Sequence record: OZ035771.1
Origin: Phapecoctavirus DIJ07P2
DNA: 64,000 nucleotides
Direction: 5' to 3' (one strand)
Made by a program: the position numbers and the translations under genes. Under the pieces are notes generated by a model. That model saw nothing but the letters and a program-made list of their open reading frames with translations. It was not told the DNA's origin and ran no database searches. Numbering within the stretch: the stretch's first letter is position 1; the number at the start of each line of letters is the position of its first letter. This document shows, piece after piece, positions 1-64,000 of the stretch.

Positions 1-29
1 GTTAAGATAAAGTTTAGGAGGATTTTATT

Positions 30-326
30 ATGCCTAAACTAAAACGTGGTCGTGGAAGACCAACAGCCGAAATGCAACAGATTTACGCAATGGATGCGGC
101 GCAAGCAAGTGTAAAAGAATTATTTGCAGAGCATTATTTAGAAGCTATGCGGTATATTGTTGAACTTGTTAATGATAAGGATGCAGCAAAACCTCTCCGC
201 TTCCAAGCAGCTAAAGCTATTAAAGAGCAAGTAGAAGAATGGTTAGAAGAACATTATGAAGCTATGGAAGAAGAAACCCCTGCCGTGCAGAATACAGATG
301 ACGTTCCTAAAAAGATCGTAATCTAA
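30..326 (+). CDS. small basic protein, possibly DNA-binding or small terminase subunit (positional guess)
   Basis: Intact ORF with AGGAGG RBS upstream; N-terminal KRGRGRP basic motif; sits upstream of the terminase block. Confidence 0.3.
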   Translation: MPKLKRGRGRPTAEMQQIYAMDAAQASVKELFAEHYLEAMRYIVELVNDKDAAKPLRFQAAKAIKEQVEEWLEEHYEAMEEETPAVQNTDDVPKKIVI

Positions 327-375
327 TCCCTCTCCTCTCTTGGGGCTTTGCCCCTCCTCCTTGTTATTTTTAACA

Positions 376-410
376 CCCCTCTCCGAAAGGTTAGGGGCTT
401 TTTTATTTTT
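376..410 (+). terminator. putative rho-independent terminator
   Basis: Imperfect GC stem (CCCCT...AGGGG with inner CC/GG pair and GAAA loop) followed by a T-run (CTTTTTTATTTTT). Confidence 0.4.
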
Positions 411-415
411 AATGC

Positions 416-445
416 TTGCAATTGTATATCCTTTTGTGATAAGAT
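416..445 (+). promoter_or_regulatory. sigma70-like promoter candidate
   Basis: TTGCAA, about 18 bp spacer, TG-a-TAAGAT extended -10-like element, upstream of small ORF at 467. Confidence 0.35.
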
Positions 446-466
446 CAGATATGAGGAGGATAAAAT

Positions 467-637
467 ATGCGCAATTTTGTAGTTAAAAATGATTTTAACC
501 GTTCTTCTTATCATAGAGATAAAAAGAATGATTACACACTGGCTTGGAACTTGGAGGAAGAACTTTATGATGACAGAGAAGACGTGGGAAGAGATCCTAG
601 CGGAGGCTCAACCAATGGAAGTGAAGAAGATAGTTAA
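467..637 (+). CDS. hypothetical small acidic protein (56 aa)
   Basis: ATG preceded by strong GAGGAGGA Shine-Dalgarno at 6 nt; preferred over the overlapping 489..704 ORF, which lacks an RBS. Confidence 0.3.
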   Translation: MRNFVVKNDFNRSSYHRDKKNDYTLAWNLEEELYDDREDVGRDPSGGSTNGSEEDS

Positions 638-687
638 TAATGCCCCTTCTCTTCCTAAAATAAAATTTTATGAGGAAGTAGAAGATA

Positions 688-1080
688 ATGAATCTAAAGA
701 CTAAAACTGTATTAGGTTTTGTTTTAATTGTTGTTCTTATTTTTGCCGGAATGTTTGCTTATAACAAGATACGTGAGTCTGGCTACAAAGATGGTGTTGC
801 CTATCAAACGCAATTATATCAAGCAGCCAAAGCAAAAGCAAAACAGGATTTTGATGTTCTTCAAAAAAAAGCCGATGAAGAAAGAGCATTATTAAATACC
901 CAAATAAACAACTTGTCTAAAAACAATGCACAATTAAAAGCAGATTTAGAGAAGAAGAAACAAACGATCAATGAGGATACAACGAATTATGCAAAAACTA
1001 ATTCTGGCAGTATGTCTTGCTTTGCCCCTAATGATGACGGGTTGTTCATCATCAACAAAAGTTTCCCCAGTTCTTATTGA
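688..1080 (+). CDS. i-spanin-like protein (Rz-like: N-terminal TM helix plus coiled coil)
   Basis: N-terminal hydrophobic helix VLGFVLIVVLIFAGMFAY followed by K/A/Q-rich coiled-coil region; partner lipoprotein gene overlaps its 3' end. Confidence 0.45.
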   Translation: MNLKTKTVLGFVLIVVLIFAGMFAYNKIRESGYKDGVAYQTQLYQAAKAKAKQDFDVLQKKADEERALLNTQINNLSKNNAQLKADLEKKKQTINEDTTNYAKTNSGSMSCFAPNDDGLFIINKSFPSSY

Positions 1081-1315
1081 TGAGTGTAAGGCTGTAGCCA
1101 TAGAAAAGGTTAAAGGTCCAGATTCAGACTTGATGGATAAAGTATCGACACCTGTGCCATACACTAAAAATCAAATTGCAAAAGGGGTCAGTAGATCTGA
1201 AGTTGTTAACAACCAAACTCAAAACAACGCTCTTTGGGAGCAAGATAGACGAAAGGTTTTAGGTTTACAAACATATATTAAAACACTGCAAGAAAAAGGT
1301 ATTATTGCTGAATAA
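971..1315 (+). CDS. o-spanin-like outer-membrane lipoprotein (Rz1-like); true start probably the internal Met near 989
   Basis: Signal peptide with lipobox LMMTGC; gene overlaps the 3' end of the i-spanin gene in another frame, the classic overlapped spanin layout. Confidence 0.45.
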   Translation: MRIQRIMQKLILAVCLALPLMMTGCSSSTKVSPVLIDECKAVAIEKVKGPDSDLMDKVSTPVPYTKNQIAKGVSRSEVVNNQTQNNALWEQDRRKVLGLQTYIKTLQEKGIIAE

Positions 1316-1324
1316 GGAGGAAAT

Positions 1325-3400
1325 GTGGCAAAGAAAAAGGCAGCAGGTAGTTTAGCTGGAGTAGATATTGAAGTAAAGGCTCAACCAGGTAAACAGACTC
1401 TTGCAATGGATTTAATGCCAGAAGTTATGATTTATGGTGGTGCCGCTGGATGTGTTTCTGCTGAAACGGAATATCTTACAAAAGATGGTTGGAGACAGAT
1501 TAGTGAATATTCGGGAGAGGATATTTACCAATACAATCCTAAGAATAAGCGTTTAGAATTGGTAACACCTTATTTTGTAGAATACGATTTAAATGGAGAT
1601 AACCTATACAGAATAACAAATGGTGTAGGATTGTTCCAAGAACTTAGTATGGAACACCGTTTTGTATTCTATAAGAAAAAGAAATCAAAGAAACATTTCG
1701 AGATTCTTGTAGGAGATCTTATTGCATTACAGCAAATAGGAAAACCCCTTCAAGGTTATGTAGAAAATCCGTTCGGTAAACGTGTTCCTTTTAACATACC
1801 TGGTAAAAAGAGCACTTACTTAAAAATACACGAGGTTATTTCAACAGATGATAAGAAATATTGTTTTGAGACTCCAAGCAGCTATATTGTCTTTAGACGT
1901 GGCGATCACTGCTTCGTTACTGGGAATAGCGGCAAGTCTCGTCTGCTATTGCTGAAAGCTTTAAAATACGCCTACAAAGATCCTTTGTTTGGTGGAATAC
2001 TTTTTCGTAAGAACACCACTGCTCACCGTAAACCAGGTGGTCTGTTTACAGAAGCAAAACGTTTGTATCTTCCTTTACAACCACACGTAAAAGAAAGTAC
2101 AATGGATATCATTTTTGAAGCCACTGGTGGTGGAACCCTCAAATTCGACCATTTGGAAAATGATAACGTAACAGCAGAAACAAACCATCAGGGTACACAG
2201 TATTCAATGGTAGGTTTTGACGAGTTAACCCACTTCACGCAATATGAAATGCTCTATCTTCTGGGACGTATGCGTTCAGAATCAGAAACAAGCTTCATGT
2301 TGTGCACATGTAACCCCGATGCAGATAGTTGGGTTTTGAATTGGGTGTTACCTTATCTTGATGAGGGTGGTTATCCTAGAGAAGATATGTGTGGTAAACA
2401 AAAATATTTCATCATTGTTAACGATGAACCTGTTTTTGCTGACACACCTGAAGAACTGAAAGAAAAATATCCAGAAAACTGTTTTATGGAAAACCCTAAT
2501 ACAGGGGAGACAGTTGTTATTGAACCACAAACTTTCGTATTTATTGGTGGGACAATATTTGATAACCCAGAACTGATTAGGCTTAACCCTAATTACTTAG
2601 CACAGCTTAAATCACAAACAGCAATTAAAAGAGCACAGCTTCTGGATGGTTGTTGGTTTGCACGTATTCAGAAAGAATCTTTCTTTCAACGTGAATGGTT
2701 ACATAAAATATCTTATAAAGATGTTCCTAACAATCTTAAACTAATGCGAGCCTGGGATAAAGCTGTTTCAGTTCCTACAGAAACTTATCGTTATCCAGAC
2801 TATACAACGTCTGTCAAAATGGGTAAAGATCAAGATGGTAATATCTACATCTTTGGTGACTATGACTATGACGCTGTGGATGAGAAAAGTAAAATTTTCG
2901 GAAGGTTTAGAAGACTACCTGGGGAAAGGGATAATCTGATTCTTAATCAATGTAAGATTGATGGACCAGAAGTTACAGTAGTGCTTCCTAAAGACCCATC
3001 TGGCGCTGGGACAATAGAATATACAGAGTCTGCAAAGAAACTTATTCTAGAAGGTTTTGTTGTTAAACCAGATGCTATGCCAGGTAACAAGAAAAAGCTT
3101 CAGCGTTTTATGCCTTTTAGTAGTGCGTGTCAAAATGGTTTTGTTTATATTGTTGAAGATTCTTTCCCTAATGTGGAAACTCTAACCCACTTTTATAAAG
3201 AATTGGAATCTTTCAATGGTGAAAGATCTACAGCCACTATTAAAGATGACATTCCCGATGCTGCTGCTTCTTGTTTCAATACTCTGTCAAAAGAGAATAC
3301 TTTCAAGGCAGTAGCTATCCCTGCAACAACAAATGCTCCTACAGGATACAGTAGAATGAACAGCGGATTTCACCAACCGTATAGTGTCCGTAAAAGATAA
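1325..3400 (+). CDS. terL: terminase large subunit, interrupted by a mini-intein in the Walker A P-loop
   Basis: GTG start after AAGGAGG; 691 aa; after removing aa 43-201 the sequence reads IYGGAAG-SGKSRLLL (GxxxxGKS P-loop); C-terminal nuclease-like region; precedes portal gene. Confidence 0.8.
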   Translation: MAKKKAAGSLAGVDIEVKAQPGKQTLAMDLMPEVMIYGGAAGCVSAETEYLTKDGWRQISEYSGEDIYQYNPKNKRLELVTPYFVEYDLNGDNLYRITNGVGLFQELSMEHRFVFYKKKKSKKHFEILVGDLIALQQIGKPLQGYVENPFGKRVPFNIPGKKSTYLKIHEVISTDDKKYCFETPSSYIVFRRGDHCFVTGNSGKSRLLLLKALKYAYKDPLFGGILFRKNTTAHRKPGGLFTEAKRLYLPLQPHVKESTMDIIFEATGGGTLKFDHLENDNVTAETNHQGTQYSMVGFDELTHFTQYEMLYLLGRMRSESETSFMLCTCNPDADSWVLNWVLPYLDEGGYPREDMCGKQKYFIIVNDEPVFADTPEELKEKYPENCFMENPNTGETVVIEPQTFVFIGGTIFDNPELIRLNPNYLAQLKSQTAIKRAQLLDGCWFARIQKESFFQREWLHKISYKDVPNNLKLMRAWDKAVSVPTETYRYPDYTTSVKMGKDQDGNIYIFGDYDYDAVDEKSKIFGRFRRLPGERDNLILNQCKIDGPEVTVVLPKDPSGAGTIEYTESAKKLILEGFVVKPDAMPGNKKKLQRFMPFSSACQNGFVYIVEDSFPNVETLTHFYKELESFNGERSTATIKDDIPDAAASCFNTLSKENTFKAVAIPATTNAPTGYSRMNSGFHQPYSVRKR
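1451..1927 (+). mobile_element. mini-intein (159 aa) inserted in the terminase Walker A motif
   Basis: Starts with Cys (CVSAETEYLTKDGWRQI, block A); block B-like SMEHRFVF; C-terminal YIVFRRGDHCFVTGN followed by +1 Ser; no recognisable homing endonuclease domain. Confidence 0.7.
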
Positions 3401-3403
3401 TTG

Positions 3404-3460
3404 TTGACAAAAGTCACTTTAAAGTGTATTATAACTAGATAGGTGAGGTTGTATATAATA
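3404..3460 (+). promoter_or_regulatory. strong sigma70-like promoter (TTGACA-17-TATTAT) plus second TATAAT-like element
   Basis: TTGACA at 3404-3409, 17 bp spacer ending in TG, TATTAT at 3427-3432; additional TATATAAT at about 3452-3459; upstream of portal gene. Confidence 0.5.
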
Positions 3461-3501
3461 CAGCCTTGCCTTAACGATTTTATACCTGACTGGAGGAACA
3501 A

Positions 3502-5067
3502 GTGTCAACAGGAAAAAGAACGTACACTAAAAAGTCAGAATACTGGGACAAAGGTGCTGCAAATAAAGCTGCTCTCTCTCCAACAAAAGAAGCAGAGAAA
3601 GAGAAAACGTTACTCCTGTCACCTGAAATAGGAACGATCGGATTAAACTCAATCCAAGCATTTACGAATTTCATGCAACCTTATGAGACTCGTTTCCCAG
3701 AATGTATTCGAACTTTTAAAGAGATGGGTGAAGACCCTGATGTAGCTACTGCTCTTGATGCTACGTATATCTTTGTAGATAGAGCATTCTTTGATTTTAA
3801 GATAAAATACAATGTAAGCTCGGCAAAGTCAAGAAAAGCTGCTAAGTTTATTGATTATATGTTACGTAATATGCAAGCCCCTCTACGTCAATATGTTAGA
3901 TCACTTTTGACATATAAGCAATATGGGTTTGCATTCGCAGAAAAAGTTTATGAGTTGGATGAAGATCCTAAGAGTCCTTACTTTGGGTATTGGCGATTAA
4001 CTAAGCTGGCTTTTAGACCACAAGATACTCTTCACATGGCTCAACCTTTTACATATTCGGCAGACGGACGTTCTATCTTGTCTGTTAACCAGAATATCAC
4101 CAATACAATGTTAGCCCCAGGGAATACAACTTTAGAAACTGGTATTAAAGAAATTCCTTTCAGTAAAGTTTTATTTGTTGGTAGCAACATTACAGAAAAT
4201 AACCCACTAGGAGTTAGTCCGCTTTTAGCTGTATATCGTAGCTGGCGTGAAAAATCTCTTATTCAGGAATTTGAGGTTATTGGGGTATCTAAAGATTTAG
4301 GCGGTATGCCAGTTCTTAAGGTTCCAAGTGACATTCTAAACAGGGCATCTTTAGATCCTGCTGGGGATGAAGCACAATCTCTTCGAGTTCTCCAAGCCAA
4401 CATCGCTAACCTGCACTCTGGTGAGCAAGCCTACATGGTATTGCCTTCAGACGTTTATGAAGGTACAGTGATGCGTCAATACGATCTTGTATTCCAAGGT
4501 GTTGATGGCACGGGTAAACAGTTTGACACTCAAGCACTAATCAAACAACGCAAACTGGATATTTATAACCGCTTTGGTGCGGGTGTGTTGATTATGGGTG
4601 ATGGTGATGCAGGAAGTTTTGCGCTTTCTGACAACAAACAAACACTATTGTCTCATTTTATTGAGCGAGATGTAGATATTGTTGTAGAAGCTATAAACTC
4701 TCAACTGATCCCTCAAACACTACGACTAAACAATATCTTCCTTTCTGATGAAGATATGCCTAAGTTTGTCAGTGGTGAAATGGGTGATCCTGATATTGAA
4801 GTAAATGCTAAAGCTATTCAGCAGTTGGTAGCCTCTGGTGCAATACCTTTAACCCCAGAAGTTATTAACGAGTTCCTTGAAAAAATTGGTTTCGAATATC
4901 GCATCCCTGACGATATTGTTGCCAATAAAGAGAAATTCTTTGAATTCATGGATAACTATATGCCTGACAAAACTTCACGATCAGGAGATGGTTTAGCTAC
5001 AGCAGGTACTGGAACATCTGATACTGTTTCTGCTTTAGATCCTTCAGCACAAAACCTGTCGAATTAA
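3502..5067 (+). CDS. portal protein (positional and size-based)
   Basis: 521 aa ORF immediately downstream of terminase large subunit and upstream of scaffold/capsid genes. Confidence 0.55.
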   Translation: MSTGKRTYTKKSEYWDKGAANKAALSPTKEAEKEKTLLLSPEIGTIGLNSIQAFTNFMQPYETRFPECIRTFKEMGEDPDVATALDATYIFVDRAFFDFKIKYNVSSAKSRKAAKFIDYMLRNMQAPLRQYVRSLLTYKQYGFAFAEKVYELDEDPKSPYFGYWRLTKLAFRPQDTLHMAQPFTYSADGRSILSVNQNITNTMLAPGNTTLETGIKEIPFSKVLFVGSNITENNPLGVSPLLAVYRSWREKSLIQEFEVIGVSKDLGGMPVLKVPSDILNRASLDPAGDEAQSLRVLQANIANLHSGEQAYMVLPSDVYEGTVMRQYDLVFQGVDGTGKQFDTQALIKQRKLDIYNRFGAGVLIMGDGDAGSFALSDNKQTLLSHFIERDVDIVVEAINSQLIPQTLRLNNIFLSDEDMPKFVSGEMGDPDIEVNAKAIQQLVASGAIPLTPEVINEFLEKIGFEYRIPDDIVANKEKFFEFMDNYMPDKTSRSGDGLATAGTGTSDTVSALDPSAQNLSN

Positions 5068-5095
5068 AAATATTTAATATTTTTTAATTTTTCTA

Positions 5096-5124
5096 TTGAC
5101 AAAACAACAAATATCCTGTAGACT
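5096..5124 (+). promoter_or_regulatory. sigma70-like promoter (TTGACA-17-TAGACT)
   Basis: TTGACA at 5096-5101, 17 bp spacer ending in TG, TAGACT; preceded by AT-rich palindromic tract. Confidence 0.45.
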
Positions 5125-5160
5125 AAGATTTATGGGATATCTGTTTTTAAGAGGTTTCAA

Positions 5161-5640
5161 ATGGAACTCAATAAAGATACACTGTGGGAACTCTTCAAAA
5201 CCTTCGCTGGTTTTAAAGAGAATTCTGAATCCCAACAAGATTCTATACCATCTCAAAAACCTGAAACTTTAGTCAAACAAAATAAATTTGATGAAGAAAA
5301 GATGCAGGTTATTGAGGTCTTGTATTGTCCACCTGAAGAAGACGATCTCCACGGAGAGCGCATGTCTGATTTGGAAATCAGGAAGATGGTTGACAACTTC
5401 AATGAGAATATTACCAACATTAGTGGTAATCTTGGTCACATGAAGAACACCGATAAATTTTCTCCAATTAAAGCTTGGGTAAATGAAGTCGATTGTTACA
5501 TTGGTGACGAACTCGTTGTGGAAGGAACTCCCCTCGTTAAAATCCAATTCAACGACCCTGAATTATATCAAGCTCGTAAAGACGGCGTTCTTAAAGGTTT
5601 GAGTATAGGCGCAATGGGCGTTAAAGTCAAGAAGGACTAA
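5161..5640 (+). CDS. hypothetical head-module protein
   Basis: 159 aa ORF between portal and scaffold-like genes; no motif recognised. Confidence 0.3.
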   Translation: MELNKDTLWELFKTFAGFKENSESQQDSIPSQKPETLVKQNKFDEEKMQVIEVLYCPPEEDDLHGERMSDLEIRKMVDNFNENITNISGNLGHMKNTDKFSPIKAWVNEVDCYIGDELVVEGTPLVKIQFNDPELYQARKDGVLKGLSIGAMGVKVKKD

Positions 5641-5642
5641 TC

Positions 5643-6758
5643 GTGGCAAATACATATTTAACTAACGTAGACTTTTCAGGAAAAGCTACGGAAGAGTCAC
5701 TAGGTGCTCATATTGCTTACACTTTTGATTTTCAAGGTGGAGCGGCATCTGGTTATAATACCCCCCTTTTATTTAAGTCAGACGGATCTCCAGACATAAC
5801 TTTTGAAAAGTTAGAAGCTCTCACTAAAATGGGAGAAGATGTTACAGAGTTACGTAAAAGCTATATTCAACAAGTGATGGATCGCATCTCTGAAAAAGTG
5901 CGTGAAAAATTTGAAGCTGGTTGGGATTGGGTTTACGTTATTGATGCTGACTTCGATGCGAACGTTGCAATTTTCTGTTCAGATAACGGTATGTTCTCTG
6001 TTGGCTTTAAAGTTGACGGACTGAATGTTGAAGTTGAAGAGGTTGCTAAACCTGTTGTTCGTGTTACTGATTATCAAGTTGTTGATGGTGATGTAATGAT
6101 CTCCATTGATTTCTTTGAGGACGTTTTAGACGATGCTTTGAGTAATCTCGTTAAGAGTTCCTTGAAACAAAGTCAAGTTAAAGATTATTTAGTGAAAGCT
6201 CACGCTAAAGCTAATACAAACTCTGTGGATGCAGAGGCTAACCCCGCAGGTGATAAATCTGCAAACACAACTGGAATCAATAAAGGAGAAACCCCTTTGG
6301 AAAATATCAACAAAGAAGAATTCCTGAAATCTGCTGAATTCCAAGAACTGATGAAAGCACAGATCGCTGAAGCTGTAGAAAAAGCAGCCGCAGATGCACG
6401 TGCAGCCGCAGAACTTGAAGCACAGGAAAAAATCGCTAAGGCAGAACAGGAAGCAGAAGAACTTCGTAAAGCTGAACAAGCTCGTATCGAAGAAGAATAT
6501 ACAACTGTTGTTAAATCCTATTCTTTCGTAGAAGAAGACAAAGTTGAAGCTCTCGTTAAATATCTGGTAGACAATAAAGATATCGCTGAAACTATCGTCA
6601 AAGCATTCGAAAAAGCACGTGCAGAAGTGGACGCAGTTAAGAAAGAATTTGGAGCAGAACGTGGTGTTGATGTGATCAATACTCAACCTGTAGCTAAATC
6701 TTCTTCTGAACTGATTAGTCAGAAAGCTGCTGAACTTAAAAAAGCCCAGAAACAATAA
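5643..6758 (+). CDS. scaffolding-like protein (possibly with N-terminal prohead-core domain)
   Basis: C-terminal half highly A/E/K-rich coiled coil (AEAVEKAAADARAAAELEAQEKIAKAEQEAEELRKAEQ); located between portal and capsid genes. Confidence 0.45.
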   Translation: MANTYLTNVDFSGKATEESLGAHIAYTFDFQGGAASGYNTPLLFKSDGSPDITFEKLEALTKMGEDVTELRKSYIQQVMDRISEKVREKFEAGWDWVYVIDADFDANVAIFCSDNGMFSVGFKVDGLNVEVEEVAKPVVRVTDYQVVDGDVMISIDFFEDVLDDALSNLVKSSLKQSQVKDYLVKAHAKANTNSVDAEANPAGDKSANTTGINKGETPLENINKEEFLKSAEFQELMKAQIAEAVEKAAADARAAAELEAQEKIAKAEQEAEELRKAEQARIEEEYTTVVKSYSFVEEDKVEALVKYLVDNKDIAETIVKAFEKARAEVDAVKKEFGAERGVDVINTQPVAKSSSELISQKAAELKKAQKQ

Positions 6759-6777
6759 TCTTAGGAGATTAAATTAA

Positions 6778-7176
6778 ATGGCTAAAGGAATTACTTTATC
6801 TAACTCTCGCCAGGAATTCGGACACCTGGTTCTGGGTGGAGTGTTTAGCTCTGACCTTGGACACTGTGTACGTGAAGTTAACCTGGTTAAAACAGCAACC
6901 ATGAAAATTGGTTCTATCCTGAAAGCTGACAACACTGAAGCTGCTAAAGCTGAAGCTGCCGATGCTGCTAAAGTTCTGATTTGGACTGATGCTCTGTTCG
7001 GTATTGACGATGTAGCAGTAGGTGACACTTTCACCGCAGTTGTTGGCGTACGTGATCTTACTCTGAACCGCTTTGCAGTATACTACAAAGATGGCTCCCT
7101 GGTAGATGACGCTGGCGTAGCAGCACTGGAAACACATGATCTGAAACTGACCGAAAAAGTCGTTTTCACTTCTTAA
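6778..7176 (+). CDS. head decoration protein (lambda gpD-like by position and size)
   Basis: 132 aa ORF immediately before major capsid gene; host-optimal codons (CTG, CGT, GGT); RBS context TAGGAGATTAA shared with the capsid gene. Confidence 0.4.
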   Translation: MAKGITLSNSRQEFGHLVLGGVFSSDLGHCVREVNLVKTATMKIGSILKADNTEAAKAEAADAAKVLIWTDALFGIDDVAVGDTFTAVVGVRDLTLNRFAVYYKDGSLVDDAGVAALETHDLKLTEKVVFTS

Positions 7177-7197
7177 TTTTAATAGGAGATTAATATA

Positions 7198-8199
7198 ATG
7201 CCAGCAGTAATTTTAGATCAGGTTGTAGATTTCAGCCCTATGATCGAACTTCAGGATTCCCCTGATACACTGATTGCCAGCCTGAATCTGTTCAGCGTTG
7301 ACTATCATTCAACTACCGCTATTGAAATCGGTAAAGAAAAAGCTGAAGATGCTCTGATCTCCGCTCGTGAGCGTGGTGGTGAGCGTAACTTCCTGACCAT
7401 GAAAAATCCAGAACTGAAAGCGTTCCGTATTCCGTTCTTCCCTCTGGATAAAAACATCAAAGCTCAAGATATTCAATCTTTCCGTAGCTTTGCAATGGCA
7501 GGAATCAACGACTCTCTGCGCACAGACGCTGAAGTTGTTAACCGCTATATGTCCCAGATTCTGCGTGACGTAGCAAAAACCAAAGAAAAAATCTTTGCAG
7601 AAGCAGTTATGGGTCGTGCCTATAACGGTGTAGGTGGTGCAGCTAACTCTGCATACAACTGGTATACCGAATGGGGTGCTACCCAGAAATCTGTTGCTGT
7701 AGACTTTGCTTCTACCACTGTTTCTCCAGCAGCCACTATCGAACAAGAAGCTCGTGCTTACATCATCGATACTAAACAAGATGGCTCTACCGCTACCCGT
7801 ATCGTAGCTCTGTGTTCTCGTGAATTTTTCGCATCTCTGGTTAACTCTCCATTTGTTCGCCAGGCGTATCAGTATTTCCAGGGAACTCCTAACCTTCTGC
7901 GTGACCGCCTTAGCGGTAACATGGATGTTCAGGTGTTCGAATGGAACGGTGTAACTTACATTGAAGATATCCACGGTAACATCCCTGCTGGTGAAGCATA
8001 TGTTCTGCCTATGGGTATCGAAGGTATGTTCCAGGCGCACTACGCTCCTGCGGATACTCCAGAACTGGCTAACACCCAGGCTCGTGAACTGTATACCTTC
8101 ATGATCAGCCAGCACCGCACCATTCAGCTTCAGTCTGAATTCTCGCTGCTCGCAGTTAACACTCGTCCAGAACTGGTAGTTAAACTGACTACGGCTTAA
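7198..8199 (+). CDS. major capsid protein (lambda gpE-like family)
   Basis: 333 aa; strongly host-optimal codon usage typical of abundant structural proteins; C-terminal VLPMG...ANTQARELY resembles E-family capsid proteins; followed by strong terminator. Confidence 0.7.
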   Translation: MPAVILDQVVDFSPMIELQDSPDTLIASLNLFSVDYHSTTAIEIGKEKAEDALISARERGGERNFLTMKNPELKAFRIPFFPLDKNIKAQDIQSFRSFAMAGINDSLRTDAEVVNRYMSQILRDVAKTKEKIFAEAVMGRAYNGVGGAANSAYNWYTEWGATQKSVAVDFASTTVSPAATIEQEARAYIIDTKQDGSTATRIVALCSREFFASLVNSPFVRQAYQYFQGTPNLLRDRLSGNMDVQVFEWNGVTYIEDIHGNIPAGEAYVLPMGIEGMFQAHYAPADTPELANTQARELYTFMISQHRTIQLQSEFSLLAVNTRPELVVKLTTA

Positions 8200-8220
8200 C
8201 AGAACTCTGTTAATATTAGA

Positions 8221-8250
8221 GGCTCGTCCGTGATGGGCGAGCCTTTTCTG
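8221..8250 (+). terminator. rho-independent terminator after capsid gene
   Basis: 9 bp GC-rich stem GGCTCGTCC/GGGCGAGCC with GTGA (GNRA) loop followed by CTTTTCTGTTT. Confidence 0.55.
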
Positions 8251-8283
8251 TTTACAACAAGAGTTTACAATGAGGAGATTGAT

Positions 8284-8628
8284 ATGTCAAACCCAGAATT
8301 GAAACGTTACTTTAGTTATCACGAAATGATTCGTGATTTCGAATCGCTTTCACCACTGATTGATGCTGATAAAACATTAGTATCTGCGCCACCAATGTCT
8401 TTCTATCTGAAAGATGGTCGTATTGCATTAGGTGGAAACTTCATTCACTTCCTCACGCGTTTGAGAGAAGAAACAGGTATTCTTGTGCATCCTTTTGCAA
8501 GTGAAGAACACATGGGTTACTATCTTGTAAGTTACGAAGATTATGCACCTGTAAAAATCAAAGAAGAAGTTTTAAAAGTAGAAGCGGTAGACACTCCAGC
8601 TAAAAAACGTTCCCTTCGTAAAAAATAA
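8284..8628 (+). CDS. hypothetical head-completion region protein
   Basis: ATG with GAGGAG RBS; the upstream GTG at 8230 given in the ORF track lies in the terminator hairpin loop and is unlikely to be the start. Confidence 0.35.
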   Translation: MSNPELKRYFSYHEMIRDFESLSPLIDADKTLVSAPPMSFYLKDGRIALGGNFIHFLTRLREETGILVHPFASEEHMGYYLVSYEDYAPVKIKEEVLKVEAVDTPAKKRSLRKK

Positions 8629-8637
8629 GGTGGGCTT

Positions 8638-9186
8638 ATGCTGAATGCGGTAGAGTTGGCACCACTGATCCGAATTCTTGTTTATAACCCTTCTCAAGAA
8701 GTATTGCCAGATGCAATGCTGATTCAGATCATCCAAACTTGGATTGATATTATAGGGAATGAAGATAAGGATAAGTGTGCAGTATTGTGGAACAGCTTGA
8801 TTTCTGTTTTAGAGTATCTATGGAACAACGATGTTCTTAACAACAGTACTCAAACAGGAGGAGCTATGTCCCGCAGAGAAAAGATGGGTGAAGTCGAAGT
8901 TGAAGTTAAATTTAACAACGGTCAAGTAACTTATAAGTCTCCGTGGGAAGATATCTATCATAACTATTTAAATGGTCTTATGGTCATTCCTGGATGCACG
9001 GCAGGACGAGGAGCAACCAGTAAAGTTCTTATTGGCGGTGTGGATGCTCGTGAAATTGATCGAGTAAACAGCGATCCTAACTCTGTAAATGGTCTTGGTA
9101 ATGTTGCAAGTGTTGATCGTAATACCCGCAACGTTAATTATTTGCGAAATTACGGACCTGTTTCTTTTTATCGTAGGGACAAATAA
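8638..9186 (+). CDS. hypothetical structural protein (head-tail connector region)
   Basis: 182 aa ORF, tightly packed in the structural operon. Confidence 0.3.
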   Translation: MLNAVELAPLIRILVYNPSQEVLPDAMLIQIIQTWIDIIGNEDKDKCAVLWNSLISVLEYLWNNDVLNNSTQTGGAMSRREKMGEVEVEVKFNNGQVTYKSPWEDIYHNYLNGLMVIPGCTAGRGATSKVLIGGVDAREIDRVNSDPNSVNGLGNVASVDRNTRNVNYLRNYGPVSFYRRDK

Positions 9187-9674
9187 TGGAAAGTGAGATC
9201 TTACCAGGTGACGATACAAATTGGGAAACCATTATCAAAAAGATGATGGACCTTGAACAAGTTCAAATCGAAGCTGGTTTTTTAACAAACAAAAGGCATC
9301 CTGAATCAGATCTCACTATTCCTGCAATAGCAGCTATTCAACAATATGGTAATGAAACAAACAACATACCTGCTCGCCCTTTTATAACAGATGGTGCTGT
9401 TATCTCACAGAACAATATCGCTAAAAAGATGAAGCAGGTTTTTGCAAATTACCTAATGAACAATGTTGGGTTGGCTGTTTTTGAGCCTATAGCGAGAGCC
9501 TCTAGAGAAGGAATAGCTCAAGCGATTGCAATGCAACGTTATCGTCCTTTATCTCCTGTGACAATTAAGATACGACAAGATAAAGGCAACTATTCTAATC
9601 ATATCTTAATAGATACGGCATATATGATAAATGCAATCGAAACAAAAATCACAAAAAGCAAGTCTAAAAAATAA
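9186..9674 (+). CDS. hypothetical structural protein (head-tail connector region)
   Basis: 162 aa ORF; start overlaps upstream stop (ATAATG), suggesting translational coupling. Confidence 0.3.
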   Translation: MESEILPGDDTNWETIIKKMMDLEQVQIEAGFLTNKRHPESDLTIPAIAAIQQYGNETNNIPARPFITDGAVISQNNIAKKMKQVFANYLMNNVGLAVFEPIARASREGIAQAIAMQRYRPLSPVTIKIRQDKGNYSNHILIDTAYMINAIETKITKSKSKK

Positions 9675-9675
9675 C

Positions 9676-9704
9676 TTGCATAAACTTTGTTTTTGATGTA
9701 TACT
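9676..9704 (+). promoter_or_regulatory. sigma70-like promoter (TTGCAT-17-TATACT)
   Basis: TTGCAT at 9676-9681, 17 bp spacer ending in TG, TATACT; followed by AAAAAAGGAG RBS. Confidence 0.45.
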
Positions 9705-9720
9705 AAAAAAGGAGATACAA

Positions 9721-10137
9721 GTGTTACTAGATCAATTTACTCTCCTTGATCTAACTGAATACCAAGGTCGTAGACGAGTCTACAAAGAGGCAGTTGGTTC
9801 AGTTATTGCTAACTTAGAAAGTAGTGTAGAATATGAACCATTTACTATTGAAGCGGCAAGCTTACAACCGATATCTGGTAAAACACTGAATGCACTACCT
9901 GAAGGTTACAGATCTAAGGCTCAATATAGTTTCTGGACTAAAACAGAAATGAAGGGGTTACAACAAGGAACAGAACAGTTATCAGATCAGATATTGATAG
10001 ATGGTAAATGGTATTCTGTTTATTCCCTTAAAGATTGGACCAGAACATCTTTCTTAGTCCATCATCACTGTGTTGCGATATTAGACGATCAAAACAACTC
10101 CTGGTCTTATGGAACAGAAGGAGGAAACTTTGGCTAA
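9721..10137 (+). CDS. hypothetical structural protein
   Basis: 138 aa ORF with GTG start after GGAG RBS. Confidence 0.3.
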   Translation: MLLDQFTLLDLTEYQGRRRVYKEAVGSVIANLESSVEYEPFTIEAASLQPISGKTLNALPEGYRSKAQYSFWTKTEMKGLQQGTEQLSDQILIDGKWYSVYSLKDWTRTSFLVHHHCVAILDDQNNSWSYGTEGGNFG

Positions 10138-10768
10138 TATTTACCAACAAATAGAAGCATACGAAAATGCCATCTACTTAAATATAGGTGGCTTCCTTCA
10201 AGAATTAGTGGGGTTGCCAGTCTATGTTATGGATAAGCCATTCATTAAACCGGATACTCCTTACCTAGCACTACGTATTATCACTTCCAGCGATTCTGGA
10301 GGTTGGTCTTACCGAAGCTCTATTCAAAATGATATGTATTCCTACGAGATGGATAATACCTACGAGATTGAACTTGTAGCCTATCGTGGAAGACCTACCA
10401 CTTTGATGAGCTATGTTCTGGCTGCTCTCCGTGGTGCAGAGGAATTAAAATACAAACATCTCTATTCTAAAGGTCTTGGTTTTTTAGGAGCCTCCAATAT
10501 AGCTCAAGCCAATACAATTGTAGACGGAGATAAGACTGAATTAAGAGCGCGTATGGTTATGACGTTCAACACTCGTATGAGTATTGAAGATATTGCTACT
10601 ACACCAATAGAAGCAATCAACATGCACATCCGTTCATTCAGAGATAGTTACAATGATCCTATCCCTTTAGATTTAATTCTAAACAGGGTTTATGCAATTA
10701 CTTTGGTTCCAGGCGAATACTCGTCAGTTAATCAAAATGGATCATTATTTAACAACCCTACCGAATAA
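10109..10768 (+). CDS. hypothetical structural protein (tail completion region); start may be TTG at 10130
   Basis: 219 aa ORF; AGGAGG sits inside the annotated 5' end, 5 nt before an in-frame TTG. Confidence 0.3.
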   Translation: MEQKEETLANIYQQIEAYENAIYLNIGGFLQELVGLPVYVMDKPFIKPDTPYLALRIITSSDSGGWSYRSSIQNDMYSYEMDNTYEIELVAYRGRPTTLMSYVLAALRGAEELKYKHLYSKGLGFLGASNIAQANTIVDGDKTELRARMVMTFNTRMSIEDIATTPIEAINMHIRSFRDSYNDPIPLDLILNRVYAITLVPGEYSSVNQNGSLFNNPTE

Positions 10769-10802
10769 ACTCATTGGAATTAAGTTTCTAACAGGAGCAT
10801 AA

Positions 10803-12176
10803 ATGGCAACTTTTCGTGAAAAGGTAGCAACCGTAACTTTACTGTATGGTGCTACATCAATTCGTGAAACCCAGTTCGATATTCCCCTGATCCTTACAGG
10901 TCAGAACGTAACTGGCGAAGCGATTCAATATTACTCTTCTTCCGATGCACTTTTGGAAGCAGGTTACGGATTAAATGATCCAGCGTATATTATGGCAGTC
11001 AAACTGTTTAACGGTTTGTTCCCACCAGATCAAGTCATGGTTGGTAAGCGTGAAGTTACAAACTTTACTCTAACTCCAATCGTAGAAGATAGTGCAACTT
11101 ACACAATTACCATCAAAAATGGTACCAAGAAAAAAGAATTTAAATTCATTGCTGATGACACTGCAACTGCACAAGAGATTGTAGTTGGTCTGACTGAAAT
11201 GATCAATGCAGATCTTGTTTATGGTCCACTGTTTACAGTAGCTAACAACGGCGCTGCAATGACTTTCACTCCAGTAGAAGGTAAGTTTGGTTCTATTGAC
11301 AGCACAGGTTTCACTCAAGAAACTGTCTATGCTAATGCTATTACGGAAGATATCGCTGCTCTGCATGATATTGATAGTAGCTGGTTCTGGACCCTTTCAG
11401 ATTCCCATGAAACAGAAGATGTTCTAGCTTTGGCTGCATGGGTAGAAGAGAATGATAAAGTTTACTTCTTCTCTAGCTCTGAACCTGGAATTAAAACGAA
11501 AGCAGAAGATAACGTTCTGGAACGACTGAATGACCTCGGTTATAATAACACTTGCTTTGCTTTGTGGATGACTGATGCAGATTCTGTATTCCCAGAAGCG
11601 GCGGTTGTTGGTGCAATCTGTTCTCGTCAACCTGGTTTAACTACCCTTCACGGTAAAACACTGGTAGGTGTAGAGATCGAGAAACTGGATCAGACTTCGG
11701 AAAACAATATTGTTCAACAGAACGGTAACATCTATCGTAAAGAGCATGGAACTCTGTTCTATCGTGATGGATTGATGGTTAGCGGTTTCTTTGTTGACTA
11801 TGTTGTTCATGCTTTGTGGTTTAAAGCTCGCACAGAAGAATCACTGTTTACACTGTTTAAACAACAGTCTATGCTGGGTGGTGGTGTTCGTGCTACTTCA
11901 AACGGTCTAGCTTTGATTCGACAAGCTGTTCTGGCTAACCCGATCCAAGTAGGTATCCTCAACGGTTCCATCGCTAATGAAGTTGTTACTTCTGAAGAGA
12001 CTGGTTTGCGTGTCGATCTGAAACCTATTGTTTATATTCCTTCTCGTGCCGATATGACCGATGCGCAAATCAATGCTCGTCTGGTCGATGGGATGAAGAT
12101 TGAATATGTTTACGCTGGCTTCTTCCATTACGTTAAAGTTCAGGTCAACGTCCTGACTAACCGTACTGCAAACTAA
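10803..12176 (+). CDS. tail sheath protein
   Basis: 457 aa ORF immediately upstream of tube and tape-measure genes; size and position typical of contractile-tail sheath. Confidence 0.6.
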   Translation: MATFREKVATVTLLYGATSIRETQFDIPLILTGQNVTGEAIQYYSSSDALLEAGYGLNDPAYIMAVKLFNGLFPPDQVMVGKREVTNFTLTPIVEDSATYTITIKNGTKKKEFKFIADDTATAQEIVVGLTEMINADLVYGPLFTVANNGAAMTFTPVEGKFGSIDSTGFTQETVYANAITEDIAALHDIDSSWFWTLSDSHETEDVLALAAWVEENDKVYFFSSSEPGIKTKAEDNVLERLNDLGYNNTCFALWMTDADSVFPEAAVVGAICSRQPGLTTLHGKTLVGVEIEKLDQTSENNIVQQNGNIYRKEHGTLFYRDGLMVSGFFVDYVVHALWFKARTEESLFTLFKQQSMLGGGVRATSNGLALIRQAVLANPIQVGILNGSIANEVVTSEETGLRVDLKPIVYIPSRADMTDAQINARLVDGMKIEYVYAGFFHYVKVQVNVLTNRTAN

Positions 12177-12177
12177 T

Positions 12178-12204
12178 ACGGCGGGGGTTAAGCCCCCGTT
12201 ATCA
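12178..12204 (+). terminator. putative stem-loop or weak terminator after sheath gene
   Basis: CGGGGG-TTAAG-CCCCCG hairpin followed by TTATCAAAA. Confidence 0.35.
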
Positions 12205-12222
12205 AAATAAAGAGGATCTATA

Positions 12223-12702
12223 ATGGATAAAATGCTTACTGGCGTAATGGCCTACGACCCATCTCAAGTTATCCTTTCATTAGGTGGTTGGGAACCGTGG
12301 GGTTTTGCGGCTGATACTAAAATCGTTATTGCTAAATCTAACGATATTATCAACCCTTATTCAGGGACTGATGGGGACGTTTCATTAGCTTTGAGTCGTA
12401 ACCGTTTGGGAACACTCACAATGTCTTTGCAACGCACATCTCCAGCTAACGAAGTACTTGCAACATATGCACAAACAATGTATTCTACTCGTCAAGTAGC
12501 ATTCAGTGTTTACTTGGAAGACCCACGTGGCTATTACATTAGCACGATTGGATGGATTCAAAGTCAGCCTGAAGATACTATTGGCGAAATGATTACAGAG
12601 AACCAATGGGTTATTGGTCTTAAAGATGCAAGCCTTCTGCGTAATGAAGTTGGTGTAGGTTTGAGCACCCTTAACTCAATCTCTGCTCTGACAATTCAAT
12701 AA
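12223..12702 (+). CDS. tail tube protein
   Basis: 159 aa ORF directly after sheath gene; followed by clean terminator. Confidence 0.55.
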   Translation: MDKMLTGVMAYDPSQVILSLGGWEPWGFAADTKIVIAKSNDIINPYSGTDGDVSLALSRNRLGTLTMSLQRTSPANEVLATYAQTMYSTRQVAFSVYLEDPRGYYISTIGWIQSQPEDTIGEMITENQWVIGLKDASLLRNEVGVGLSTLNSISALTIQ

Positions 12703-12707
12703 TAAAT

Positions 12708-12731
12708 AAAGGGCAGAAATGCCCTTTTTAT
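12708..12731 (+). terminator. rho-independent terminator after tube gene
   Basis: AAAGGGCA-GAAA-TGCCCTTT stem-loop followed by TTTTA. Confidence 0.65.
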
Positions 12732-12747
12732 CATTAGAGAGGAAAAT

Positions 12748-13230
12748 ATGTCACAAGAACAAGATAACACAATTCAAAAATATGCTCGACCAGAAGAAGT
12801 AGTTGAGATTCCGTTAGATGGAAACAGATCTGTTACTTTCCGTATTATGAAGTGGAGTCCATCTAAAGTGTTTGACAGGATTCCAGAATTGGGTAGTGTT
12901 CTGGTTGTTCCTATGACTATGTATAGCACAGCAACAATGTCCGCAGACGAAGACCTTGAGTCACGTATTGCTATGGCACTGATCCAACTTTTTGCAGGTT
13001 TGGAAGAAAAGAATTTAACTGTCTTTTTGCGTAAAATTTTAGATGAGGTTTATACTCAAGACGGTTATAACGTTGCAGAAAATTTTGATGAATTATTTAT
13101 GGCTCACCCAGAACTAGTGTTAGATCTTACTGCTAAAGTTCTGGAGGTAAACTACGGCCCTTTTTTCAAACGAGGTTTCGGAAAACTGTTCACACAACTT
13201 CAGGCGATGACGAGTTTAGCAGCAAATTAA
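12748..13230 (+). CDS. tail assembly chaperone (positional)
   Basis: 160 aa ORF between tube and tape-measure genes, the conserved position of the chaperone. Confidence 0.4.
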   Translation: MSQEQDNTIQKYARPEEVVEIPLDGNRSVTFRIMKWSPSKVFDRIPELGSVLVVPMTMYSTATMSADEDLESRIAMALIQLFAGLEEKNLTVFLRKILDEVYTQDGYNVAENFDELFMAHPELVLDLTAKVLEVNYGPFFKRGFGKLFTQLQAMTSLAAN

Positions 13231-13277
13231 CACCTGCGATTGAACATGCTATCGACACAGCAACGAAAACCCTTACT

Positions 13278-13496
13278 TTGAAGTGGTATGAGGTTATTCT
13301 TTGCAAAGTCGTTAAAGATACCTCGGAAACACTGAAAACATTGGATAACTACGGTGTAGATTATCTTTTAAAACTATATGAGTATTTAACATACGAAGAG
13401 TATGTTGAAGCCATGTATGTTAAAGACACTTCAATAAAGAGAAAACATCAAAACCAGACAAATAAAATGTCAGATTTGTTTAAGAAACTTGTTTAA
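13278..13496 (+). CDS. small protein downstream of chaperone; possible frameshift-extension partner or separate gene
   Basis: 72 aa ORF with TTG start; its frame is -1 relative to the chaperone gene and open from 13221. Confidence 0.25.
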   Translation: MKWYEVILCKVVKDTSETLKTLDNYGVDYLLKLYEYLTYEEYVEAMYVKDTSIKRKHQNQTNKMSDLFKKLV

Positions 13497-13516
13497 TCCA
13501 ACACGAGGAACATACT

Positions 13517-15505
13517 TTGTTAGAAATTAACGCCTCCAAAATTAGTAACGTGGTTACGTTTAAGGTGGACAAGAACAGTCTCAAGGAAGCAAAAGATGCC
13601 GTGTTGAGTGTTCAGAAGTTTGCAAATAAAATGCAACCCACTATGAACATGACCAAGTTTAGACAACAAATGAAAGAGATTGAGCGTGAACTTAAGAAAG
13701 CTCAAACTCAAAGTCAAAAACCTATGCGAGCACCTACTCCCGCTGGAGCGGGTGCTCCTGTAGGCGGATCTGGCAGACCTAGAACTCCTAAAACCCCGCA
13801 AGGAAGAGAAGAAGAAAAAGCTCGTAAAGCTGCTGAACGCGAAGCTAAAGCAGCAGCACGTAGGGAAGACTTAGGTAATCTTCGTTTGCAGAACTTTAAC
13901 TATCGAGCAAGAGCATTTAGTAAAGCCAGTCCTGGTGCTATGCAAGAAGCTAGAGACGTTATGGGTAAAGCTGTAGAGCAATACAAAAAGGGTGAAATAA
14001 CTCTTCAACGTATGAACCAAGCTCTTGCTCACCAGTTGGATGCTTTACGCAGATCTCATCGTGAAAAGAATGCTGAAATAGAAGACGAGGTTCGCGGTCG
14101 TCGCCGTATTCGTAGAGAGCTAGAAGCAGAAGCTAAAATGCGTATACGTATGCGAAATCGTGAACTTAGAGATATAGAACGCAATCGTAAGCGTGAATTA
14201 GCTCAACAAAGACGTGACCGTGATCGTCGATATGGACAATTAAAAGAAGGTGCGGCAGGTCTTAATCCACGTATGATTGCATCCTCTTTGATAGGTGCCG
14301 GACTTTTTGCAGGTGGTTCTGTAGTTGGTAACACTTTGATGAATACTAACGAAAGAATTAAAATGGTTAGTCGCGGTGCTGAAAACGTCCAAACGAATGC
14401 TAACTCTATTTTAACAATGACCGCATGGGGTGAACAAAACGGTGTAGACTCGGCAAATATTATTAAAGCAATAGATAACATTAAAGACGTTCGTGAACGT
14501 CTAGGTAATACCATGATGAACACCAAGTGGAACGCAAAAGAAGGGAAATGGAAAGGTGGTGATAACGGTATTACTGATATTATGAATGCTTTTGGTTGGA
14601 ACCCCGATCAAATAAAACATTTGCAAAATGACCCGTTAGCTTTTATCCAAGCCACTGTTAATGAAGGCGAACGTCGAGGTATGAACTCTGCTCAAATCGG
14701 GCGACTTCTTGAAAACCTTGGTGATGACCTTATGCACTACCAACGCATGTTTAGTAAAAATGGCGAAGGTTACAATGAAACATTGAAAATGCTTCAAAGA
14801 ACAGGTGCAACATTAACTCAAGAACAAATAGATGCTTCTAAAGAGTTTACTCGTTTTGCTGCAACAGTTCAGCTTGTAGGTCAAGGTATGCAGAACCATT
14901 TCTTAGAGGGTTTTGTGAAAGCCTTACCTAAAGATGATTCTTGGTTGGATAACGTTAAAGTGCTAGACCAGTTTGCCAAAGATTTAGGTGAAGAACTTGG
15001 TAAGACAACAGTTCAATTAGGAGGTTTTGCTAAAGAATTGGGAGATGGTTTCGGATCTTTTACCAATTGGCTTAAAGAGACATTCCCAGATACCTTCGGA
15101 GACAACACAGATCCTAATAAATCTATGGCACAAAAAGCATATGAGGCAACGCAAAGTGGAGACAGCAATCCTGTAGCAGATTGGTTGTACAATTTAACAG
15201 GTATTGATACACAAGATGTTGGTCGTATGTGGAGAGGAGAACAAACAAGGACACGTGCTTTTGGATTTGGTAATCCTCTTGAAGATTTACGTGAATCAGC
15301 CTATACACCTAACGTAAGTTTGGCTCGTAATCAACCTATTGTTGAGAATACGGTAGCAATACCAAGTGATCTTATCAATGTTACGATCAGTCCTTCTTCC
15401 GAGTTTGGAAATATTCTTGATGCAAGAATTCAAAATAGCGGAAATAGCATTTTCCAACGTTTTGCTCTTTCAACTTTAAGTGGACAATCTAACACTGGTG
15501 GTTAA
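13517..15505 (+). CDS. tail tape measure protein
   Basis: 662 aa; long charged coiled-coil segment (RREDLGNLRLQ...RRIRRELEAEAKMRIRMRNRELRDIERNRKREL) plus Gly-rich hydrophobic segment; after sheath/tube/chaperone. Confidence 0.6.
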   Translation: MLEINASKISNVVTFKVDKNSLKEAKDAVLSVQKFANKMQPTMNMTKFRQQMKEIERELKKAQTQSQKPMRAPTPAGAGAPVGGSGRPRTPKTPQGREEEKARKAAEREAKAAARREDLGNLRLQNFNYRARAFSKASPGAMQEARDVMGKAVEQYKKGEITLQRMNQALAHQLDALRRSHREKNAEIEDEVRGRRRIRRELEAEAKMRIRMRNRELRDIERNRKRELAQQRRDRDRRYGQLKEGAAGLNPRMIASSLIGAGLFAGGSVVGNTLMNTNERIKMVSRGAENVQTNANSILTMTAWGEQNGVDSANIIKAIDNIKDVRERLGNTMMNTKWNAKEGKWKGGDNGITDIMNAFGWNPDQIKHLQNDPLAFIQATVNEGERRGMNSAQIGRLLENLGDDLMHYQRMFSKNGEGYNETLKMLQRTGATLTQEQIDASKEFTRFAATVQLVGQGMQNHFLEGFVKALPKDDSWLDNVKVLDQFAKDLGEELGKTTVQLGGFAKELGDGFGSFTNWLKETFPDTFGDNTDPNKSMAQKAYEATQSGDSNPVADWLYNLTGIDTQDVGRMWRGEQTRTRAFGFGNPLEDLRESAYTPNVSLARNQPIVENTVAIPSDLINVTISPSSEFGNILDARIQNSGNSIFQRFALSTLSGQSNTGG

Positions 15506-15512
15506 TAAAATA

Positions 15513-15536
15513 CCTCGCTTCGGCGGGGTTTTTTCG
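15513..15536 (+). terminator. rho-independent terminator after tape measure gene
   Basis: CCTCGC-TTCG-GCGGGG stem-loop (with G-U pair) followed by TTTTTTCGTTTT. Confidence 0.6.
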
Positions 15537-15542
15537 TTTTCC

Positions 15543-15572
15543 TTGACACGAAGTTTCTATATGTGTTACAAT
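15543..15572 (+). promoter_or_regulatory. sigma70-like promoter (TTGACA-N17/18-TACAAT)
   Basis: TTGACA at 15543-15548, spacer ending TGTG, TTACAAT; upstream of baseplate gene block. Confidence 0.5.
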
Positions 15573-15631
15573 AATCAATATGGGAAGATCTTGCATCTTC
15601 CTTTTGGCATTATCATTACTACGAGGTTATC

Positions 15632-16339
15632 ATGGCAGCAATGACTCCACAACAGTCGGTGAGAGCCGTCTATAAGGCAGAACAGGAAATCAACTCTACC
15701 GAGAATAAAAATACCTCGGCATCTACTGTAAAGGGTGATAATGGTTTCTGCATTTTAGCAAGTGTTTATAATAGTTCAAGTGATCAATACATTCAAAACT
15801 TTAAAGCAATTACTTTCGATTCAGTCCCTGAAATAGGTGTAACTCGTGAAGCAGATGTTACAAGTTTTCCTGTGGAATCAGGATCGGATGTAAGCGATCA
15901 CGTTCAGATAAAAAATAACAGATTTAAACTTTCAGGTATAATTACCGAAACACCAATTCGGCTTATGCGAGATCAATTATACAGTGCAGGTGTAAATGGA
16001 GCAAGGATTTCTCAAGCAATAGAATATCTAGACCAAATATTTGAGTCAAGACAACCAATAGTCCTTTTGACAGAACACAGAACTTTTGAAAATGTTATTC
16101 TCAAAGGTTACTCTTATGATTATAAATCTGAATTTGCTATGCAATTTGATTTAGAGTTTGAACAGATCCGTCTCGTTTCTAAGGCCACTACTAACGCTAT
16201 TGCTGTAAAAACAGCGCCAAATAAGTCAACTGGTGGTGATGTGAAAGGACAAGTTCCATCTGGCGGTCCTAAAGTGGATAACCCAATTACAAGAAACACT
16301 GCTTCATCTACTGGAACACCAACTAATACGGGGAATTAA
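15632..16339 (+). CDS. hypothetical tail/baseplate assembly protein
   Basis: 235 aa ORF with GAGGT RBS, first gene after promoter at 15543. Confidence 0.3.
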   Translation: MAAMTPQQSVRAVYKAEQEINSTENKNTSASTVKGDNGFCILASVYNSSSDQYIQNFKAITFDSVPEIGVTREADVTSFPVESGSDVSDHVQIKNNRFKLSGIITETPIRLMRDQLYSAGVNGARISQAIEYLDQIFESRQPIVLLTEHRTFENVILKGYSYDYKSEFAMQFDLEFEQIRLVSKATTNAIAVKTAPNKSTGGDVKGQVPSGGPKVDNPITRNTASSTGTPTNTGN

Positions 16340-16341
16340 TA

Positions 16342-16755
16342 ATGGCAACATATTCTAAGACAACCCGATCTACAAGCAATTCTGGTTATAGTGCAGTATA
16401 TTTAGAAGATCATTCAACATACTTTGCGTGGTATTTGAAAACAGATGAATATCCAGATCAAACTTATACGGTAACTTTAGATGGAGTTGATTATGACATT
16501 CGTTTAAGGTGGAACACTAGGGACGAGTCTTGGCAATGTCAAATAGGGCTATCTGGAGACGATCCAAGTATTACTTTTAAAGTTACAAATGGTTTAGATC
16601 TTCTTAAACCTTATAAATATCTTGAAAGTGTGCCAGATGGTCAATTGTATATAGTAGATACAGTTAAGATTAATGGTCGTCCTGGGTATACAACTACAGG
16701 TCGAGATAAACGTTTTGTATTGGTTTATATTGATAACAAACCTAATCAGGCGTAA
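16342..16755 (+). CDS. hypothetical tail/baseplate protein
   Basis: 137 aa ORF, tightly packed (3 nt gap). Confidence 0.3.
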   Translation: MATYSKTTRSTSNSGYSAVYLEDHSTYFAWYLKTDEYPDQTYTVTLDGVDYDIRLRWNTRDESWQCQIGLSGDDPSITFKVTNGLDLLKPYKYLESVPDGQLYIVDTVKINGRPGYTTTGRDKRFVLVYIDNKPNQA

Positions 16756-16764
16756 GGAGATAAT

Positions 16765-17775
16765 ATGGCAGAAAGAGAGTATACAAAAGCTCCTGCCCCT
16801 AATTTAAACAGGGCATACAAATTACTAATTGGTTCTGCCACAAACACAATACAGAAGAGAACTAAGAACTCGGCATTTAAATCTACAGTAGATTTGGATA
16901 CCAAGTTAGGGACAACAGAAAAATCCTCTTCTAATTTGTATTTGTTGCAAGACCATCAAATAACCTTCAGCATTAAGAAAGATAATAACAAAGATCCTAA
17001 CCAAGCAGAGATTGTAGTTTATAACCTTTCGGATGATACTGTTAACTATATAAACCGTGGTATCCGAAATAACTTGGCTGTTGCTTTAGCGGTAGGATAC
17101 GAAGGTGAAGAGTTGGTTATGATCTTCAAAGGAACTATCCAGTGGGTTAGTGATACTTTTGACTCGGTAGACAGGAAAACCACTTTACACTGTTTGGATG
17201 GCGGTATTAACATTGCAGAAGCAAGAACAAGCCGCAGTTATCCAAAAGGAACTAAAATCAAACGTGTTGTGACAGATTTGGTAAAGGATTTAGGAACTAC
17301 AGAAGGTAATATACACGTAGATAATGATCAAACCTTATCTTCAGCAACAGCTATGTGTGGAAACACTTCACATTACCTAGAACATATTTGTAAGAGTATT
17401 GATCACAATGTGTCAATACAAGATGGATCTGTTTATGTTACTCCTCGTTCACAAATGTCTAGTGCACGTAGCGCCTATATTAGTCCTGAAACTGGTTTAA
17501 TAGGTAGTCCAGAACCATTCCACAACGATATTAAACCTACTAAAAAAGTTACCAAGTCCTCTAAGAAGGCAAAGAAACCTACAGATGGTGTTAAATTTAA
17601 ATGCCAAATGAACGGTGCAATTTTACCAGAAAAAACAATCTGGTTAAAAAGCCGAGATTATGATGGTCCATTTAAAGTTGTTTCTGTTTCTCACAATGGT
17701 GATAAAGAGGGTAAAGAGTGGGTTACTGAAGTGGAGTGTGTATCCGTGTCTGAAATAATGACTAAGGAGAAATAA
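16765..17775 (+). CDS. baseplate hub-like protein (positional)
   Basis: 336 aa ORF directly upstream of the central spike gene; stop overlaps next start (TAATGG). Confidence 0.3.
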   Translation: MAEREYTKAPAPNLNRAYKLLIGSATNTIQKRTKNSAFKSTVDLDTKLGTTEKSSSNLYLLQDHQITFSIKKDNNKDPNQAEIVVYNLSDDTVNYINRGIRNNLAVALAVGYEGEELVMIFKGTIQWVSDTFDSVDRKTTLHCLDGGINIAEARTSRSYPKGTKIKRVVTDLVKDLGTTEGNIHVDNDQTLSSATAMCGNTSHYLEHICKSIDHNVSIQDGSVYVTPRSQMSSARSAYISPETGLIGSPEPFHNDIKPTKKVTKSSKKAKKPTDGVKFKCQMNGAILPEKTIWLKSRDYDGPFKVVSVSHNGDKEGKEWVTEVECVSVSEIMTKEK

Positions 17776-18509
17776 TGGATGCATTGAATTTTGTCACAGC
17801 AATGCGTGGCTTAATGACAGAACAATTAGCAGAAGTCCATACAGCCTTGCCAGTCCGTGTGACTGGCGTTAATTATGGTGCTAAAACTGTCACTTTAGAA
17901 TCTATTGTTAAAAACACACGATCTAGTGAAGATGAAATAGATTATCCTACTTTTGAAGACGTTCCTTTTATGGTTAATGGTGGTGGGACAGGAAGAATCT
18001 CATTCCCTATTAAAGCTGGCGATTTAGGAACTGTTATATTTTCTGAAAGAGATCCTTCTAATGCACTGCAAACTAGTGGGGAAACCTCTTCGTCATCCAC
18101 TTTTATGCAGCCTTGTGGATTATACCCTATTTGTTTTATTCCCAAAATAGCTACAGGAACAGATTCAACAGAAGCTGTAGATTCTGAAAAGGTAGTTATT
18201 TCTAATAACAAAAACACGTACGCTTCTTTCGACCCTACAGGTAATATCTCAATATGGAATAGTCAAGGGATGAAAATAGATATTACTACCTCCGGTATTA
18301 CTATTACAGATGGCACAGGGACTTTGGATCTAAAAGGTGGTAATTTAACTTTCAAAGGCGGCGTGGCAGATATCAATGGTCTTAAAATAGATCAGAACGG
18401 TTTGATGACAGATGGTAATGGCATCGGATTCCATACTCACACGCACACGGTTCGTAACATTCAGAGCGGTAGCTCAAGTGCCGAGTCCTTAAAACCAACA
18501 GGAGCCTAA
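17775..18509 (+). CDS. baseplate central spike protein with His-rich apex motif
   Basis: 244 aa; Gly/Thr-rich beta-type repeats and C-terminal GIGFHTHTHTVRN (HxH repeats as in metal-binding spike tips); adjacent to gp25-like gene. Confidence 0.45.
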   Translation: MDALNFVTAMRGLMTEQLAEVHTALPVRVTGVNYGAKTVTLESIVKNTRSSEDEIDYPTFEDVPFMVNGGGTGRISFPIKAGDLGTVIFSERDPSNALQTSGETSSSSTFMQPCGLYPICFIPKIATGTDSTEAVDSEKVVISNNKNTYASFDPTGNISIWNSQGMKIDITTSGITITDGTGTLDLKGGNLTFKGGVADINGLKIDQNGLMTDGNGIGFHTHTHTVRNIQSGSSSAESLKPTGA

Positions 18510-18510
18510 C

Positions 18511-19137
18511 ATGGGAATCCCTTTTGACTTAAAGCTTGGACCAAACAACGACCTCATCATGGATGATGGGGATTTGGTCCTCACTACAACCAGAACAGAA
18601 ATTGCAGCACAAACTCTTGGGATAACTCTGAACACGTATCGTGGGGAGTGGTTTTTAAATACTAACTTCGGTGTTCCTTACTTACAAGAGATTATTGGTG
18701 TTGCCAGAAAGAAAGATATTGTAGACAGAATATTTTTAGCAGAGATTGCCAAAAACGTTTACATAGATACAATAAACAGTTATAAATCTGCTTATGACAT
18801 GGACCAACGTTATTATTCAATGACAGTTATGGTCACAGTTGGAGCAGATACAGTAACATCTATATTCAATACTCAACCTTCTGAAGAGTTTATTTACCCT
18901 GAAGCTGGTGAAGACAATGCAGCGATCATTTGTGAAGCTTACAGTATTGTTGAGAATTCGAATAGACTTTATCGCTTTATCAACTTTGTTGGTTTGCCAC
19001 GTGATACCTACTCTACTTGGTGGAATGAATGGTCTACAGAGTCAGCAGTGGAAAGAATCATGGTTAACGAAAAAGGTGATGCATTAGCTACAAACAATGA
19101 CTTCGGTATAACAGCTATGACAGGAGTAGAAGAGTAA
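18511..19137 (+). CDS. baseplate wedge protein (gp25/GPW-like lysozyme-fold)
   Basis: 208 aa; N-terminal MGIPFDLKLGPNNDL...GEWFLNTNFGVPYLQEI pattern typical of GPW/gp25-family proteins. Confidence 0.45.
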   Translation: MGIPFDLKLGPNNDLIMDDGDLVLTTTRTEIAAQTLGITLNTYRGEWFLNTNFGVPYLQEIIGVARKKDIVDRIFLAEIAKNVYIDTINSYKSAYDMDQRYYSMTVMVTVGADTVTSIFNTQPSEEFIYPEAGEDNAAIICEAYSIVENSNRLYRFINFVGLPRDTYSTWWNEWSTESAVERIMVNEKGDALATNNDFGITAMTGVEE

Positions 19138-19610
19138 TGGTAGATTTAACTACGATCAAAATTTCTGATCTTACACAAACAACCTCTGTGTCTGATACAG
19201 ATTTCTTTGTAACAGATCAGGCTGGAATAACAAAGAAAACTTCTTTGAAAGTGCTGTTGAGTGGTGCAGGGGTAACTAGAAACCGTCTGAATGCACGGGG
19301 AACAGTAACTAGCACCTTGGCATTAGATATTAGTTCAGCAGAATATTTTTCTGCAACTTTATCTTCTGCAACGTGCACAATTAGTTTTACTAATATTCCA
19401 GTAGCAACAAATGCAGTTTTAAACTTTACTTTAGCTTTGCGTCAAGGAAGTGGTGCAAATAAAGTCGTATGGCCTTCTTCTGTAAAATGGAGTTTTGGTC
19501 GTTCCCCAGTTTTGAGTTATCGTCAAGGTGCAACAGACACTTTTGAGTTTATCAGTTATGATAATGGAGCAACTTGGACAGGTAGCTTAGTTTTAGCAGG
19601 AGTTATTTAA
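19137..19610 (+). CDS. hypothetical baseplate protein
   Basis: 157 aa ORF, start overlaps upstream stop (TAATGG). Confidence 0.3.
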   Translation: MVDLTTIKISDLTQTTSVSDTDFFVTDQAGITKKTSLKVLLSGAGVTRNRLNARGTVTSTLALDISSAEYFSATLSSATCTISFTNIPVATNAVLNFTLALRQGSGANKVVWPSSVKWSFGRSPVLSYRQGATDTFEFISYDNGATWTGSLVLAGVI

Positions 19611-22486
19611 TGTCAAGAGTTAAGCACAATATTGACAACACGTTTCAGTTGATTGAAGGGTTGGTTCAGTTTTTGGAAAGAAATACTGGGCTTACCATAG
19701 ATCCTACGGTTCAGCATTACATTATCAACCCACAAAACGTATTGGCGAACAACAGACACTTTATTAACTGGACAGCGCAGGAAGGGCAACCAAACGGTGA
19801 CGCTACTACCGAAGGTCAATCTGTGCTTATCACTGGTTTTGCTTATGCATATTTGGCTACAGGGGATAAAAAATATCTTGAATCTGCCGAGAAGTATTGG
19901 CAAGCCTATATAGATCACTTCTTCGGGGGCCAACCTATTCCTGATCCTCCAGCTAAATATCGTCCCAACTGGATCATCAATGGTAAAGAACCACGTTTAG
20001 CACATTACCCTCTCACAGATGATGGGTATCCTACGCACGGCGGGTTCAAAGGTAGCATGATGACTTGGATTAACGGAAGGACTGTTATTCCTAAAGGTGC
20101 ACCACATTGGGGGGAATACTTAGATAAAGCTTGGTTTGCTTTCAATGGCAATCTTGGTTGGAACTCCGTTAACGCAACAGTTTATGCAACTAATCCAGAT
20201 GGTTCAACCAACTGGAAAGAATATGGAGATCAGTGGGACGTTGAATGGATTATAGATCGTCTAGGACGTAAAGTTGATTGGGATGGTAACATTTTATCTA
20301 CAGGTCACAGCTTCGCAGAATATGGAACAGTGCAACTTAAAAATGCTTCTGTGAACGGTGATTATAAATTCAACTACGCTACATGCAACCCTGTAGAACA
20401 CGGTGGATATCTGCTTAAGCGTAATGAGATGTGGCATAACCGTCCTGTAAACGTTCCGGTAGAGTTAGGCTATCAAGATAATGCTTCCGATGCTGAAACG
20501 TGGTGGTGTGATGCAAACTACTTGATGTATCAGATCACAGGAGAGAGAAAATACTGGCTTTGCTGGCAATCTTCTTTATTGTTGTGTCAAGACTACTCAA
20601 ACATCGATATGTTTGATAAATTCTTCCGTAGATCTACGACAGCAATAATTCCTTTTACAGATGGTATCTCGTATGATTACTCATACCCATCTACAGCAAT
20701 ACCTAAATATTCTCGTGACGAATTAGGATACACAGTAATTCGCCAAGATGTTTCAGCACAAACAACTCTAGAACAACAGGCAGTTTGGTTCAGAGTAGAT
20801 CAGAATTCAAAACTGCGTATTGAGTTTCAAGGTGTAGATGATGCAGGGGAAGGTGTTCTTTTCCGTCCAGAGTTAGAATTAAGCAAAACTAAGAGTGAAA
20901 CAGACACAGTGACATATCGTTGTGGCTTACCTCTTGGTGCAGCTAATATGACTAAGATGGATATACCTTTATCTAGTTTTATGCGCACCGAACCTCCTGG
21001 AGGTGGTGTATATATTATTGCTGAACCCAGAATTATTGTTGACTGGGGAAGCAATACTGTGATACAATATAAATATGCAACTGGTATTGCTGGGACAAAT
21101 AGTGATCAGATAGTTTCTGCTAATATGGATTCAGATGGTGGTTTTACTGTTGGGTTTTGGTTAACACCAACTAAAACAGCCAATTTAAAATCTATTACGT
21201 ATCGTTCATACGCAGATGATTTTAACATCACTATTACGGATTCCGCAGGTTGGAGATGGTGGGCTATGTTAGAAAAAACAAATTCTGCATGGGTTACTAA
21301 AGCTTTAAGTCCTGCTGATTTCAAATTAAGTACTTGGCAACCTAATCACGATGACACAGAGACAAAACCTTCGTCAATAAACCTGACTGCTGTTGATCAG
21401 ATCAACATTGCATTGGATTCTGAACCTGCAAATGGCTTGACAGGGGCAATCGACTTTTATTGCGTTAACGATATCCCATCTTTGTATTCTTCAGCCGCTG
21501 GCGATGATTACACAATGTATTTCAGGGTTACAGTTTCATCTGAAAATCCTTATACAGCAAAACTTGGAGATTGTACAATACTGGACTACAAACTTGACAG
21601 TTTGAATTATACTCCAGGAATCATTCCATTTTCCAATATTAGTGATCCTAATACAGCATTATATGACGGTTGGCGTGGTATTCCTTACCCAGGTTATCAA
21701 TATCCATCCTTATATTGTTTTAAAGGGAGAGATATTGACTGGGTTCGTATGAACAACAGTATAGACTTTTTATATGATTCACAAATGTGGTTTTATAATA
21801 AGTTTGCCCCTGTAATGCCTGGGCCAATGGCACAAGCTTATGTTTGGGATCGTTGGGATGCTCATAAATATGGAAACAAAAATGAGTTCACAATGTATCA
21901 TTGGAACGATAAAGCTTGGGATGGTTATGAAGCACGAGCATTCTTCTGTGCGTGTCATACGGTATACGAACTGAAAAAACGAGGAGCCGAAGTTCCTGAA
22001 AAACTTTTAACAGTTTGTAAAAACTGGATCAACTATCTGAAATGGTTCCAAGATAACAACGAAGGAAGAACACCAACAATATTTTATCCCAATGGAGAAG
22101 TGGCTGCGCCTGTAGATGACTTTACAAGTCACATGTCTGCGCTCTTTATGGCGGGATGTGCTATAATGGGGATGGCTGGATATGATTCAGAAATTCCTAA
22201 CATTAAAATAGTAGCAGACCGCTGTTTTGAACTTATTCAGGAAAACTATATTGTTCTTGGTCCTAATCACGTCATGAATGGTTGTTGGAGTGCCGCTCCT
22301 AGACCAGATAGTGATAACGGAGTCTTCTTTGGCTTCCACGCTGGAGAGTTGTTACGTGGTTTTGGGTTGTATGCTTTATACAAAAAACTTAATCCCCAAA
22401 ATGCATTACCTGTTTTGGATTCGAGCAATATTCCTGCACTTACTGTTTTGACAATGGCAAACATTAGTGTGGACGTTACCGAGTAA
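19610..22486 (+). CDS. large baseplate/tail-associated protein, possibly a glycan-degrading enzyme
   Basis: 958 aa ORF rich in W/Y/N/D, in baseplate module; no catalytic motif confidently recognised. Confidence 0.3.
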   Translation: MSRVKHNIDNTFQLIEGLVQFLERNTGLTIDPTVQHYIINPQNVLANNRHFINWTAQEGQPNGDATTEGQSVLITGFAYAYLATGDKKYLESAEKYWQAYIDHFFGGQPIPDPPAKYRPNWIINGKEPRLAHYPLTDDGYPTHGGFKGSMMTWINGRTVIPKGAPHWGEYLDKAWFAFNGNLGWNSVNATVYATNPDGSTNWKEYGDQWDVEWIIDRLGRKVDWDGNILSTGHSFAEYGTVQLKNASVNGDYKFNYATCNPVEHGGYLLKRNEMWHNRPVNVPVELGYQDNASDAETWWCDANYLMYQITGERKYWLCWQSSLLLCQDYSNIDMFDKFFRRSTTAIIPFTDGISYDYSYPSTAIPKYSRDELGYTVIRQDVSAQTTLEQQAVWFRVDQNSKLRIEFQGVDDAGEGVLFRPELELSKTKSETDTVTYRCGLPLGAANMTKMDIPLSSFMRTEPPGGGVYIIAEPRIIVDWGSNTVIQYKYATGIAGTNSDQIVSANMDSDGGFTVGFWLTPTKTANLKSITYRSYADDFNITITDSAGWRWWAMLEKTNSAWVTKALSPADFKLSTWQPNHDDTETKPSSINLTAVDQINIALDSEPANGLTGAIDFYCVNDIPSLYSSAAGDDYTMYFRVTVSSENPYTAKLGDCTILDYKLDSLNYTPGIIPFSNISDPNTALYDGWRGIPYPGYQYPSLYCFKGRDIDWVRMNNSIDFLYDSQMWFYNKFAPVMPGPMAQAYVWDRWDAHKYGNKNEFTMYHWNDKAWDGYEARAFFCACHTVYELKKRGAEVPEKLLTVCKNWINYLKWFQDNNEGRTPTIFYPNGEVAAPVDDFTSHMSALFMAGCAIMGMAGYDSEIPNIKIVADRCFELIQENYIVLGPNHVMNGCWSAAPRPDSDNGVFFGFHAGELLRGFGLYALYKKLNPQNALPVLDSSNIPALTVLTMANISVDVTE

Positions 22487-22494
22487 GGGGTAAA

Positions 22495-24648
22495 ATGAAA
22501 CAAGCTATATTTACTGTCACGCGAGACAAGAGAGTAAATGCGAGTTCATTTAACTACACGACTGTTGACGGAACAGCAGTCGCTGGTAGAGATTATATAG
22601 CAAAATCGGGAACACTTGTGTTCCCTGATGATGCTGATTCTGCTACCATTGTGGTTGAAGTATTTGAACGACCAAAGAACTCAATAGATCTTAACTTCTC
22701 CCTCCAAGTTTCAGGGATTAGTCAAAATAACATGATGGTTGAAACGACCATCAATTGTATTATAACTACTATCCAAGAAAATACTACTCCAATAACTTGG
22801 ACTACAAAAGACGTTAAAATGTTCTCTCCTATGTATTGGACAATAGATTCTCAAGCAACGGAAAGTTGTTCTATTGTATCTCATGGAGACTCTTTTACTG
22901 CAAGATTTGTAAACAGAACAACAGCAGGTTTGGCAGGGGTTATCTGGAGCACAGTTGACAAATATGACCATAAAGGTGTTGGGTATTTACCCCACACAGA
23001 TTTAAGTTCAGAGAAACTTTGGTTTAAAATGGAAATTAGTCAAAACATGCCAGGTTTTAAAGAAGAACCTTTGGCGCCAACTTTGACTGTAACTCTCTTG
23101 GATAAAAGTGTCCACTATGTTAGTTTAGGATTTTATGCTTCAGATATTTCAGAAGATGGTAAAACAGCTACAATCAAATTAGATTTTGGTAATATCTTCT
23201 CTGGTCCTAATAATGATATTCCTTTGGACATGAGTGCTGTAGATAATATTTTCTTCTCTTTGATTACAGCAAGGTATGAAGAAATAGAAGAGGTTGTACC
23301 TATTGACAGTCAAGAGGCTTGGTTTACTTTCACTCTTCTTGAACCTACCTCTGGTTACAGTATGATGAAAGTCAGCAACCTTGTCCAGCCTGAACATGAT
23401 ATTCGCATGTGCACATCTTATGATGATATGTATAACCTGACTCCAGAGAGAGTTATTTATAATACATATGCACTAGGTTATCGTGGGATGATTAACCATT
23501 ATAACGGAATGTCTCACTATTATGAGTTCTCATGGAATGGAACATCTTGGGCTTTAAATAAATCTGTTTTCCTGAATCCGGCTACAGAAGCTTGGCTTAA
23601 CAGCTTCCATTCTATAGCAAACGAGAAGGGCTACACAATAATGAACTCTTTAAGTTTTGAATTGATGAGCACAGTTTGTCCTGTAGAATGGGTCCAGCAT
23701 GATTGGAACGATGCTCTTGCAGCAACAGGGTATAAACCTCCTAGTTATGTGTTGTCTCCAACTATTGACGAAGGTATGGAATATTTGCAAAATGTTATTA
23801 ATAAAATAGCATCTATTTCGCAAGCTAATAATATTCCAGTTGTCATTCAAATTGGTGAGCCTTGGTGGTGGTATAATACAGCAAGTAAAATGCCTTGCAT
23901 ATATGATTACACTACCAAACTGGCATTCAACACAGAAACAGGTTTATTTGCACAAGATGCAGGAACAATAGATAATTATAAAACAGGAACGCCGTTTGAC
24001 GAATACTATGCATTTTTGTCTCGGAAACTAGGATTAAGAGTTACAAAGTTTGCAACAGATACTAGAGCAACTTACCCAGGAGCCAAGGTAACATTGCTTC
24101 CGTTCTTGCCATCAATTATCGGCAACGGTTTGATGGAGAAAGTTAACTTCCCGTCTGATTACTACATTCCTGAAGCTTTTGATTTTTACTGTTCAGAGTG
24201 TTACGACTGGCTTCTGGAAGGTAAAATGATGAAAGCATTCGATGCAATTACCATACCACATGAAAAATTAGGTTTTGAATATTCTGATATTCACTATCTT
24301 TCGGGTTTTGTTCCAGATGCTACTCTTGCACCTTTGTATGGCTTCGATCCTGAATCAAACTACCGCACGTATCTTTGGAAAATGATTATAGGTAATATAG
24401 TGTTGAACGCCAATAAGTTCAATGGGCTTACACAATATATATGGGCCTATCCTCAAATAATGCATGATTCCATCACGGTAGTTAATTCTCAATCCCAAGT
24501 TTTCTATATGGGTAATGTGCCTTTGAATTGTTATTTGCAAGATATCACTCTTAAACAAGCAAATGTTGAGATTGCTACCATAAGTGGAATTACATTAGCT
24601 ACTAAATCTGGAGAAGATTTAGTAACAACACAAAAATTTTATATATAG
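22495..24648 (+). CDS. tail-associated protein with N-terminal Calx-beta-like domain
   Basis: 717 aa; N-terminus FTVTRDKRVNASSFNYTTVDGTAVAGRDYIAKSGTLVFPDDADSATIVVEVFE matches the Calx-beta pattern (TxDGTAxAGxDY...F). Confidence 0.4.
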   Translation: MKQAIFTVTRDKRVNASSFNYTTVDGTAVAGRDYIAKSGTLVFPDDADSATIVVEVFERPKNSIDLNFSLQVSGISQNNMMVETTINCIITTIQENTTPITWTTKDVKMFSPMYWTIDSQATESCSIVSHGDSFTARFVNRTTAGLAGVIWSTVDKYDHKGVGYLPHTDLSSEKLWFKMEISQNMPGFKEEPLAPTLTVTLLDKSVHYVSLGFYASDISEDGKTATIKLDFGNIFSGPNNDIPLDMSAVDNIFFSLITARYEEIEEVVPIDSQEAWFTFTLLEPTSGYSMMKVSNLVQPEHDIRMCTSYDDMYNLTPERVIYNTYALGYRGMINHYNGMSHYYEFSWNGTSWALNKSVFLNPATEAWLNSFHSIANEKGYTIMNSLSFELMSTVCPVEWVQHDWNDALAATGYKPPSYVLSPTIDEGMEYLQNVINKIASISQANNIPVVIQIGEPWWWYNTASKMPCIYDYTTKLAFNTETGLFAQDAGTIDNYKTGTPFDEYYAFLSRKLGLRVTKFATDTRATYPGAKVTLLPFLPSIIGNGLMEKVNFPSDYYIPEAFDFYCSECYDWLLEGKMMKAFDAITIPHEKLGFEYSDIHYLSGFVPDATLAPLYGFDPESNYRTYLWKMIIGNIVLNANKFNGLTQYIWAYPQIMHDSITVVNSQSQVFYMGNVPLNCYLQDITLKQANVEIATISGITLATKSGEDLVTTQKFYI

Positions 24649-24656
24649 GAGTAAAA

Positions 24657-25796
24657 ATGTCAACTACAATTACTAATTTACCCGAAACATCAAAAGTTAA
24701 TGGTTCAGATTACCTGGTTTTAGATCAATCTGATAAAACTGTTAAAAGCACAGTTTCCAACTTTCTTGCTGACACTGGGGTGGTTTTAGCCACCCAGTTG
24801 AAAGATACAGATGGAGCAGATTTAATACAATCCTCAAATGGTAATACTGTTCAGGAAGAGTTGAATAACAATCTTCTTAATGATCGTGAACAGTGGCGTC
24901 GTAGTCTTGCCGAGGCTGGGTTAACTCTTGTTGATGGTAGTTTTGAAGAAGGGGCTACAGTGGGCAGTGTAACTGATGCTGTCTGGTACATAGCGGGTGC
25001 TCAGTGCTACACATGGGGGTCTGGTTTCCCTAAAGATGTACCACCTAAATCAACCCCGACATCAACTGGTGGTGTTGGAACAGGTGCGTGGGTTAGCGTC
25101 GGTGATGCATTATTGCGTGGACAACTTGCATCGTCAGATGGTCTTAAATTGATTGGGCAATGTGAAAGTTTTTCTGAACTTCAATCTGTTATTCCAGAAT
25201 ATGAAGGGCAGAGAATATTTCTTAAAGGGTGGCATTCAGGGTCTGTTCTGGGATCTGGTTGGTTCATGGCAGAATCAACCACTCAGGCTGACAACGGAGG
25301 AACCATTGCTGGTTCGGGTAGCCTTAAGTGGGTGAAAATTGAAACTGATATCAACTCCTATACATTCGGTGCATTGCCAACTGATACTGATTTTCTTAAC
25401 CCAGTTCAGGCAGCATTTGATGCTTCCGCATACACAAAATATACAGTTAACTTTACTGAAGACCATGCGTTACCGGTTTCTTCATCTGTAACTGTGAAAT
25501 CGGGATCAAAAGTTAAATGGTCAAATAATAAAGCATATATAACTCTGACAGCCGACTCTGGTTATGGTGGTGTTATTGCTTTACTTGGTGGTTACGGTGG
25601 TAACAGTGGAACATGTCAGGATGTATACATGGAGAACCCGAGAATCGACGGCGGCAATATCGGACATCCCACAGGCGATACTCAGGGACAAAATGGTATT
25701 TCAGGGGCTAATTTTGTAAAAAATGTACGCATTGTAGGTGGGCATATAAAAACTGTGCCAGGTCTAGTTCAGCTAAAGTGCCTGAATATCCAATAA
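24657..25796 (+). CDS. tailspike/tail fiber, N-terminal part (probably one gene with 25778..26893)
   Basis: 379 aa; N-terminal fiber-anchor-like segment; ends inside an apparently continuous beta-helix-like sequence; overlaps next ORF by 19 nt in -1 frame. Confidence 0.45.
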   Translation: MSTTITNLPETSKVNGSDYLVLDQSDKTVKSTVSNFLADTGVVLATQLKDTDGADLIQSSNGNTVQEELNNNLLNDREQWRRSLAEAGLTLVDGSFEEGATVGSVTDAVWYIAGAQCYTWGSGFPKDVPPKSTPTSTGGVGTGAWVSVGDALLRGQLASSDGLKLIGQCESFSELQSVIPEYEGQRIFLKGWHSGSVLGSGWFMAESTTQADNGGTIAGSGSLKWVKIETDINSYTFGALPTDTDFLNPVQAAFDASAYTKYTVNFTEDHALPVSSSVTVKSGSKVKWSNNKAYITLTADSGYGGVIALLGGYGGNSGTCQDVYMENPRIDGGNIGHPTGDTQGQNGISGANFVKNVRIVGGHIKTVPGLVQLKCLNIQ

Positions 25797-26893
25797 CAGG
25801 GGGTAAAGGTATTTATTTTGAGTATGGTGCTGAGGATGTAATGGTGTCAGATGTCACTGCGGAAAACTGTTACATAAGTTTCGGTGGCTCTGGACAAGAA
25901 CTTTATGGGTCTAACCCTGGTCACGTTCGACGCTTACAGTTCTTGGGTTGCGTTGGTATTAACTGTGAATCGGTTCTTATTGTCTCCCGTGCGTATGTCG
26001 GTAATGTTGACAACCATGATGCAGGATATTGTGATATTAAGGCGGATATAAAAGCATATAATTGTGGCCTAGGTGGTTCTCTTTCATCCTTGCCGTCTAC
26101 TGCGTTTGACCGTGGGCTGGTGATAATGGACCGTGCATCAGACTGTGATGTCAAGGTGCGTCTCATAAACCTGCCTGATTATGGAAAGATTGACTCGTTG
26201 CTGCGCGGTGTGCGCATGTACAATTGCAAAGTCGATATATCCGCCAATGCCGAAACACGCACGCTATTCAATAATAACGCAATTGTCGGAGGGCAGGTTA
26301 ACGGGGTTTTCCGTAACAACATAATCAGCCTGTCAAATATCGGTAATACCGATTATGCGGCTGATATGCTCAACCCTGATACGCAGCAGAAGGGTAACGA
26401 CGTGAAGTTGTATATAAACAACCCACTCATAGCTCTATTGCCTGCCAGTGCGTCAGGGCACGGATTGATGCTTGAGTTGATTCGCATGGATACAAACAAC
26501 CCAGTTCAGCGGATAAAAGGTCTAGCCGCTGACATTTACCGTAGATTTAATTCGTGGTCGCTAGTTCCAAATGGCAGCCTGGACCTCACTGGTGTTAGTG
26601 TTGGATCTAATTACATCAGAACTGTAAACAGAGATGGTAGCGTAACAATTAGATTCAACGTGACAATGGCAGCAGGTGGCGCGGCACAAGTATTCAACTT
26701 CCCTCTGTCCTTACCCGCAAGTGCAACTATTTTGTTTGCAAAAACGCAGAACGGCCCAGGATCAGGGGTTCAGGGTTCTCCGTCTGTGAATGCTGTGACA
26801 ACATCGAGTATCACTTTGCAGGATCAAAGTTCGTCGGCAGCTCAACATGTTGTCTATATCGAGGTGACTGGCGTGGTTCCAAACCCTGCATAA
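25778..26893 (+). CDS. tailspike C-terminal beta-helix domain (possible depolymerase), likely continuation of 24657..25796
   Basis: 371 aa, GTG start without convincing RBS; frame open upstream from 25712; G/N/V/D-rich beta-helix-like repeats; visibly more GC-rich than flanks. Confidence 0.45.
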   Translation: MPEYPITGGKGIYFEYGAEDVMVSDVTAENCYISFGGSGQELYGSNPGHVRRLQFLGCVGINCESVLIVSRAYVGNVDNHDAGYCDIKADIKAYNCGLGGSLSSLPSTAFDRGLVIMDRASDCDVKVRLINLPDYGKIDSLLRGVRMYNCKVDISANAETRTLFNNNAIVGGQVNGVFRNNIISLSNIGNTDYAADMLNPDTQQKGNDVKLYINNPLIALLPASASGHGLMLELIRMDTNNPVQRIKGLAADIYRRFNSWSLVPNGSLDLTGVSVGSNYIRTVNRDGSVTIRFNVTMAAGGAAQVFNFPLSLPASATILFAKTQNGPGSGVQGSPSVNAVTTSSITLQDQSSSAAQHVVYIEVTGVVPNPA

Positions 26894-27244
26894 AACTGTA
26901 GGTGCAAATGGGCTTCATTAAGGTTCACACAAGCTATGTCCTGCAAGCGCATGTCATCGCCATGTGATAAAATGATGAAAACATATTGTAGCAGGATTAA
27001 TCTTGTCTTTAGTTACTATCGTACTAACTCAAAGTGTTGTCACTACCACTGCAAGCCCCTCCAAAGAGGGGCTTACTTAGAAAAACAAAGAGGTTGTTAT
27101 GAACGAAATGTTCTCCCAAGGCGGTATTGCCCCAGGTATTACTGCCATTAGTCTTAGTGCTGCTGTACTTGTGCATTCAGCGGGTTCTGTAGACCTTGGG
27201 GAATTAGCTGTATATCGTGATTTAAAAAGTAATGAGAACGCACC

Positions 27245-27487
27245 ATGAGAAAATTTTTAATCGGAATGTTTTGTACTTATCCAAACAACAAAATCAGTTC
27301 TACTAAAGTGTGGAACGCACTGGGAATGCTAACCATGACAGGCATGTTTATCTTTTTAGGAATAGAAAAAGAAATTCCTGAATGGATGGGTTGGGCTTTT
27401 GTTTTCATGATAACCCCTTCTCGCCTCATGAAAAATCTTATTGATTTACGTTGGGGCAGATCACAATCTACCAAAGAGGATGACTAA
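27245..27487 (+). CDS. small membrane protein (2 predicted TM helices)
   Basis: 80 aa; hydrophobic stretches GMLTMTGMFIFLGI and WMGWAFVFMITP; stop overlaps next start (TAATGG). Confidence 0.3.
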   Translation: MRKFLIGMFCTYPNNKISSTKVWNALGMLTMTGMFIFLGIEKEIPEWMGWAFVFMITPSRLMKNLIDLRWGRSQSTKEDD

Positions 27488-28974
27488 TGGACGAATATGG
27501 TTTGACAGATGCGGGATTTGTAATCCCGACTTTTGACGATGTTCTAAACAATTATATGACAGCAGTAAAAAACACATTTGGTGCAGATGCAGCCACTTCG
27601 GAAGATACTGTGATCGGACAACTGTTTAGAATAATTGCATACACAGATTACACATTGTGGGAAGGTATGCAAGGTGTTTATAATACTCAAACACTGGATG
27701 GTGCAGAAGGTATTTATCTTGACGAAATCTTTTCTAAACGCGGTTTCTATCGAGCAGGGGCAGCAGCAAGTACAGGTTATGCCTATGTTAAGAGTAATAA
27801 CAAAGCAGCTTGGACTTATGAGTTAGGCACGGATATTTACTTCAACTCTGATAGTGATATGAACTACTATGTTAGCACACCAACTATGTTGAATGCTAAG
27901 ATTGCAGCTTATCAAATCTCTCGTGCTAATGCAACTGCTACAGGTGTTCCAAATATTACTTTTTATGCACAAAGTGCGGTGGATGGAGGACTAAACAGTA
28001 AAACACTTGCACCTGGTTCTTCTACATTTATAACCGATCTTGAAACTTTTATCAAGGCAAATTTAACAGAAGCTGATCGTAGTCTTGTATTTTCTGATTC
28101 AGGTAACTTATCAATTGGTTTTACTTCTTTAACCAGTGATACTCCAGTGGGACTGGTAACTCCTATTAAATTTTATGCTAGTGTTCCGGTTGGAACCAAG
28201 TGGAGTGAGATTCCGGTAGTTGCAGCAGAGAAAGGATACAATCCTGTTGGTGTGGAGTCTATTACAGGGATATCTTCTACCTTTACAGGTTATCTTGACA
28301 GTGGTAACTTCTATTCATTTTCTCCTGGTCGAGATGTTGAGACAGACGCAGAATTCCGCTCTCGTTTCAATGACAACGTTGATGAAGCTAACGCAGGGAC
28401 ACGAGCAGCTATTGTGAAAGCTCTGTTACTTACAGATGGTGTTACTAAGGTGAAGATTTATGATAACCCTACGTTACATGATCAAGAACACGCTCCAGCT
28501 ATGACTTTCCAGACTATAGTTTATGGTGGCAGTGCAGAAGAAATTGCAAATGTTATCTATAAAACCAAACCAATCAACACTTTGACACACGGAACAACTA
28601 ACATAACAGTTACAACAGAAGATGGAGGACAAGAAATTATTCGCTTCTCTCCTGGTGCTTCTGCTATGTATTCCGTAAAACTTGTTTATCAAACTGTCAA
28701 CGGAACAACTTTAAGTGGAACAGAAAAACAAAACATTGTAGAAGCTTTACAAAACCTGCAAGCTTACTTTGAGTTAGGTTCTTCAGTAACAAACGATCAA
28801 ATCAAAGGTGTTATTTACGCAGCACTTGCTTTTGGACGCTTGACTTCTCTTCGTGTTTATGTTAAACTTAATACTGAGGATGACAGTAAATATACAGAGA
28901 ATAATATAGTTCCTGCTTATAATGTTGTCCCTTCTTTTGACCTTGATAACATTTCTTACGAGTATGGAGTGTAA
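27487..28974 (+). CDS. baseplate wedge protein (gpJ/gp6-like, positional)
   Basis: 495 aa ORF with GAGGA RBS, upstream of small wedge-like gene and tail fiber gene. Confidence 0.4.
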   Translation: MDEYGLTDAGFVIPTFDDVLNNYMTAVKNTFGADAATSEDTVIGQLFRIIAYTDYTLWEGMQGVYNTQTLDGAEGIYLDEIFSKRGFYRAGAAASTGYAYVKSNNKAAWTYELGTDIYFNSDSDMNYYVSTPTMLNAKIAAYQISRANATATGVPNITFYAQSAVDGGLNSKTLAPGSSTFITDLETFIKANLTEADRSLVFSDSGNLSIGFTSLTSDTPVGLVTPIKFYASVPVGTKWSEIPVVAAEKGYNPVGVESITGISSTFTGYLDSGNFYSFSPGRDVETDAEFRSRFNDNVDEANAGTRAAIVKALLLTDGVTKVKIYDNPTLHDQEHAPAMTFQTIVYGGSAEEIANVIYKTKPINTLTHGTTNITVTTEDGGQEIIRFSPGASAMYSVKLVYQTVNGTTLSGTEKQNIVEALQNLQAYFELGSSVTNDQIKGVIYAALAFGRLTSLRVYVKLNTEDDSKYTENNIVPAYNVVPSFDLDNISYEYGV

Positions 28975-28976
28975 AA

Positions 28977-29606
28977 ATGGCAGTGAGTGTTGACCATGTA
29001 ACAACTTGGGCCAGTATCAATGAAGATGTTAAAAACCTTCTGATTGAAGATTTTAAATCTTCTCCTAACATTGTCAAGCTCCTCTACATCGTATCCAGTG
29101 AAAAGCAAAAGATAGATCAGGCAATGATCTATCTTGCTAAACACCGCTTGATCTCTACAGCCACAGGCAAATACCTAGATATTCTAGGGGAAGAAATGGG
29201 GATCGAACGTAATGGCTCTGATGATGAAGAGTATAGAACAATATTAAAAATCAGGGCTTACCGCGTAGCCTCATCGGGGACTCGTGGTGACATAATTGAT
29301 ATCTTCGCCCGTTTCACAGGAACAGAGCGTGAAACGCTTAATACTTACGTAGGTTTGAATAAAACCTTTGATGTGTTTTTCTACAACCTGTGTCTTCAAT
29401 CTGATCAAGCTTTAGAGCAGTTGCTAAGTGTTTTCCCTATTATTAGTAGCTACCGTCTTGGAGCAAAAGCAGGATCAGCTTTTGGTTTTAGTTCTTATTA
29501 TGCTACCAAACCGCCTCATGGTATTGGTGGTTTAGGTTCCCTGTACATGGAATCTACTGGGGATGAAACAGGACGCATGTGTACGCTTCTCAAGCAAATA
29601 GATTAA
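28977..29606 (+). CDS. baseplate wedge/tail fiber attachment protein (gpI-like, positional)
   Basis: 209 aa ORF between J-like gene and tail fiber gene. Confidence 0.3.
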   Translation: MAVSVDHVTTWASINEDVKNLLIEDFKSSPNIVKLLYIVSSEKQKIDQAMIYLAKHRLISTATGKYLDILGEEMGIERNGSDDEEYRTILKIRAYRVASSGTRGDIIDIFARFTGTERETLNTYVGLNKTFDVFFYNLCLQSDQALEQLLSVFPIISSYRLGAKAGSAFGFSSYYATKPPHGIGGLGSLYMESTGDETGRMCTLLKQID

Positions 29607-29615
29607 GGAGTTTAA

Positions 29616-30677
29616 ATGGCGAAGCCAATATATTATCCTGACTGGGCTACACAAACTGTAACGCTCCCAGGAACTTTAAACACAAACAAAATTAGACCTA
29701 AAGAAACCATCCGCACAGTTGGTATGGATTATGGTCAAATCATGACTTGCGAAGAAATGAACTGGATTCTTAATAATATCGGTTTATGGATTCGCTATTT
29801 GGTGGATGACTTTCTTCCAACTTTACCTAATACCTACTTGCCTTTAGTGGGAACTAAGATTACAATGGCAGGTGATGCTACTGGTGAGGCTACTTGGAAC
29901 GGTAACAAAGAAGTTACTTTATCTATCCAGGTTCAAGATAACAGTCATAATCACTTGTCGGCAAACATTACGGATGCCACTAGTTCAACAGTAACACCAA
30001 ACGTGTTGGTAAAACGTGATGCGGGTGGTGCTATTTATGGTGGTGATGTTTATGTTAACGGTACTTCCACAACAGATCCTGCAACACTGTTCTTCAAAAA
30101 CTTTGCAGGACAAACAAATGGTGAGATTTCTGCCGAGTATCAAAGCGGAGGTCAGCTTTACATCTATCGTAGAAATCCTAGCACAGGTAGTGTATCGGCA
30201 GGTGTTCGTTTATATGATGCAGGTTATGTTCTAATAGATAATCCAAGATCAAACAGTGGACAAGACACTTCTAACGGAAATGCTTTAGTTCGTTTAGATT
30301 ATCTGAACTCTCGTTTGACTTCCCTTCAGAACACATTGCAGACGAATATTAACACTGTTCAAAACAACTTGAATAATGTTAACAACAACCTCTCTTCTCG
30401 TATAAACAATGTAGAAAGTAATCATCAAAGTCAGATTACAAATAACTACAACTATGCTAACGGAACCTTTGTAAGAGATATTCGTTATACTAGCCAAGGT
30501 GTGTATTATCCACCAGGGAACGAGGTTTCTTGGACTTATATCTGTTCTTCTGGTTATGTTCTTTCTGGTATTATCGTACAGGAAACAGGACGTAGCTCTG
30601 CGGATAACATCGGTGGGGTTTACTTCAAACGCCTCCAGCGCAACGTTAACGGAAACTGGTACGATATTGGAGGCTAA
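29616..30677 (+). CDS. tail fiber protein
   Basis: 353 aa; N/S/T/G-rich; followed immediately by a small chaperone-like gene, the usual fiber-chaperone arrangement. Confidence 0.45.
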   Translation: MAKPIYYPDWATQTVTLPGTLNTNKIRPKETIRTVGMDYGQIMTCEEMNWILNNIGLWIRYLVDDFLPTLPNTYLPLVGTKITMAGDATGEATWNGNKEVTLSIQVQDNSHNHLSANITDATSSTVTPNVLVKRDAGGAIYGGDVYVNGTSTTDPATLFFKNFAGQTNGEISAEYQSGGQLYIYRRNPSTGSVSAGVRLYDAGYVLIDNPRSNSGQDTSNGNALVRLDYLNSRLTSLQNTLQTNINTVQNNLNNVNNNLSSRINNVESNHQSQITNNYNYANGTFVRDIRYTSQGVYYPPGNEVSWTYICSSGYVLSGIIVQETGRSSADNIGGVYFKRLQRNVNGNWYDIGG

Positions 30678-31223
30678 ATGATATTTACAAACTTTAAAAA
30701 ATATATTCCTGAAGACCCTGAACTAAAAGAATTGGTAGAAGCAGAGAACATTCTTTTTCTTCGTTGCGATCAAGGTTACGACTGGTATGATTTACGTAGC
30801 ACAGAATTCAATAACGATAAAATGAAAGTCGTTTTTGATGATCAAAATCGTATTGTGTTTTGGAATACTGATCCTACACTACTTTGCCCTGAAGATCTTT
30901 CTATAGTACAAGTAGACTTTAATATAGATACTTTTGAGGATATTAGGAACAAGGTTCTGGATTTAGAAACCTTAACTCTTAAAGATAAAGAGTATTCCCG
31001 TGAAGAGTTGATGACACAAGCTAGTGCAAAAATTCGCTCTTTACAAGAAACAGCGGTAGCACTTATAACACCTTTACAGTATGCTAAAGATTTAGAAATG
31101 GCTACTGAAGACGAATTAGCTTATCTTAAAAATCTTCAAGTTTATGTAGTTAAACTAAATCGTGTTCCGCTTCAAAAAGACTATCCTTACGCTATAGATT
31201 GGCCTACATTACCGACAGAATAA
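30678..31223 (+). CDS. tail fiber assembly protein (chaperone, positional)
   Basis: 181 aa acidic ORF directly after tail fiber gene; start overlaps fiber stop (TAAATG). Confidence 0.35.
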   Translation: MIFTNFKKYIPEDPELKELVEAENILFLRCDQGYDWYDLRSTEFNNDKMKVVFDDQNRIVFWNTDPTLLCPEDLSIVQVDFNIDTFEDIRNKVLDLETLTLKDKEYSREELMTQASAKIRSLQETAVALITPLQYAKDLEMATEDELAYLKNLQVYVVKLNRVPLQKDYPYAIDWPTLPTE

Positions 31224-31232
31224 GGGATCACT

Positions 31233-31568
31233 ATGGAATTTCAAGAAGCATGGGGACTTGCAAAGGATGCAATAATCCCTTTAATCGGAGTCATCTGGTT
31301 CTTTTTCAAACAAAAAATGGATAAATTCGGCTCTGATCTTGAGGAAATGGAGGAGAAAAGTCGAGAGCTAGAGAAGAAGTTGGTCTTTGTTGAATCAACT
31401 TATGCAACTAAAGCCGAACTTACCCAGATGCTAAATCAAATTAACTCTACATTAATGGCAAATAATAACACCCTTGAGCAAAAAATTGAAAAGATTATGG
31501 ACCTCAAGAATGCGACTATCCAAATGATGCTAGATGACATAGTTAAACGTACACAGAATAAGGGGTAA
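31233..31568 (+). CDS. small membrane-anchored coiled-coil protein
   Basis: 111 aa; N-terminal hydrophobic helix AIIPLIGVIWFFF then E/K-rich coiled coil. Confidence 0.3.
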   Translation: MEFQEAWGLAKDAIIPLIGVIWFFFKQKMDKFGSDLEEMEEKSRELEKKLVFVESTYATKAELTQMLNQINSTLMANNNTLEQKIEKIMDLKNATIQMMLDDIVKRTQNKG

Positions 31569-31571
31569 TTA

Positions 31572-34500
31572 ATGGCAACATTCCCAACATATCCAGCAAC
31601 GTCTCTCGAACAGGGCGTAGACCTGGTTATTTTCTCATCTAACCAACTCCATGATGTTATTAATGGAAGTGCTACAGAGAGTATTGAAACAGAATCAGGG
31701 TTGATACCAACCCTGAGAAAAGCCCTTGTTGACAACTTTTTCTTTAAAAGCCCATTGGATTGGGCGCAAGGCACAAACGAAACAGTTTTTAACCAACTTC
31801 GTTATTTCCAGAATGGAGTGTTGAGTGGTTATTACTATGCGCCTAATGCTACACTGGTAAACCCAATTCCTATGCAAGGGACTCCAGTAGGAGATAACAA
31901 CTGGGTATTGTGGGGACTGAAGACAGAACAACTAGCAACAGAAGTCACCCCTTGGGTATATTCTGGTGCAACTGGTTATGAAACAGTAATCAGTCCTCCT
32001 TACATCTTTGATAGTGCTATTGTTACGATCAATGGTGTTATTCAGGTTCTGGGGGAAGCTTTCCGTATAGAAGATAGTAAGATCATCTTATCTGAACCTT
32101 TGGGACACGATCCTGCAACAGGGCTGCCAAACAAGCTTTTTGCTTATATTGGTAAAATCGTAGCTTCAGCAGATACAGATCCTAATCTAGAGAACCGTCT
32201 TGTTAGTTTAGAAACAAAAACGGAAGAACTAACAGAAAGCATGGATAAAGTCCCTCTGCAAACTATTGCTCGTAAATATGGTTTGTTAGATGATGAGGTG
32301 GCTTACGCAACAGCAGGTCAATCGTTAACAGGGATTAAAGCTCTGTATGATCCAGTAGCACAGTCTTCCTACACATTACCTCCTAACATCGCAGGAACTT
32401 TAACATCCTTGTCTGTTTCTGGAGTAATGACTTATTCTGGGGGGTCTGTAGATCTTTCTGCACTAGCTGTTGAACGTGGACAGTTTGTTCATTTGCCTAC
32501 AAGCTTTGGTAATAACGTAACTCTGACAGCTAAAAATCAGACGATTGGACGTGGTGCTGGTCGTTATCGTTGGGCTGGAAGTTTACCAAAAAGTATTTTG
32601 GCCTCTGATACATTGGAGACAAGCGGTGGATTAGGTCCAAATGCATGGGTTCTGACCAATACAGAAGGACTGTTAACCCCTCGTGGTGGAACATACAACG
32701 ATTTATTCGATGTTGTCTACTTGTCAGAATTTGCTAACAACACAACAACATATACCACACCAGAAGCGGCTTTCCAAGCGGCACTGTTAGCAGCAAAAGC
32801 TTCGAAAAGCAAGATTCTCGATGCTTACGGTTGCGATATGACTTTCACGACAAGCTCTTTTGATATTCAAGGTATCACTTTGCGTGGGGGTGTGTTCCGT
32901 GGTCAACGCGACTATCGTGTGCAAAATGCTACAGTAGAAGGCACAACTTTCCGTAACTCTCGTGTTATGTATTGGGGTGGTGCTGTGCGCATGTTCGATT
33001 GTTTGTGGGACGGTGCTCCTCGCGCAGGTCAAGTTGGTAGCTTGGTATTCCAAGGCAACCCAATATCAGGTACTTTTGAAATTGATAATTGTACTTTTAA
33101 AAATGGGTTATATGGCATCCTTCAACAAGGAACAGGGAAACCAGTAACACGCGGTGTCTTCCGTAACCTTACCTTCATGGATATGCAAGGTGATGCAATA
33201 GAACTGAACGTCATCAATAAACATTACGATGATGGTTGTGTGATTGAGAATATTTACCTGTCTAATATCGATGGGACTAACGCTCCTATTCCTCTGTCCA
33301 ACTGGGGTATCGGTATCGGTGTAGCTGGTAAAGGACCATATGGTTACGGAATCCCTGATGATCAATATTGCAAGAATATTACAATTCGTAACGTTTTTGC
33401 AAAACGTTGCCGTCAGATTGTCCACGTAGAAGTTGGTCGTAATATTTCTATCGAAAACATTCATGGCGATCCAGATCAAACCGTATCTGTTGGGACAGGT
33501 TTGGCAACTGGCGCAGTTGTAATGTATGGAAGTAAAGATTTTACGATTGACGGTGTTTATGGAGAGCCTAAAACAGACGGTAGCACACTTGCAAGTAATA
33601 TCCGTATGATTTATTTGGAGTGGGGAACTAACGCAGTTCTGGACGAAGAGGGTAATCCGGTAGTTCCGGCACAGGGCAGACCTTCAAACCCATGCTTTAA
33701 CTATTCTGTTCGTAACATTCACACCAAAACTGGGCGTGTTTTTGCAGGAGTTTCCGCTGGGCCAGGCTATGAAAACAGAGTCAGCTTTGAGAATATCCGT
33801 TGTGCTGCGTTGCAGTTGTTCGGTGTAGCTTCTTGGCTTTCAATGTCTAACATCACCTGTAATATCTTTGATTGTGTTGGTCAACCTGAATCTGGTCCAG
33901 GAACATTTTATGACGGATTCTTCCGTAGAGAAAAATCTGTTCTTGAGATGGTTAACGTAAACTGTTACCCAGATGGCAAGACGATGGTTACTGGTCGTCC
34001 ACAGTGGAGCCGTTGCCGTTACTCGGATATTCATCGTGTCAACTGTAATGTTGAAGCTAATATGTATACCAATATCGCAGGTGGTATTGGAGCTATTGTA
34101 GGGACAACGGGCAAAGTTTATTACTTAGAGCCTAATCCTAGTCGAAACATTGATGGAATGCATTTCCCAACAGGGAAAGAGTTTGACAAAGGTGATATGA
34201 TAGTCAAAGCGGATAATACGTTCTTCCTTGTAACAACAAGTGGGGCATATATTCCAGATATCCCAGCTTTCGGTATTCGAGCTACACAGGCAGGAGATAC
34301 CTTCCTGACACAGAACTTGACTCCTAACGGGACAGCAACAAATGCTTCTTGGTTGTATCATTACCCTCTGTCAGCAGGGACACGTATCCGTATTCCTGGT
34401 GCTGGCGTAGGTGGAGCAGATTTGGACACAGTTATTACTCGTGCACCTTATCAAGATAATGATACGTGGACTAACCCAGTTAAAATAGACATTGCAGATC

Positions 34501-34625
34501 CAATTGTAACGCCTACAAGTGCTGGAGTTAGAATTAAAACCATACCTAATGATTCCAGTAATGTTTCTGTAGGTAATACTGCGGTTATTCGCCCAACGCC
34601 AGTAGTAGATGTGCCAACAACCTAA
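31572..34625 (+). CDS. tailspike protein with right-handed beta-helix-like central domain
   Basis: 1017 aa; N-terminal anchor-like region; central region with periodic N/G/V/I repeats (NITIRNVFAKRCRQIVHVEVGRNISIENIHG) typical of beta-helix depolymerases. Confidence 0.5.
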   Translation: MATFPTYPATSLEQGVDLVIFSSNQLHDVINGSATESIETESGLIPTLRKALVDNFFFKSPLDWAQGTNETVFNQLRYFQNGVLSGYYYAPNATLVNPIPMQGTPVGDNNWVLWGLKTEQLATEVTPWVYSGATGYETVISPPYIFDSAIVTINGVIQVLGEAFRIEDSKIILSEPLGHDPATGLPNKLFAYIGKIVASADTDPNLENRLVSLETKTEELTESMDKVPLQTIARKYGLLDDEVAYATAGQSLTGIKALYDPVAQSSYTLPPNIAGTLTSLSVSGVMTYSGGSVDLSALAVERGQFVHLPTSFGNNVTLTAKNQTIGRGAGRYRWAGSLPKSILASDTLETSGGLGPNAWVLTNTEGLLTPRGGTYNDLFDVVYLSEFANNTTTYTTPEAAFQAALLAAKASKSKILDAYGCDMTFTTSSFDIQGITLRGGVFRGQRDYRVQNATVEGTTFRNSRVMYWGGAVRMFDCLWDGAPRAGQVGSLVFQGNPISGTFEIDNCTFKNGLYGILQQGTGKPVTRGVFRNLTFMDMQGDAIELNVINKHYDDGCVIENIYLSNIDGTNAPIPLSNWGIGIGVAGKGPYGYGIPDDQYCKNITIRNVFAKRCRQIVHVEVGRNISIENIHGDPDQTVSVGTGLATGAVVMYGSKDFTIDGVYGEPKTDGSTLASNIRMIYLEWGTNAVLDEEGNPVVPAQGRPSNPCFNYSVRNIHTKTGRVFAGVSAGPGYENRVSFENIRCAALQLFGVASWLSMSNITCNIFDCVGQPESGPGTFYDGFFRREKSVLEMVNVNCYPDGKTMVTGRPQWSRCRYSDIHRVNCNVEANMYTNIAGGIGAIVGTTGKVYYLEPNPSRNIDGMHFPTGKEFDKGDMIVKADNTFFLVTTSGAYIPDIPAFGIRATQAGDTFLTQNLTPNGTATNASWLYHYPLSAGTRIRIPGAGVGGADLDTVITRAPYQDNDTWTNPVKIDIADPIVTPTSAGVRIKTIPNDSSNVSVGNTAVIRPTPVVDVPTT

Positions 34626-34630
34626 TGGAG

Positions 34631-34656
34631 TAGAGGGGGATTCCCCCTCTTCTTCC
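34631..34656 (+). terminator. stem-loop / weak terminator after tailspike gene
   Basis: AGAGGGGG-ATT-CCCCCTCT perfect 8 bp stem followed by TCTTCC. Confidence 0.4.
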
Positions 34657-34686
34657 AATAGAATGGTCTAATGATAGGAGAGATAA

Positions 34687-36711
34687 ATGAATTTAACAAG
34701 ACCTAATAGTGCGATAGCCGATCTGGTAGAAGCTACTTATCGAAAACGTCGCAGCTTTGAGGCAGGTTTTACATTACGTAATTCCCGTGAAGTTTTGCTG
34801 TTAGCAGCAGAAGGGAATTATTACCAATGGAAAGGAACTTTTCCTAAAGTAGTTCCAGCAAACTCTACGCCAGCCACCACAGGTGGTATTTCTTCCCTTG
34901 CATGGCAAAGTGTTGGGACCGCTGATGATATAGCAATTATCAATGCCAAGTTTACGGCAATGCAGCAACAGATTGATGATCTGTCGGAAACAATACCTGA
35001 AGCTGGTAAATCGGCTTATCAGATCGCACTTGATAATGGTTTTGTTGGAACAGAAGCACAATGGCTTGCTTCTTTGAAAGGGGATACTGGTGCTCAACTT
35101 AATATTAAAGGATCATTAGCAAGCACTAGTGAACTACCATCTACAGGTAACGTAGCAGGTGATGGTTATATTGTAGGAGATGTAATCTACGCGTGGGATG
35201 GGGCTGTTTGGAAACTTATTTCTTCTCTTGGACCAGAAGGGAAATCAGCTTACGAGGTATGGTTGGCAGAGGGTAATACAGGATCTGTTTATGACTTTCT
35301 TGCCTCTATAAAAGGTGATAAAGGAGACGTTGGTCCTACAGGTCCACAGGGTGCACCTGGTGTCAACGCTAATGGTTTTGATTACCGTGGAGATTTGCCT
35401 TCTACAAGTAACTTACCACAACCTAACTCTGAAAACGTAAGCCAAGCTTATTCTATTAATGGTAATCTTTATGTCTCTAATGGGACAGCTTGGGTCAACA
35501 TGGGTAATATTGTTGGTCCTCAAGGTCCACAAGGTGAGGCAGGTAAAGACGGTCTAGATGGAACAGATGGAGACGAAGGGAAATCTGCATATCGAAGTTG
35601 GCTGGACGCTGGTAATGAAGGGACAGAAGTAGATTTTATTGCCTCGCTTAAAGGTCCAAAAGGAGACAAGGGAGAGCAAGGAGAACGAGGACCACAAGGC
35701 GAATTAGGTCCACAAGGACCAGTGGGTGCAACAGGATCAGGTTTAGAGATTATCGGGGTTCTGAACAGCGAAGCTGAACTTCCTCCGACTGGAGAAGTAG
35801 GTGATGCATATAAAATTAATAATGATTTGTATGTTTGGGTTCAAGATGCTACAGAATGGATGAATGTTGGCAGTCTTGGAGGAACATCAATTACAGCCAA
35901 AGGTCATGTTCCGAACAGCGAGGCTCTCCCTGTTTATAATAACTATGGTGATGCCTACTTAACTGAAGACACTAGTAATCTTTACATCTATACCTACGAT
36001 CAAGACACCAATTCCGCATCTTTTGTTGACATGGGAAGTATTAAAGGTGACAAAGGTGAAAAAGGGGATAAAGGAGATAAGGGTGATCCTGGAACAAACG
36101 GAACCAACGGTACTGATGGGACCAACGGTAAGGACGGCGCACAGTGGTTTGTAGCAACAACTAATCCAGTCGCAGGAGATGGTGTTATCAATGATTACGC
36201 CTTCAATACTACCACTGGGGCAGTGTTTAAGAAAACGGACTCTTCTACGTGGACACTTATAGGAACTCTTCCTAGTATACCAGAAGCTCCTCAAGACGGG
36301 TTGACTTATGGTCGCTCTGATGGAGACTGGATAGAAATATCGGGGTCAGATCCTACGGAAGCTATAACACCAACTAGAGTTACAGCAGGTTTCATGGAAC
36401 TTGAAACAACTACTGCCAACTCTGGAGCATCTTGGACTCCTTCTGGAACTTCCAATATGTATGTTGTTACAGTAACTGACGCTTTGACAGTTGGAGCATG
36501 GCCTGGTGTTACGAGTTCTACAAAACCTAAAGCATTTTCAGCAATGATTTATTTGATTCAAGATACAACGGGACACACGGTTACACTAGATGCGTCTTAT
36601 GGAGCACTGAATGATACAGAAATAGCAACTACTGCTAACGCAGTAACAATTTTGCAATTAACGTATCCTGGTGTGGGTGATATCGTGGACATGGTTGTTG
36701 TAACACGATAG
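34687..36711 (+). CDS. tail fiber protein with collagen-like Gly-X-Y repeats
   Basis: 674 aa; several G-X-Y runs (GDKGDVGPTGPQGAPG; GPQGPQGEAGKDGLDGTDGDEG; KGPKGDKGEQGERGPQGELGPQGPVGATG; KGDKGEKGDKGDKGDPGTNGTNGTDGTNGKDG) and a thrice-repeated GKSAY...WL...F.ASLKG motif. Confidence 0.6.
   Translation: MNLTRPNSAIADLVEATYRKRRSFEAGFTLRNSREVLLLAAEGNYYQWKGTFPKVVPANSTPATTGGISSLAWQSVGTADDIAIINAKFTAMQQQIDDLSETIPEAGKSAYQIALDNGFVGTEAQWLASLKGDTGAQLNIKGSLASTSELPSTGNVAGDGYIVGDVIYAWDGAVWKLISSLGPEGKSAYEVWLAEGNTGSVYDFLASIKGDKGDVGPTGPQGAPGVNANGFDYRGDLPSTSNLPQPNSENVSQAYSINGNLYVSNGTAWVNMGNIVGPQGPQGEAGKDGLDGTDGDEGKSAYRSWLDAGNEGTEVDFIASLKGPKGDKGEQGERGPQGELGPQGPVGATGSGLEIIGVLNSEAELPPTGEVGDAYKINNDLYVWVQDATEWMNVGSLGGTSITAKGHVPNSEALPVYNNYGDAYLTEDTSNLYIYTYDQDTNSASFVDMGSIKGDKGEKGDKGDKGDPGTNGTNGTDGTNGKDGAQWFVATTNPVAGDGVINDYAFNTTTGAVFKKTDSSTWTLIGTLPSIPEAPQDGLTYGRSDGDWIEISGSDPTEAITPTRVTAGFMELETTTANSGASWTPSGTSNMYVVTVTDALTVGAWPGVTSSTKPKAFSAMIYLIQDTTGHTVTLDASYGALNDTEIATTANAVTILQLTYPGVGDIVDMVVVTR
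35311..36140 (+). repeat. collagen-like G-X-Y triplet repeat region (discontinuous) within tail fiber gene
   Basis: Repeated GGN-NNN-NNN codon periodicity encoding Gly-X-Y runs; approximate boundaries. Confidence 0.5.
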
Positions 36712-36713
36712 TA

Positions 36714-36740
36714 GAAGCCCCGAAAGGGGCTTTCTTTTTA
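36714..36740 (+). terminator. rho-independent terminator after collagen-like fiber gene
   Basis: GAAGCCCC-GAAA-GGGGCTT stem-loop followed by TCTTTTTA. Confidence 0.65.
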
Positions 36741-36752
36741 TGGAGGGTTTAA

Positions 36753-39425
36753 ATGTTTCCAATTCCAATATTTACTATTATGACCAGCACTGGTGTCGTT
36801 CCTCTGCCAGCGGGTATTGTTAAAAAAGTAATCACTTTAGATTACCCAGACAATGCTGGTAATTCTAACAGCAGTTTAGCAATTTTGCTTAACGATGGTA
36901 GATTGTTTACTCAAGGTGCAAACCTTTTTGGTGAGATTGCAGATGGAACTCGTAGTGCACGATGCAACAATTTCTACTTAGCTTCTACTGTAGTAGCAGA
37001 TGTGTTTACCGCAGATCGTTGTTTTGTTATTAAAACTAACAGTGGGGGATGGCAATATTCAGGACTGACAGCAGGGTTAGTAGGATCTATAGCAGCAGGT
37101 GGTACGGATGCATGTGTAACTACTTGGACCAGCTTTCCATCTGTAATAACAGGGACTATCTCTTTAGCCAATCTTAAAGAGGTTAAGGGAGGATATAACA
37201 ACACTCTCTGGTTAATGAATAGTGGTGTTCTTTATGGATCGGGTCAAAACACAGTAGGCAGTTTAGGTGCAAGCACTACTAACGAAGTTTCTACTCCTCG
37301 TCAGATAACAAGCGCAGCAGTTGCTTTTGATGCAGGTTACAACCAATGCTCTTATGTCAACAATGTGGGAACCTTGCGTGTTTGTGGAGCTAGTAAAGGT
37401 TTAGCAGGTAATAATAACACAACAAAAGCTTTTGTAAATGCTACGATATCCACTACTGAAACAGTGTATGTCAAAGATTACATCAATACCGTTTCCCAGA
37501 CAATAGTTGTAGGAGATACCTCCGGTGGAACTGGTACAACAAACTACCTTTATGTTAGATCTAATACAGAAACAACCTACACTAAGCTGGATACCTTTGC
37601 AGCAGGTTTCTCAACATGGAAGTTTCCACCGAGCCGTCACTCTTTTTTCGTTGGGATTAATAATTCCTTGTGGGCTATCGGTAAGAACTATACGGCAAAC
37701 TTAGGTCTGGGGTATGATTCTGCGAGCGGAGATCCACTCCAAGTGGGAAAACCAGTTAAACCTGAAGGAGTGGGTTCCTGGGATATAAACAAGCTCACAA
37801 GCGTTCATACGCTGAATATGGATGTTACTAACCAATTAGGTTATCAAGGAACATTTTTCGTTTATAATGGAAGTATGTATTATTCCGGTATTTGGAAAGA
37901 TGGGAAAGCGTCATATCTGTTCAATAGCGGTCTAAACTATAATAAATTCACACCAATAGCAAGCTCCGTGATTACGGGTGATGTGCTGGCAACTAGCTTA
38001 ACTACAGATTCTTTAGGAATTTGTATTGTAGGTGGAACTAAACAGTTGACACATTCTGTTAGCCCAGAAGGAGGTAAACTTTTCAATATTAAATACACTT
38101 CTTCTGCCCCTGCAAACATGACAATATCATCTACTGGCTTAATGACTTTCCAAGCAGAAGGTGGTTTTGATGCAGGTATGACAGCCTTAAACGCTGAAGG
38201 AACAACTCTATCAGATATCTCTGGAGGATATGCTTCAACATTGAGCGTTTACACCCCTAGCTTATCTGCGATGGATGTAGGAACAACACAAACAATGGTA
38301 GCAGAAATAACGCCAACAGGAGCAGCAAGCTTACCTGGTATGGTTGTTGAGTATACAACTACAGATCCTAGTGTTGCTACAGTAGATCCTACAACTGGCG
38401 TAATAACTGGAGTTGGTGATGGTGGTTGTAGAATTGGTTGCACAGCTACGTATCAAGGTGTTGTTACCGCTTCTGATAGTTCTTATTTAACGGTGAACGC
38501 TGTTGCGGGAAAGGAGTTAGCTCCATCTCCGAGTAGTAGTTTAACGGTTCTAAACGGATATTTCAACCACTCGGCAGATGGGGCGATTACGTTCCCAACT
38601 TTATCGGGTACTGTTACACCAGCTAACTTTGTAGTTAAGGTGGATGACGTTGTAGTTCCTTCAAGTAAAGTAATATTTAGAAATAAAGCTTTCTCTACAG
38701 TGGATAGTTATCCAGCAGGAGAATATAGACTGGCTATTGAATTTGCAAGTGCTTCTGTAGTTAATAATGTTGAGGTATCTATGGAAGCAAATCCAGATCT
38801 TTTAGAATTGTGGGGCGGCAACAGGATTGGTTATTCTACAAGCCCAGCCTCACAGTTCTTAAAAGGTTGTGCTAACTTAAGACGAATAACCTCTGATTGT
38901 TTTAGTAACACATCTTACACCGGAACGTCTATAAGTGGTATTTTCTCTGGCTGCACAAGTTTGACAGCTATCCCTGAAGGATTATTCAGCGATACTTTAT
39001 TTCCTTCGATGACAACAATGTCAAGCACGTTTGAAGGTTGTACGTCTTTAACATCTATTCCTTCTGATTTATTTAAAAATTTATCAAAAGTTACAAGATA
39101 CTCTTACACCTTTAAAAATTGCACCTCTCTTGCAGAAGTTCCAGCCGGAATGTTTGACAATATTCCAACGAAAGTAACCTCTTTAACAGCTACGTTCCAA
39201 GGTTGTTTAGCACTTACAGATTTTAATAAAATCTTTAATGACAACCCAGGGTTAACGGTTTGTGGTCAACGTGGAGCATTGTCTTCTTTCTTTAGTGGAT
39301 GCACAAATCTTACAGGAACAGGAGTAACATTAACAAGCACATTAGGTGGAGCAGCTAATAGTTACCTATTCAGGTATTGCACAAAACTTTCTGATTATAA
39401 CAACATTCCTTCGGGTTATAAATAA
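36753..39425 (+). CDS. tail fiber/adhesin with Ig-like (BIG2-type) domain and C-terminal BspA-type leucine-rich repeats
   Basis: 890 aa; Ig-like segment (MVAEITPTGAASLPGMVVEYTTTDPSVATVDPTTGVITGVGDGG); C-terminal repeats of the form F.GCTSLT.IP...F (GCTSLTAIPEGLF, GCTSLTSIPSDLF, NCTSLAEVPAGMF, GCLALTDF, GCTNLTG). Confidence 0.5.
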   Translation: MFPIPIFTIMTSTGVVPLPAGIVKKVITLDYPDNAGNSNSSLAILLNDGRLFTQGANLFGEIADGTRSARCNNFYLASTVVADVFTADRCFVIKTNSGGWQYSGLTAGLVGSIAAGGTDACVTTWTSFPSVITGTISLANLKEVKGGYNNTLWLMNSGVLYGSGQNTVGSLGASTTNEVSTPRQITSAAVAFDAGYNQCSYVNNVGTLRVCGASKGLAGNNNTTKAFVNATISTTETVYVKDYINTVSQTIVVGDTSGGTGTTNYLYVRSNTETTYTKLDTFAAGFSTWKFPPSRHSFFVGINNSLWAIGKNYTANLGLGYDSASGDPLQVGKPVKPEGVGSWDINKLTSVHTLNMDVTNQLGYQGTFFVYNGSMYYSGIWKDGKASYLFNSGLNYNKFTPIASSVITGDVLATSLTTDSLGICIVGGTKQLTHSVSPEGGKLFNIKYTSSAPANMTISSTGLMTFQAEGGFDAGMTALNAEGTTLSDISGGYASTLSVYTPSLSAMDVGTTQTMVAEITPTGAASLPGMVVEYTTTDPSVATVDPTTGVITGVGDGGCRIGCTATYQGVVTASDSSYLTVNAVAGKELAPSPSSSLTVLNGYFNHSADGAITFPTLSGTVTPANFVVKVDDVVVPSSKVIFRNKAFSTVDSYPAGEYRLAIEFASASVVNNVEVSMEANPDLLELWGGNRIGYSTSPASQFLKGCANLRRITSDCFSNTSYTGTSISGIFSGCTSLTAIPEGLFSDTLFPSMTTMSSTFEGCTSLTSIPSDLFKNLSKVTRYSYTFKNCTSLAEVPAGMFDNIPTKVTSLTATFQGCLALTDFNKIFNDNPGLTVCGQRGALSSFFSGCTNLTGTGVTLTSTLGGAANSYLFRYCTKLSDYNNIPSGYK

Positions 39426-39457
39426 GAAAAGGAGCCATTTGGCTCCTTTCTTTTATT
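39424..39457. terminator. bidirectional terminator between convergent structural and replication modules
   Basis: AGGAGCCA-TT-TGGCTCCT hairpin flanked by A-run (AAGAAAA) and T-run (TTCTTTTATT); lies between the plus gene ending at 39425 and the minus gene ending at 39490. Confidence 0.6.
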
Positions 39458-39489
39458 CAGCGTTCAACCTCATACACTTGAAACAAACC

Positions 39490-40422
39490 TTAGAAGCAAT
39501 GCAGGAAGTTTCTACCATATTGCAGTCCAATAGGGGCAAATGGAATATCATCGTCGAAGTCCATTGGAGGTTCTTCTTGATTACTTGGAGTTGGTTCTGG
39601 TTGTGGTTCAGGTTTCTTAACTTCTTTCTTCTCTTCTTTCTTAGGCTGTTCTGCGGAACCACGAATGGCAGCAGCAACTTTATCAGACAGAGCCAGAACT
39701 TTACGAGCAGAATCAATCAGATCTTCTACAGAGACAGTCTTAATGGTATGGTCTTTACAAGCATTGAGAATAGCGTGACCAACAGATGCCCCAAGATCAT
39801 AATCATTAATATCAACACCACGAGATTCAGCAACTTCCGATTTCAGCGTGACGGTTGCAGATTGAACAACCCCAGCGATATCGAAAGCATCGCCTTTAAC
39901 ACCATTACGAATCAGTTCCAGTGCACCATTTACTGCGTGACCAGTTTCCAGACCTACAGTATCACGTTTTTTATAGGACTGCTTAGGAGCAGCATCGTTG
40001 GAACCTTTATTGCCAGAAGATTTGTTAGACTTCTGAACACCATCGGTAGACAATACTGTAATACGAGATTTTTTAGTATTGTAGTAAGTCTTACCGCCTT
40101 TATTATCAACGCGATCAATATCAATACTTACTTCTACACCTTTTTCAATAGTGATCCAATTATCACCTTCTTTGACTTGCAGGTTTTCATAACCTTCTTT
40201 CAGTTCAATGTCACCAAGAGAAATCCAAACACCTTTCTCATCTGGTTTAGCACCTTTCTCTTTCAGAACAAGAGAAGCTCGGTGAGTTGAAACAATCGTT
40301 TTTCCTTCCCAATGAAAAGTTTTAGGTTCAGCGAATTTATCCAGTTTAACGTAGTCTACGATACCAGTTGCATAAGTTACGGTTTTGCCTTTACGATCAG
40401 TTTCAGTATTAATTACGGACAT
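39490..40422 (-). CDS. single-stranded DNA-binding-like protein with SSB-type acidic motif (DFDDDIPF) near C-terminus
   Basis: 310 aa with GAGGAG RBS; K/E/P-rich linker then PPMDFDDDIPF followed by a 15 aa extension (APIGLQYGRNFLHCF); first gene of replication module. Confidence 0.4.
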   Translation of the reverse strand: MSVINTETDRKGKTVTYATGIVDYVKLDKFAEPKTFHWEGKTIVSTHRASLVLKEKGAKPDEKGVWISLGDIELKEGYENLQVKEGDNWITIEKGVEVSIDIDRVDNKGGKTYYNTKKSRITVLSTDGVQKSNKSSGNKGSNDAAPKQSYKKRDTVGLETGHAVNGALELIRNGVKGDAFDIAGVVQSATVTLKSEVAESRGVDINDYDLGASVGHAILNACKDHTIKTVSVEDLIDSARKVLALSDKVAAAIRGSAEQPKKEEKKEVKKPEPQPEPTPSNQEEPPMDFDDDIPFAPIGLQYGRNFLHCF

Positions 40423-40438
40423 TATTATCTCCTCTATA

Positions 40439-40831
40439 TTACATTAATTTTGCACAGAAAGAGCGGAGTCTTTCCATATCATCTTGCTCTAACAGGTATT
40501 TACCTTTACCTATTCCAACTCCAATTTCACCATTAGGAAAATGAACTATTTGCACTGGGAAACCTCCGAGTTTAATTGTGGCAGCTTTGCCTTCTTCGTC
40601 TATAACGTTTCGGATTGTATCTTGCAGTGAAATGAATTCTTTGTTTGTAACAGTGGTTTCAATTATTTCAGATGTTCCAACACGAGCGGTTAGCTTCTTG
40701 TCGCCACCTTGAATAACCAAAATTTGAAAATAAAAAGAGTTGTCAAGACCTACAACATTTTTCTCAACTAGTGTCAAACTGGTGTAGTTTCCATAAACAG
40801 TTTCAACAGCTATCTTAGAACGTTCAGTCAT
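40439..40831 (-). CDS. hypothetical protein
   Basis: 130 aa ORF in minus-strand early/replication operon. Confidence 0.3.
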   Translation of the reverse strand: MTERSKIAVETVYGNYTSLTLVEKNVVGLDNSFYFQILVIQGGDKKLTARVGTSEIIETTVTNKEFISLQDTIRNVIDEEGKAATIKLGGFPVQIVHFPNGEIGVGIGKGKYLLEQDDMERLRSFCAKLM

Positions 40832-40876
40832 TGAATGCTATCCTATCATAAAATGTTTAATATTGTCAAGCTTTAA

Positions 40877-41470
40877 TTACCAAGGAATATCATCTTCTTC
40901 CAATCGGGTATCTACTTGAGGTGGACGTGGAACCTTAACCTCTTTCACAAAACGAAGATACGGGAAACGTGTAGCAATTTTAATAACGTGTTTGGCATCT
41001 TCTCTAACATCTTTGTGCAAGAAGCAGATCCCTGTTTCCAAAGTTGTTTCAAAATCTTTAGAGTAATAACAATCCTTTCCATCAAATGCAGCCTGGCAGA
41101 TGGACAGATCAAACTCATTTAGAAAGGTTGTCATTACGCTTGGTTCCATAATCATAAGGTTGCAAAGCTGACCATCACGTTCAAACTCAAAAACGTGTTT
41201 AAGACCAGTAACACCTTCATAATTGTCAGAAGCCTCTTTGTTTCCTAGTTTACGAATATTGGTTCCCATTAAAGCAGATGCAATTAATCCTTGTATTTGT
41301 TCTTCAGTCCGATGTGCAGGAAGGGACGTATAGAAATCCAGATCACGTCCAGCAATATCAAGAATACGCCAATCACGAACAGCACCGCCAGCCAAGACAG
41401 AATTAGGATCAGCGATCTTTAATACGGTAAGAATTTCTTTGGCAATATTGATTTGTTTTGATTTAGTCAT
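40877..41470 (-). CDS. minimal nucleotidyltransferase (CCA-adding/poly(A) polymerase head-domain-like)
   Basis: 197 aa; LAGGAVRDWRILDIAGRDLDFY matches the class II NTase signature (GGxVRD ... DxD); C-terminus EEDDIPW resembles an SSB-type acidic tail. Confidence 0.45.
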   Translation of the reverse strand: MTKSKQINIAKEILTVLKIADPNSVLAGGAVRDWRILDIAGRDLDFYTSLPAHRTEEQIQGLIASALMGTNIRKLGNKEASDNYEGVTGLKHVFEFERDGQLCNLMIMEPSVMTTFLNEFDLSICQAAFDGKDCYYSKDFETTLETGICFLHKDVREDAKHVIKIATRFPYLRFVKEVKVPRPPQVDTRLEEDDIPW

Positions 41471-41681
41471 TGATACGCTCCACAGTTACTTTTACAACAT
41501 CGTCCATATTAATCTCATCCCCCAAGACCTCAATAACACCTTCCTCATAAAGTCTAGCACATTCTTCCCACACTTCAGCTTCCGTCATTCCACCTGCAAT
41601 CTTATTTGCAAGACCTTTAATAACATCTTCATTTTGTTCATCAACAAGAATTGAAACATTAAAGCTCACTAATTTACGCAT
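41463..41681 (-). CDS. hypothetical small acidic protein
   Basis: 72 aa ORF, overlaps downstream gene start by 8 nt. Confidence 0.3.
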   Translation of the reverse strand: MRKLVSFNVSILVDEQNEDVIKGLANKIAGGMTEAEVWEECARLYEEGVIEVLGDEINMDDVVKVTVERIND

Positions 41682-41858
41682 TGTTTTCTCCTTATACTTC
41701 TAAACGGAAAGTTTCTTTAGATACAAAATCGTATCCACCTTTTTCAAGCCAATCATTGTAAACCTCATCGGCTTGAGACTCTATCATAAAATACCGAGTG
41801 GTAACTTCGTCTCCGACAATACGCACAATTTTATAGCAAATCATGATACCATTTCCCA

Positions 41859-42050
41859 TTAATCTTCCTCCAGATCAATTTCATTATAACAATGTATACA
41901 GAAACCATCATTGTGCATATGTTGTTCATAAGACATATCTTTACCACAAGACCAACAACGGATATCCCCATCGTCCCATTCACGTTCTTCTTCGCCTTCA
42001 AATTCATCTGGTAGGTAAGGCATACCAAAATAATCTAAATCGTAACTCAT
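41859..42050 (-). CDS. small zinc-ribbon protein
   Basis: Start at internal ATG with AGGAG RBS (MSYDLDYFGMPYLP...); CWSCG...CIHCY pairs of cysteines; acidic tail. Confidence 0.3.
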   Translation of the reverse strand: MSYDLDYFGMPYLPDEFEGEEEREWDDGDIRCWSCGKDMSYEQHMHNDGFCIHCYNEIDLEED

Positions 42051-42063
42051 ATCTTCTCCTATA

Positions 42064-42081
42064 AAGGGGCAGAAGCCCCTT
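42064..42081 (-). terminator. terminator downstream of DNA polymerase gene
   Basis: AAGGGGC-AGAA-GCCCCTT hairpin; on the minus strand followed by TTTATAG. Confidence 0.5.
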
Positions 42082-42099
42082 ATAAAACAATACGTTAGA

Positions 42100-44697
42100 T
42101 CAATGACAGGATGCCCAGGAATTACCCACATCATATCCGGCAGTAAGCTGAACATTAAGATTGTAAAATTCTCCAGCCTTAGTAACAGCTAAGGCAGCAA
42201 GTTCACCTGCCCGACTATAGGCTGTAAACCATCCACCTTTGGGAGATTCATGAATGTTAGCCCAAATTTGCCCTGTCTCTTTTTCCTTATTATGCTTCCA
42301 TTCTTCGACTTTAGCAAGGCATTCTTTATCAATCTTCTTTTGTTCTTCAGGATCGTCTACTTTCTTCCAACCTAATGATTCAGGTGAAAACCATTTAAAT
42401 TCTACAAGGTTACGAGAAACTTCAAGCTGGGCTTCATCGTGATATGCAATCATTTGTTGCACGAAATCTTTATTCTTCCAGTCATCTTTAAAGAAGTCAA
42501 CACTTAGTCCTTCTTCTTCGATCATGTCGTCATAAATAACCATTGCACGTTTAGCACAGATAACCCCACCACTTTGGAACAGAGAGTTAAGAATCGCGTG
42601 AGCAGAACGAGTAGGAACCTTACGACCGTCAATACCCAAAACATATTGTTTACCAGTCTTAACCCAAAAATCGTTTAAACGTTCTTTAAGACGCGCCAAT
42701 GGGAATGCAGCTTCCCAGAAAGCATCAAACACCAATTGACCTGTAAACTTATCGCTACCAATTGTTTTAGCAACCTTGTCGGCTTGTGCACCATAGGTAA
42801 TACCATACTTAACAGATTTAGCAGGACTACGTTCAAATTTACGTCCAATAGTTTCAGTGATACGTTTTGCCATCATTGTGTGAACATCGTTAGGTTTCTC
42901 TAACAACAGAGCGTTACAATATTCGTGTGGCTCCGGCTCGTACCGCCAACAGTAGTGTGATTCAATTTTTGCTTCCAAAGAGTCGAAGTCGTAGCCGATC
43001 TGGAAGTATTTAGGAACCTCTACACCAAACAAGTTACGCATCTCCCATCCAAACAAAGATGTGACACGAGGGATATTGGCTACAGACCTATGCTTCATAC
43101 GAGAGGTTGCAGCATCACATGTAGCGGCTGGGGTAGGAATACGCCCATCTGCCCTTACTGCGGCTAAGAAACCTTTATCGTATTCTTGATCTTCTTCATC
43201 TTCTTCCCAATCAGCACCGCCACCTAAAATAGAGTTCCTACGATGCTTATACGTTAAGTATTCTACAATCTGAGTAGCATAAGGAAATTTCTCACCCAAA
43301 GCTTGCAGGTTAGGACAAATTTCTTTTTCCTGACCTTTGGTAAAACATGGGTTAGTCAATACTTTAAGACCGCGACCTTTACCTTTTGCTATACGCTCTT
43401 GAATCTTCCTTTCCAAGGTTTCCGGTGTGCACTCCAGATGATCACAACGATCCTGACAAAAATTAGAAGATAGAGTTTGCTCAACGTAAGCTCGAATACC
43501 TTTCTGAAGTTCTTCCTCGCTCTTTTTAATCTTGGTGCCAGATTTAAGAGTCAAGTCTTTATCTTTATATTCAGACGGTACCCAACCTAATCCTACAAGC
43601 CAGTTTTTAATATGGGTTGTATCGTTCAATGTTGCAGGGATATTAGGATCACACAAAGGCTCATCTGCTGCAACTGGCAGTTTCCACTCTTTACCCAACA
43701 TAACTAACCACCAATCGCCATCCCTCTCTTCCAAATGACCATCATGTTTCTTAGCAAAATTGATCATATGGTTAGTTGGCTCTAAGTTCTTTTTAATTTG
43801 CAACTTAGGTGGAATAAAAGCCTTAAGATAACCTTTTGTTGCTGGTTTAGGTGGCAAAATAGGCTCAACGAGTAAACGAAGACGCTCCATTTCTGCATCC
43901 AAAAAAGCAAGGTTCTCTTCTGCTTGCTTCATGTTAAAAGCAAACCCACGGTGTTCCTGGCGTGTAATAATGTCTGCTACACGTTGTTCAAGTTCAAATG
44001 GACCTTCCCATTTATCATAATCACCCCATTCTTCCATGAGGTAATTATATACACTTGTGTTGGCTTTGTTATCATAGATACAGTAATAAAGCATATCCGC
44101 AGCAAAAGTCTTAAATCGATCTTCTTCTGGAATCTCTTTACGGAAATCTATTTTTACATCACCCCCTGCCTTTCGAGAAAGTGCTGCCAAGCTATGTCCT
44201 GATTTGCCCTCAATCTTTCGATCTGGGTTTAACACTTTACTCAAAATCAAGGAGTCAATAAGTTTTACCTTATTTTTGCCCCACGTATTATATTTAACAC
44301 TGTAATCTAAGCCATAAAACAGTTTTGTAGCCAACCAGTCATAGTTGATACCGTTGTGAGCCACAGCCATTTCAACCAGATATTCAGGCTTATCTTTAAA
44401 ATAACCTTCATGATTAATAAAGTCTGGGAAATCTTTTAGTTGAAAATGTGTGTAATCTTGCGCCACATACTCTTTAAGAACATATGTGTATTTACCATCT
44501 GACTCTTCATAAGGACGCCCATCAAAGATGTATTTAGGGCCATCGTGGAAAGCTACTATTTCTCCTGTTTCATGGTTCTCTAAGACAATACAGTGCATTT
44601 GAAATGTGTCTTTGAGACGATAAGGACTAGCTAAATAATCGATAGTATCATTATTCAACAATCCATTTGCTTCAATATCCCATGTAAACTTACTCAC
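42100..44697 (-). CDS. family A DNA polymerase (T7 gp5-like) with 3'-5' exonuclease domain
   Basis: 865 aa; N-terminal exo motif WDIEANGL; C-terminal region GIDGRKVPTRSAHAILNSLFQSGG...ending WASCH closely parallels the T7 DNA polymerase C-terminus (GLDGRKVHVRSPHAALNTLLQSAG...WAICH). Confidence 0.85.
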   Translation of the reverse strand: MSKFTWDIEANGLLNNDTIDYLASPYRLKDTFQMHCIVLENHETGEIVAFHDGPKYIFDGRPYEESDGKYTYVLKEYVAQDYTHFQLKDFPDFINHEGYFKDKPEYLVEMAVAHNGINYDWLATKLFYGLDYSVKYNTWGKNKVKLIDSLILSKVLNPDRKIEGKSGHSLAALSRKAGGDVKIDFRKEIPEEDRFKTFAADMLYYCIYDNKANTSVYNYLMEEWGDYDKWEGPFELEQRVADIITRQEHRGFAFNMKQAEENLAFLDAEMERLRLLVEPILPPKPATKGYLKAFIPPKLQIKKNLEPTNHMINFAKKHDGHLEERDGDWWLVMLGKEWKLPVAADEPLCDPNIPATLNDTTHIKNWLVGLGWVPSEYKDKDLTLKSGTKIKKSEEELQKGIRAYVEQTLSSNFCQDRCDHLECTPETLERKIQERIAKGKGRGLKVLTNPCFTKGQEKEICPNLQALGEKFPYATQIVEYLTYKHRRNSILGGGADWEEDEEDQEYDKGFLAAVRADGRIPTPAATCDAATSRMKHRSVANIPRVTSLFGWEMRNLFGVEVPKYFQIGYDFDSLEAKIESHYCWRYEPEPHEYCNALLLEKPNDVHTMMAKRITETIGRKFERSPAKSVKYGITYGAQADKVAKTIGSDKFTGQLVFDAFWEAAFPLARLKERLNDFWVKTGKQYVLGIDGRKVPTRSAHAILNSLFQSGGVICAKRAMVIYDDMIEEEGLSVDFFKDDWKNKDFVQQMIAYHDEAQLEVSRNLVEFKWFSPESLGWKKVDDPEEQKKIDKECLAKVEEWKHNKEKETGQIWANIHESPKGGWFTAYSRAGELAALAVTKAGEFYNLNVQLTAGYDVGNSWASCH

Positions 44698-45491
44698 TAT
44701 TCCTCCTTTCTAATGTTCTCCAGAACCCACTGAAGTTCTTTTAAACTTAAACTTCTTACTCCCGCAGTTTTACTAGCTTCAGTTTTAAGTAACGGGTAAG
44801 CCTCAATGATACGTGTTTTAAGATCAGAAGTCAAGGCTTTTAAAAAATAGGTAGATGCTTCAGATAAAGAATCTTCTTCTGTTAGCACTTTACCTGCGCT
44901 TGCTCCGGCTCTCCTAACGGCTATGTCGTAGTCTTTGCTGTTACCTAATACGAACAGTCGATTCTCTCCTAAAACAACGGGAGAACGCTTCTGGCTGCGT
45001 TTAATCCATATTTGGAATACACAAGGAACATCCCAAGGTTCTCCATGAAGAATAAAAGATCCTTTGGGACACTCTTCTTCGTGAAGAAGATGCATATAAG
45101 GATTTAGTTTGTGTGCAAAAAAGATTTTTTGAAATGTGCGAGGTAAGATAAAACAAATACCACCTTCGTTATCCAGCATTTCAGCGCAATGGTTAAAGAA
45201 CTTAATGGCAAGACTAGCGTTTTTTCCGAATGGAGGATTACCAACAAAAGCCGTTACACTACCAACAGACTCAACAGATTGAGCTAAAAAATCTGCCTCA
45301 ATACAATCTTCAAACTTAGGGTCAATATCAAAAGAAGTTATGTTTTTAAAGCAAGAAGAGAAAGCTCCTTCTCCCGCAGATGGTTCTACGTAGTTAGCTT
45401 CCTCTCCAAAAATTTCTTTGATCTTATCACATAAGAACCCCGCATAAGCGGGGTTAGTGTAATATTGATCAAGTGTGTTCAACTTGCTCAA
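44697..45491 (-). CDS. N6-adenine DNA methyltransferase (gamma-class-like)
   Basis: 264 aa; SAM-binding motif I VEPSAGEGAF followed by catalytic motif IV GNPPFG; stop overlaps DNA polymerase start by 1 nt (TAGTG). Confidence 0.65.
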   Translation of the reverse strand: MSKLNTLDQYYTNPAYAGFLCDKIKEIFGEEANYVEPSAGEGAFSSCFKNITSFDIDPKFEDCIEADFLAQSVESVGSVTAFVGNPPFGKNASLAIKFFNHCAEMLDNEGGICFILPRTFQKIFFAHKLNPYMHLLHEEECPKGSFILHGEPWDVPCVFQIWIKRSQKRSPVVLGENRLFVLGNSKDYDIAVRRAGASAGKVLTEEDSLSEASTYFLKALTSDLKTRIIEAYPLLKTEASKTAGVRSLSLKELQWVLENIRKEE

Positions 45492-45500
45492 TAGTCCTCC

Positions 45501-45932
45501 TTAGTTGTTAGCGAACTCAATAGTGAGGTCAACTTTACCATCATCAGAAATAACCATGTTTTTGGTATTTTTAAAGATGATATCTACTTTACCTTCACTT
45601 ACACGACAGAATGCAACACCATCTGCAACTTTATCGATATAATATTTGTAAGAAAGAATACCCACTTTACTACGACCAGCACCTTTTGTGAAAGAAGGGC
45701 TTACATCGAAACGGAAACCTTTAGAAGAAACAACACGGTAAGAACGTCCAGTTGGGATATGTTCAATAACAGAGACATTGTTCTCAACAACTTTTACAGC
45801 AAACTCTTCAGGATGATCCTCAACAATCATGTGTGGGATGGCAAATGCCAACGCTTGTTTGTGTTTAATAACACCAGCACCCAGAGCACCAGCAGCTTTA
45901 ACTTTTGCATTCAGATCGATTGTCATACGCAT
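45501..45932 (-). CDS. hypothetical protein
   Basis: 143 aa ORF between primase-helicase and methyltransferase genes. Confidence 0.3.
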   Translation of the reverse strand: MRMTIDLNAKVKAAGALGAGVIKHKQALAFAIPHMIVEDHPEEFAVKVVENNVSVIEHIPTGRSYRVVSSKGFRFDVSPSFTKGAGRSKVGILSYKYYIDKVADGVAFCRVSEGKVDIIFKNTKNMVISDDGKVDLTIEFANN

Positions 45933-46007
45933 TTTTACTTCTCCTCTTGTTTGGTTGATGAGACAAGTATAAGTCCCTTCCGCAAAGTTGTCAACAGGTA
46001 TTTTTAA

Positions 46008-46026
46008 TAAAAGGGCCGAAGCCCTT
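46008..46026 (-). terminator. stem-loop/terminator downstream of primase-helicase gene
   Basis: AAGGGC-CGAA-GCCCTT hairpin adjacent to the gene stop, followed on minus strand by TTATTAAAAATA; coordinates approximate (plus or minus 1-2 nt). Confidence 0.4.
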
Positions 46027-47803
46027 AGTAGTTGCTATCCGTAGGCAAATTAGCAGGATTGTTGAAATACTGCTCTTTGTCATGCAGAGTTGCAGTTCTA
46101 ATGTCATAGTAAAACTGCCCTGCTGGACCAGTCTCTGAGAACTCACGGTTTTTTAGGATAAAGCAATGAGTTGTATTACGTTCTACAGGGTCTTCAGCGG
46201 CTTTATCTCGTTCCAAAGCCAAAGTAATACCAGCGCCTTTAGCCAAGAAACTACTACCCATTGCATCGTCCTCTGTTAAGTGTTCATTGCCACCATTTGC
46301 CGATTTCTTAACGTGTGAGATGACGATAATAGTTATAGCATACTCTTTCATGATGCGCTTCAACCATGTTGCTAACTCTTCCTGGGCTTGAACATCCATA
46401 CCAGAAAGCAAATCAGAATAAGGGTCGATAACAAGAATTGTTACTCCAAAATAGATGATCATCTCCAAAACTTTTTCTTTGATAGACTCCACATCTGCTC
46501 CACGATCATCACACACATAAAAACGTGGTGATCCATCTTCTCTTTCGTAAAAATCTAGGATTTTTTCTTTATTCTCTTCCAAGATTTGAAATTTCTCTTC
46601 CGGTGTTTTCCTGTGTAGAGGAATATGCAGGAACGAGGACAACAGGTTACGAGAATATTTCTTATAAGTTGCTTCCAAGGACAGAATACCTAGGGTATGT
46701 TCTGGGTGCGCAACAATAATATGTTTGGTGATCTCGTTTACCATCAAAGTTTTACCGATACTGGTCTTTGCCAGGATGACTGTAATCTCTTCCTCTACTA
46801 AACCACCACCCAGCATATTTGCAGCAACACGCATAAAAGGAGGCAAGGTAATCATCTTGGATTCCAAGCATTCTAATGCAGCTTCATACAAGACATTAGA
46901 AGCATAAACACCTGCTGGGGTGTATAGACGAGCACTCCAAAAAGCTTTTACGAAATCTTTTGCACGACCTTCTTCCAGATACTGATTGGCATCCTTAAGA
47001 TCCATCTGCATACGGTAGACTTTGTTACGAGGCAGCACCTTAACAATATTTTCAAATGCCTCATTACCTGCTTTGTCATTATCCATGCAAACAATAATCT
47101 TCTTAAATTTTTCAAAGAAAGGGTATTGTGCCTGAACTTGTTTATACATACTGGTTTCACCAGTTGTGCCACTAACTACTGCTGGAAGTTCATATTTGTT
47201 GTCCAAGTTTTCAGACAGCATTTGATAAGCTGCCAGAGCATCGTGTTCACCACCTGTAATTACCACAGTATGAGAACGGTCTGCAAAACGAATTTGTCCA
47301 AAAAGATCTACATCTTTACCTACTTGACCAATAGGTTTACTGAAATCTTTAGGATGAATACGACGCTTAAAACCAACCAATTCTTTACCGATAGTAGTTG
47401 GATATAAACAACTTTCTACTACCATCTGATCCCCTTCCTGACGGTATTCATAACGAACACCATAGAAAGATGAAACTTTTTCTTTAATGCCTCGATAACC
47501 ACGTGGGTTGGTTGATGTTTCTTGAACAATTTTACGATGAATCTGTTTATTAAATTCCGAACCCACAATCTCCTCCTCTTCTTCTAAAACTTCACCATTT
47601 TCTCGTAACCATTCTACGCTAGGAATAGTGTATTCACACGCAAAGCACTTAGCACCTTTATGCTCTCCATTAGAATCTAATCCATAAACCATCAGGTTAT
47701 TACGAGAGCGATCCTTGCCATTTTTCATGCAGCGCGGACAACCTGTATGCCCTTCCTTGCTAAGATCAACATCAAATCCATATTTAGTTATAATGTGCGA
47801 CAC
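46025..47803 (-). CDS. DNA primase-helicase (T7 gp4-like)
   Basis: 592 aa; N-terminal zinc ribbon (CPRCMKNGKD...CFACEY); TOPRIM-like middle; C-terminal helicase with Walker A-like KTSIGKT and Walker B VIDPYSDL. Confidence 0.8.
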   Translation of the reverse strand: MSHIITKYGFDVDLSKEGHTGCPRCMKNGKDRSRNNLMVYGLDSNGEHKGAKCFACEYTIPSVEWLRENGEVLEEEEEIVGSEFNKQIHRKIVQETSTNPRGYRGIKEKVSSFYGVRYEYRQEGDQMVVESCLYPTTIGKELVGFKRRIHPKDFSKPIGQVGKDVDLFGQIRFADRSHTVVITGGEHDALAAYQMLSENLDNKYELPAVVSGTTGETSMYKQVQAQYPFFEKFKKIIVCMDNDKAGNEAFENIVKVLPRNKVYRMQMDLKDANQYLEEGRAKDFVKAFWSARLYTPAGVYASNVLYEAALECLESKMITLPPFMRVAANMLGGGLVEEEITVILAKTSIGKTLMVNEITKHIIVAHPEHTLGILSLEATYKKYSRNLLSSFLHIPLHRKTPEEKFQILEENKEKILDFYEREDGSPRFYVCDDRGADVESIKEKVLEMIIYFGVTILVIDPYSDLLSGMDVQAQEELATWLKRIMKEYAITIIVISHVKKSANGGNEHLTEDDAMGSSFLAKGAGITLALERDKAAEDPVERNTTHCFILKNREFSETGPAGQFYYDIRTATLHDKEQYFNNPANLPTDSNY

Positions 47804-47815
47804 TTTGTTCTCCTG

Positions 47816-48094
47816 TTAAAATGGTTCGTTAGTCTCCATCATATATTCTGCTTCTAGTTCTTCCATGTGCTTTCTAAATTGGAAAGCAATTTCTGCTACA
47901 GTTACATTTAAATCTTTTTCAAAAACTTCTGTAGATCCTTCATAAAAACGAATACCGTCAATTAAAAGCCCTCCGTGGTAATCCCAATCACTTTCACGAG
48001 AAAGCGGATTAGGTTCTTCATAATAGTAATCCACCTCCACAACCAAGGCTTTCCCGTTATGAGTGGTGTATTCAAAATCAAAAGTGTTAATCAT
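47816..48094 (-). CDS. hypothetical protein
   Basis: 92 aa ORF, stop overlaps downstream start. Confidence 0.3.
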   Translation of the reverse strand: MINTFDFEYTTHNGKALVVEVDYYYEEPNPLSRESDWDYHGGLLIDGIRFYEGSTEVFEKDLNVTVAEIAFQFRKHMEELEAEYMMETNEPF

Positions 48095-49038
48095 TATAGC
48101 TCCTCAAATAAAAGTCTACGACGCTCATTCAACACATCAATGTGATAATGAGTCCTGACATACTTAGCTAATGCTAATCCTTTCTCCATGCAAACATCGG
48201 GAGCACTTAATAAGTATTCCGTAATATCTTTCCACTCGGAAGGTGTTTCAGCAAAGAATAACAAATCTTTAAACTCTTGTGTATGATAATTCTCACGAGG
48301 AGAGCAGATTAAAGGTAAACCCTTAGCACCTGCCTCAAGAATTTTAAGATTGCTTTTTGCATTATTAAACACGTTATCGACCAATGGTGCAAGACTGATT
48401 TGATGACCATCGTAAGATTCCATGTAGTTGGCATATGGTCTTACACCTTCATAAACACTAGTTGGTGCTACATTTTCTCTAATTACAGACCATTCACGAC
48501 TACTTAAAACTTCAGAATCCCTACGAAAACCACATATTGTAAGATCTTTACCAAAATCGGGCAAGATAGCCAAATCTTGTTTATGTGTTTCACTTCCAGC
48601 CCAGACTAATGGAGTTTTGGAGTAGCGATCACGGGTCAACACAAATTGACCTTCATCATAAGGAAGTCCATTAGGGATTATGTGCACATTATCATTGTAT
48701 TGTGAAAGTTCAACTTGCAAGGCAGGTGTCGTAGTTGTAACAAGATCACTGTGCTCTAAAAACCATTTTAAATGTTCACGAATACCTGATTCAAAAATAC
48801 CTTCTAACATGTGTCCTTTTGGAATAACTAAAGAGTCATCCAAATCCATAACCATTTTAAAGCCCAGGTTTTTAAGGGCTAAAAAGCCCTCTTTACCTTT
48901 TGTTGGCACTCCGTTAAAAACGAAAACGTTGTGTTTAGGTTGTGAAGAGAACTGCCTTGAGTAAGGCAGCACTACCCTATGGAAATCGCAGACACTATAA
49001 TTGATTCCGTTATGATTGTCAAGAATTATTTGTCCCAT
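48094..49038 (-). CDS. glycosyltransferase-like protein, paralog 1 (GT-B-like C-terminal motif)
   Basis: 314 aa; shares CDxHR.V.P, DLDD, GQF.L..DR.S.TP.VWAG, APLVDN.FNN.KSNLKILEAGAKG.P..CS and HVRTHY blocks with adjacent ORF 49046..50032. Confidence 0.35.
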   Translation of the reverse strand: MGQIILDNHNGINYSVCDFHRVVLPYSRQFSSQPKHNVFVFNGVPTKGKEGFLALKNLGFKMVMDLDDSLVIPKGHMLEGIFESGIREHLKWFLEHSDLVTTTTPALQVELSQYNDNVHIIPNGLPYDEGQFVLTRDRYSKTPLVWAGSETHKQDLAILPDFGKDLTICGFRRDSEVLSSREWSVIRENVAPTSVYEGVRPYANYMESYDGHQISLAPLVDNVFNNAKSNLKILEAGAKGLPLICSPRENYHTQEFKDLLFFAETPSEWKDITEYLLSAPDVCMEKGLALAKYVRTHYHIDVLNERRRLLFEEL

Positions 49039-49045
49039 ACTTCAC

Positions 49046-50032
49046 CTACAAACTTTCAATAACCTGGCGTCGCAATTCGTTTGCATCTGCCAGATTATAA
49101 TGTGTTCGAACATGTTCCGCTAAGAACAAGCCGCGATCTTCCCGATAGTTCGGATTTCGAAGAAGCTTAACAATTTCGTAATGCCATTCTGCTTTATTCT
49201 CTGCATAAGCAACAGCGCGAGCATCTACAGGGTTAAAATAAGGTAATACCTTAGAACAAACAATCGGAATACCTTTTGCCCCAGCTTCAAGGATTTTGAG
49301 ATTACTTTTACAATTATTAAAATCATTATCTACCAAAGGAGCTATAGCAATAGCATGACTTTCGTAAACACTCATGTAATTATCTAAATCTTTTACAGCA
49401 GCTTTATATTTGGCATTTGGTAAATTTCTACGGATTTTAATCCACTCTTGCCCTGTGATACTCTGCGAAGCTTCATACCCCGCAATAGTAAGAAGTTCAT
49501 CATCAAAAGTGTTAGAGACTAGTCGTAAATCGGGTTCGTGACTAGCACCTCCAGCCCATACAATAGGGGTACCGGATGAACGATCATTTGACAAAGTGAA
49601 TTGTCCACTATCAAAAGGAAGTGCATTTCGGATCACAACAACATTCCTATTTAAGTGACGGATCTTATATGCCAAGTATTCCGTAGTCACAATAACCACA
49701 TCAGCAAGCTTAACCATAGCCACAATAGCATGAGTGTTTGACTCGTATAAACTTGCCAAATAATGCTCTGGATTAAGTTGGTAGAAATCATCTAAATCTA
49801 CAACAATCTTAACACCTTGACGTTTCAGGGACAGAACATATTCTGCCCCTTTAGAATGAATACGGTTAAACACGACAACATCTTTCTTAGGCTGAAAATT
49901 ATTGTTGTTAAATGGTACAACAATACGATGATAATCACAACCACTGTGAGGTTTTGCATCAATTTTCAGTTTAGTCCATTTTTTATTTGACATGTGCCAG
50001 TGCCTCCTCATAAGAAATTCGGATTTTCCCAT
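49046..50032 (-). CDS. glycosyltransferase-like protein, paralog 2
   Basis: 328 aa; same conserved blocks as 48094..49038 (tandem paralogs); EAGAKGIPIVCS resembles the GT-B nucleotide-sugar binding segment. Confidence 0.35.
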   Translation of the reverse strand: MGKSEFLMRRHWHMSNKKWTKLKIDAKPHSGCDYHRIVVPFNNNNFQPKKDVVVFNRIHSKGAEYVLSLKRQGVKIVVDLDDFYQLNPEHYLASLYESNTHAIVAMVKLADVVIVTTEYLAYKIRHLNRNVVVIRNALPFDSGQFTLSNDRSSGTPIVWAGGASHEPDLRLVSNTFDDELLTIAGYEASQSITGQEWIKIRRNLPNAKYKAAVKDLDNYMSVYESHAIAIAPLVDNDFNNCKSNLKILEAGAKGIPIVCSKVLPYFNPVDARAVAYAENKAEWHYEIVKLLRNPNYREDRGLFLAEHVRTHYNLADANELRRQVIESL

Positions 50033-50666
50033 TTTTAATATCTTCTAAAGACGCTTTATATTCTTCCCAGTTAATGCCAATAGCAGCTTCTTTCTCTTCT
50101 TTTGTCAGATTAGCAAAAGGCATAGGATTGTTTCCAAAAACATCGTCTGGGTGGATATAAGCCATGATACGAAGTGGACAAGGTATTGCCTGAATACCCT
50201 GATTCAAACCAGCAGCTTTCAAACGGTGTACCCATTCAGCATCTTCAAAACCATAACCGTGAGTGTAAGGGCGGAAATAACCCATCTTCTCAACAACGGC
50301 ACGAGAATACATTGCAAATTGACACATTGCAAGTTCCCAGAGAATAACTTCTCCTTTACTCCCAACAACTTTATCTTTGAAATACTCCGGCATACCAAAG
50401 AAATCCCATCCTCCAGAGACAGCTTGATCTACAAAATATGTTTCCCATCCCTCCATGATTGGGTAGCAATCGTCGTCAAAAATAAACCAATAATCATAAC
50501 CTTCTTCATAAAACTGGTGCATAAGTTCATTCCTGGCGTAAGCTACACCTTTACGATCTGGATCGTTGAATACTCGAAAATCTGCATGTGGATCTGTTAC
50601 AAGATAGTCTTTAAGTGGACGGACACCTACAGTGATAACACCCACTCCGATTTTAATATTTTCCAT
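49983..50666 (-). CDS. GT-A-like glycosyltransferase
   Basis: 227 aa; DxD-type motif FIFDDDCYP and downstream GYGFEDAEW acidic motif typical of GT-A fold enzymes. Confidence 0.4.
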   Translation of the reverse strand: MENIKIGVGVITVGVRPLKDYLVTDPHADFRVFNDPDRKGVAYARNELMHQFYEEGYDYWFIFDDDCYPIMEGWETYFVDQAVSGGWDFFGMPEYFKDKVVGSKGEVILWELAMCQFAMYSRAVVEKMGYFRPYTHGYGFEDAEWVHRLKAAGLNQGIQAIPCPLRIMAYIHPDDVFGNNPMPFANLTKEEKEAAIGINWEEYKASLEDIKNGKIRISYEEALAHVK

Positions 50667-50674
50667 TTTCTCTC

Positions 50675-51238
50675 CTAGATAGTTTTACTGTGATCGTGAC
50701 AGTGTAATAAATGATGTATAGACCGTTGAGGATTTGTTTGACCTAATCTGTAAATGTGAAACAGATACATTCCCCGCATCAATCCTAACCTCTTTCCTTT
50801 TTCATGTAAAGTGCGAGAGAAAATTAGGTCGAATTGGATAGATTTTTCTTCGAAAGGAATTTCATTCCACAATGATTTTCTAAAAAGCAAAAAGAAACCT
50901 GCCAGAGGTGTTCCGAAAGGAACTTCTTCAACACTCACTTTATGATATTCTCTTGCAATCTTAGCATATTCTATATGGTTTAGAATATCTGGATCATCGT
51001 TAATTTGGTTAGAGAAAAGCTGATAACCACTACCTAACCTGTTACAAGTTGCACCTATTACATCAAAAGGCGGGTTTGACATAACAAGCTCTTCAAGCAT
51101 AGATGGTTGATCAGGTAGGAGGAACATTGTATCGGTATCTCTTAAGCACACCCAACTATCATCTGGAAGAACGGCAATAGCTTCATTGATAGCCTTGCCG
51201 ATATTTCCTGTCAGATAGGGAGTAATATAATAAATCAT
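50675..51238 (-). CDS. hypothetical protein, possibly second GT-A-like enzyme
   Basis: 187 aa; CLRDTDTMFL acidic DxD-like motif; same operon as the glycosyltransferase genes. Confidence 0.3.
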   Translation of the reverse strand: MIYYITPYLTGNIGKAINEAIAVLPDDSWVCLRDTDTMFLLPDQPSMLEELVMSNPPFDVIGATCNRLGSGYQLFSNQINDDPDILNHIEYAKIAREYHKVSVEEVPFGTPLAGFFLLFRKSLWNEIPFEEKSIQFDLIFSRTLHEKGKRLGLMRGMYLFHIYRLGQTNPQRSIHHLLHCHDHSKTI

Positions 51239-51254
51239 TCTCCCCTCCGTTATA

Positions 51255-51446
51255 TTAACTGTCAGCTACAATCCCACGTTTAATCATCTCTTGTTGGATC
51301 TGGATCACACGATCTCGTGCTTCCATATATTCTTTAAAAGATTCTTGGAGATGATCACGAGCTACATCCCGTAGTTTAATCAGTTTGTCGTTTGTCACTT
51401 CTTGAAGAGAGATCTCGCCAGTTTCATTGGTCCCAAGCGTTTTCAT
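51255..51446 (-). CDS. hypothetical small coiled-coil protein
   Basis: 63 aa ORF. Confidence 0.25.
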   Translation of the reverse strand: MKTLGTNETGEISLQEVTNDKLIKLRDVARDHLQESFKEYMEARDRVIQIQQEMIKRGIVADS

Positions 51447-51702
51447 TTACAACCTCCTTAATAGCTACTGCACAGTTCTTACAAATACATTGACCTTTGT
51501 TCTTAGAAATTTCAATGTAAGGTTCATTTTCGTTTTCTCCGCGTCGTGAGTCGTATATTACTGTATTGAAGCAGACAACGCAAATGTTTTTAATAACGAC
51601 ATATTTTTGCACTTTCTGTTTAGTGCGAAAATTGACTTCAATGACTTCTCCCATCAATGAATCTCCCCTAAAATGTTGTTTTGAGACATTACTGCGGAGC
51701 AT
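51424..51702 (-). CDS. small zinc-ribbon protein
   Basis: 92 aa; CVVCFN...CICKNC cysteine pairs. Confidence 0.3.
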   Translation of the reverse strand: MLRSNVSKQHFRGDSLMGEVIEVNFRTKQKVQKYVVIKNICVVCFNTVIYDSRRGENENEPYIEISKNKGQCICKNCAVAIKEVVNENAWDQ

Positions 51703-51938
51703 TCTACAGCATCATGAGTCCTTGCAAAACGCTCCCACAACACAGCATCTACTTTAAGAACCATACAAGGATAAATACTGTCGTTGATCATGTCAATGCT
51801 ATATTTATCTACATCCTTTTCATCTTCCATAAACAAAGTAGCGTATGCTTCTAAATGCTTACGGGTGTAGTATACATCCTCTTCAGTAAGACCGACAACC
51901 AGGTAACTTGCTACAACAACAGTATTATCTTCTTGCAT
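51654..51938 (-). CDS. hypothetical protein
   Basis: Start moved to internal ATG with GGGGAG RBS (MQEDNTVVV...) so that it does not overlap the upstream hydrolase gene. Confidence 0.25.
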   Translation of the reverse strand: MQEDNTVVVASYLVVGLTEEDVYYTRKHLEAYATLFMEDEKDVDKYSIDMINDSIYPCMVLKVDAVLWERFARTHDAVECSAVMSQNNILGEIH

Positions 51939-51939
51939 T

Positions 51940-52461
51940 TTAACTCCCCTTTGGTAGATAGAAACCATGCACTTTATCTCGATAAACAAGACGCATATCA
52001 CGTTCCCAGTGTGTCCTTATATTCCGTTTCTTGAAGTATAGAGCACCTTTAGTAACATCTAAAACAGACCGCAATTCAGGAAAATGTTTCTCTAAATAAA
52101 GTAAACGCTCCGCTATTGCTTTTGCTTCCTGCCACTTATCTTTCTCTGTCACGTTAAAAGTTTTCGCATATGAGAATTGCCCTTTCTGGAACAAGACTCC
52201 TCTAACTGTGTTAGGGAAGTAGGTATCATTTCTTCTGTTGATTACCACATTCCCAACGGCATTCATTCCTTTTTTACCCAGACCGCGACCTTCTGCGTAA
52301 ATTGCACAAGCTAATAGAATTTTATCATTATATTGCTTTGTACATTTGTGAACTACTTTAGCGGTTTTTACGTTTGCAGCTTCGGCTTTCGCCACAACAG
52401 GTGTAAATGTAAAAGCAGTTAAGGATAGTAACGCAACTGTTACAAAGTTTTTTATCAGCAA
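51940..52461 (-). CDS. secreted cell wall hydrolase (SleB/CwlJ-like Hydrolase_2 family)
   Basis: 173 aa; N-terminal signal peptide (LLSLTAFTFTPVVAKA); AIYAEGRG...GMNAVGNVVINRR...FPNTVRGVLFQKGQFS resembles SleB-type lytic transglycosylase/amidase domain. Confidence 0.5.
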   Translation of the reverse strand: MLIKNFVTVALLSLTAFTFTPVVAKAEAANVKTAKVVHKCTKQYNDKILLACAIYAEGRGLGKKGMNAVGNVVINRRNDTYFPNTVRGVLFQKGQFSYAKTFNVTEKDKWQEAKAIAERLLYLEKHFPELRSVLDVTKGALYFKKRNIRTHWERDMRLVYRDKVHGFYLPKGS

Positions 52462-52519
52462 ATTTTGCCTCCTTTTTAAGTTAACGAATTTCTAGTATAA
52501 CACGATAGAGGCTTTATTG

Positions 52520-52545
52520 CAAGAGGGGGATTTCTCCCCCCCTCA
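52520..52545 (-). terminator. stem-loop/terminator downstream of terD
   Basis: GAGGGGG...CCCCCTC 7 bp stem with 8 nt loop just past the terD stop. Confidence 0.35.
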
Positions 52546-52562
52546 AAATCATTTGTTAATTA

Positions 52563-53165
52563 TTATGGACATTCATACCATTCTTTTTTACCACCGAAGG
52601 CCATCACCACATCACAAATATCCAGACCAGCTTTACCTACACCATATGCTTTCAGCTTCCATTCCCCATCTTCACGAACCAAGGAAGCCACGTGGCAGAT
52701 TGTGTTACCAGCTACTTCAGGAGCCAGGAAGTCAAAATCCAGAATTTCCACATTACGCTCGGAGTCGAAGATTTTAAGCATACCTTCAGAAGCATGACCA
52801 AAACGTTTCAGACCTGTATCATCATCAATGGTCAGAACAAAGGCAATCTCTTGTGCATCAGGAGAGATTTTAGCCAGAGTAATATCAATCTGCTCCATGC
52901 TGCCAGTCCCATCACGAACATCGTCACCAGCGAAGGTAGAACGTTCAGGATCAAACTTGTTAGCATAGCAAACCAGATGACGTGCGGACAGCATTTCAGG
53001 ATTGCCAGCGGCATTATGACGACAAACCAGTGCACTTACATCCAGATCCAGTTTAGAATCAGATTTCCAAGAGAATTCCAGGCGCAGTTCTTTCAGAGCC
53101 GGAGCAACTTTCTTCAGGGAAATTTTTTCGCTAGAGCCTTTTTTCAGGGAAATTTTATCAGTCAT
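52563..53165 (-). CDS. terD: TerD-family protein
   Basis: 200 aa; N-terminal duplicated KISLKK motif and overall TerD-like size and acidic pattern (FAGDDVRDGTGS, TIDDDTG); strongly host-optimal codon usage. Confidence 0.75.
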   Translation of the reverse strand: MTDKISLKKGSSEKISLKKVAPALKELRLEFSWKSDSKLDLDVSALVCRHNAAGNPEMLSARHLVCYANKFDPERSTFAGDDVRDGTGSMEQIDITLAKISPDAQEIAFVLTIDDDTGLKRFGHASEGMLKIFDSERNVEILDFDFLAPEVAGNTICHVASLVREDGEWKLKAYGVGKAGLDICDVVMAFGGKKEWYECP

Positions 53166-53180
53166 CTTTTGTCTCCTCTA

Positions 53181-53450
53181 TTATTTAAGTGTAATACCAG
53201 TTACAGTCAATTCTACTTCCAAAAGCTTAGATGTGTTTTGGATTGATACTAATTGTGCATGATGGTTTAGTTCTACAGCAGAATAATCATTTTCCCCATC
53301 ATCTACTTTTAAATAAACAATGATTTCACTAAGGTCTAAACCATTTTCGTCAAATGCATTTTCATAGACGAAAGTATCTCCTACATCCAAATCTTTAATG
53401 GTAAGGCATCGTTTATTTACTTTTTGCTCATCAATTTCGAAGTTTAACAC
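53181..53450 (-). CDS. small protein, paralog B of a duplicated family
   Basis: 89 aa; MLNFEIDEQK...DLDVGDTFVYENAFDENGLD...EVELTVTGITLK aligns with the protein at 54472..54750. Confidence 0.4.
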   Translation of the reverse strand: MLNFEIDEQKVNKRCLTIKDLDVGDTFVYENAFDENGLDLSEIIVYLKVDDGENDYSAVELNHHAQLVSIQNTSKLLEVELTVTGITLK

Positions 53451-53679
53451 TTCTTCCTCCTAATGTTATCTCCGGTTTGTATATACGAAGAATTATAGCA
53501 TTTTCATTTTCTTTGTCAACCCATTCTTCATAATCGGGCCATACATGAATCTCTACTCTACTTACAATATCTTCCATTCGCACAGTCCCAATGAAATACT
53601 CTTTGAGACTGCGCATAATGAAAGCTTCTCTCTCGCGCCAATAATTTTCTACGACTTGAGAGGCAAGCTCGTCGATCAT
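53431..53679 (-). CDS. hypothetical protein
   Basis: 82 aa ORF overlapping neighbours at both ends (translational coupling). Confidence 0.3.
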   Translation of the reverse strand: MIDELASQVVENYWREREAFIMRSLKEYFIGTVRMEDIVSRVEIHVWPDYEEWVDKENENAIILRIYKPEITLGGRSVKLRN

Positions 53680-54470
53680 TTTTTAGCACCTACTTTAACA
53701 ACCCACTCTCCGAACTCTTCAGATAAGAGTTTGTCATAAAGCTCTGAATCTGTCAAGTCTAAATCTTTAATGCCAATAAAACCAACATTATCATAAGCAT
53801 TTGCCAGTTCTTTCAGGAAGCCAAACTTCTCATTACCAACGCCAACCATGAACCAATAAATAGGTTTATTCTTATTCTCTTCAATAAGACGACGAACAGC
53901 ACTAGGATCACCATTCTCACCATCCGTCTGGAAGAATACAACACCAGGGGTAACGTCAGCACCTGGTTCAGATACAGCTACAACTTTTTCACGCTCTACA
54001 GACACTGTTTCAGTTTTACCAAGCAGACGATTAAAGAAGCCTTTCTTTGGAGCCTCCTCTTGTACCACTTGTTTAGTGGTAATATATTTGGTAACAGTGC
54101 CAAAATACTCATCGTAGATATCTGCCATTACAGGGGCGTAATTTGTTCCACCTCCGATACGAACATTGCGCATACATTTACCAACATAGTCATCGTAAAC
54201 GTCTGCTGTTGCTGGAGTAAGCTCTTGGGAACTCGTATTGAAGGCCCACATATCAATTTGTTGATTATCGTCGAACAGCATACCAAAAGGAAGCAGTTTA
54301 CCTACAAAATCACTCACTACCCCACTAGAATATAGGCCATGCATACTACCAGAAATATCTAGAGCACATGCTACACGAAGAACAATCTTACCTTCATTCA
54401 GGTTCTTATTCTTTTTCAGAGAGAAAGCAAGGTTTTCTTGACGTTTTTTCAGGCTGATTTTCTCGGACAT
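53676..54470 (-). CDS. vWA-domain protein with TerD-like N-terminus (TerY-like)
   Basis: 264 aa; N-terminal MSEKISLKK...FSLKK; MIDAS motif VACALDISGSM with downstream T and D residues (GGGTNY, FFQTDGENGD). Confidence 0.65.
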   Translation of the reverse strand: MSEKISLKKRQENLAFSLKKNKNLNEGKIVLRVACALDISGSMHGLYSSGVVSDFVGKLLPFGMLFDDNQQIDMWAFNTSSQELTPATADVYDDYVGKCMRNVRIGGGTNYAPVMADIYDEYFGTVTKYITTKQVVQEEAPKKGFFNRLLGKTETVSVEREKVVAVSEPGADVTPGVVFFQTDGENGDPSAVRRLIEENKNKPIYWFMVGVGNEKFGFLKELANAYDNVGFIGIKDLDLTDSELYDKLLSEEFGEWVVKVGAKK

Positions 54471-54471
54471 A

Positions 54472-54750
54472 TTATTTCTCCTTCTTAAGTGTAATATTGG
54501 TAACTTCTAAATCTACTTCCACCATATTTGTATCTGGCGGGATGCAATGAGTATAGCCTCGTTGTGCTAGTGATCCATTAATACAGATCGCACTGTTTGT
54601 GGAATTTTTAATGAACACCAAGTTACGGTAGGTATCCAACCCTGCGTCTTCATAGGCATCATAATACATGAATGTGTCCCCTATGCCAAGGTCTTCGAAA
54701 GCAATAGGTAAATCCTGACACTTTTCTTCTTGAATATTGAATCTAAACAC
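54472..54750 (-). CDS. small protein, paralog A of the duplicated family
   Basis: GTG start 5 nt after AGGAGG gives MFRFNIQEEK...DLGIGDTFMYYDAYEDAGLD...EVDLEVTNITLKKEK, collinear with 53181..53450. Confidence 0.4.
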   Translation of the reverse strand: MFRFNIQEEKCQDLPIAFEDLGIGDTFMYYDAYEDAGLDTYRNLVFIKNSTNSAICINGSLAQRGYTHCIPPDTNMVEVDLEVTNITLKKEK

Positions 54751-55306
54751 GCATACCTCCTCTACCAATTTTGAAGCCCAAATCGTAAGCTTCCTTAGTG
54801 ATCTTTTGTAACTCACTTATAGAAAGTGTTACAAGAGGATCATCTTCTTCAATTTCCATCTTGTCATCTTCTGTTTCAATGAGAGTATTATGCACTTTGT
54901 GATAAGGGTTGTCAACACGTTTAAACTTATTCTTTTCTGTGCTGAAAAAACAATCTGGATCTTCTTCACCATCACCCCAACCTTGGTTAGGATCTCCGTC
55001 AGATTGTTCTGTAGGGATTTCACCTGTAAAGTACTTTTCCAGCACCATAGCGATACCGTCTCTTGGATTTGAGGAATGCATTAAATCACAAACCTTACCC
55101 CAATCCATAGCCCATTCGAACCGTTCACGAACGCCATTTTCATCCTCCTTTCCAGAGAAAACACAACCATAACTATCATAGTTGCCATACATCTCTTCAA
55201 TAACAACACCATCCTTCAAAAGAAAGAGATAGCAAGGTGATCCGTCGAAAGAAGTAGAAAGGGCAGCTTTGCCCGATTCCTTACACAAAAAGCTAAAACA
55301 ACCCAT
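54743..55306 (-). CDS. hypothetical acidic protein
   Basis: 187 aa ORF; stop overlaps next start. Confidence 0.3.
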   Translation of the reverse strand: MGCFSFLCKESGKAALSTSFDGSPCYLFLLKDGVVIEEMYGNYDSYGCVFSGKEDENGVRERFEWAMDWGKVCDLMHSSNPRDGIAMVLEKYFTGEIPTEQSDGDPNQGWGDGEEDPDCFFSTEKNKFKRVDNPYHKVHNTLIETEDDKMEIEEDDPLVTLSISELQKITKEAYDLGFKIGRGGMRV

Positions 55307-55503
55307 TACAAACCCTCCTTCAGATTATCAAGAGCTATAGTGGTTTCACAAAAGTCTCCATACGCTTTATGATGTTCTAGAAAAGCTTCAGGTCCACCCC
55401 AATCATTATCTTGTGTATTCCAACCATCAATAAAAGCATCTTCAATGATTGTGATCAGTTCCTGTCGAGTCAACGTAATGGTATCAGGTTTTGGATTATG
55501 CAT
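55306..55503 (-). CDS. hypothetical small protein
   Basis: 65 aa ORF; start overlaps upstream stop (ATGCATAA). Confidence 0.25.
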   Translation of the reverse strand: MHNPKPDTITLTRQELITIIEDAFIDGWNTQDNDWGGPEAFLEHHKAYGDFCETTIALDNLKEGL

Positions 55504-55669
55504 CTTCTTCCTCCTCTAAAATACGAAACCCATAGTTACAATAGTCCTGAAAGGTTTCGTGTGCAAGATCTTCTATATCCTCTTGAGACATATCATCTTC
55601 AATTTCGATATCCACAACCTCATTGCATCCACACCAAGCAGTTTCAATATTCACTCGTAAAGTTTTCAT
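55496..55669 (-). CDS. hypothetical small acidic protein (57 aa)
   Basis: ORF below the track size cutoff; start overlaps upstream stop (ATGA), end overlaps next start; fits the chain of coupled small genes. Confidence 0.2.
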   Translation of the reverse strand: MKTLRVNIETAWCGCNEVVDIEIEDDMSQEDIEDLAHETFQDYCNYGFRILEEEEDA

Positions 55670-55872
55670 TCTTCTTCCTCATTAAATTCCACATCAGAAA
55701 TAACTTTAAATCTACCAAAGTTACGACAACCTTCATAGATATATCCATCACGACAAGCTGCAAAAATATCTGGAGTTTGTAGCTGGGTCATTGGGGCAAA
55801 GCGTTTCTCTTCGTCATAACGAACACCTATTTCTCCAGCTTGTTCGTCAAGCATGTATACACGGATTCTCAT
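55666..55872 (-). CDS. hypothetical small protein
   Basis: 68 aa ORF; start overlaps upstream stop. Confidence 0.25.
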   Translation of the reverse strand: MRIRVYMLDEQAGEIGVRYDEEKRFAPMTQLQTPDIFAACRDGYIYEGCRNFGRFKVISDVEFNEEEE

Positions 55873-56981
55873 TTACCCAACCCCTTCTTAACAGCGTCAA
55901 CCATCCCATCTTCGAGAGATTGAACTTCATTGATATAATCAACACGGGCAGCACGGGCTTCCGTATTGATGCGGTTAGTTTCTTCCAACATCTTAACCAA
56001 GTTTTCCTGATCGTGACGCAGAGTTTCAATATCCAACACTTGACGGTTAGCCAGTGCTGCTGCTTCGATCTGATTCTGTGTGGCAAGATCGCTACCCAGT
56101 TTAATTGCCAGGTTAAATTCATCAAGAACGTTATTCTGTGTCTCTGCGGCTTTCATTTGACGTAAGCTCTCAATATACATTGAGAAGTTAGCAGAGTAAG
56201 CAGGAATAACATTATTTACTATGTTACGCGCAGATCGCATTAAGCTTGCAGAAACTTTTTGCATACCTTGCACACGTGGTCCCATTTGGACACACAGTAG
56301 GCGCAATGCTTTTAAATCCGCAATACGAATCTCCAGAAGATCCAAAGTATCTCGGATCGCTTGTCGCTGTTCTACCGCATCTTCTGGAAGAGCAGCCAAA
56401 GCTTGTTCTTCTTTTTCATAGGTTGCTGTTAGAAGCTGCATATCTCGGTTCAAACTTGCAGCATATTGTCCAATAGCTTGATGTAGCTTTTCAAGATATA
56501 CCAAGGAATCTTCTTCTTTGCGAATATCCATTTGAAGGTTCTTTACCAACTCTTCAATACGGTTATTAACATTATCAAACTCCCCAAACAGGTCTTCTTT
56601 CATACCCATAACTTTTTTAATGAGTTTAGTAATACCTTTGCTTTGTTTAATAGAGTTTGGATCAAGTTGTTTTGCCTGTTTAATCAAAGCTGTGAGTCGT
56701 TCACTCATCTGATCGCCTTGATTACTACGTTGATGTTTTAATACCTCGGCATTCAAGGAACGCAAGGTTGTTCCTGCCTCTGCCCCGATCTCTTCGATCT
56801 CTTGTCGTGTCATAGAAGGTAAAACTGGAACTTCTTGCGGTGCCGCTGGTGCATAAACAGGACTGGCATCTAACACGCTTGGAGCGAATACAGATTTACT
56901 TGCATCTGTTGTTGCAGCAAATACGCTCATTTCAGGTTTCTTCTGACAGCCAGTAGCTGCTTTTAAAAATGGACTTGTCAT
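55869..56981 (-). CDS. TelA-like (toxic anion resistance family) alpha-helical protein
   Basis: 370 aa, predominantly helical/coiled-coil, size and genomic association with TerD/TerC consistent with TelA-type proteins; family assignment from memory, not searched. Confidence 0.4.
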   Translation of the reverse strand: MTSPFLKAATGCQKKPEMSVFAATTDASKSVFAPSVLDASPVYAPAAPQEVPVLPSMTRQEIEEIGAEAGTTLRSLNAEVLKHQRSNQGDQMSERLTALIKQAKQLDPNSIKQSKGITKLIKKVMGMKEDLFGEFDNVNNRIEELVKNLQMDIRKEEDSLVYLEKLHQAIGQYAASLNRDMQLLTATYEKEEQALAALPEDAVEQRQAIRDTLDLLEIRIADLKALRLLCVQMGPRVQGMQKVSASLMRSARNIVNNVIPAYSANFSMYIESLRQMKAAETQNNVLDEFNLAIKLGSDLATQNQIEAAALANRQVLDIETLRHDQENLVKMLEETNRINTEARAARVDYINEVQSLEDGMVDAVKKGLGK

Positions 56982-57568
56982 TCTTCATTCTCCTCTTCTG
57001 CATCTCTTATATATGGTGAAACACCGTACTCTTTAGCTACTTTAACCCAATCGTCCCATTTATACAACCATAATTTTCCTTCGGTCCCTTCTTTATCTGA
57101 TTTCAACCACATATTAGGTTGCTTACCTGGGTACATGCGATTAGGTTTACGATTATAACCTCTAACACATCTTGTCGCAAACCTATCTACCAGAACAAGA
57201 ACATATTTATATTCGTGGTTCAACGGCTCTTTGGAAGTGGCTTTAGGATTAGCCCCTAACTCTGCTGCCAGTTTTTGCCAATGAGCACCGTGTCTACTAA
57301 ACTTACCCATACAACCATCAATAGCATGAGCAATTTCGTGCTTCATTGTATCCACGATCATATCTCTTGTAGAGTTCTTATGCAAGTGCCAATTTACAAC
57401 AACAATTTTATCTCGGTAATTGCACCAACCAAAAGAGTTATTCACTTTGTTTCTAACGCAAGCTTTATATCCTGCTTCACGTAACATGTTGTAGTAAACA
57501 GGAAAATCTTCTTTTATTTCCTGCATCACTTCCCACCACAAGAGTTGCAAGTCTCTCTCGGTATGCAT
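56978..57568 (-). CDS. SprT-like zinc metallopeptidase
   Basis: 196 aa; HEIAHAIDG (HExxH) zinc-binding motif in a SprT-like context; basic C-terminal region. Confidence 0.45.
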   Translation of the reverse strand: MHTERDLQLLWWEVMQEIKEDFPVYYNMLREAGYKACVRNKVNNSFGWCNYRDKIVVVNWHLHKNSTRDMIVDTMKHEIAHAIDGCMGKFSRHGAHWQKLAAELGANPKATSKEPLNHEYKYVLVLVDRFATRCVRGYNRKPNRMYPGKQPNMWLKSDKEGTEGKLWLYKWDDWVKVAKEYGVSPYIRDAEEENEE

Positions 57569-57571
57569 AAC

Positions 57572-58165
57572 TTACACCTTAAAAGTGAAATGCGTGGTCG
57601 TGGCTTCAAAATCAGGACCAGATAAACGTGCACTGAAATCTGAAATATTTGTAATTAAAAAGCTTTTATGCATACCTAACACAGCCACGCTTTCAATATC
57701 TTCTACTAACATTTCAATCATGTTAGAAACATGGCTGAACGTAGGGTTTTGTTTTTTGATGGTGTAGAAAGAAAGATTCCCACCTGCTGTATAAGATACC
57801 TCTTCAAAATCTTTAATCGTATATTGTGTGCCATCAGTAAAGAAAATGGTAGCTTTATTAGTAGCACGTTTCTTGTTTTTTGGTCCTTTTTTACGTTTAC
57901 TGCGAGTAGGCAAACCGTTTGGGAACACCATAGCTACAAATTCTTCAGGAGAAACCTCCTTACCGAAATCATAACCATAAGAAACAGCGTCTATAAACTC
58001 GTCGTCTTCATTTTTAAAATAATGAAAATAGGGCCAATTTGAGAGATTATCGAGCATCTTATGCTCATCCACAGCAGAGAACGTATCCCTCAAAGCACGT
58101 GTGATTTGCAAAGCATTAGGCAAACTTTTAACACCTGTAATGGAAGTACGAATAGAAATTGTCAT
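57572..58165 (-). CDS. hypothetical protein
   Basis: 197 aa ORF; basic KRKKGPKNKKR segment. Confidence 0.3.
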   Translation of the reverse strand: MTISIRTSITGVKSLPNALQITRALRDTFSAVDEHKMLDNLSNWPYFHYFKNEDDEFIDAVSYGYDFGKEVSPEEFVAMVFPNGLPTRSKRKKGPKNKKRATNKATIFFTDGTQYTIKDFEEVSYTAGGNLSFYTIKKQNPTFSHVSNMIEMLVEDIESVAVLGMHKSFLITNISDFSARLSGPDFEATTTHFTFKV

Positions 58166-58179
58166 TGTTTTTCTCCTTA

Positions 58180-58617
58180 TTAACGTCGCTTGCTACGAGA
58201 TGAACTCTTTTTACTTAAAGGGCTATTGTAAGATTTACGAGTTGTATAGCTACTATTTGTTTTAAAAGTTTGTCTCGGCTTTTCATAAGTTTTTGTCTCT
58301 TGTTTAGGCTTACCATAAAAATTAGTTTTCGGTTTAGGTGTATTATAATGCTTATTAATAATCGTTCTGTTATCGTTATAATCCCCGCCACTACGATTAC
58401 TACCACCGCTCATCATATGCCCTAACAACATACCTGTAGCAAACTCACCAACACCGCTACTACTAGAACCGCCACCATTGTTGATAATAGTTGTATCTCC
58501 ATCAGATCCTTGTTGGGCGTATTGTTGAGGAGGTTGTTGGTATTGTGCAGGATTTGTTTCATCCTCGCAAGCTGTTAAAAAGATACAACCAATTAAAATC
58601 AGGGCTAGTTTTTTCAT
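58180..58617 (-). CDS. Gly-rich basic lipoprotein
   Basis: Start at internal ATG after GAGGA RBS; signal peptide MKKLALILIGCIFLTAC with lipobox; Q/G/S-rich then K/R-rich C-terminus. Confidence 0.4.
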   Translation of the reverse strand: MKKLALILIGCIFLTACEDETNPAQYQQPPQQYAQQGSDGDTTIINNGGGSSSSGVGEFATGMLLGHMMSGGSNRSGGDYNDNRTIINKHYNTPKPKTNFYGKPKQETKTYEKPRQTFKTNSSYTTRKSYNSPLSKKSSSRSKRR

Positions 58618-58804
58618 ATTTGCTTTCCTCATTTTGACTATTAATACATCTGTGTTTGAAATCTCCAGAGAAGCAATAAATTTGCTCTCCATCTCGGTAT
58701 AAACTCACTTTACTGCCGTTGATTACGCTTGTCAATACAAAAATTACAACAAACAACCCTATTGCAAAACAGATATTTTCAAACACAACCAACAAGTATT
58801 TCAT
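58559..58804 (-). CDS. small membrane protein (uncertain; overlaps lipoprotein gene start)
   Basis: 81 aa with N-terminal TM helix ICFAIGLFVVIFVLTSVI; overlaps 58180..58617 by about 58 nt. Confidence 0.2.
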   Translation of the reverse strand: MKYLLVVFENICFAIGLFVVIFVLTSVINGSKVSLYRDGEQIYCFSGDFKHRCINSQNEESKYEKTSPDFNWLYLFNSLRG

Positions 58805-59151
58805 TTTAAAAATACCTCATCATCAGTTTCATTATCCCAGAAGAACAAATCCCAACCATTTGGATCGTTCCATTTGGCTGCTGGAGAAGTCCATATTTGC
58901 TCGATATCAATATTCAAAACTTCACCGTTTCGTTTTGAAACAGCTTTAGTTAATTCCCAACGGGATACAGGCTCCACTTCCCCTGAACCACTCCCACAAC
59001 AAGCTACCACATTAGGAGGCAAATTAATTGGATCTTTGGTCACGATCATAACGCTTACCCCAGGGTAAACTTTTGAAAGATAATCTAAAACGTAATCCAC
59101 ATCACCAGATAAATCCCAAACAAGTTCTTGAATTTCATCAAAATTATTCAT
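58801..59151 (-). CDS. hypothetical acidic protein
   Basis: 116 aa ORF, first gene downstream of terC terminator. Confidence 0.3.
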   Translation of the reverse strand: MNNFDEIQELVWDLSGDVDYVLDYLSKVYPGVSVMIVTKDPINLPPNVVACCGSGSGEVEPVSRWELTKAVSKRNGEVLNIDIEQIWTSPAAKWNDPNGWDLFFWDNETDDEVFLK

Positions 59152-59159
59152 AAGTCTCT

Positions 59160-59186
59160 CCTATAAAATAGCCTCCCGAAGGAGGC
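59160..59186 (-). terminator. rho-independent terminator downstream of terC
   Basis: GCCTCC-CGAA-GGAGGC hairpin; on minus strand followed by TATTTTATAG. Confidence 0.55.
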
Positions 59187-59193
59187 TCATCTA

Positions 59194-60168
59194 TTAAACA
59201 GCAGCTTCTTCTTTTTCAGGGAAGATAAAGCTTGCAATAACACCAAGAGCTAATGTGCCTAGAACAATCATCAGACTTACGTTAGGGGAAATATCATGCG
59301 GGAGGAATGACCACTTGGCATGAAGTGTTTCACCGAACGGGTGATACATAAGTTTAGCACCGACAAACACCAGAACCACAGCAACAGCTTTCTCTAAGTG
59401 AACCAGATATTTCACAGCTACACTTAACACAAAGAAAAGTGCACGTAAACCAAGAACAGCCATCAACATTGCAGAATAAACTAGCAGAGGTTCTTGTGTC
59501 ACACCGATCACAGCCGGAACTGAATCAAAAGAGAAGACAATATCTGTAAGCTCAATTACAAACACACAAAGAAGAGCAGGAGTTGCATATTTAATACCAT
59601 TCTTAATGGTAATGAACTTTTCACCATCCAGTGCATTGTGCACAGGCAGAACTTTACCTACTAAACGAACAGCCCAATGCTTAGAGTAATCAATATCCTC
59701 TTCTTCGTCACCACCTTTGATGATAGCCACGGCAGACCAAGCTACAATCAAACCGAACAACACTTGGACCGACCAATGAAGGTTAAACAAAGCGGTCCCT
59801 GCTGCAACAAAAATACCTCGGAAGACAATGGCTCCTGCAATCCCCCAAAGTAGAATCTTATGTTGGAGATGTGTGCTCTTAATTCCAAAGCTTGCAAAAA
59901 TTGCCATGAACACCATTAGGTTATCTACAGAAAGACTCTTTTCCAACACATAGCCACTTAGGAAAAGCGCGGCAAACTCTTTACCATGTTCTACCCAAAT
60001 GAATGCGTAATACCCTAAAGCTAAAGCAATCCAAAAAACAGACCAAAGCAAAGCAGATTTAATTCCAATTTCTTTATTCTCTTTATGACCAAAGAAATCG
60101 ATACCAATAGACAATGCTAAAATACCAACTAAAACAACTACATCAATAATTGGGAAACCGAGTTGCAT
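59194..60168 (-). CDS. terC: TerC-family integral membrane protein
   Basis: 324 aa; multiple TM helices; signature YVLEKSLSVDNLMVF and second DxxFxxDSVPA-type segment (DIVFSFDSVPAVIG) typical of TerC family. Confidence 0.8.
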   Translation of the reverse strand: MQLGFPIIDVVVLVGILALSIGIDFFGHKENKEIGIKSALLWSVFWIALALGYYAFIWVEHGKEFAALFLSGYVLEKSLSVDNLMVFMAIFASFGIKSTHLQHKILLWGIAGAIVFRGIFVAAGTALFNLHWSVQVLFGLIVAWSAVAIIKGGDEEEDIDYSKHWAVRLVGKVLPVHNALDGEKFITIKNGIKYATPALLCVFVIELTDIVFSFDSVPAVIGVTQEPLLVYSAMLMAVLGLRALFFVLSVAVKYLVHLEKAVAVVLVFVGAKLMYHPFGETLHAKWSFLPHDISPNVSLMIVLGTLALGVIASFIFPEKEEAAV

Positions 60169-60185
60169 TCTTTTCTCCTCTCTTT

Positions 60186-60244
60186 GCGGGGAACTATTCC
60201 CCGCTTCATGTGATATATCTTACTCTTTTTAAGAACTATGTCAA
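60186..60244 (-). promoter_or_regulatory. terC promoter (TTGACA-16-TAAGAT) with leader hairpin
   Basis: On minus strand TTGACA (plus 60239-60244), 16 bp spacer, TAAGAT; transcript leader contains GCGGGGAA-TAG-TTCCCCGC hairpin about 12 nt upstream of GAGGAG RBS. Confidence 0.4.
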
Positions 60245-60247
60245 CAC

Positions 60248-60469
60248 TTATTTTGTTGAATGAGAGGAAAAGATTCCTCGTAATACCGCCAAAATAAACG
60301 AAACACAAACCACGGTCCAGAAGGTTACTGGGACAGTGATATCTGCATGACCCATAACTTCAGCAACATAGTTGTAAGCCAGCAACAGTAACCAAGCTGG
60401 AATCAAACTAAGCATAAAAGCAATAACAAAAAAGCTTACCACTGCAACAATACCTGCAAAAACACCCAT
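60248..60469 (-). CDS. small membrane protein (2 TM helices)
   Basis: 73 aa, almost entirely hydrophobic (VAVVSFFVIAFMLSLIPAWLLLLAY; TFWTVVCVSFILAVL). Confidence 0.35.
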   Translation of the reverse strand: MGVFAGIVAVVSFFVIAFMLSLIPAWLLLLAYNYVAEVMGHADITVPVTFWTVVCVSFILAVLRGIFSSHSTK

Positions 60470-60481
60470 ACTAATCTCCTC

Positions 60482-60955
60482 TTAAAGTTTATAAATAGTC
60501 ACATCGTGACCTGTTTTTACTAAAGTTTCTTCAATCATCACTTGGATGATAGCCCAATTACCTCCGGCATGTCCCGCTCCAATCATAGGTAAACCGATCT
60601 TACATTTTTGGTCACGGAGAAGCAAATCATTAGCCATAGCTATTAGTGCATCGTAAAGTGCATCATAGTCCAACTGACGACCTTTACTATTGTATCCATA
60701 ACGATACTGTCCATAAAGGTTGTATACCATAGGGTTAGGATAATCTTCTGGTTCCCCTAAACTAAAAGAACCAAGCTTTTTCTGGTTTCCTGCTCCTGTA
60801 GCTAAATCTGCTTCGTATGCATATGGAAACGCATATTTTATTTGTGGGGCAATACCTGCCCCCATATTACACATACAGTTGCAACAATGAGCAATAACAG
60901 TTACTTCACCTGCTTTAGCGGCATCAATAAGATTACCTGTTTTCATTTTAAGCAT
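60482..60955 (-). CDS. macro domain protein (TARG1/OARD1-like ADP-ribose hydrolase fold)
   Basis: Start at ATG after AAGGAG (MLKMKTGN...); VIAHCCNCMCNMGAGIA and GLPMIGAGHAGGNW...DVTIYKL parallel the TARG1-type macro pattern (HCIS.DC.MGAGIA ... RIGCGLD ... ITVYTL). Confidence 0.6.
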   Translation of the reverse strand: MLKMKTGNLIDAAKAGEVTVIAHCCNCMCNMGAGIAPQIKYAFPYAYEADLATGAGNQKKLGSFSLGEPEDYPNPMVYNLYGQYRYGYNSKGRQLDYDALYDALIAMANDLLLRDQKCKIGLPMIGAGHAGGNWAIIQVMIEETLVKTGHDVTIYKL

Positions 60956-60968
60956 TTTTAGCTCCTTA

Positions 60969-61796
60969 TTACAGAATGTGTTGTTTTGTGTAACGATCCA
61001 AGAATTCAAAGTTTTCAGCATACTTTGAAATTCGGTTGTAACCTTCTCCCAAGCATCCAAAGAAAAGTTGCTCTACATAGTAGTGTGGCAATTGACTAAG
61101 AATGATTTTGAAGTCTTCATGATTTTGGCCCATAAGATATTTAATAGGACGAACAAGACACTGTGCATCACGTTCTTCATTAATCATTTTAACAAACGCT
61201 TCTGGTGTATTAATGTAGTTAAAATTCAGTTTAGCTTCGGTATCTGCTTGATTACCTTCATATTTTGCAAAATACAGGAAGTAAACATCATTTTTAACTT
61301 GATTTTCATCAAGGATCTCAATCAGTTTGTCTTCATGCGTTCCAGTGATATTTACATCATCAATGAATACAAGCTTCTTATCACCCCAGAATTCTTTGTT
61401 ACAGTAGAATGTATCCCCATCAATAAGTTTCTTACGACTAGCTTTATCCAAGAAGCCATAATCGTTAATATAGCTAACTTTACGATGAATAATATCCAGT
61501 TCTGCTGAACGACCTTGATTATATTGTGATTGCAACATGTTAAAGTAATTAATAAAATGATCTGTCATCATTGTTGCAGCATTATGCACATGGTTGTAAG
61601 GAGAAGGAATGATAACAAATTGTTCCCCAATATGTTTCATTGCCACTTGAGCAAAAAACTGAAGTGCCAATTCTTTACCCATACGACGCGCGGCTTGGTT
61701 ACTACCAAATTTCAATTTTGAATAATCTTGGATATCAAAAGTAGCAGTTTCCAGGTCATCAAATTTATTTGCAAAAATTTGAGTTTGATTACGCAT
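60969..61796 (-). CDS. type I phosphoribosyltransferase (PRTase)
   Basis: 275 aa; PRPP-binding loop KLVFIDDVNITGTHEDKL (hydrophobic-DD-hydrophobic-TGxT); start overlaps HAD gene stop. Confidence 0.55.
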   Translation of the reverse strand: MRNQTQIFANKFDDLETATFDIQDYSKLKFGSNQAARRMGKELALQFFAQVAMKHIGEQFVIIPSPYNHVHNAATMMTDHFINYFNMLQSQYNQGRSAELDIIHRKVSYINDYGFLDKASRKKLIDGDTFYCNKEFWGDKKLVFIDDVNITGTHEDKLIEILDENQVKNDVYFLYFAKYEGNQADTEAKLNFNYINTPEAFVKMINEERDAQCLVRPIKYLMGQNHEDFKIILSQLPHYYVEQLFFGCLGEGYNRISKYAENFEFLDRYTKQHIL

Positions 61797-62445
61797 TTAC
61801 AATTTCTCCTCTTTTAAGTTTCTCTAGTAAGTCGTTAGGGTTCTTAATATGACAGAAGTTAAATCCTAAGTCAACACATTTTCCATCATATTCTTCACTA
61901 TCGCCTACGTGCAATACTTCGTGCCCTAACAGAGGGATCGGAGAATATGTGAGCGTGCGAGCAAAGAATCGCGGATCTGGTTTACAAAGTAAAGCTTCAT
62001 CCGAGAAATGGGTGAACTCAAAACAATTCCAACTATCAAACTTACAAGCACGACGCAGGATATCCCCTGATATAAAGTTGGTATTGCTCTTAATACTCAA
62101 ATCATAACGTCCCGAAAGATACAGCAAGTACATCGGCAGATCCACGGCTACGTGTGGTGGAAACTTAAGGAACCACTGTTCACACTCGAAACGAAGCTTT
62201 GCAGACTTCCAAGGTGTTATCCCAAGTTCAGAACCAAGTCTTTCCCAGGCGTATGCTGCACACTCGGCTTTGCCTTGAAGTGCTGCATTATCCAGTTCCT
62301 TTTTGATCTTCTTATAAGCTGCTCTTGCTTCCACTTCCGTAATATCTCCATATTTTGCGATAGTCCAGGCTCGCATGTCTGCGTAATTGGAGTTTGCTGT
62401 GATCAGTGTGTTCCATACATCAAAAGAGATATGTTTAATAGTCAT
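61789..62445 (-). CDS. HAD-superfamily hydrolase (atypical motif I)
   Basis: 218 aa; motif I ISFDVWNTL (second Asp replaced), motif III CKPDPRFF, motif IV LHVGDSEEYD. Confidence 0.55.
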   Translation of the reverse strand: MTIKHISFDVWNTLITANSNYADMRAWTIAKYGDITEVEARAAYKKIKKELDNAALQGKAECAAYAWERLGSELGITPWKSAKLRFECEQWFLKFPPHVAVDLPMYLLYLSGRYDLSIKSNTNFISGDILRRACKFDSWNCFEFTHFSDEALLCKPDPRFFARTLTYSPIPLLGHEVLHVGDSEEYDGKCVDLGFNFCHIKNPNDLLEKLKRGEIVNA

Positions 62446-62446
62446 A

Positions 62447-63052
62447 TTAAGCCCACCATGCGTCTAAGTTAAGATTACTGTCCACTACCACTTGTTCTAT
62501 GTGGTAGCCTTTTATCTGTATCCCACTGTTCAAGAGCATATCATACGCTTCATTGAAACGCAACTTATCTTCTGCGGAATATAAGCGAGCATTATAAAAT
62601 CGGTAATCAATTTCTTCAGCATTAGAAGAAATACGGAAGAAGTTTGTTTCTACTTCGGGATCACTTGCTGAAGTCTTAATGTGAACTTCTCCATAATTTT
62701 CTTTACTTAGATCCATGAAAAGAACACAGGCAACATGTTTAAACATTCGTTCCAGTTTGTAACGAACAACATTGAAACCTGCATTCTCAAGTTTTTCTAC
62801 ACACTGCAACATTAAAGTAGTGTCGAGATCGCTTTGATACTTTGTTAACATACGATCACGTTGAGACTTTGTATCCCGATGTAAATCAATTGTTGTGCAT
62901 TTGGCACCAATAATCTTAGCTGCTTTCATCAACTCTTCAGAACTAACGTTAGATAAAGTAAGATGAAAATGGGCTTTCCACACTTTTTTAGCAGGGACAC
63001 CAAAAGATTTATCCCCATTATTCGGCATGTTGACTACTACACTATGTTGCAT
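62447..63052 (-). CDS. hypothetical protein; weak resemblance to 2H phosphoesterase (HxT motif)
   Basis: 201 aa; AHFHLTLSN contains an H-x-T-x motif but the second motif is not convincing. Confidence 0.25.
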   Translation of the reverse strand: MQHSVVVNMPNNGDKSFGVPAKKVWKAHFHLTLSNVSSEELMKAAKIIGAKCTTIDLHRDTKSQRDRMLTKYQSDLDTTLMLQCVEKLENAGFNVVRYKLERMFKHVACVLFMDLSKENYGEVHIKTSASDPEVETNFFRISSNAEEIDYRFYNARLYSAEDKLRFNEAYDMLLNSGIQIKGYHIEQVVVDSNLNLDAWWA

Positions 63053-63067
63053 TACTTATCTCCTCAC

Positions 63068-63292
63068 TTAAAATGGAAGTCTTTGAAGTTCATCTCCTCC
63101 GATATCAAGTAATTTAGCAACATCTCGATCAGAAAGCAACTCTTTTCTTTGTAAAATATCCACAAGGGTTGCAAGAATCTCCTTAACGTCCCGATCACTG
63201 TTCTTCAACAGTTCTCCTGCCGTCCCTACTCTATCTCCTACAGCAAAATATGTAACCATGAAACCTCCTAAGTTAATCTGATTGCCAACCAC
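63068..63292 (-). CDS. hypothetical small protein
   Basis: 74 aa ORF overlapping nrdG stop. Confidence 0.25.
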   Translation of the reverse strand: MVGNQINLGGFMVTYFAVGDRVGTAGELLKNSDRDVKEILATLVDILQRKELLSDRDVAKLLDIGGDELQRLPF

Positions 63293-63743
63293 TTGCCGTT
63301 TTGGTCCATAATCTTTGATTATCTGACCCTCTGAAAGGTTTTGTAGTTGGATTGTTTATTTCATACTTTCCGTCTACAATAATGTCAACAAGATTTTTAA
63401 TATATAAAGGCACTTCCTCAAAAGTATATCCTGTATACACCATTATATCTTTGCTTGACCCATAAACGTCTCTAACCTTTTCTATAAGGCTTTTAACATT
63501 GTAAATATTCTGCGGATCTAATGGTTCTCCTCCTAAAATTGTTAAACCTTTTACAAACGGTCTTGACAAATCTTTTAAAACTTGCTCTACATTTTCGTGA
63601 GTAAACGGTTTCCCGTAAGAATAAGACCAGGCTTTTTGGTTAAAACAGCCACGACAACCGTGGCTACAACCACTAACCCAGAGGGAGCACCTAACTCCCT
63701 CGCCATTAATAAGATCTACAGGTTCATATCCTGCAAAATTCAA
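63273..63743 (-). CDS. nrdG: anaerobic ribonucleotide reductase activating protein (radical SAM)
   Basis: 156 aa; radical-SAM cysteine cluster CSHGCRGCFN near N-terminus; immediately downstream of nrdD-like fragment. Confidence 0.75.
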   Translation of the reverse strand: MNFAGYEPVDLINGEGVRCSLWVSGCSHGCRGCFNQKAWSYSYGKPFTHENVEQVLKDLSRPFVKGLTILGGEPLDPQNIYNVKSLIEKVRDVYGSSKDIMVYTGYTFEEVPLYIKNLVDIIVDGKYEINNPTTKPFRGSDNQRLWTKTASGWQSD

Positions 63744-64000
63744 AGATGTTTCTCCCTTTGCAAAACTTCCTGCATTTTACCTTTGTTGTAAGGGCGTGAA
63801 TTAGGGGCAGAAAGATACCCTGACACACGTCTAACTACAGAAATAGTTTCTTCTTCATGGTTGCCACAATCAGGACACTCAAACCCTTTAGCCGTTGCCT
63901 TAAATTCTCCATGAAAACCACACTTAAAGCATTGATCCACGGGCTGATTAATACCAAAATAGTGAATATGTTCATAAGCGTAGTCTACTAAAGTCTCCAA
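63740..64000 (-). CDS. nrdD: anaerobic ribonucleotide reductase large subunit, C-terminal fragment (truncated by window edge)
   Basis: C-terminal zinc ribbon (CFKCGFHGEF...CPDCGNHEE) and glycyl radical motif RRVSGYLS; the ORF continues beyond position 64000. Confidence 0.7.
   Translation of the reverse strand: METLVDYAYEHIHYFGINQPVDQCFKCGFHGEFKATAKGFECPDCGNHEEETISVVRRVSGYLSAPNSRPYNKGKMQEVLQREKHL

What the first reader, a model, noticed from the sequence alone, without database searches (positions are those of the whole stretch)
52563..63052. Ter (tellurite-resistance-like) stress gene neighbourhood embedded in a phage auxiliary module
One minus-strand gene array contains a TerD-family protein, a vWA protein with intact MIDAS motif and TerD-like N-terminus, a TerC-family membrane protein, a TelA-like helical protein, a SprT-like HExxH peptidase, a type I PRTase, a HAD hydrolase and a macro domain. 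In bacteria this combination forms Ter-type stress-response and phage-inhibition loci, and its biochemical output is still unresolved. Finding the near-complete set inside a phage, next to its replisome and nrdDG genes, suggests the phage uses it as a host-takeover, superinfection-exclusion or counter-defence module, which I do not recognise as a characterised phage system.
Basis: partly seen in the sequence, partly recalled or inferred. Interest (0 to 1): 0.85.

Follow-up and report, generated by a model that had tools for sequence, protein, structure and literature searches.

The report
Known Ter gene module in coliphage
The window comes from a phAPEC8-like E. coli phage, and the flagged block is a real tellurite-resistance-like (Ter) gene set, but it is present in every close relative, was noted in print years ago with the same guessed role, and still has no tested function.

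Summary
On the minus strand of 52563-63052, profile searches find TerD, a TerF-type vWA protein with an intact MIDAS, TelA, an Alx-type TerC, a SprT-like peptidase, a PRTase_3 enzyme, a HAD hydrolase and a macrodomain.

The window is a Phapecoctavirus. Sixty-two phage records carry at least 80% of the block, nearly all at 95-97.5% identity. Relatives in Justusliebigvirus and in a Klebsiella phage keep a conserved core.

A six-gene set (TelA, vWA-TerF, TerC or DUF475, HAD, PRTase_3, TerD) also recurs in unrelated large phage contigs. The SprT gene, the macrodomain and the 201-aa gene are lineage-specific additions.

The set is not near-complete. It lacks TerB, extra TerD paralogues, an ATP-grasp enzyme and a lyase.

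It is not new. The phage ZCKP1 paper (2018) and the jumbo-phage survey of Iyer et al. (2021) describe phage Ter genes, the latter including PRTase and HAD, and propose superinfection exclusion or colicin resistance. No paper found reports an experiment.

My best reading is an early-expressed module that protects the inner membrane and ion balance, using a small nucleoside-like product. Gene identity is about 0.95 certain; the mechanism about 0.35. Novelty: already known. Interest is low to moderate.

The parts
62447..63052 (-). 201-aa protein of unknown function; lineage-specific, first gene after the nrdG-side 74-aa ORF
61789..62445 (-). HAD-superfamily hydrolase with a non-canonical motif I (DVWNT); overlaps the PRTase start by 8 nt
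   Evidence: Pfam Hydrolase E 4e-4, below the gathering score. NCBIfam HAD-IA partial hits. D9, W11, N12, T13, S120, N121, K155, P156, G181, D182 and D187 are invariant in eight phage lineages.
60969..61796 (-). PRTase_3 (ComF-like type I phosphoribosyltransferase)
   Evidence: Pfam PF15610 E 9e-42. The DDVxITGTH loop is invariant. The only solved relative is a weak HGPRT match at the PRPP-binding loop, E 0.11. Always follows the HAD gene.
60482..60955 (-). Macrodomain of the TARG1/DarG/SCO6735 type; an accessory gene, not part of the conserved Ter set
   Evidence: Pfam Macro E 4.8e-5. PDB 5e3b E 7e-13 and DarG 5m31 E 1.6e-6. PADLOC DarG E 2e-10. No match in the Klebsiella 05F01 locus.
60248..60469 (-). 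73-aa protein with two hydrophobic segments
   Evidence: Hydropathy scan. Conserved in Justusliebigvirus.
60217..60244 (-). Sigma-70-like promoter (TTGACA-16-TAAGAT) just upstream of TerC
   Evidence: sequence read. Annotated as a promoter in phage ASO2A. Equivalent sites lie upstream of TerC in L002 and of DUF475 in L004.
59194..60168 (-). TerC/Alx-family integral membrane protein (about 9 hydrophobic segments)
   Evidence: Pfam TerC E 3e-40. TIGR03718 319 bits, above the 246-bit cutoff. EKSLSVDN and DIVFSFDSVP motifs read in the sequence. Hydropathy scan.
59170..59187 (-). Intrinsic-terminator-like hairpin (AGCCTCC-TTCG-GGAGGCT, then a T-rich tail) directly after TerC
   Evidence: Annotated as a terminator in ASO2A. 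A terminator also follows DUF475 in L004.
58801..59151 (-). 116-aa acidic protein, unknown function
   Evidence: No Pfam family.
58559..58804 (-). 81-aa protein with one hydrophobic segment
   Evidence: Conserved in Justusliebigvirus.
58180..58692 (-). Probable lipoprotein (MKKLALILIGCIFLTAC lipobox, then a Gly/Ser-rich and basic tail)
   Evidence: Sequence. Hydrophobic N-terminal segment. Conserved at 27-35% identity in L002 and L004.
57572..58165 (-). 197-aa protein, unknown function
   Evidence: No Pfam family. Partly conserved in L002 and L004.
56978..57568 (-). SprT-like zinc metallopeptidase (HEIAH, followed by HGAHW); accessory gene
   Evidence: Pfam SprT-like E 4e-9. Present in L004, absent from L002.
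55869..56981 (-). TelA-family helical protein
   Evidence: Pfam TelA E 1.7e-33. Matches PHROG 5890. AF2 model shows long helical hairpins, pLDDT 74. tblastn finds it in 223 phage records.
55306..55872 (-). Three small acidic ORFs (68, 57 and 65 aa)
   Evidence: The 65-aa ORF is conserved in L002 and L004.
54743..55306 (-). 187-aa acidic protein, unknown function
   Evidence: No Pfam family. 76% identical in Justusliebigvirus.
54887..54915 (-). Sigma-70-like promoter (TTGACA-17-CATAAT, 11 of 12 matches)
   Evidence: An equivalent site lies at L002 18791-18819.
54472..54816 (-). Small protein, paralogue of the 89-aa ORF, immediately upstream of the vWA gene
   Evidence: BLASTP 31% identity, E 2e-13. 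Conserved in L002 and L004.
53676..54470 (-). vWA-TerF-like protein with an intact MIDAS
   Evidence: Pfam PF10138 E 1.6e-37. D38, S40, S42, T109 and D183 are invariant.
53431..53679 (-). 82-aa ORF that contains the promoter-like site below
53492..53519 (-). Perfect sigma-70 consensus (TTGACA-16-TATAAT, with an upstream TG)
53181..53450 (-). 89-aa paralogue of the 114-aa ORF, immediately upstream of TerD
52563..53165 (-). TerD-domain protein with a partly degenerate calcium-binding loop
   Evidence: Pfam TerD E 3e-28. PDB 2KXT E 1.5e-15. The loop reads GDDVRDG--TGSME where other phages have GDNRTGxGxGDDE.
51940..52461 (-). SleB-type cell-wall hydrolase with a signal-like N-terminus. It lies outside the finding's coordinates but is syntenic with TerD in all three genera.
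   Evidence: Pfam Hydrolase_2 E 1.9e-17. Synteny. A Hydrolase_2 gene also sits next to TelA in L015.

Best explanation
Identity (about 0.95 certain). The block is the Stephanstirmvirinae version of a recurrent phage-borne Ter module. Its conserved set is TelA, a TerF-type vWA protein, a TerC or DUF475 membrane protein, a translationally coupled HAD plus PRTase_3 pair, and TerD. Lineage-specific genes are interleaved: a lipoprotein, small paralogous ORFs, a SprT-like peptidase, a DarG-type macrodomain and a 201-aa protein.

Mechanism (inferred, about 0.35). The genes are transcribed by host RNA polymerase from several sigma-70-type promoters, so they would be expressed early in infection. PRTase_3 joins an unknown base to PRPP. 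The adjacent HAD enzyme processes the resulting nucleotide into a nucleoside-like small molecule. That molecule, together with divalent cations, is read by the TerD and vWA(MIDAS) proteins. These act with peripheral TelA and integral TerC at the inner membrane. The result keeps membrane integrity and Ca2+/Mn2+ balance stable during the latent period. This would block DNA entry by superinfecting phages and damage from pore-forming colicins, which are the phenotypes of the plasmid ter operon.

Shown here: gene identities, intact motifs, synteny and recurrence. Inferred: the small molecule, expression timing, membrane action and phenotype.
For: Catalytic and binding motifs are intact and invariant:
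- MIDAS residues of the vWA protein.
- PRPP-binding loop of PRTase_3.
- HAD motifs.

The six genes recur as a tight cluster in independent phage contigs.
- L014, L016 and L017 read TelA, vWA-TerF, TerC, HAD, PRTase_3, TerD.
- L010 and L015 also hold several of them together.

The core is kept across three genera at 40-80% protein identity.

HAD and PRTase_3 genes overlap or abut in every lineage examined.

The block is rich in envelope proteins: TerC, two small proteins with hydrophobic segments, a probable lipoprotein and a signal-bearing hydrolase.

Near-consensus sigma-70 promoters lie on the coding strand before TerC, before the 114-aa ORF plus vWA, and before the 89-aa ORF plus TerD. Counterparts exist in L002 and L004.

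The same hypothesis is published in PMC7824862 and PMC6141743. Those papers cite work on plasmid R478 for the ter-operon phenotypes of phage inhibition and colicin resistance.
Against: - None of the papers found reports an experiment on any phage Ter gene.
- TerB, which is proposed as a ligand sensor, is absent.
- The TerD calcium-binding loop has lost three acidic residues and two positions in this subfamily.
- The HAD enzyme has Trp in place of the general-acid Asp, so a simple phosphatase step is uncertain.
- Total promoter counts do not exceed those in shuffled sequence.
- HAD-PRTase_3 also occurs with no Ter genes in the stretch examined.
- The TelA fold search gave only generic helical-bundle matches.
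Confidence: 0.45

Rival explanations
1. Metal-handling module. The Alx-type TerC exports Mn2+, or hands metal to proteins crossing the Sec translocon. TerD and the vWA protein buffer Ca2+ or Mg2+. Together they adjust the infected cell's metal balance for phage enzymes or for exported phage proteins.
For: - TerC is in the Alx subfamily and scores above the curated cutoff.
- TerC proteins metalate exoenzymes during Sec export (PMC10550928).
- A Sec-signal-bearing hydrolase is syntenic with the block.
- The MIDAS is intact.
- TerC has its own promoter and terminator, like a self-contained accessory gene.
Against: - Nothing in the window reaches an Rfam gathering score, so no Mn riboswitch accompanies the gene.
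- This reading does not explain the tight linkage to TelA and HAD-PRTase_3.
- To my knowledge Hydrolase_2 enzymes are not metal-dependent.
- The TerD calcium-binding loop is degenerate here.
Confidence: 0.2
2. The block is not one system. It would be two or more unrelated modules placed side by side. One is a nucleotide and ADP-ribose set (201-aa protein, HAD, PRTase_3, macrodomain) belonging with the neighbouring nrdDG genes or with counter-defence. The other is a separate membrane Ter core.
For: - In Klebsiella phage 05F01 the HAD-PRTase pair lies on the other side of nrdDG from the Ter core.
- The pair occurs with no Ter genes in the stretch examined in Xanthomonas XaC1, Rhizobium TM61 and T4-like contigs. 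Its neighbours there include RNA ligase, NUDIX, an NMN adenylyltransferase-like gene and a macrodomain gene.
- In Brevundimonas phage Kabachok the pair lies about 37 kb from TelA.
- Pseudomonas phiPsa374 is described with terC, terD, terF and telA only, and only one Pseudomonas record, PsgM04F, appears among the listed PRTase_3 hits.
- The macrodomain is of the DarG type, and DarG-like antitoxin mimics are a published phage counter-defence.
- In 05F01 a PARP-like gene lies downstream of the HAD-PRTase pair.
Against: - In L014, L016 and L017 the HAD-PRTase_3 pair sits directly between TerC and TerD.
- L010 also joins the pair to Ter genes.
- Where Ter genes are absent, a DUF2828/DUF7788 protein with weak vWA similarity sits next to the pair, so a link to vWA-type proteins may persist.
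- By my recollection PF15610 was defined from Ter neighbourhoods; I did not check this.
Confidence: 0.2
3. Lysis-timing insulation. The Ter core keeps the membrane energised so that a pre-exported SleB-type hydrolase is not released early.
For: - A Hydrolase_2 gene with a signal-like N-terminus lies directly after TerD in three genera.
- A Hydrolase_2 gene also lies next to TelA in the unrelated contig L015.
Against: - A terminator is annotated between TerD and the hydrolase in phage ASO2A.
- The adjacency may be synteny without function.
- L014, L016 and L017 have no Hydrolase_2 gene in the cluster.
- The export route of the hydrolase is untested.
Confidence: 0.1
4. Benefit to the host. The genes would give the infected or pseudolysogenic cell resistance to tellurite or other xenobiotics.
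For: - Gene names and PHROG labels say 'tellurite resistance'.
- Iyer et al. mention possible xenobiotic resistance during pseudolysogeny.
Against: - Published descriptions treat these as lytic phages.
- TerB and the TerZ, TerA and TerE paralogues are absent.
- The phiPsa374 authors judge an incomplete set unlikely to confer tellurium resistance.
Confidence: 0.05

Closest known systems
Ter gene clusters already noted in the same phage subfamily (phAPEC8, ZCKP1, phi92/Justusliebigvirus, BASEL phage Bas62 and relatives)
   Same: The block is 95-97.5% identical in almost all of the 62 phage records that carry at least 80% of it. The ordered core is the same in Justusliebigvirus. The genes are already annotated as TerC, TelA-like and tellurite resistance and are discussed in PMC6141743 and PMC11162368.
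   Different: Nothing of substance. This window is one more member of the group.
Phage Ter systems described by Iyer, Anantharaman, Krishnan, Burroughs and Aravind 2021 (Acinetobacter phage ME3; Caulobacter jumbo phages)
   Same: The component classes match: PRTase and HAD for biosynthesis, TerD, TerC, TerF-type vWA and TelA. The proposed role, superinfection exclusion, is also the same.
   Different: This phage is about 150 kb, so it is not a jumbo phage. It adds SprT, a DarG-type macrodomain, a lipoprotein and small paralogous ORFs. Its TerD calcium-binding loop is degenerate.
Plasmid and chromosomal terZABCDEF operon with its upstream biosynthetic genes (IncHI2 plasmid R478, E. coli O157, Klebsiella)
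   Same: It shares TerD and TerC family proteins, a TerF-type vWA domain, and the PRTase and HAD classes. TerD aligns to Klebsiella TerD (PDB 2KXT) at E 1.5e-15.
   Different: The phage has no TerB, only one TerD-domain protein where the operon has five or six, a vWA protein with no TerD domain, and no ATP-grasp enzyme or lyase. TelA belongs to a different operon in plasmids. The phage TerC gene has no detectable DNA similarity to any complete E. coli genome.
Bacillus subtilis yceCDEFGH envelope-stress operon (three TerD paralogues, MeeF/TerC, YceG, YceH/TelA)
   Same: It combines TerD, TerC and TelA in one unit. TerC is linked there to metal export at the Sec translocon. One phage record labels the TerD homologue yceD. 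The operon's composition is from my own knowledge.
   Different: As far as I know the Bacillus operon has no vWA, PRTase or HAD gene. It is under host stress sigma factors rather than phage promoters.
DarG and TARG1 macrodomains, and phage DarG-like antitoxin mimics
   Same: The macrodomain at 60482-60955 is closest to SCO6735, BT1257, DarG and TARG1. Phage-encoded DarG-like counter-defence proteins are published.
   Different: There is no DarT partner. The score is far below the DarG equivalog cutoff (37.5 against 250 bits). The catalytic residues were not checked.

Membership tests
Ter stress-response system in the sense of Anantharaman, Iyer and Aravind 2012 | At least one TerD-domain protein | tested here: met
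   Pfam TerD 98.9 bits. PDB 2KXT E 1.5e-15.
Ter stress-response system in the sense of Anantharaman, Iyer and Aravind 2012 | TerC-family membrane protein | tested here: met
   Pfam TerC 138 bits. TIGR03718 319 bits, above the 246-bit cutoff.
Ter stress-response system in the sense of Anantharaman, Iyer and Aravind 2012 | vWA protein of the TerF or TerY type with a MIDAS | tested here: met
   PF10138 130 bits. The five MIDAS residues are invariant.
Ter stress-response system in the sense of Anantharaman, Iyer and Aravind 2012 | TelA | tested here: met
   PF05816 116.6 bits.
Ter stress-response system in the sense of Anantharaman, Iyer and Aravind 2012 | Biosynthetic PRTase plus HAD phosphoesterase | tested here: met
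   PF15610 143.7 bits. The HAD motifs are conserved, but motif I is DVWNT, which lacks the general-acid Asp.
Ter stress-response system in the sense of Anantharaman, Iyer and Aravind 2012 | TerB | tested here: not met
   None of the 20 ORFs scanned hits TerB at E <= 0.01.
Ter stress-response system in the sense of Anantharaman, Iyer and Aravind 2012 | ATP-grasp enzyme and C-C bond lyase of the full biosynthetic module | tested here: not met
   No such Pfam hits in the block.
terZABCDEF operon (R478 type) | Several TerD paralogues (TerZ, A, D, E, F), with TerF being TerD fused to vWA | tested here: not met
   There is one TerD protein. The vWA protein shares only an 8-residue motif with TerD.
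terZABCDEF operon (R478 type) | Confers tellurite, pore-forming colicin and phage resistance | not testable with these tools
   This needs phenotypic assays.
TerY-P triad defence system (vWA plus PP2C phosphatase plus Ser/Thr kinase) | PP2C and kinase partners; a PADLOC model hit | tested here: not met
   The vWA protein has no PADLOC hit. There are no kinase or PP2C Pfam hits.
Recurrent phage Ter module (Iyer et al. 2021; phi92, phAPEC8, ZCKP1) | TelA, vWA-TerF, TerC, TerD and HAD-PRTase clustered in a large virulent phage | tested here: met
   Literature.
2H phosphoesterase (my own hypothesis for the 201-aa protein) | Two HxT/S motifs and a LigT/CPDase-like fold | tested here: not met
DarG antitoxin | DarG-type macrodomain with a C-terminal DarT-binding domain and an adjacent DarT gene | tested here: not met
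   Only the macrodomain aligns (model positions 2-147 of 338), at 37.5 bits against a 250-bit cutoff. There is no DarT gene in the block.

The most novel reading that the evidence does not exclude
The translationally coupled pair of a HAD enzyme with a Trp-containing motif I (DVWNT) and PRTase_3 may be a portable phage cassette. It would make a still-unidentified nucleoside-like small molecule whose receptor is a vWA-type or TerD-type protein. In the loci examined it lies either among Ter membrane genes or beside a DUF2828/DUF7788 protein with weak vWA similarity plus RNA-repair genes; in the Rhizobium and Brevundimonas loci neither partner is annotated nearby. That pattern would point to a small-molecule-to-vWA signalling route in phage-infected cells that nobody has characterised. 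A coliphage related to the BASEL collection would be a tractable place to identify it.
Probability: 0.2. Interest if true: 0.7.

Novelty: already known. Interest (0 to 1): 0.3.

Why it matters
What Ter systems actually do is a decades-old open question. The phage version is compact: six conserved genes with their own promoters, in virulent E. coli phages that grow on K-12. BASEL collection relatives such as Bas62 are available for this. That makes it a convenient place to test function by deletion and to identify the product of PRTase_3 and HAD.

This opportunity does not depend on the present window. The genes, and the superinfection-exclusion hypothesis, are already published. The window adds no new kind of system.

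Tried and rejected
- **Mn riboswitch ahead of the Alx-type TerC.** Nothing in the window reaches an Rfam gathering score. The leader is only about 50 nt and holds a small hairpin.
- **Recent capture of TerC from the host alx gene.** There is no blastn match in 5,426 complete E. coli genomes.
- **Bacterial neighbourhoods of PRTase_3.** The genome-contig scan returned only two near-identical phage-like contigs.
- **HAD-PRTase as a published NAD+ reconstitution pathway.** NARP3 is PnuC plus NadR, which is unrelated. No paper in the library mentions PF15610.
- **Nearest solved PRTase.** A profile search found only a weak match to the PRPP-binding loop of HGPRT, E 0.11.
- **Gene-essentiality data.** The HIDEN-SEQ preprint does not mention these phages or genes.
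- **Papers not held.** The Anantharaman 2012 paper and the phi92 genome paper are not in the library. Statements about them come from papers that cite them or from my own knowledge.
- **ORFs with no Pfam family.** The 187, 197, 116, 89, 114, 82, 73, 68 and 65-aa ORFs have none, even at E up to 1 for the three largest.

Full report
**What is there**

The minus strand from 63052 down to 52563 is packed with about 24 ORFs. Many of them overlap or abut. Pfam assigns eight of them:

| Coordinates | Family | Result |
|---|---|---|
| 52563-53165 | TerD | E 3e-28 |
| 53676-54470 | vWA-TerF-like | E 1.6e-37 |
| 55869-56981 | TelA | E 1.7e-33 |
| 56978-57568 | SprT-like | E 4e-9 |
| 59194-60168 | TerC | E 3e-40 |
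| 60482-61060 | Macro | E 4.8e-5, just above the gathering score |
| 60969-61796 | PRTase_3 | E 9e-42 |
| 61789-62445 | HAD | E 4e-4, below the gathering score |

- The HAD call is supported by an alignment of eight phage homologues in which motifs I-IV are invariant.
- TerC belongs to the Alx subfamily: 319 bits against a 246-bit cutoff for TIGR03718.
- TerD aligns to the solved Klebsiella TerD at E 1.5e-15.
- The five MIDAS residues of the vWA protein are invariant in eight lineages.

Two details need correction. The 'TerD-like N-terminus' of the vWA protein is only a shared SEKISLKK motif. The 201-aa first gene has no recognised family.

**Where the window comes from**

The block matches 104 phage records. 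Sixty-two of them cover at least 80% of it, almost all at 95-97.5% identity. They are phAPEC8-like E. coli myoviruses of the genus Phapecoctavirus, subfamily Stephanstirmvirinae.

Flanking genes in a near-identical record are nrdG, nrdD, another ribonucleotide reductase and a helicase on one side. On the other side are a SleB-type hydrolase, glycosyltransferases and a primase/helicase.

**What is conserved and what is not**

I ran tblastn with all window proteins against related loci.

- Justusliebigvirus (BASEL phage Bas62) and Klebsiella phage 05F01 keep HAD, PRTase_3, a probable lipoprotein, part of the 197-aa protein, TelA, a 65-aa ORF, the small 114-aa ORF, vWA, TerD and the SleB-type hydrolase, in the same order.
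- TerC is kept in Justusliebigvirus.
- In 05F01 the TerC slot holds a DUF475 protein, which also gives a weaker TerC hit. In all three genera this slot has a promoter-like site before it. A terminator-like hairpin follows it in the window and in 05F01.
- SprT is missing from Justusliebigvirus.
- The 201-aa gene was found only in Phapecoctavirus-like sequences.
- The macrodomain gave no match in 05F01. There a 208-aa protein with no Pfam match, then a WGR/PARP-like protein and a radical SAM protein, follow HAD-PRTase.
- In 05F01 the HAD-PRTase pair lies on the far side of nrdDG from the Ter core.

**Recurrence outside the subfamily**

Homologues of PRTase_3 at about 45-55% identity lie on other large phage-like contigs.

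- In L014, L016 and L017 the order is TelA, vWA-TerF, one to several ORFs without an assigned family, TerC, (two small ORFs in L017, one in L014), HAD, PRTase_3, TerD.
- L010 holds TerC, TerD, vWA-TerF, HAD and PRTase_3.
- L015 holds vWA-TerF, two TerD genes, TelA, a Hydrolase_2 gene and PRTase_3.

This establishes a recurrent six-gene phage Ter set, and clustering far beyond chance.

The HAD-PRTase_3 pair also occurs with no Ter gene in the stretch examined:

- Xanthomonas phage XaC1.
- Rhizobium phage TM61.
- T4-like contigs L011-L013, next to RNA ligase and a DUF2828/DUF7788 protein that has only weak vWA similarity.
- In Brevundimonas phage Kabachok, TelA is about 37 kb from the pair.

Conversely, Pseudomonas phiPsa374 is described as carrying terC, terD, terF and telA, and only one Pseudomonas record appears among the listed PRTase_3 hits. 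The biosynthetic pair and the membrane core are therefore linked but separable.

**Finer anatomy**

- Three strong sigma-70-type sites lie on the coding strand. A perfect consensus sits at 53519-53492, before the 89-aa ORF and TerD. An 11-of-12 site sits at 54915-54887, before the 114-aa ORF and vWA. A 10-of-12 site sits at 60244-60217, before TerC.
- Total site counts are not above those in shuffled sequence, so these are leads rather than proof.
- The 89-aa and 114-aa ORFs are paralogues (E 2e-13).
- The block encodes many envelope proteins.
- The HAD family has an invariant DVWNT motif I, with Trp where phosphatases carry the general-acid Asp.
- The TerD calcium-binding loop is degenerate in this subfamily but canonical in L016 and L017.
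- The macrodomain is of the DarG/TARG1/SCO6735 type.

**Comparison with what is known**

- The ZCKP1 paper (2018) concerns a phage whose PRTase is 99% identical. It reports four tellurite-resistance genes and proposes colicin resistance and protection against superinfection.
- Iyer et al. 2021 describe Ter systems in jumbo and 'related smaller tailed' phages, including PRTase and HAD, with the same hypothesis.
- A 2024 paper says phi92 and its relative carry ter cluster genes of unknown function.
- Similar remarks exist for phiKp34 and phiPsa374.
- Database records already label the genes.
- I found no experimental test.

Relative to bacterial ter operons, the phage set lacks TerB, extra TerD paralogues, the ATP-grasp enzyme and the lyase. 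It also shows no DNA similarity to E. coli genomes.

**Mechanism**

The most likely reading is the published one, sharpened by the anatomy above. It is an early, host-polymerase-transcribed module acting at the inner membrane. PRTase_3 and HAD supply a nucleoside-like ligand. TerD and the vWA protein bind ligand and metal. TelA and TerC act on the membrane. The outcome is exclusion of superinfecting phages and colicin damage.

I rate the gene identities at about 0.95 and the mechanism at about 0.35. The rivals are:

- a metal-handling role, supported by TerC biology;
- two unrelated modules side by side;
- insulation of lysis timing;
- host xenobiotic resistance.

**Verdict**

The finding is real, correctly read at the domain level, and overstated in completeness and novelty. 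It is an already known, still uncharacterised phage module.

Noticed in passing
window 62447-63052 (-): A 201-aa protein with no Pfam family matches two PADLOC 'AbiEi' models over their full length (E about 5e-13). Its confident AF2 model is two ferredoxin-like halves with no close solved fold. It could be a phage copy of an abortive-infection antitoxin-like protein.
   Followed up: partly
window 60482-60955 (-); L004 2354-3634: The macrodomain after PRTase_3 is of the DarG/TARG1/SCO6735 type, a class published as phage anti-DarT counter-defence. In Klebsiella phage 05F01 no macrodomain match was found; a 208-aa protein with no Pfam match, then a WGR/PARP_reg/PARP protein and a radical SAM protein, follow HAD-PRTase. 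So an ADP-ribose eraser or an ADP-ribose writer lies downstream of the pair.
   Followed up: partly
window 51940-52461 (-); L015 5940-6431: A SleB-type Hydrolase_2 cell-wall hydrolase with a signal-like N-terminus lies directly after TerD in three genera. A Hydrolase_2 gene also lies next to TelA in an unrelated phage contig.
   Followed up: partly
window 61789-62445 (-) and alignment A2: The Ter-linked phage HAD family has an invariant DVWNT motif I. Trp replaces the Asp+2 general acid of HAD phosphatases, so its chemistry may not be simple dephosphorylation.
   Followed up: partly
window 53181-53450 and 54472-54816 (-); promoters 53492-53519 and 54887-54915: Two small paralogous ORFs (31% identity) each sit behind a near-consensus sigma-70 promoter. 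One lies immediately upstream of TerD and the other upstream of the vWA gene, as if a promoter, small ORF and Ter gene unit had been duplicated.
   Followed up: partly
window 59170-60244 (-); L002 14047-15101; L004 9455-10618: The TerC gene has its own promoter-like site in all three genera. A terminator-like hairpin follows it in the window and in L004, but no coding-strand terminator was found after TerC in L002. In the Klebsiella phage the same slot holds a DUF475 protein instead of TerC.
   Followed up: yes
L003 15941-17527; L011 7152-8555; L012 10967-12562: In phages whose HAD-PRTase_3 pair has no Ter genes nearby, a roughly 470-530-aa DUF2828/DUF7788 protein with weak vWA similarity (E 0.025) lies next to or near the pair. 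RNA ligase and other RNA-repair genes are close by.
   Followed up: partly
window 52563-53165 (-), alignment A6: The TerD calcium-binding loop has lost three acidic residues and two positions in Stephanstirmvirinae. It is canonical (GDNRTGxGxGDDE) in other phage Ter modules.
   Followed up: partly
window 49046-51238 (-): Three ORFs here, plus a fourth just upstream, correspond to genes annotated as glycosyltransferases in the near-identical phage EF1-1. The ZCKP1 paper suggests related surface-modifying enzymes may also block superinfection.
   Followed up: no
window about 38000-42000: GC skew changes sign near 40 kb, which marks a switch in gene orientation between two large transcription blocks.
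   Followed up: no

Follow-up and report, generated by a model that had tools for sequence, protein, structure and literature searches.

Two small acidic proteins encoded beside the vWA and TerD genes of a phage tellurite-resistance-type (Ter) cluster are, by sequence, genuine, old and very diverged paralogs. Most likely they serve the phage Ter module as accessory subunits, dispensable and specific to certain lineages. Taken by itself, the descriptive and evolutionary part of this account is highly probable. The mechanistic part, in which synteny suggests that the small proteins bind their neighbors as adaptors, is put forward tentatively, as a possibility somewhat short of probable. For the account as a whole, comprising paralogy, duplication of the small gene alone, the Ter context and an accessory or adaptor mechanism, we regard the balance as even.

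A Ter cluster in a Phapecoctavirus

The window (the whole stretch of DNA that was analyzed, 64,000 nucleotides) belongs to Phapecoctavirus, a phAPEC8-like coliphage, and shows 98.9% DNA identity to Phapecoctavirus genomes. Within it, a single minus-strand block encodes, by Pfam assignment, two HAD proteins, PRTase_3, Macro, TerC, an SprT-like protein, TelA, a vWA-TerF-like protein and TerD. The region at 52563-54816 is the TerD/vWA end of this Ter cluster, and the PRTase_3, Macro and HAD biosynthetic genes of the same cluster lie ~7 kb from the small genes described below.

Ter clusters are common across bacteria, plasmids and phages, and their mechanism is poorly understood. Phage-encoded Ter systems, consisting of TerD, a TerF-type vWA protein, TelA and TerC together with PRTase and HAD enzymes, were reportedly described by Anantharaman, Iyer and Aravind in 2012.

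Passages of two articles describe phages with Ter systems (PMC7824862, PMC8386662), and one of them notes such systems in jumbo phages and in 'certain other related smaller tailed phages' (Iyer et al. 2021, PMC7824862). The published phage systems have the same gene set as the window (HAD, PRTase, TelA, TerC, TerF-type vWA and TerD). In the passages of these two articles that deal with phage Ter systems we found no mention of small proteins of ~90 aa, and relative to the systems described there the difference is that one or two copies of an extra small family are intercalated beside vWA and TerD.

Two small genes precede the vWA and TerD genes

Copy A (54472..54750, minus strand) encodes an acidic protein of 92 aa (net charge -7) and lies directly upstream of the gene for a TerF-type vWA protein (53676..54470, minus strand; 264 aa), with a gap of 1 nt between its stop and the vWA start. 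Copy B (53181..53450, minus strand) encodes a likewise acidic protein of 89 aa (net charge -11) and lies directly upstream of TerD (52563..53165, minus strand; 200 aa), at a gap of 15 nt. The first-pass annotation had located both small ORFs at these positions and had each of them preceding a gene whose product begins with a K-ISLKK motif, and both observations are confirmed. The two genes use GTG starts, that of copy A at 54750, preceded at 5 nt by a GGAGG ribosome-binding site (RBS), and that of copy B at 53450, preceded by an AGGAGG RBS; copy A overlaps an upstream 187-aa gene by 8 nt. A longer copy A beginning at 54816 (an ORF of 114 aa) is not supported, because the phrog_11278 model matches only its residues 24-114, which begin at the 54750 start. 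In the deposited genome of phage EF1-1, a frameshift splits copy A.

BLASTP aligns the two small proteins without gaps at 28/89 identities (31%; E=2e-13), and their Smith-Waterman score of 124 compares with 25.7 ± 4.4 (maximum 50) across 2000 shuffles (z=22). Both also match phrog_11278 (PHROGs v4) end to end (1.8e-48 for copy A and 7e-45 for copy B), and a second PHROG match for the small gene, to phrog_7832, is weak (6e-4). The paralogy proposed in the first-pass annotation is therefore borne out, its suggested alignment against shuffled controls included, and the small-protein motifs that it quoted correspond to conserved columns of the family alignment (M-F/L-x-F, DLxxGDTF, GLD and EVxLxVTxITLK). 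The most invariant columns are the acidic and glycine loop motifs G-D/E-T-F and G-L-D. The family has no match in Pfam, NCBIfam or PADLOC, and a sequence search of the PDB returned nothing significant. When its profile was compared by hhalign with those of TerD, vWA and an alternative ~110-aa family that is described below, nothing emerged (probability below 1%); the blank against TerD leads us to reject the idea that the small protein is a degenerate TerD fragment.

Assignment of the two downstream genes is straightforward. The vWA protein matches PF10138 (1.6e-37; 130.1 bits, cut-off 29.4) and carries the MIDAS motif DISGSM, with D-I-S-G-S at residues 38-42; no solved relative was found by sequence. 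TerD matches PF02342 over residues 5-179 (3.2e-28; 98.9 bits, cut-off 25.3) and aligns from residue 5 to Klebsiella TerD (2KXT/2KXV, 1.5e-15). The TerD family is a Ca-binding beta-sandwich with acidic Ca2+-binding loops of the GDxxxGxGxGDDE type. In the phage protein the putative counterpart is AGDDVRDGTGSMEQ, which in the alignment lies opposite GDNRTGEGDGDDES of 2KXT.

The arrangement had been described as tandem modules. Two pairs, each of a small gene and an ISLKK gene, are indeed present, but they are not strictly tandem, because an 82-aa ORF (53431..53679, minus strand; phrog_22387) separates the vWA gene from copy B. This ORF has no match in Pfam, NCBIfam or PADLOC and is confined to phages with the same order of genes as the window. 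In its 3' part sits the putative promoter for copy B and TerD, a perfect sigma-70 consensus (TTGACA-16 nt-TATAAT with an extended -10 TG; 53492..53519, minus strand) 42 nt upstream of copy B. It is the sole perfect promoter match in the window, for which 0.04 such matches are expected, and is kept at the same position in L001, L003, L010, L011 and L012. A candidate sigma-70-like promoter for copy A (TTGACA-17-CATAAT; 54887..54915, minus strand), which is a consensus match only (11/12), lies 137 nt upstream of that gene and inside the 187-aa gene; phi92 (L002) and L012 share both its hexamers and this distance.

The vWA protein carries a TerD-like N-terminal extension

The vWA and TerD products both start M-[ST]-[ED]-K-I-S-L-K-K, and a scan of all frames of the 64-kb window finds [ILV]SLKK in none of the other ORFs that reach 60 aa. 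In TerD, the domain has its canonical start in the N-terminal sequence ISLKKGSSEKISLKK, and the ISLKK...SLKK segment is its canonical first hairpin, aligning to residues 3-20 of Klebsiella TerD 2KXT. In the vWA protein, residues 1-30 form an ISLKK...FSLKK extension that the Pfam model does not cover, its match beginning at residue 31. Of the 54 standalone vWA-TerF-like homologs aligned, a diverse set, nearly all have an extension of the form (I/V)xLxK-x(3-7)-(I/V)xLxK, which also occurs in fusion linkers, and we propose it here as a feature of vWA-TerF-like proteins that the Pfam model does not include. In an hhalign comparison the TerD N-terminus and the profile of the vWA extension match with P=2.3e-5 and a score of 28.2, which 0/200 column shuffles reached (maximum 17.6). 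Used alone against the Pfam TerD model, the vWA N-terminal 35-mer, a short query, gave no match, and the TerD N-terminal 35-mer gave a weak one (E=0.088), as expected for a short query.

TerF-type TerD-vWA fusions (PF02342 + PF10138; P0068-P0071) combine the two domains that are encoded by the adjacent phage genes. Their linker holds two (I/V)xLxK...(I/V)xLxK copies, the first followed by a TerD-like 'TAPP-L', and these motifs support the vWA N-extension being TerD-derived or TerD-like. The phage instead makes two polypeptides, from a vWA gene followed by a TerD gene, and its small proteins have no counterpart in the fusions. These comparisons indicate that the vWA extension is TerD-like and common to vWA-TerF-like proteins, and that the corresponding segment of TerD is the first beta-hairpin of its domain. 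Over the first 28 residues the charge is +5 in vWA and +5 in TerD, and the small proteins have net charges of -2 to -11.

Distribution of the small family

A search of 1.84 billion representatives recovered only ~14 genuine clusters, of 54-93 aa and with two of them fragments; giant repeat proteins that also appeared were spurious, the seven checked having unrelated domains (He_PIG, DUF11, ankyrin, HYR) and repeated short matches. An HMM of the family built here found homologs in 12 further loci. Word-index protein searches with copy B or with the two-paralog alignment returned close Phapecoctavirus-like relatives only, and a scan of viral contigs with the small-protein alignment confirmed no relative. 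When genome and metagenome collections were searched with a degenerate DNA pattern, 5 of the 32 matches were true members, all on phage-like contigs, and the rest were due to chance. The family is phage-restricted, ~90 aa in length, without a Pfam model and catalogued only as phrog_11278 (function unknown). Its members diverge down to 22-36% identity. In a neighbor-joining tree the pre-vWA copies, phi92 gp174 and the 05F01 homolog among them, group as clade A (bootstrap 82), and a second clade, B, holds the pre-TerD copies of Phapecoctavirus type (bootstrap 63).

At every recovered locus, the downstream neighbor of a small gene is vWA, TerD or another small copy, 0-35 nt away. The order A-vWA-82aa-B-TerD is found in the window, Wec179, L010 and L012, and A-vWA-TerD in phi92 and 05F01; where S denotes a small gene, L005 and L009 have vWA-S-TerD, L008 has S-TerD and L006, a separate metagenomic lineage, has vWA-S'-S-TerD.

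The first-pass annotation had taken the small protein to be a dedicated partner of the TerD-type N-terminus. An obligate partner would occur wherever TerD/vWA or the motif is present. The small family does not: the small gene is found in 126 phage records and vWA in 209, and the family is absent, with the vWA and TerD motifs intact, from L013, L015, L016, KP13-16, phiPsa374 and Citrobacter Tr1, although L015 arranges vWA and TerD in the same order. Close relatives can thus do without the small gene, which makes an obligate partnership unlikely, and since numerous Ter clusters of phages have these N-termini but not the family, TerD/vWA function does not require it. In L013, L014 and KP13-16, the pre-vWA and pre-TerD slots are occupied by an unrelated ~110-aa family.

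Predicted fold and proposed role

The AF2 model of copy B (pLDDT 88.3, pTM 0.80) contains 8 strands and 1 helix, in agreement with the earlier description of the protein as beta-rich, and the small proteins are predicted to form a compact beta-barrel with SH3-like topology and an N-terminal hairpin. Structural matches to the model all have weak fold scores; among the closest known systems, at such scores, are SH3-like small beta-barrels (the ribosomal L2 SH3-like domain, the DtxR/IdeR C-terminal domain, FeoA and Tudor/PWWP/KOW). In BFVD, many uncharacterized proteins of 70-90 aa, from widely varied other phages, show the same fold.

We propose that the small proteins would act as accessory or adaptor subunits of a membrane-associated TerD/vWA/TelA/TerC module. 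Copy A would be translationally coupled to the TerF-type vWA gene, and copy B, 15 nt before TerD, would be transcribed from its own conserved sigma-70 consensus promoter. The small proteins would thereby be co-expressed with, and probably bound to, TerD and/or vWA, the two copies may be specialized for two partners, and they would tune the assembly or activity of Ter.

The strict synteny of the small genes with Ter genes is also consistent with a role in the Ter pathway that involves no direct binding of TerD, vWA or the hairpin, for example as sensors of a ligand, nucleotide or metal, or as sponges for a nucleoside-like signal thought to be made by PRTase/HAD/Macro. The PRTase_3, Macro and HAD genes belong to the same cluster, and it is the acidic and glycine loop motifs that are most invariant. 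However, the small genes adjoin vWA and TerD specifically and the biosynthetic genes are ~7 kb off, no sequence match links the family to characterized ligand-binding families (Pfam, NCBIfam, PADLOC, PDB), and the fold scores are all weak, and we consider such a role unlikely.

That an unrelated ~110-aa protein occupies the same slots (L013, L014, KP13-16) may simply mean that the slot tolerates accessory genes, in which case the small genes would be generic, exchangeable phage genes in a permissive promoter-proximal position, with no specific Ter role. Their absence from Tr1 and L015, the frameshifted copy A of EF1-1, the weak phrog_7832 match and the frequency of structural look-alikes among small uncharacterized proteins of varied other phages all lean this way. 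Yet all recovered members (~14 clusters, at least 12 distinct loci) adjoin vWA and/or TerD and occur nowhere else, their position is kept despite 22-36% identity and through two independent duplications, and stop-start spacing is tight (1-35 nt), which makes a generic role quite improbable.

Another reading casts the acidic SH3-like small proteins as paralog-specific clamps or chaperones for the basic hairpin, A acting on vWA and B on TerD, and thereby timing TerD-vWA assembly (via the TerD-like hairpin of vWA) into a membrane-proximal Ter complex. This is a long shot; if true, it would constitute a previously unrecognized regulatory layer of Ter systems.

The small gene alone appears to have been duplicated

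The number of small genes in relatives ranges from none to two, and their slots vary; this distribution indicates that the unit duplicated was the small gene alone, before the Phapecoctavirus/Justusliebigvirus split. Copy B would later have been lost in some lineages (phi92, 05F01), with Citrobacter Tr1 lacking the whole family, and a second small-gene pair (S', S) lies between vWA and TerD in the separate metagenomic lineage L006.

The first-pass annotation instead envisaged tandem duplication of a two-gene cassette, an ancestral small gene together with a gene whose product has a TerD-type N-terminus, after which one downstream copy acquired or retained vWA. Two such pairs do exist, as do 37-39-nt direct repeats in the DNA (76-77% identity, ~1300 nt apart) that run from the end of each small gene across the RBS into the start of its downstream gene; the vWA extension is statistically TerD-like and TerD-vWA fusions are known (P0068-P0071). 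But only the small genes are paralogous: similarity between vWA and TerD is limited to ~20-29 N-terminal residues (BLASTP E 0.013-0.11), and past ~20 residues the two are unrelated. The vWA motif is family-wide, occurring in phages without a small gene and in a Neobacillus protein whose contig has none, and is therefore older than this locus. Distant relatives have the order vWA-S-TerD with one small gene, and phi92 and 05F01 have A-vWA-TerD. The direct repeats are explained by conserved codons and the RBS, and the idea, prompted by repeats D1 and D2, that the gene junction was recently duplicated as DNA is rejected on codon evidence; the ISLKK Ser codon differs by family (AGC vs TCC), which argues against common DNA ancestry of the junction. 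Duplication of the cassette is thus largely refuted, with next to no chance of being correct, and the ISLKK N-termini of vWA and TerD are not a product of the small-gene duplication.

Implications for phage Ter systems

Since both small proteins belong to phrog_11278, their paralogy was already implicit in PHROGs clustering, which gives no function, fold or context; new here are the link to vWA/TerD, the A and B clades and the fold prediction. The overall finding is a modest, annotation-level refinement of a known Ter system. Mimicry of the TerD first hairpin by the vWA-TerF-like extension may be the more general result, and it suggests a way in which TerD and vWA, as separate proteins, might dock. 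As a family that is phage-restricted, always found with TerD/vWA, duplicated twice and behind a conserved promoter, the small proteins offer a cheap experimental handle, and could help to show how TerD and vWA assemble and why phages carry Ter genes.

The Ter cluster and its surroundings

All genes of the window from ~40 kb onward lie on the minus strand. Among them, Pfam recognises a Ter-type cluster that includes a HAD-like hydrolase (61789-62445; weak match), PRTase_3 (ComF-like; 60969-61796), Macro (60482-61060), TerC (59194-60168), SprT-like (56978-57568), TelA (55869-56981), vWA-TerF-like (hereafter vWA; 53676-54470) and TerD (52563-53165); a second HAD-like hydrolase gene (62447-63052) has no Pfam match and its counterpart in Escherichia phage EF1-1 is annotated 'hydrolase'. 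TerD is followed by a SleB-type endolysin gene. This framework is already known, as phage Ter systems with exactly these components are described in two papers (PMC7824862; PMC8386662). The Macro, PRTase_3 and two hydrolase genes directly upstream of TerC (60482-63052) correspond to the 'nucleoside-like metabolite' arm of Ter systems, and the next gene (63273-63743) is an anaerobic RNR activase-like radical SAM gene. Between TerC and SprT, a 170-aa ORF (58180-58692, minus strand) for which no family match was found has a hydrophobic, signal-peptide- or lipoprotein-like N-terminus (LALILIGCIFLTAC) and a low-complexity remainder rich in Q, G, S and K. Downstream of the endolysin are four consecutive predicted glycosyltransferase genes (48094-51238, minus strand; annotation from EF1-1), two of which (48094-49038 and 49046-50032) look like mutual paralogs.

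The ~3 kb around the two small genes considered below is 98.5-98.9% identical to many Phapecoctavirus genomes (phAPEC8-like coliphages, Stephanstirmvirinae). The record 'Acinetobacter phage vB_AbaM_ABPW7' is 98.6% identical to the window; its host label, and those of 'Campylobacter phage A110a/A145/A150', look doubtful because the sequences are those of phi92-like or phAPEC8-like coliphages.

Two paralogous small genes precede vWA and TerD

The first-pass annotation had proposed that two small proteins, small1 (54472-54750, minus strand) and small2 (53181-53450, minus strand), are paralogs, each encoded directly before a gene whose product starts with an ISLKK motif, and both points hold. A gap-free alignment covers both proteins completely (31% identity, E=2e-13), the local alignment score of 124 is far above that of 2000 shuffles (25.7 ± 4.4), and both proteins match the phrog_11278 model along its whole length. 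The distance to the downstream gene is 1 nt from small1 to vWA and 15 nt from small2 to TerD, with an 82-aa ORF (53431-53679) between vWA and small2. Both start with GTG, at 54750 (GGAGG 5 nt before) and 53450 (preceded by AGGAGG), the former overlapping by 8 nt the stop of an upstream 187-aa gene.

That 187-aa protein (phrog_14928; N-terminal MGCFSFLCKESG; no Pfam match found) is conserved immediately before the pre-vWA copy in the window (54743-55306, minus strand) and in phi92 (4445-5008 of its locus). In a metagenomic protein (P0009), its first 20 residues are fused to the small1 C-terminal end, and a deletion or misassembly is the probable cause. In the EF1-1 locus, the small1 ortholog (10071-10268) is frameshifted into 69- and 52-aa pieces, a sequencing error or pseudogene, and the small2 ortholog (8780-9049) is annotated 'RNA ligase', a name that no search here backs. 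A 16-nt inverted repeat (54055-54070/54824-54839; 94% complementary, arms 753 nt apart) that spans small1 and part of vWA is probably due to chance.

The small family is confined to phages and linked to vWA and TerD

When 1.84 billion representative proteins were searched exhaustively with HMMER, only ~14 clusters of genuine relatives (54-93 aa) emerged, two of them fragments; large repeat proteins among the matches were heterogeneous and were rejected. Scanning bacterial genomes and metagenomes with a degenerate pattern yielded members on phage-like contigs only. With A and B denoting the pre-vWA and pre-TerD copies and S and S' other copies, the gene order is A-vWA-82aa-B-TerD in the window, phiWec179, L010 and L012; A-vWA-TerD in phi92 and Klebsiella phage 05F01; vWA-S-TerD in L005 and L009; vWA-S'-S-TerD in L006/L007; and S-TerD in L008. 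In all loci recovered, each small gene is followed at a distance of 0-35 nt by vWA, TerD or a further small copy. It is well supported that the small genes are genuine, are paralogous, occur only in phages and are linked to the vWA/TerD pair.

Among GenBank phages, the family is found in 126 records versus 209 with a vWA homolog. It is absent from the Ter loci L013, L015, L016, KP13-16, phiPsa374 and Citrobacter phage Tr1 (phage clusters and one Neobacillus genomic contig), in which the vWA and TerD N-termini are unchanged despite the missing gene.

The 64-kb window has a single perfect match to the sigma-70 promoter consensus (0.04 expected by chance): TTGACA and TATAAT spaced by 16 nt, with the TG of an extended -10 element, at 53519-53492 on the minus strand. 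This predicted promoter is located within the 82-aa ORF, 42 nt before small2. Each of the five related loci that share the 82aa-B-TerD arrangement (L001, L003, L010, L011 and L012) keeps it at the equivalent position, yet their B proteins are only 46-48% identical. Judged from this conserved sequence, B-TerD appears to be an expression unit of its own, and a strong one. Weaker promoter-like sites precede the small gene or TerD in most other loci.

The AlphaFold2 model of the small protein (20-sequence alignment) is confident (pLDDT 88.3, pTM 0.80), with eight strands and one helix. Foldseek found no significant match in the PDB; BFVD matches (TM 0.55-0.79) are to many uncharacterised 70-90-aa proteins encoded by diverse other phages. 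No sequence match was found in Pfam, NCBIfam, PADLOC or the PDB, and no relation to TerD, vWA or the 110-aa family described below was detected.

The shared N-terminus is a general TerD-type hairpin

vWA and TerD both start with M-[ST]-[ED]-KISLKK, and no ISLKK-type pentapeptide was found in other ORFs of the window (at least 60 aa, six frames). In TerD, the segment is the canonical N-terminal end of the domain and aligns with the opening residues of the Klebsiella TerD structure (VSLSKGG--NVSLSKTAPSMK). In vWA, the segment falls outside the Pfam vWA-TerF-like model, which starts at residue 31; the pattern (I/V)xLxK-x(3-7)-(I/V)xLxK is nonetheless kept in nearly all of 54 standalone vWA homologs, down to 25-38% identity, including a Neobacillus protein (MTVIDLTKKAKIVLEKK). 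The vWA N-extension profile aligns with the TerD profile N-terminus (hhalign P=2.3e-5, score 28.2), a score reached by none of 200 column-shuffled controls (mean 9.7 ± 2.3, maximum 17.6). TerD-vWA fusions (P0068-P0071) carry two copies of the hairpin in the inter-domain linker (residues ~175-215), the first followed by a TerD-like 'TAPP-L', which suggests that the vWA N-extension is a vestige or mimic of the TerD-domain start. That the motif is a general TerD-type hairpin is well supported. Because it is conserved across homologs and the similarity between vWA and TerD ends after ~20 residues, the common N-terminus is a real, old, family-wide property that did not arise by local duplication.

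Only the small gene was duplicated

The first-pass annotation had read the locus as a tandem duplication of a two-gene cassette, small gene plus ISLKK-start gene. DNA repeats of 37-39 nt (76-77% identity) do occur at both small-gene/next-gene junctions; they reflect conserved codons and ribosome-binding sites, and the ISLKK serine codon is AGC in one of the two genes and TCC in the other. Since only the small genes are paralogous, vWA and TerD being unrelated beyond their family-wide N-terminal motif, the cassette reading is not borne out, and it is well supported that the duplicated unit was the small gene only.

In a neighbor-joining tree, all pre-vWA copies, phi92 and 05F01 included, form one group (bootstrap 82) and the Phapecoctavirus-type pre-TerD copies another (bootstrap 63), with distant pre-TerD copies outside both. 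In the simplest history, the ancestral order would have been vWA-S-TerD, and the small gene alone would have duplicated before the Phapecoctavirus/Justusliebigvirus split, so that A came to precede vWA and B to precede TerD. phi92- and 05F01-like phages would then have lost B. Tr1-like phages have neither copy, and the L006 lineage has a second small-gene pair (S', S) between vWA and TerD.

Role of the small proteins

All small-family members are acidic (net charge -2 to -11), and the N-terminal 28 residues carry a charge of +5 in vWA as in TerD. We infer that the small proteins bind TerD and/or vWA, serving as accessory or adaptor subunits, and they may be partners dedicated to the TerD-type N-terminal segment. 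Close relatives lack them, so TerD/vWA function does not depend on them. Another possibility is that their position is permissive and accommodates small genes that are exchangeable, a reading kept alive by an unrelated ~110-aa family (MKFLIIYENxPETT...VVVTGF; L013:4653-4985, L014:5744-6094, L017:2648-2980) that fills the same slots, preceding vWA in L013 and in KP13-16 (a Klebsiella phage) and separating vWA from TerD in L014, mirroring the positional behaviour of the predicted SH3-like small family.

Follow-up and report, generated by a model that had tools for sequence, protein, structure and literature searches.

Why does a phAPEC8-like phage carry a macro-domain protein directly behind a phosphoribosyltransferase and a phosphatase, and what would this protein act on? 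The window, that is, the whole stretch of 64,000 nucleotides analysed here (Phapecoctavirus DIJ07P2, sequence record OZ035771.1), comes from a phAPEC8-like Phapecoctavirus, an E. coli myovirus of ~150 kb that belongs to the Stephanstirmvirinae. Phages PNJ1809-36, nepoznato, EF1-1 and phAPEC8 show 97-98% identity over the 6 kb around the macro gene. An initial annotation, made from the sequence, described the product as a TARG1-like macro domain that might erase DarT-type marks or process ADP-ribose derivatives produced by the adjacent enzymes. In this study, we identify it as a new member of a published, very common phage counter-defence family. Thereby, a 'hypothetical protein/phosphatase' that is widespread in phAPEC8-like therapeutic-candidate coliphages is placed in this family, while the conceptual gain is small, as phage macro proteins that erase DarT marks or dephosphorylate ADPR-1''-phosphate have been published before.

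Gene, fold and family

The genes and signals of the locus, in 5' to 3' order of the minus strand, are:
62447..63052, minus strand: u201, 201 aa, family unknown, with two ferredoxin-like halves and conserved HxHxT and ExHxK motifs
61789..62445, minus strand: HAD family IA phosphatase, nucleotidase-like, obligate upstream partner of PRTase_3
60969..61796, minus strand: PRTase_3, ComF-like type I phosphoribosyltransferase (Pfam PF15610, 9e-42; VFIDDVNITGTH PRPP-type motif)
60962..60967, minus strand: Shine-Dalgarno sequence AAGGAG, 7 nt upstream of the macro ATG, read from the sequence
60482..60955, minus strand: macro-domain gene including its stop codon, 157 aa, phage Tk.4/AdfM/Adpp family, PHROG 335
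60248..60469, minus strand: predicted membrane protein of 73 aa, PHROG 16065, 12 nt downstream of the macro stop codon
59194..60168, minus strand: TerC membrane protein, flanked by a promoter-like site of its own (60217-60244) and a terminator-like hairpin (59170-59187)
55869-56981, 53676-54470 and 52563-53165: TelA, vWA-TerF and TerD, which form the phage Ter cluster with TerC

The mechanical open reading frame starts at a TTG at 61060 and ends at 60482 on the minus strand. In the alignment, all homologues begin at the Met encoded at 60955, and the Shine-Dalgarno sequence precedes this ATG (context TAA-TAAGGAGCTAAAA-ATG, with AAGGAG within the 13-nt spacer that follows the PRTase_3 stop codon at 60969-60971). 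Therefore, 60482-60955 is the right gene. That it is real, as had been proposed, is borne out by the homologue starts and the Shine-Dalgarno sequence together with the Pfam, solved-structure and PHROG matches and the confident model described below. Upstream of u201 lie NrdD, NrdG and a small ORF; the gene for the 73-aa membrane protein follows the macro gene and is the last one before the TerC promoter-like site, where the phAPEC8 annotation also has a promoter. TerC and the hairpin come next, and SprT-like, TelA, vWA-TerF-like and TerD genes are located further downstream. The tight packing of the macro gene behind the PRTase/HAD pair, to which the initial annotation had drawn attention, is correct as anatomy: 13 nt separate the PRTase_3 stop codon from the macro ATG, the HAD and PRTase_3 reading frames share 8 nt, and the coding strand between the PRTase/HAD and macro genes is free of terminator-like sites.

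The macro identity of the protein is far beyond chance. It passes the superfamily threshold of Pfam Macro (PF01661, E 3.3e-5, 24.2 bits against a cut-off of 22), and a phmmer search against solved chains retrieved SCO6735 (5e3b, 7e-13), BT1257 (9e-9), Thermus DarG (1.6e-6) and TARG1/OARD1 (8e-6). With a 26-sequence profile of the family the order was BT1257 (3e-22), SCO6735 (5e-19), TARG1 (7e-16), DarG (4e-11) and Poa1p (6.5e-11). The AlphaFold2 model (pLDDT 92.9, pTM 0.90) adopts the three-layer alpha/beta macro fold with TM scores of 0.74-0.89 to TARG1, BT1257, DarG, Poa1p and SCO6735, and Foldseek places TARG1 first (E 1.2e-11, TM 0.80/0.89), followed by BT1257, DarG, Poa1p and SCO6735. Thus, the description as a TARG1-like macro domain was right for fold and class, and the nearest solved relatives are TARG1, DarG, SCO6735, BT1257 and Poa1p.

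The protein matches PHROG 335 ('phosphatase') with an E value of 3.7e-54. Homologues were detected by tblastn in 2,892 of 50,697 phage records; T-even and rV5 Tk.4 as well as Felix O1-like phages are among them. Macro domains are present in 41% of myoviruses (Iyer et al., PMC9503650). Two activities were recently demonstrated in this family, one against DarTG2 and one against aRES via ADPR-1''-phosphate. T4 tk.4 was the single transposon-sequencing hit that sensitises T4 to DarTG2; a clean knockout confirmed this and the gene was named AdfM, the data in this preprint being genetic only (preprint 10.1101/2025.11.20.689424). KNV71_gp137 (Adpp) of Vibrio phage Gary was purified and turns ADPR-1''-phosphate, which the RES-domain defence aRES generates, into ADPR, which lets NARP1 rebuild NAD+; Adps, Adpp and Namat are all needed against aRES, and deleting any of the three abolished the effect (10.64898/2026.01.28.702374). 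The window protein is 38% identical to T2 Tk.4 over 124 aa (E 1e-20) and 40% identical to Gary Adpp over all 157 residues (E 9e-34), with the active-site Gln aligned in both cases. That Gary Adpp, an ADPR-1''-phosphate phosphatase, scores above T2 Tk.4 is an observation against a DarT2-directed role, and the PHROG that is shared with Tk.4 is one in its favour. All three Gln-type phage proteins match the same set of solved structures.

In a neighbour-joining tree of 94 sequences, the phage proteins form one star-like clade that is sister to SCO6735/BT1257 and includes the window protein. The Tk.4/AdfM/Adpp family is thus a phage clade sister to the bacterial SCO6735/BT1257 subclass of the TARG1/ALC1-like macro domains. 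Within the clade, the window protein is placed among sequences of other Stephanstirmvirinae and of Seunavirus, away from Gary and T4; this position apart from T4 Tk.4 in a star-like tree was also counted against a DarT2-directed role. NARP1-linked members are polyphyletic and scattered through the clade. Use of the tree to assign the protein to AdfM or Adpp was rejected, as a star-like tree with polyphyletic NARP1-linked members is uninformative in this respect. Sequence comparison and tree cannot separate the AdfM and Adpp activities, and both, erasure of DarT2 marks and dephosphorylation of ADPR-1''-phosphate, may be general to the family.

Active site and allelic variation

The codons of the active-site region, as located by alignments, are:
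60878..60889, minus strand: His23-Cys24-Cys25-Asn26, His23 and Asn26 being the counterparts of SCO6735 His24 and Asn27
60857..60859, minus strand: Ala33 in MGAGIA, at the position of SCO6735 Lys34
60707..60709, minus strand: Gln83 in NLYGQY, at the position of SCO6735 Gln85
60560..60580, minus strand: Gly126-Gly132 (GAGHAGG), the phosphate-binding loop

The TARG1-type active site is not present. At the positions of TARG1 Lys84 and Asp125 the alignments show Gln83 and Ala130, so that for TARG1 chemistry the conserved catalytic residues are lost. The loss of this pair does not imply inactivity, as the same Gln serves SCO6735 in catalysis. SCO6735 Gln85 is structurally equivalent to TARG1 Lys84 and DarG Lys80 and is essential, Asn27 is needed to position it, His24 is near the site and Gly128 is needed; mutagenesis showed that the residues of this constellation are essential (PMC9411070). 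In the phage protein, His23, Asn26, Gln83 and Gly126/128/132 are all present and are invariant or nearly so across 26 homologues (Asn26 invariant, His23 nearly invariant), and Gln is also found at position 83 in T2 Tk.4 and Gary Adpp. His129 in the phosphate-binding loop is a lineage-specific substitution for the Leu of the family. The combination that marks the SCO6735/BT1257 subclass, Gln at the catalytic-Lys position with a conserved Asn, a conserved His and a Gly128-type loop, is therefore seen here, and this match to the SCO6735 essentials is an observation in favour of a DarT2-directed role. The mobile loop after YGQ, which in this subclass exceeds that of TARG1 or DarG by about five residues, is likewise extended: in the profile alignment TARG1 shows a 5-residue gap and SCO6735/BT1257 align without a gap. 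Since constellation and extended loop are both present, the macro enzyme looks active by sequence, with a putative lysine-independent mechanism of the SCO6735 type.

The lysines that position DNA in SCO6735 are not conserved. Lys34 is replaced by Ala33, and Lys89 aligns to Gly87, which has Arg85, Lys91 and Arg93 nearby. Together with a slightly acidic pI of 6.3 (T2 Tk.4 is also acidic), this was noted against a DNA-directed role. Charge as a proxy for DNA binding was discarded, as the pI values are 5.9 for T2 Tk.4, 7.8 for Gary Adpp and 6.3 for the window protein.

The macro gene is 88-89% identical at the nucleotide level to those of phAPEC8 and EF1-1, and the other genes of the compared run are 97-99.8% identical, with the exception of the 73-aa ORF (81% to phAPEC8). 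No match above 91% to the window allele was found in the phage records. Codons 26-90 form a divergent patch with many synonymous and non-synonymous changes, and the protein is an exact chimera, residues 1-100 being those of cluster P0001 (with one difference) and residues 100-157 those of phAPEC8. Positive selection as the source of the excess divergence was rejected: the patch is rich in synonymous changes and the allele cleanly combines two known types, so that recombination accounts for the divergence. Variation among alleles is concentrated in two surface stretches (52-76 and 105-118), and two positions close to the active site vary as well: position 33, an Ala/Lys polymorphism of Phapecoctavirus-type alleles with Ala in the window allele and Lys in four sister alleles, and position 129 (His/Tyr/Leu/Phe), which adjoins the TARG1 Asp125 position. 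Mosaic and unusually divergent alleles are expected of an arms-race gene, an observation that was counted for a DarT2-directed role. As read from these sequences, the allele pattern fits a recombining arms-race gene and proves nothing on the substrate. The alleles with polymorphic positions 33 and 129 represent a natural mutant series for substrate choice.

Candidate substrates and the role of neighbouring genes

With moderate confidence, we consider the macro protein to be a stand-alone hydrolase that was most likely selected for erasing DarT2-type thymidine ADP-ribosylation from phage ssDNA. The ADP-ribose moiety would be bound in the cleft between the Gly-rich loops MGAGIA and GAGHAGG, where Gln83, held by Asn26, would position the distal ribose and an activated water. 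The substituent at C1'' of the distal ribose would then be cleaved by the lysine-independent SCO6735-type mechanism, and ADP-ribose that DarT2-type toxins have put on ssDNA thymidines would be taken off, which would restore phage replication. Soluble C1'' derivatives, e.g., ADPR-1''-phosphate, would probably also be hydrolysed in vitro. The macro gene would be co-transcribed with the upstream u201-HAD-PRTase_3 genes, but its product would act independently of theirs.

The eraser idea of the initial annotation is established experimentally for relatives, namely for T4 Tk.4 against DarTG2 and for SCO6735 on ssDNA, and from these we infer the activity, substrate and role of the window protein. 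On ssDNA, SCO6735 cleaves off thymidine-linked ADP-ribose more rapidly than DarG or TARG1 do, and it rescues cells from DarT (PMC9411070); PhiKZ AdfM, a Lys-type phage macro protein, takes off DarT2 marks in vitro (PMC13309987). A T4-like role is favoured because the phage is devoid of NARP1 and T4 Tk.4 provides the sole experimentally supported NARP1-independent role in the family. With E values up to 1 allowed, tblastn detected no Adps or Namat homologue in the window or in the complete genome of EF1-1, a close relative. The annotation shows none either, so that NARP1 genes elsewhere in the phage were rejected as well; a NARP1-dependent role would thus be without partners. The macro gene is accordingly located outside an Adps-Adpp-Namat (NARP1-AP) operon. 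PRTase_3 as a stand-in for Namat or Adps was also rejected, as it shows no homology to them at E values up to 1 and is a ComF-like type I enzyme paired with HAD. A lone macro gene persists in related large coliphages without NARP1 (Seunavirus FENT2, rV5 and T2). From the DarT2-directed role it is predicted that phAPEC8-like phages would resist DarT2-type DNA ADP-ribosylation.

Processing of soluble derivatives was ranked second. In this case, the main role would be Adpp-like, i.e., conversion of ADPR-1''-phosphate, the product of NAD+ phosphorolysis by aRES/RES toxins, to ADP-ribose that is fed into an NAD+-rebuilding route, and we regard this as rather unlikely, although there is a precedent: Gary KNV71_gp137, to which the protein is similar over its full length, is a purified enzyme with this activity. 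NARP1-linked macro proteins occur all over the tree, which points to an activity that is probably family-wide, and aRES is found in E. coli. Namat and/or Adps are encoded within 6 kb in 31 of the 80 closest IMG/VR loci (both in 25), a count that also speaks against the DarT2-directed role. Outside the Stephanstirmvirinae lineage, NAD-related genes are the commonest neighbours of the closest homologues, with annotated examples in Thalassavirus, Otagovirus and Pakpunavirus; homologues with 50-52% identity sit in NUDIX-NAMPT-...-Macro-...-SIR2 islands, and one directly follows a NADAR gene. However, Adps and Namat, without which the published system does not work, are both missing from the phage, and ADPR alone would not restore NAD+. 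The Gln-type active site of the family alone cannot tell the two activities apart. Of the earlier proposal on ADP-ribose derivatives, the processing itself has a precedent in Gary Adpp, and the link to the adjacent PRTase/HAD enzymes is not supported.

A housekeeping function seems improbable. The protein would then be a scavenger of O-acetyl-ADP-ribose, or of ADPR-1''-phosphate or its cyclic phosphate, released by a phage Sir2 or by RNA repair. Soluble ADPr derivatives were proposed as the preferred substrates of phage macro domains (Iyer et al. 2022, PMC9503650), TARG1-class macro domains deacylate OAADPr and Poa1p dephosphorylates ADPR-1''-phosphate. EF1-1 encodes Sir2 and RNA ligase/phosphoesterase genes, and some homologues lie in the islands with SIR2 mentioned above, but in the EF1-1 genome Sir2 is ~100 kb away, no KptA/Tpt1-type enzyme was seen, and the mosaic, fast-diverging alleles would be left unexplained.

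The gene order itself raises the question of a u201-HAD-PRTase_3-macro pathway, linked to Ter, that makes or trims a ribosylated 'nucleoside-like' molecule with the macro protein as its last enzyme. These four genes follow one another head to tail, either overlapping or spaced by 1-13 nt, with no intervening terminator, and their order is kept in Phapecoctavirus, Justusliebigvirus and related contigs down to ~50% protein identity. PRTase_3 and HAD were reportedly predicted by Anantharaman, Iyer and Aravind in 2012 to make a nucleoside-like metabolite in Ter systems, and the HAD-PRTase_3 module is consistent with these Ter-linked enzymes. From viral contigs, bacterial genomes and metagenomes we collected 33 loci that encode a PRTase_3 homologue, and HAD lies directly upstream in 32 of them, including Sinorhizobium/Ensifer chromosomes, XaC1-like jumbo phages (beside RNA ligase, DUF2828 and CCA-adding enzyme) and a 350-kb contig in which the pair is inside TelA-vWA-TerC-...-TerD. 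Only in Stephanstirmvirinae-type contigs does a macro gene stand next to the pair, and profile HMMs agree with this. None of the 16 viral loci outside this type has an adjacent macro gene (one has a distant macro ~6 kb away), and no macro homologue was found within 7 kb in the 11 bacterial loci outside a near-identical MAG contig. Even among relatives, the macro gene and HAD-PRTase_3 can be ~10 kb apart (IMGVR_UViG_3300041405_000148, a related 153-kb contig) or separated by another gene (contigs L018 and L019). Therefore, HAD-PRTase_3 is an independent two-gene module and the macro gene a separate cargo inserted beside it in one lineage; the functional tie of the macro protein to the PRTase/HAD pair is not upheld. 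In the 2,892 phage records, the macro family occurs nearly always without PRTase_3. We hold the four-gene pathway to be very improbable. It would be just as far-fetched that in the Stephanstirmvirinae the macro protein was recruited, together with Ter proteins, u201, HAD and PRTase_3, to build or recycle a molecule derived from ADP-ribose or ribose phosphate. In one possible form, such a pathway may take the place of NARP1 as a so far undescribed route that salvages NAD+/ADPR or destroys an immune signal; the macro protein would free ADPR from ADPR-1''-phosphate or a different conjugate, and a ribosyl-pyrophosphate would be the intermediate used by the PRTase-fold enzyme.

Finally, RNA or protein rather than DNA might be de-ADP-ribosylated. 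Defences that ADP-ribosylate mRNA exist in E. coli, so that CmdTAC-type mRNA marks would be conceivable targets, as would Glu/Asp marks made by toxin or phage ARTs. SCO6735 and TARG1 also remove Glu/Asp-linked ADP-ribose from proteins, but no phage relative is known to act in this way and SCO6735 strongly prefers DNA over protein substrate (PMC9411070), which makes it highly doubtful here.

Comparison with known systems

Among eukaryotic enzymes, yeast Poa1p (6lfq), an ADPR-1''-phosphate phosphatase, shares the macro fold (TM 0.82; profile E 6.5e-11), whereas identity is ~20% and Poa1p belongs to a tRNA-splicing by-product pathway. Human TARG1/OARD1 is the top structural match and its MGAGIA motif is identical; it differs by the Lys84/Asp125 pair, replaced by Gln83/Ala130, and by the loop after the Gln, which is five residues longer in the phage protein. 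DarG (Thermus, Mycobacterium) and PhiKZ AdfM belong to the same macro class, and the activity of those systems is hydrolysis of thymidine-linked ADP-ribose on DNA, but their active sites are of the Lys type (K80, K78). Moreover, in DarG the macro domain is followed by a C-terminal DarT-binding domain and darT lies next to the gene, while the window protein consists of the macro domain only and is flanked by PRTase_3 and the 73-aa membrane protein. In line with this, the NCBIfam DarG model matches with its macro part (E 1.1e-9) at 38.1 bits against a cut-off of 250 bits, and the protein is not a DarG equivalog.

SCO6735 (5e3b) and BT1257 (2fg1/2afc) are the best sequence matches among solved structures, SCO6735 being the best single-sequence match. 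Common features are Gln in place of the catalytic Lys, conserved His and Asn, a GxGLAGG-type loop and the extended mobile loop. Both are bacterial, chromosomally encoded and basic (pI 8.7-9.7 compared with 6.3) with ~26-27% identity, and the window allele lacks counterparts of SCO6735 Lys34 and Lys89. Gary Adpp is the better-scoring of the two characterised phage relatives that were compared directly and has the same length, the long loop and the same constellation of His, Asn, Gln and Gly-loop. In contrast to the window protein, it is encoded between Adps and Namat and needs both against aRES.

T4 Tk.4/AdfM was compared through its T2 orthologue. The alignment is confined to core residues 21-142, the T4-type loop after the Gln is shorter, T4-type Tk.4 falls into another subclade of the tree together with rV5 Tk.4, and the neighbourhood differs, with vs/tk genes in T2 and HAD-PRTase_3/TerC in the window phage. 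The two proteins nevertheless share PHROG 335, the stand-alone macro architecture of ~155 aa, the setting in a large virulent coliphage without NARP1 neighbours, and the conserved Asn and YxQ Gln.

Allelic recombination in the macro gene

The macro gene of the window (60482-60955, minus strand) encodes a 157-aa macro-domain protein of the phage Tk.4/AdfM/Adpp family and is a recombinant allele, especially within window 60700-60900. Its N-terminal 100 residues are of the type found in the allele cluster P0001, and its C-terminal 57 residues are of the type found in the related Phapecoctavirus phAPEC8. Nucleotide identity between the macro gene and those of relatives is 88-89%, and the flanking genes of the same relatives reach 97-99.8%. 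Two active-site-proximal positions vary among the alleles, position 33 (Ala/Lys) and position 129 (His/Tyr/Leu/Phe). Further local mosaicism is present in the same operon region. The gene directly 3' of macro, which encodes a predicted 73-aa membrane protein (60248-60469, minus strand), shares 99.5% identity with the close relative EF1-1 and 81% with phAPEC8, and another strongly divergent patch, with an indel relative to phAPEC8, lies upstream of TelA (window ~55400-55900).

Close macro homologues (50-52% identity) were also observed in uncultured large-phage contigs (L131, 4522-5669; L129, 5001-5911), where they are located immediately 3' of a NADAR gene or as two macro genes in tandem. They belong to islands that also hold NAMPT-like, NUDIX, HAD_SAK_2, NT5C and SIR2 genes; possibly such islands combine anti-DarT1 with anti-DarT2 functions or serve NAD salvage.

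The HAD-PRTase_3 module

The following module was compared across loci L095-L128 from viral contigs, bacterial genomes and metagenomes:

60969-62445, minus strand, two-gene module of HAD and PRTase_3 (ComF-like phosphoribosyltransferase)

HAD and PRTase_3 form a strictly conserved two-gene module, HAD being the gene immediately 5' of PRTase_3 in 32 of the 33 loci compared. The pair is present in Stephanstirmvirinae, adjoins RNA ligase, DUF2828, CCA-adding enzyme and NUDIX genes in XaC1-like jumbo phages, lies within Ter clusters in large viral contigs and is chromosomally encoded in Sinorhizobium/Ensifer.

A 13-kb contig (L117, JAEZZU010000022.1) was binned as bacterial in the MAG 'Proteobacteria bacterium OH_PFB_59'. 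Its proteins match u201 (a 201-aa protein), PRTase_3 and NrdG of the window at 99-100% identity, and L117 evidently represents Phapecoctavirus DNA that was wrongly binned with bacterial sequence. Its HAD matches at only 77%.

Glycosyltransferase genes and the Ter-type cluster

By annotation, four consecutive glycosyltransferase genes adjoin the primase/helicase (window 48094-51238, minus strand; EF1-1 35468-38746). Elsewhere, the EF1-1 genome is annotated with a sugar-nucleotide pathway of the dTDP-rhamnose type, a phage Sir2 and a DprA-like gene. These genes are a hint of glycosylation, either of DNA or of the surface, and of NAD-linked functions.

52563-60168, minus strand, Ter-type cluster of TerD, vWA-TerF-like, TelA, SprT-like metallopeptidase and TerC

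Within this cluster, TerC has its own promoter-like and terminator-like sites. The same cluster is found in Justusliebigvirus and is partly shared by Otagovirus phiPsa374, in which TelA lies ~3 kb away from the macro gene and the genes of the NAD+-rebuilding pathway NARP1.
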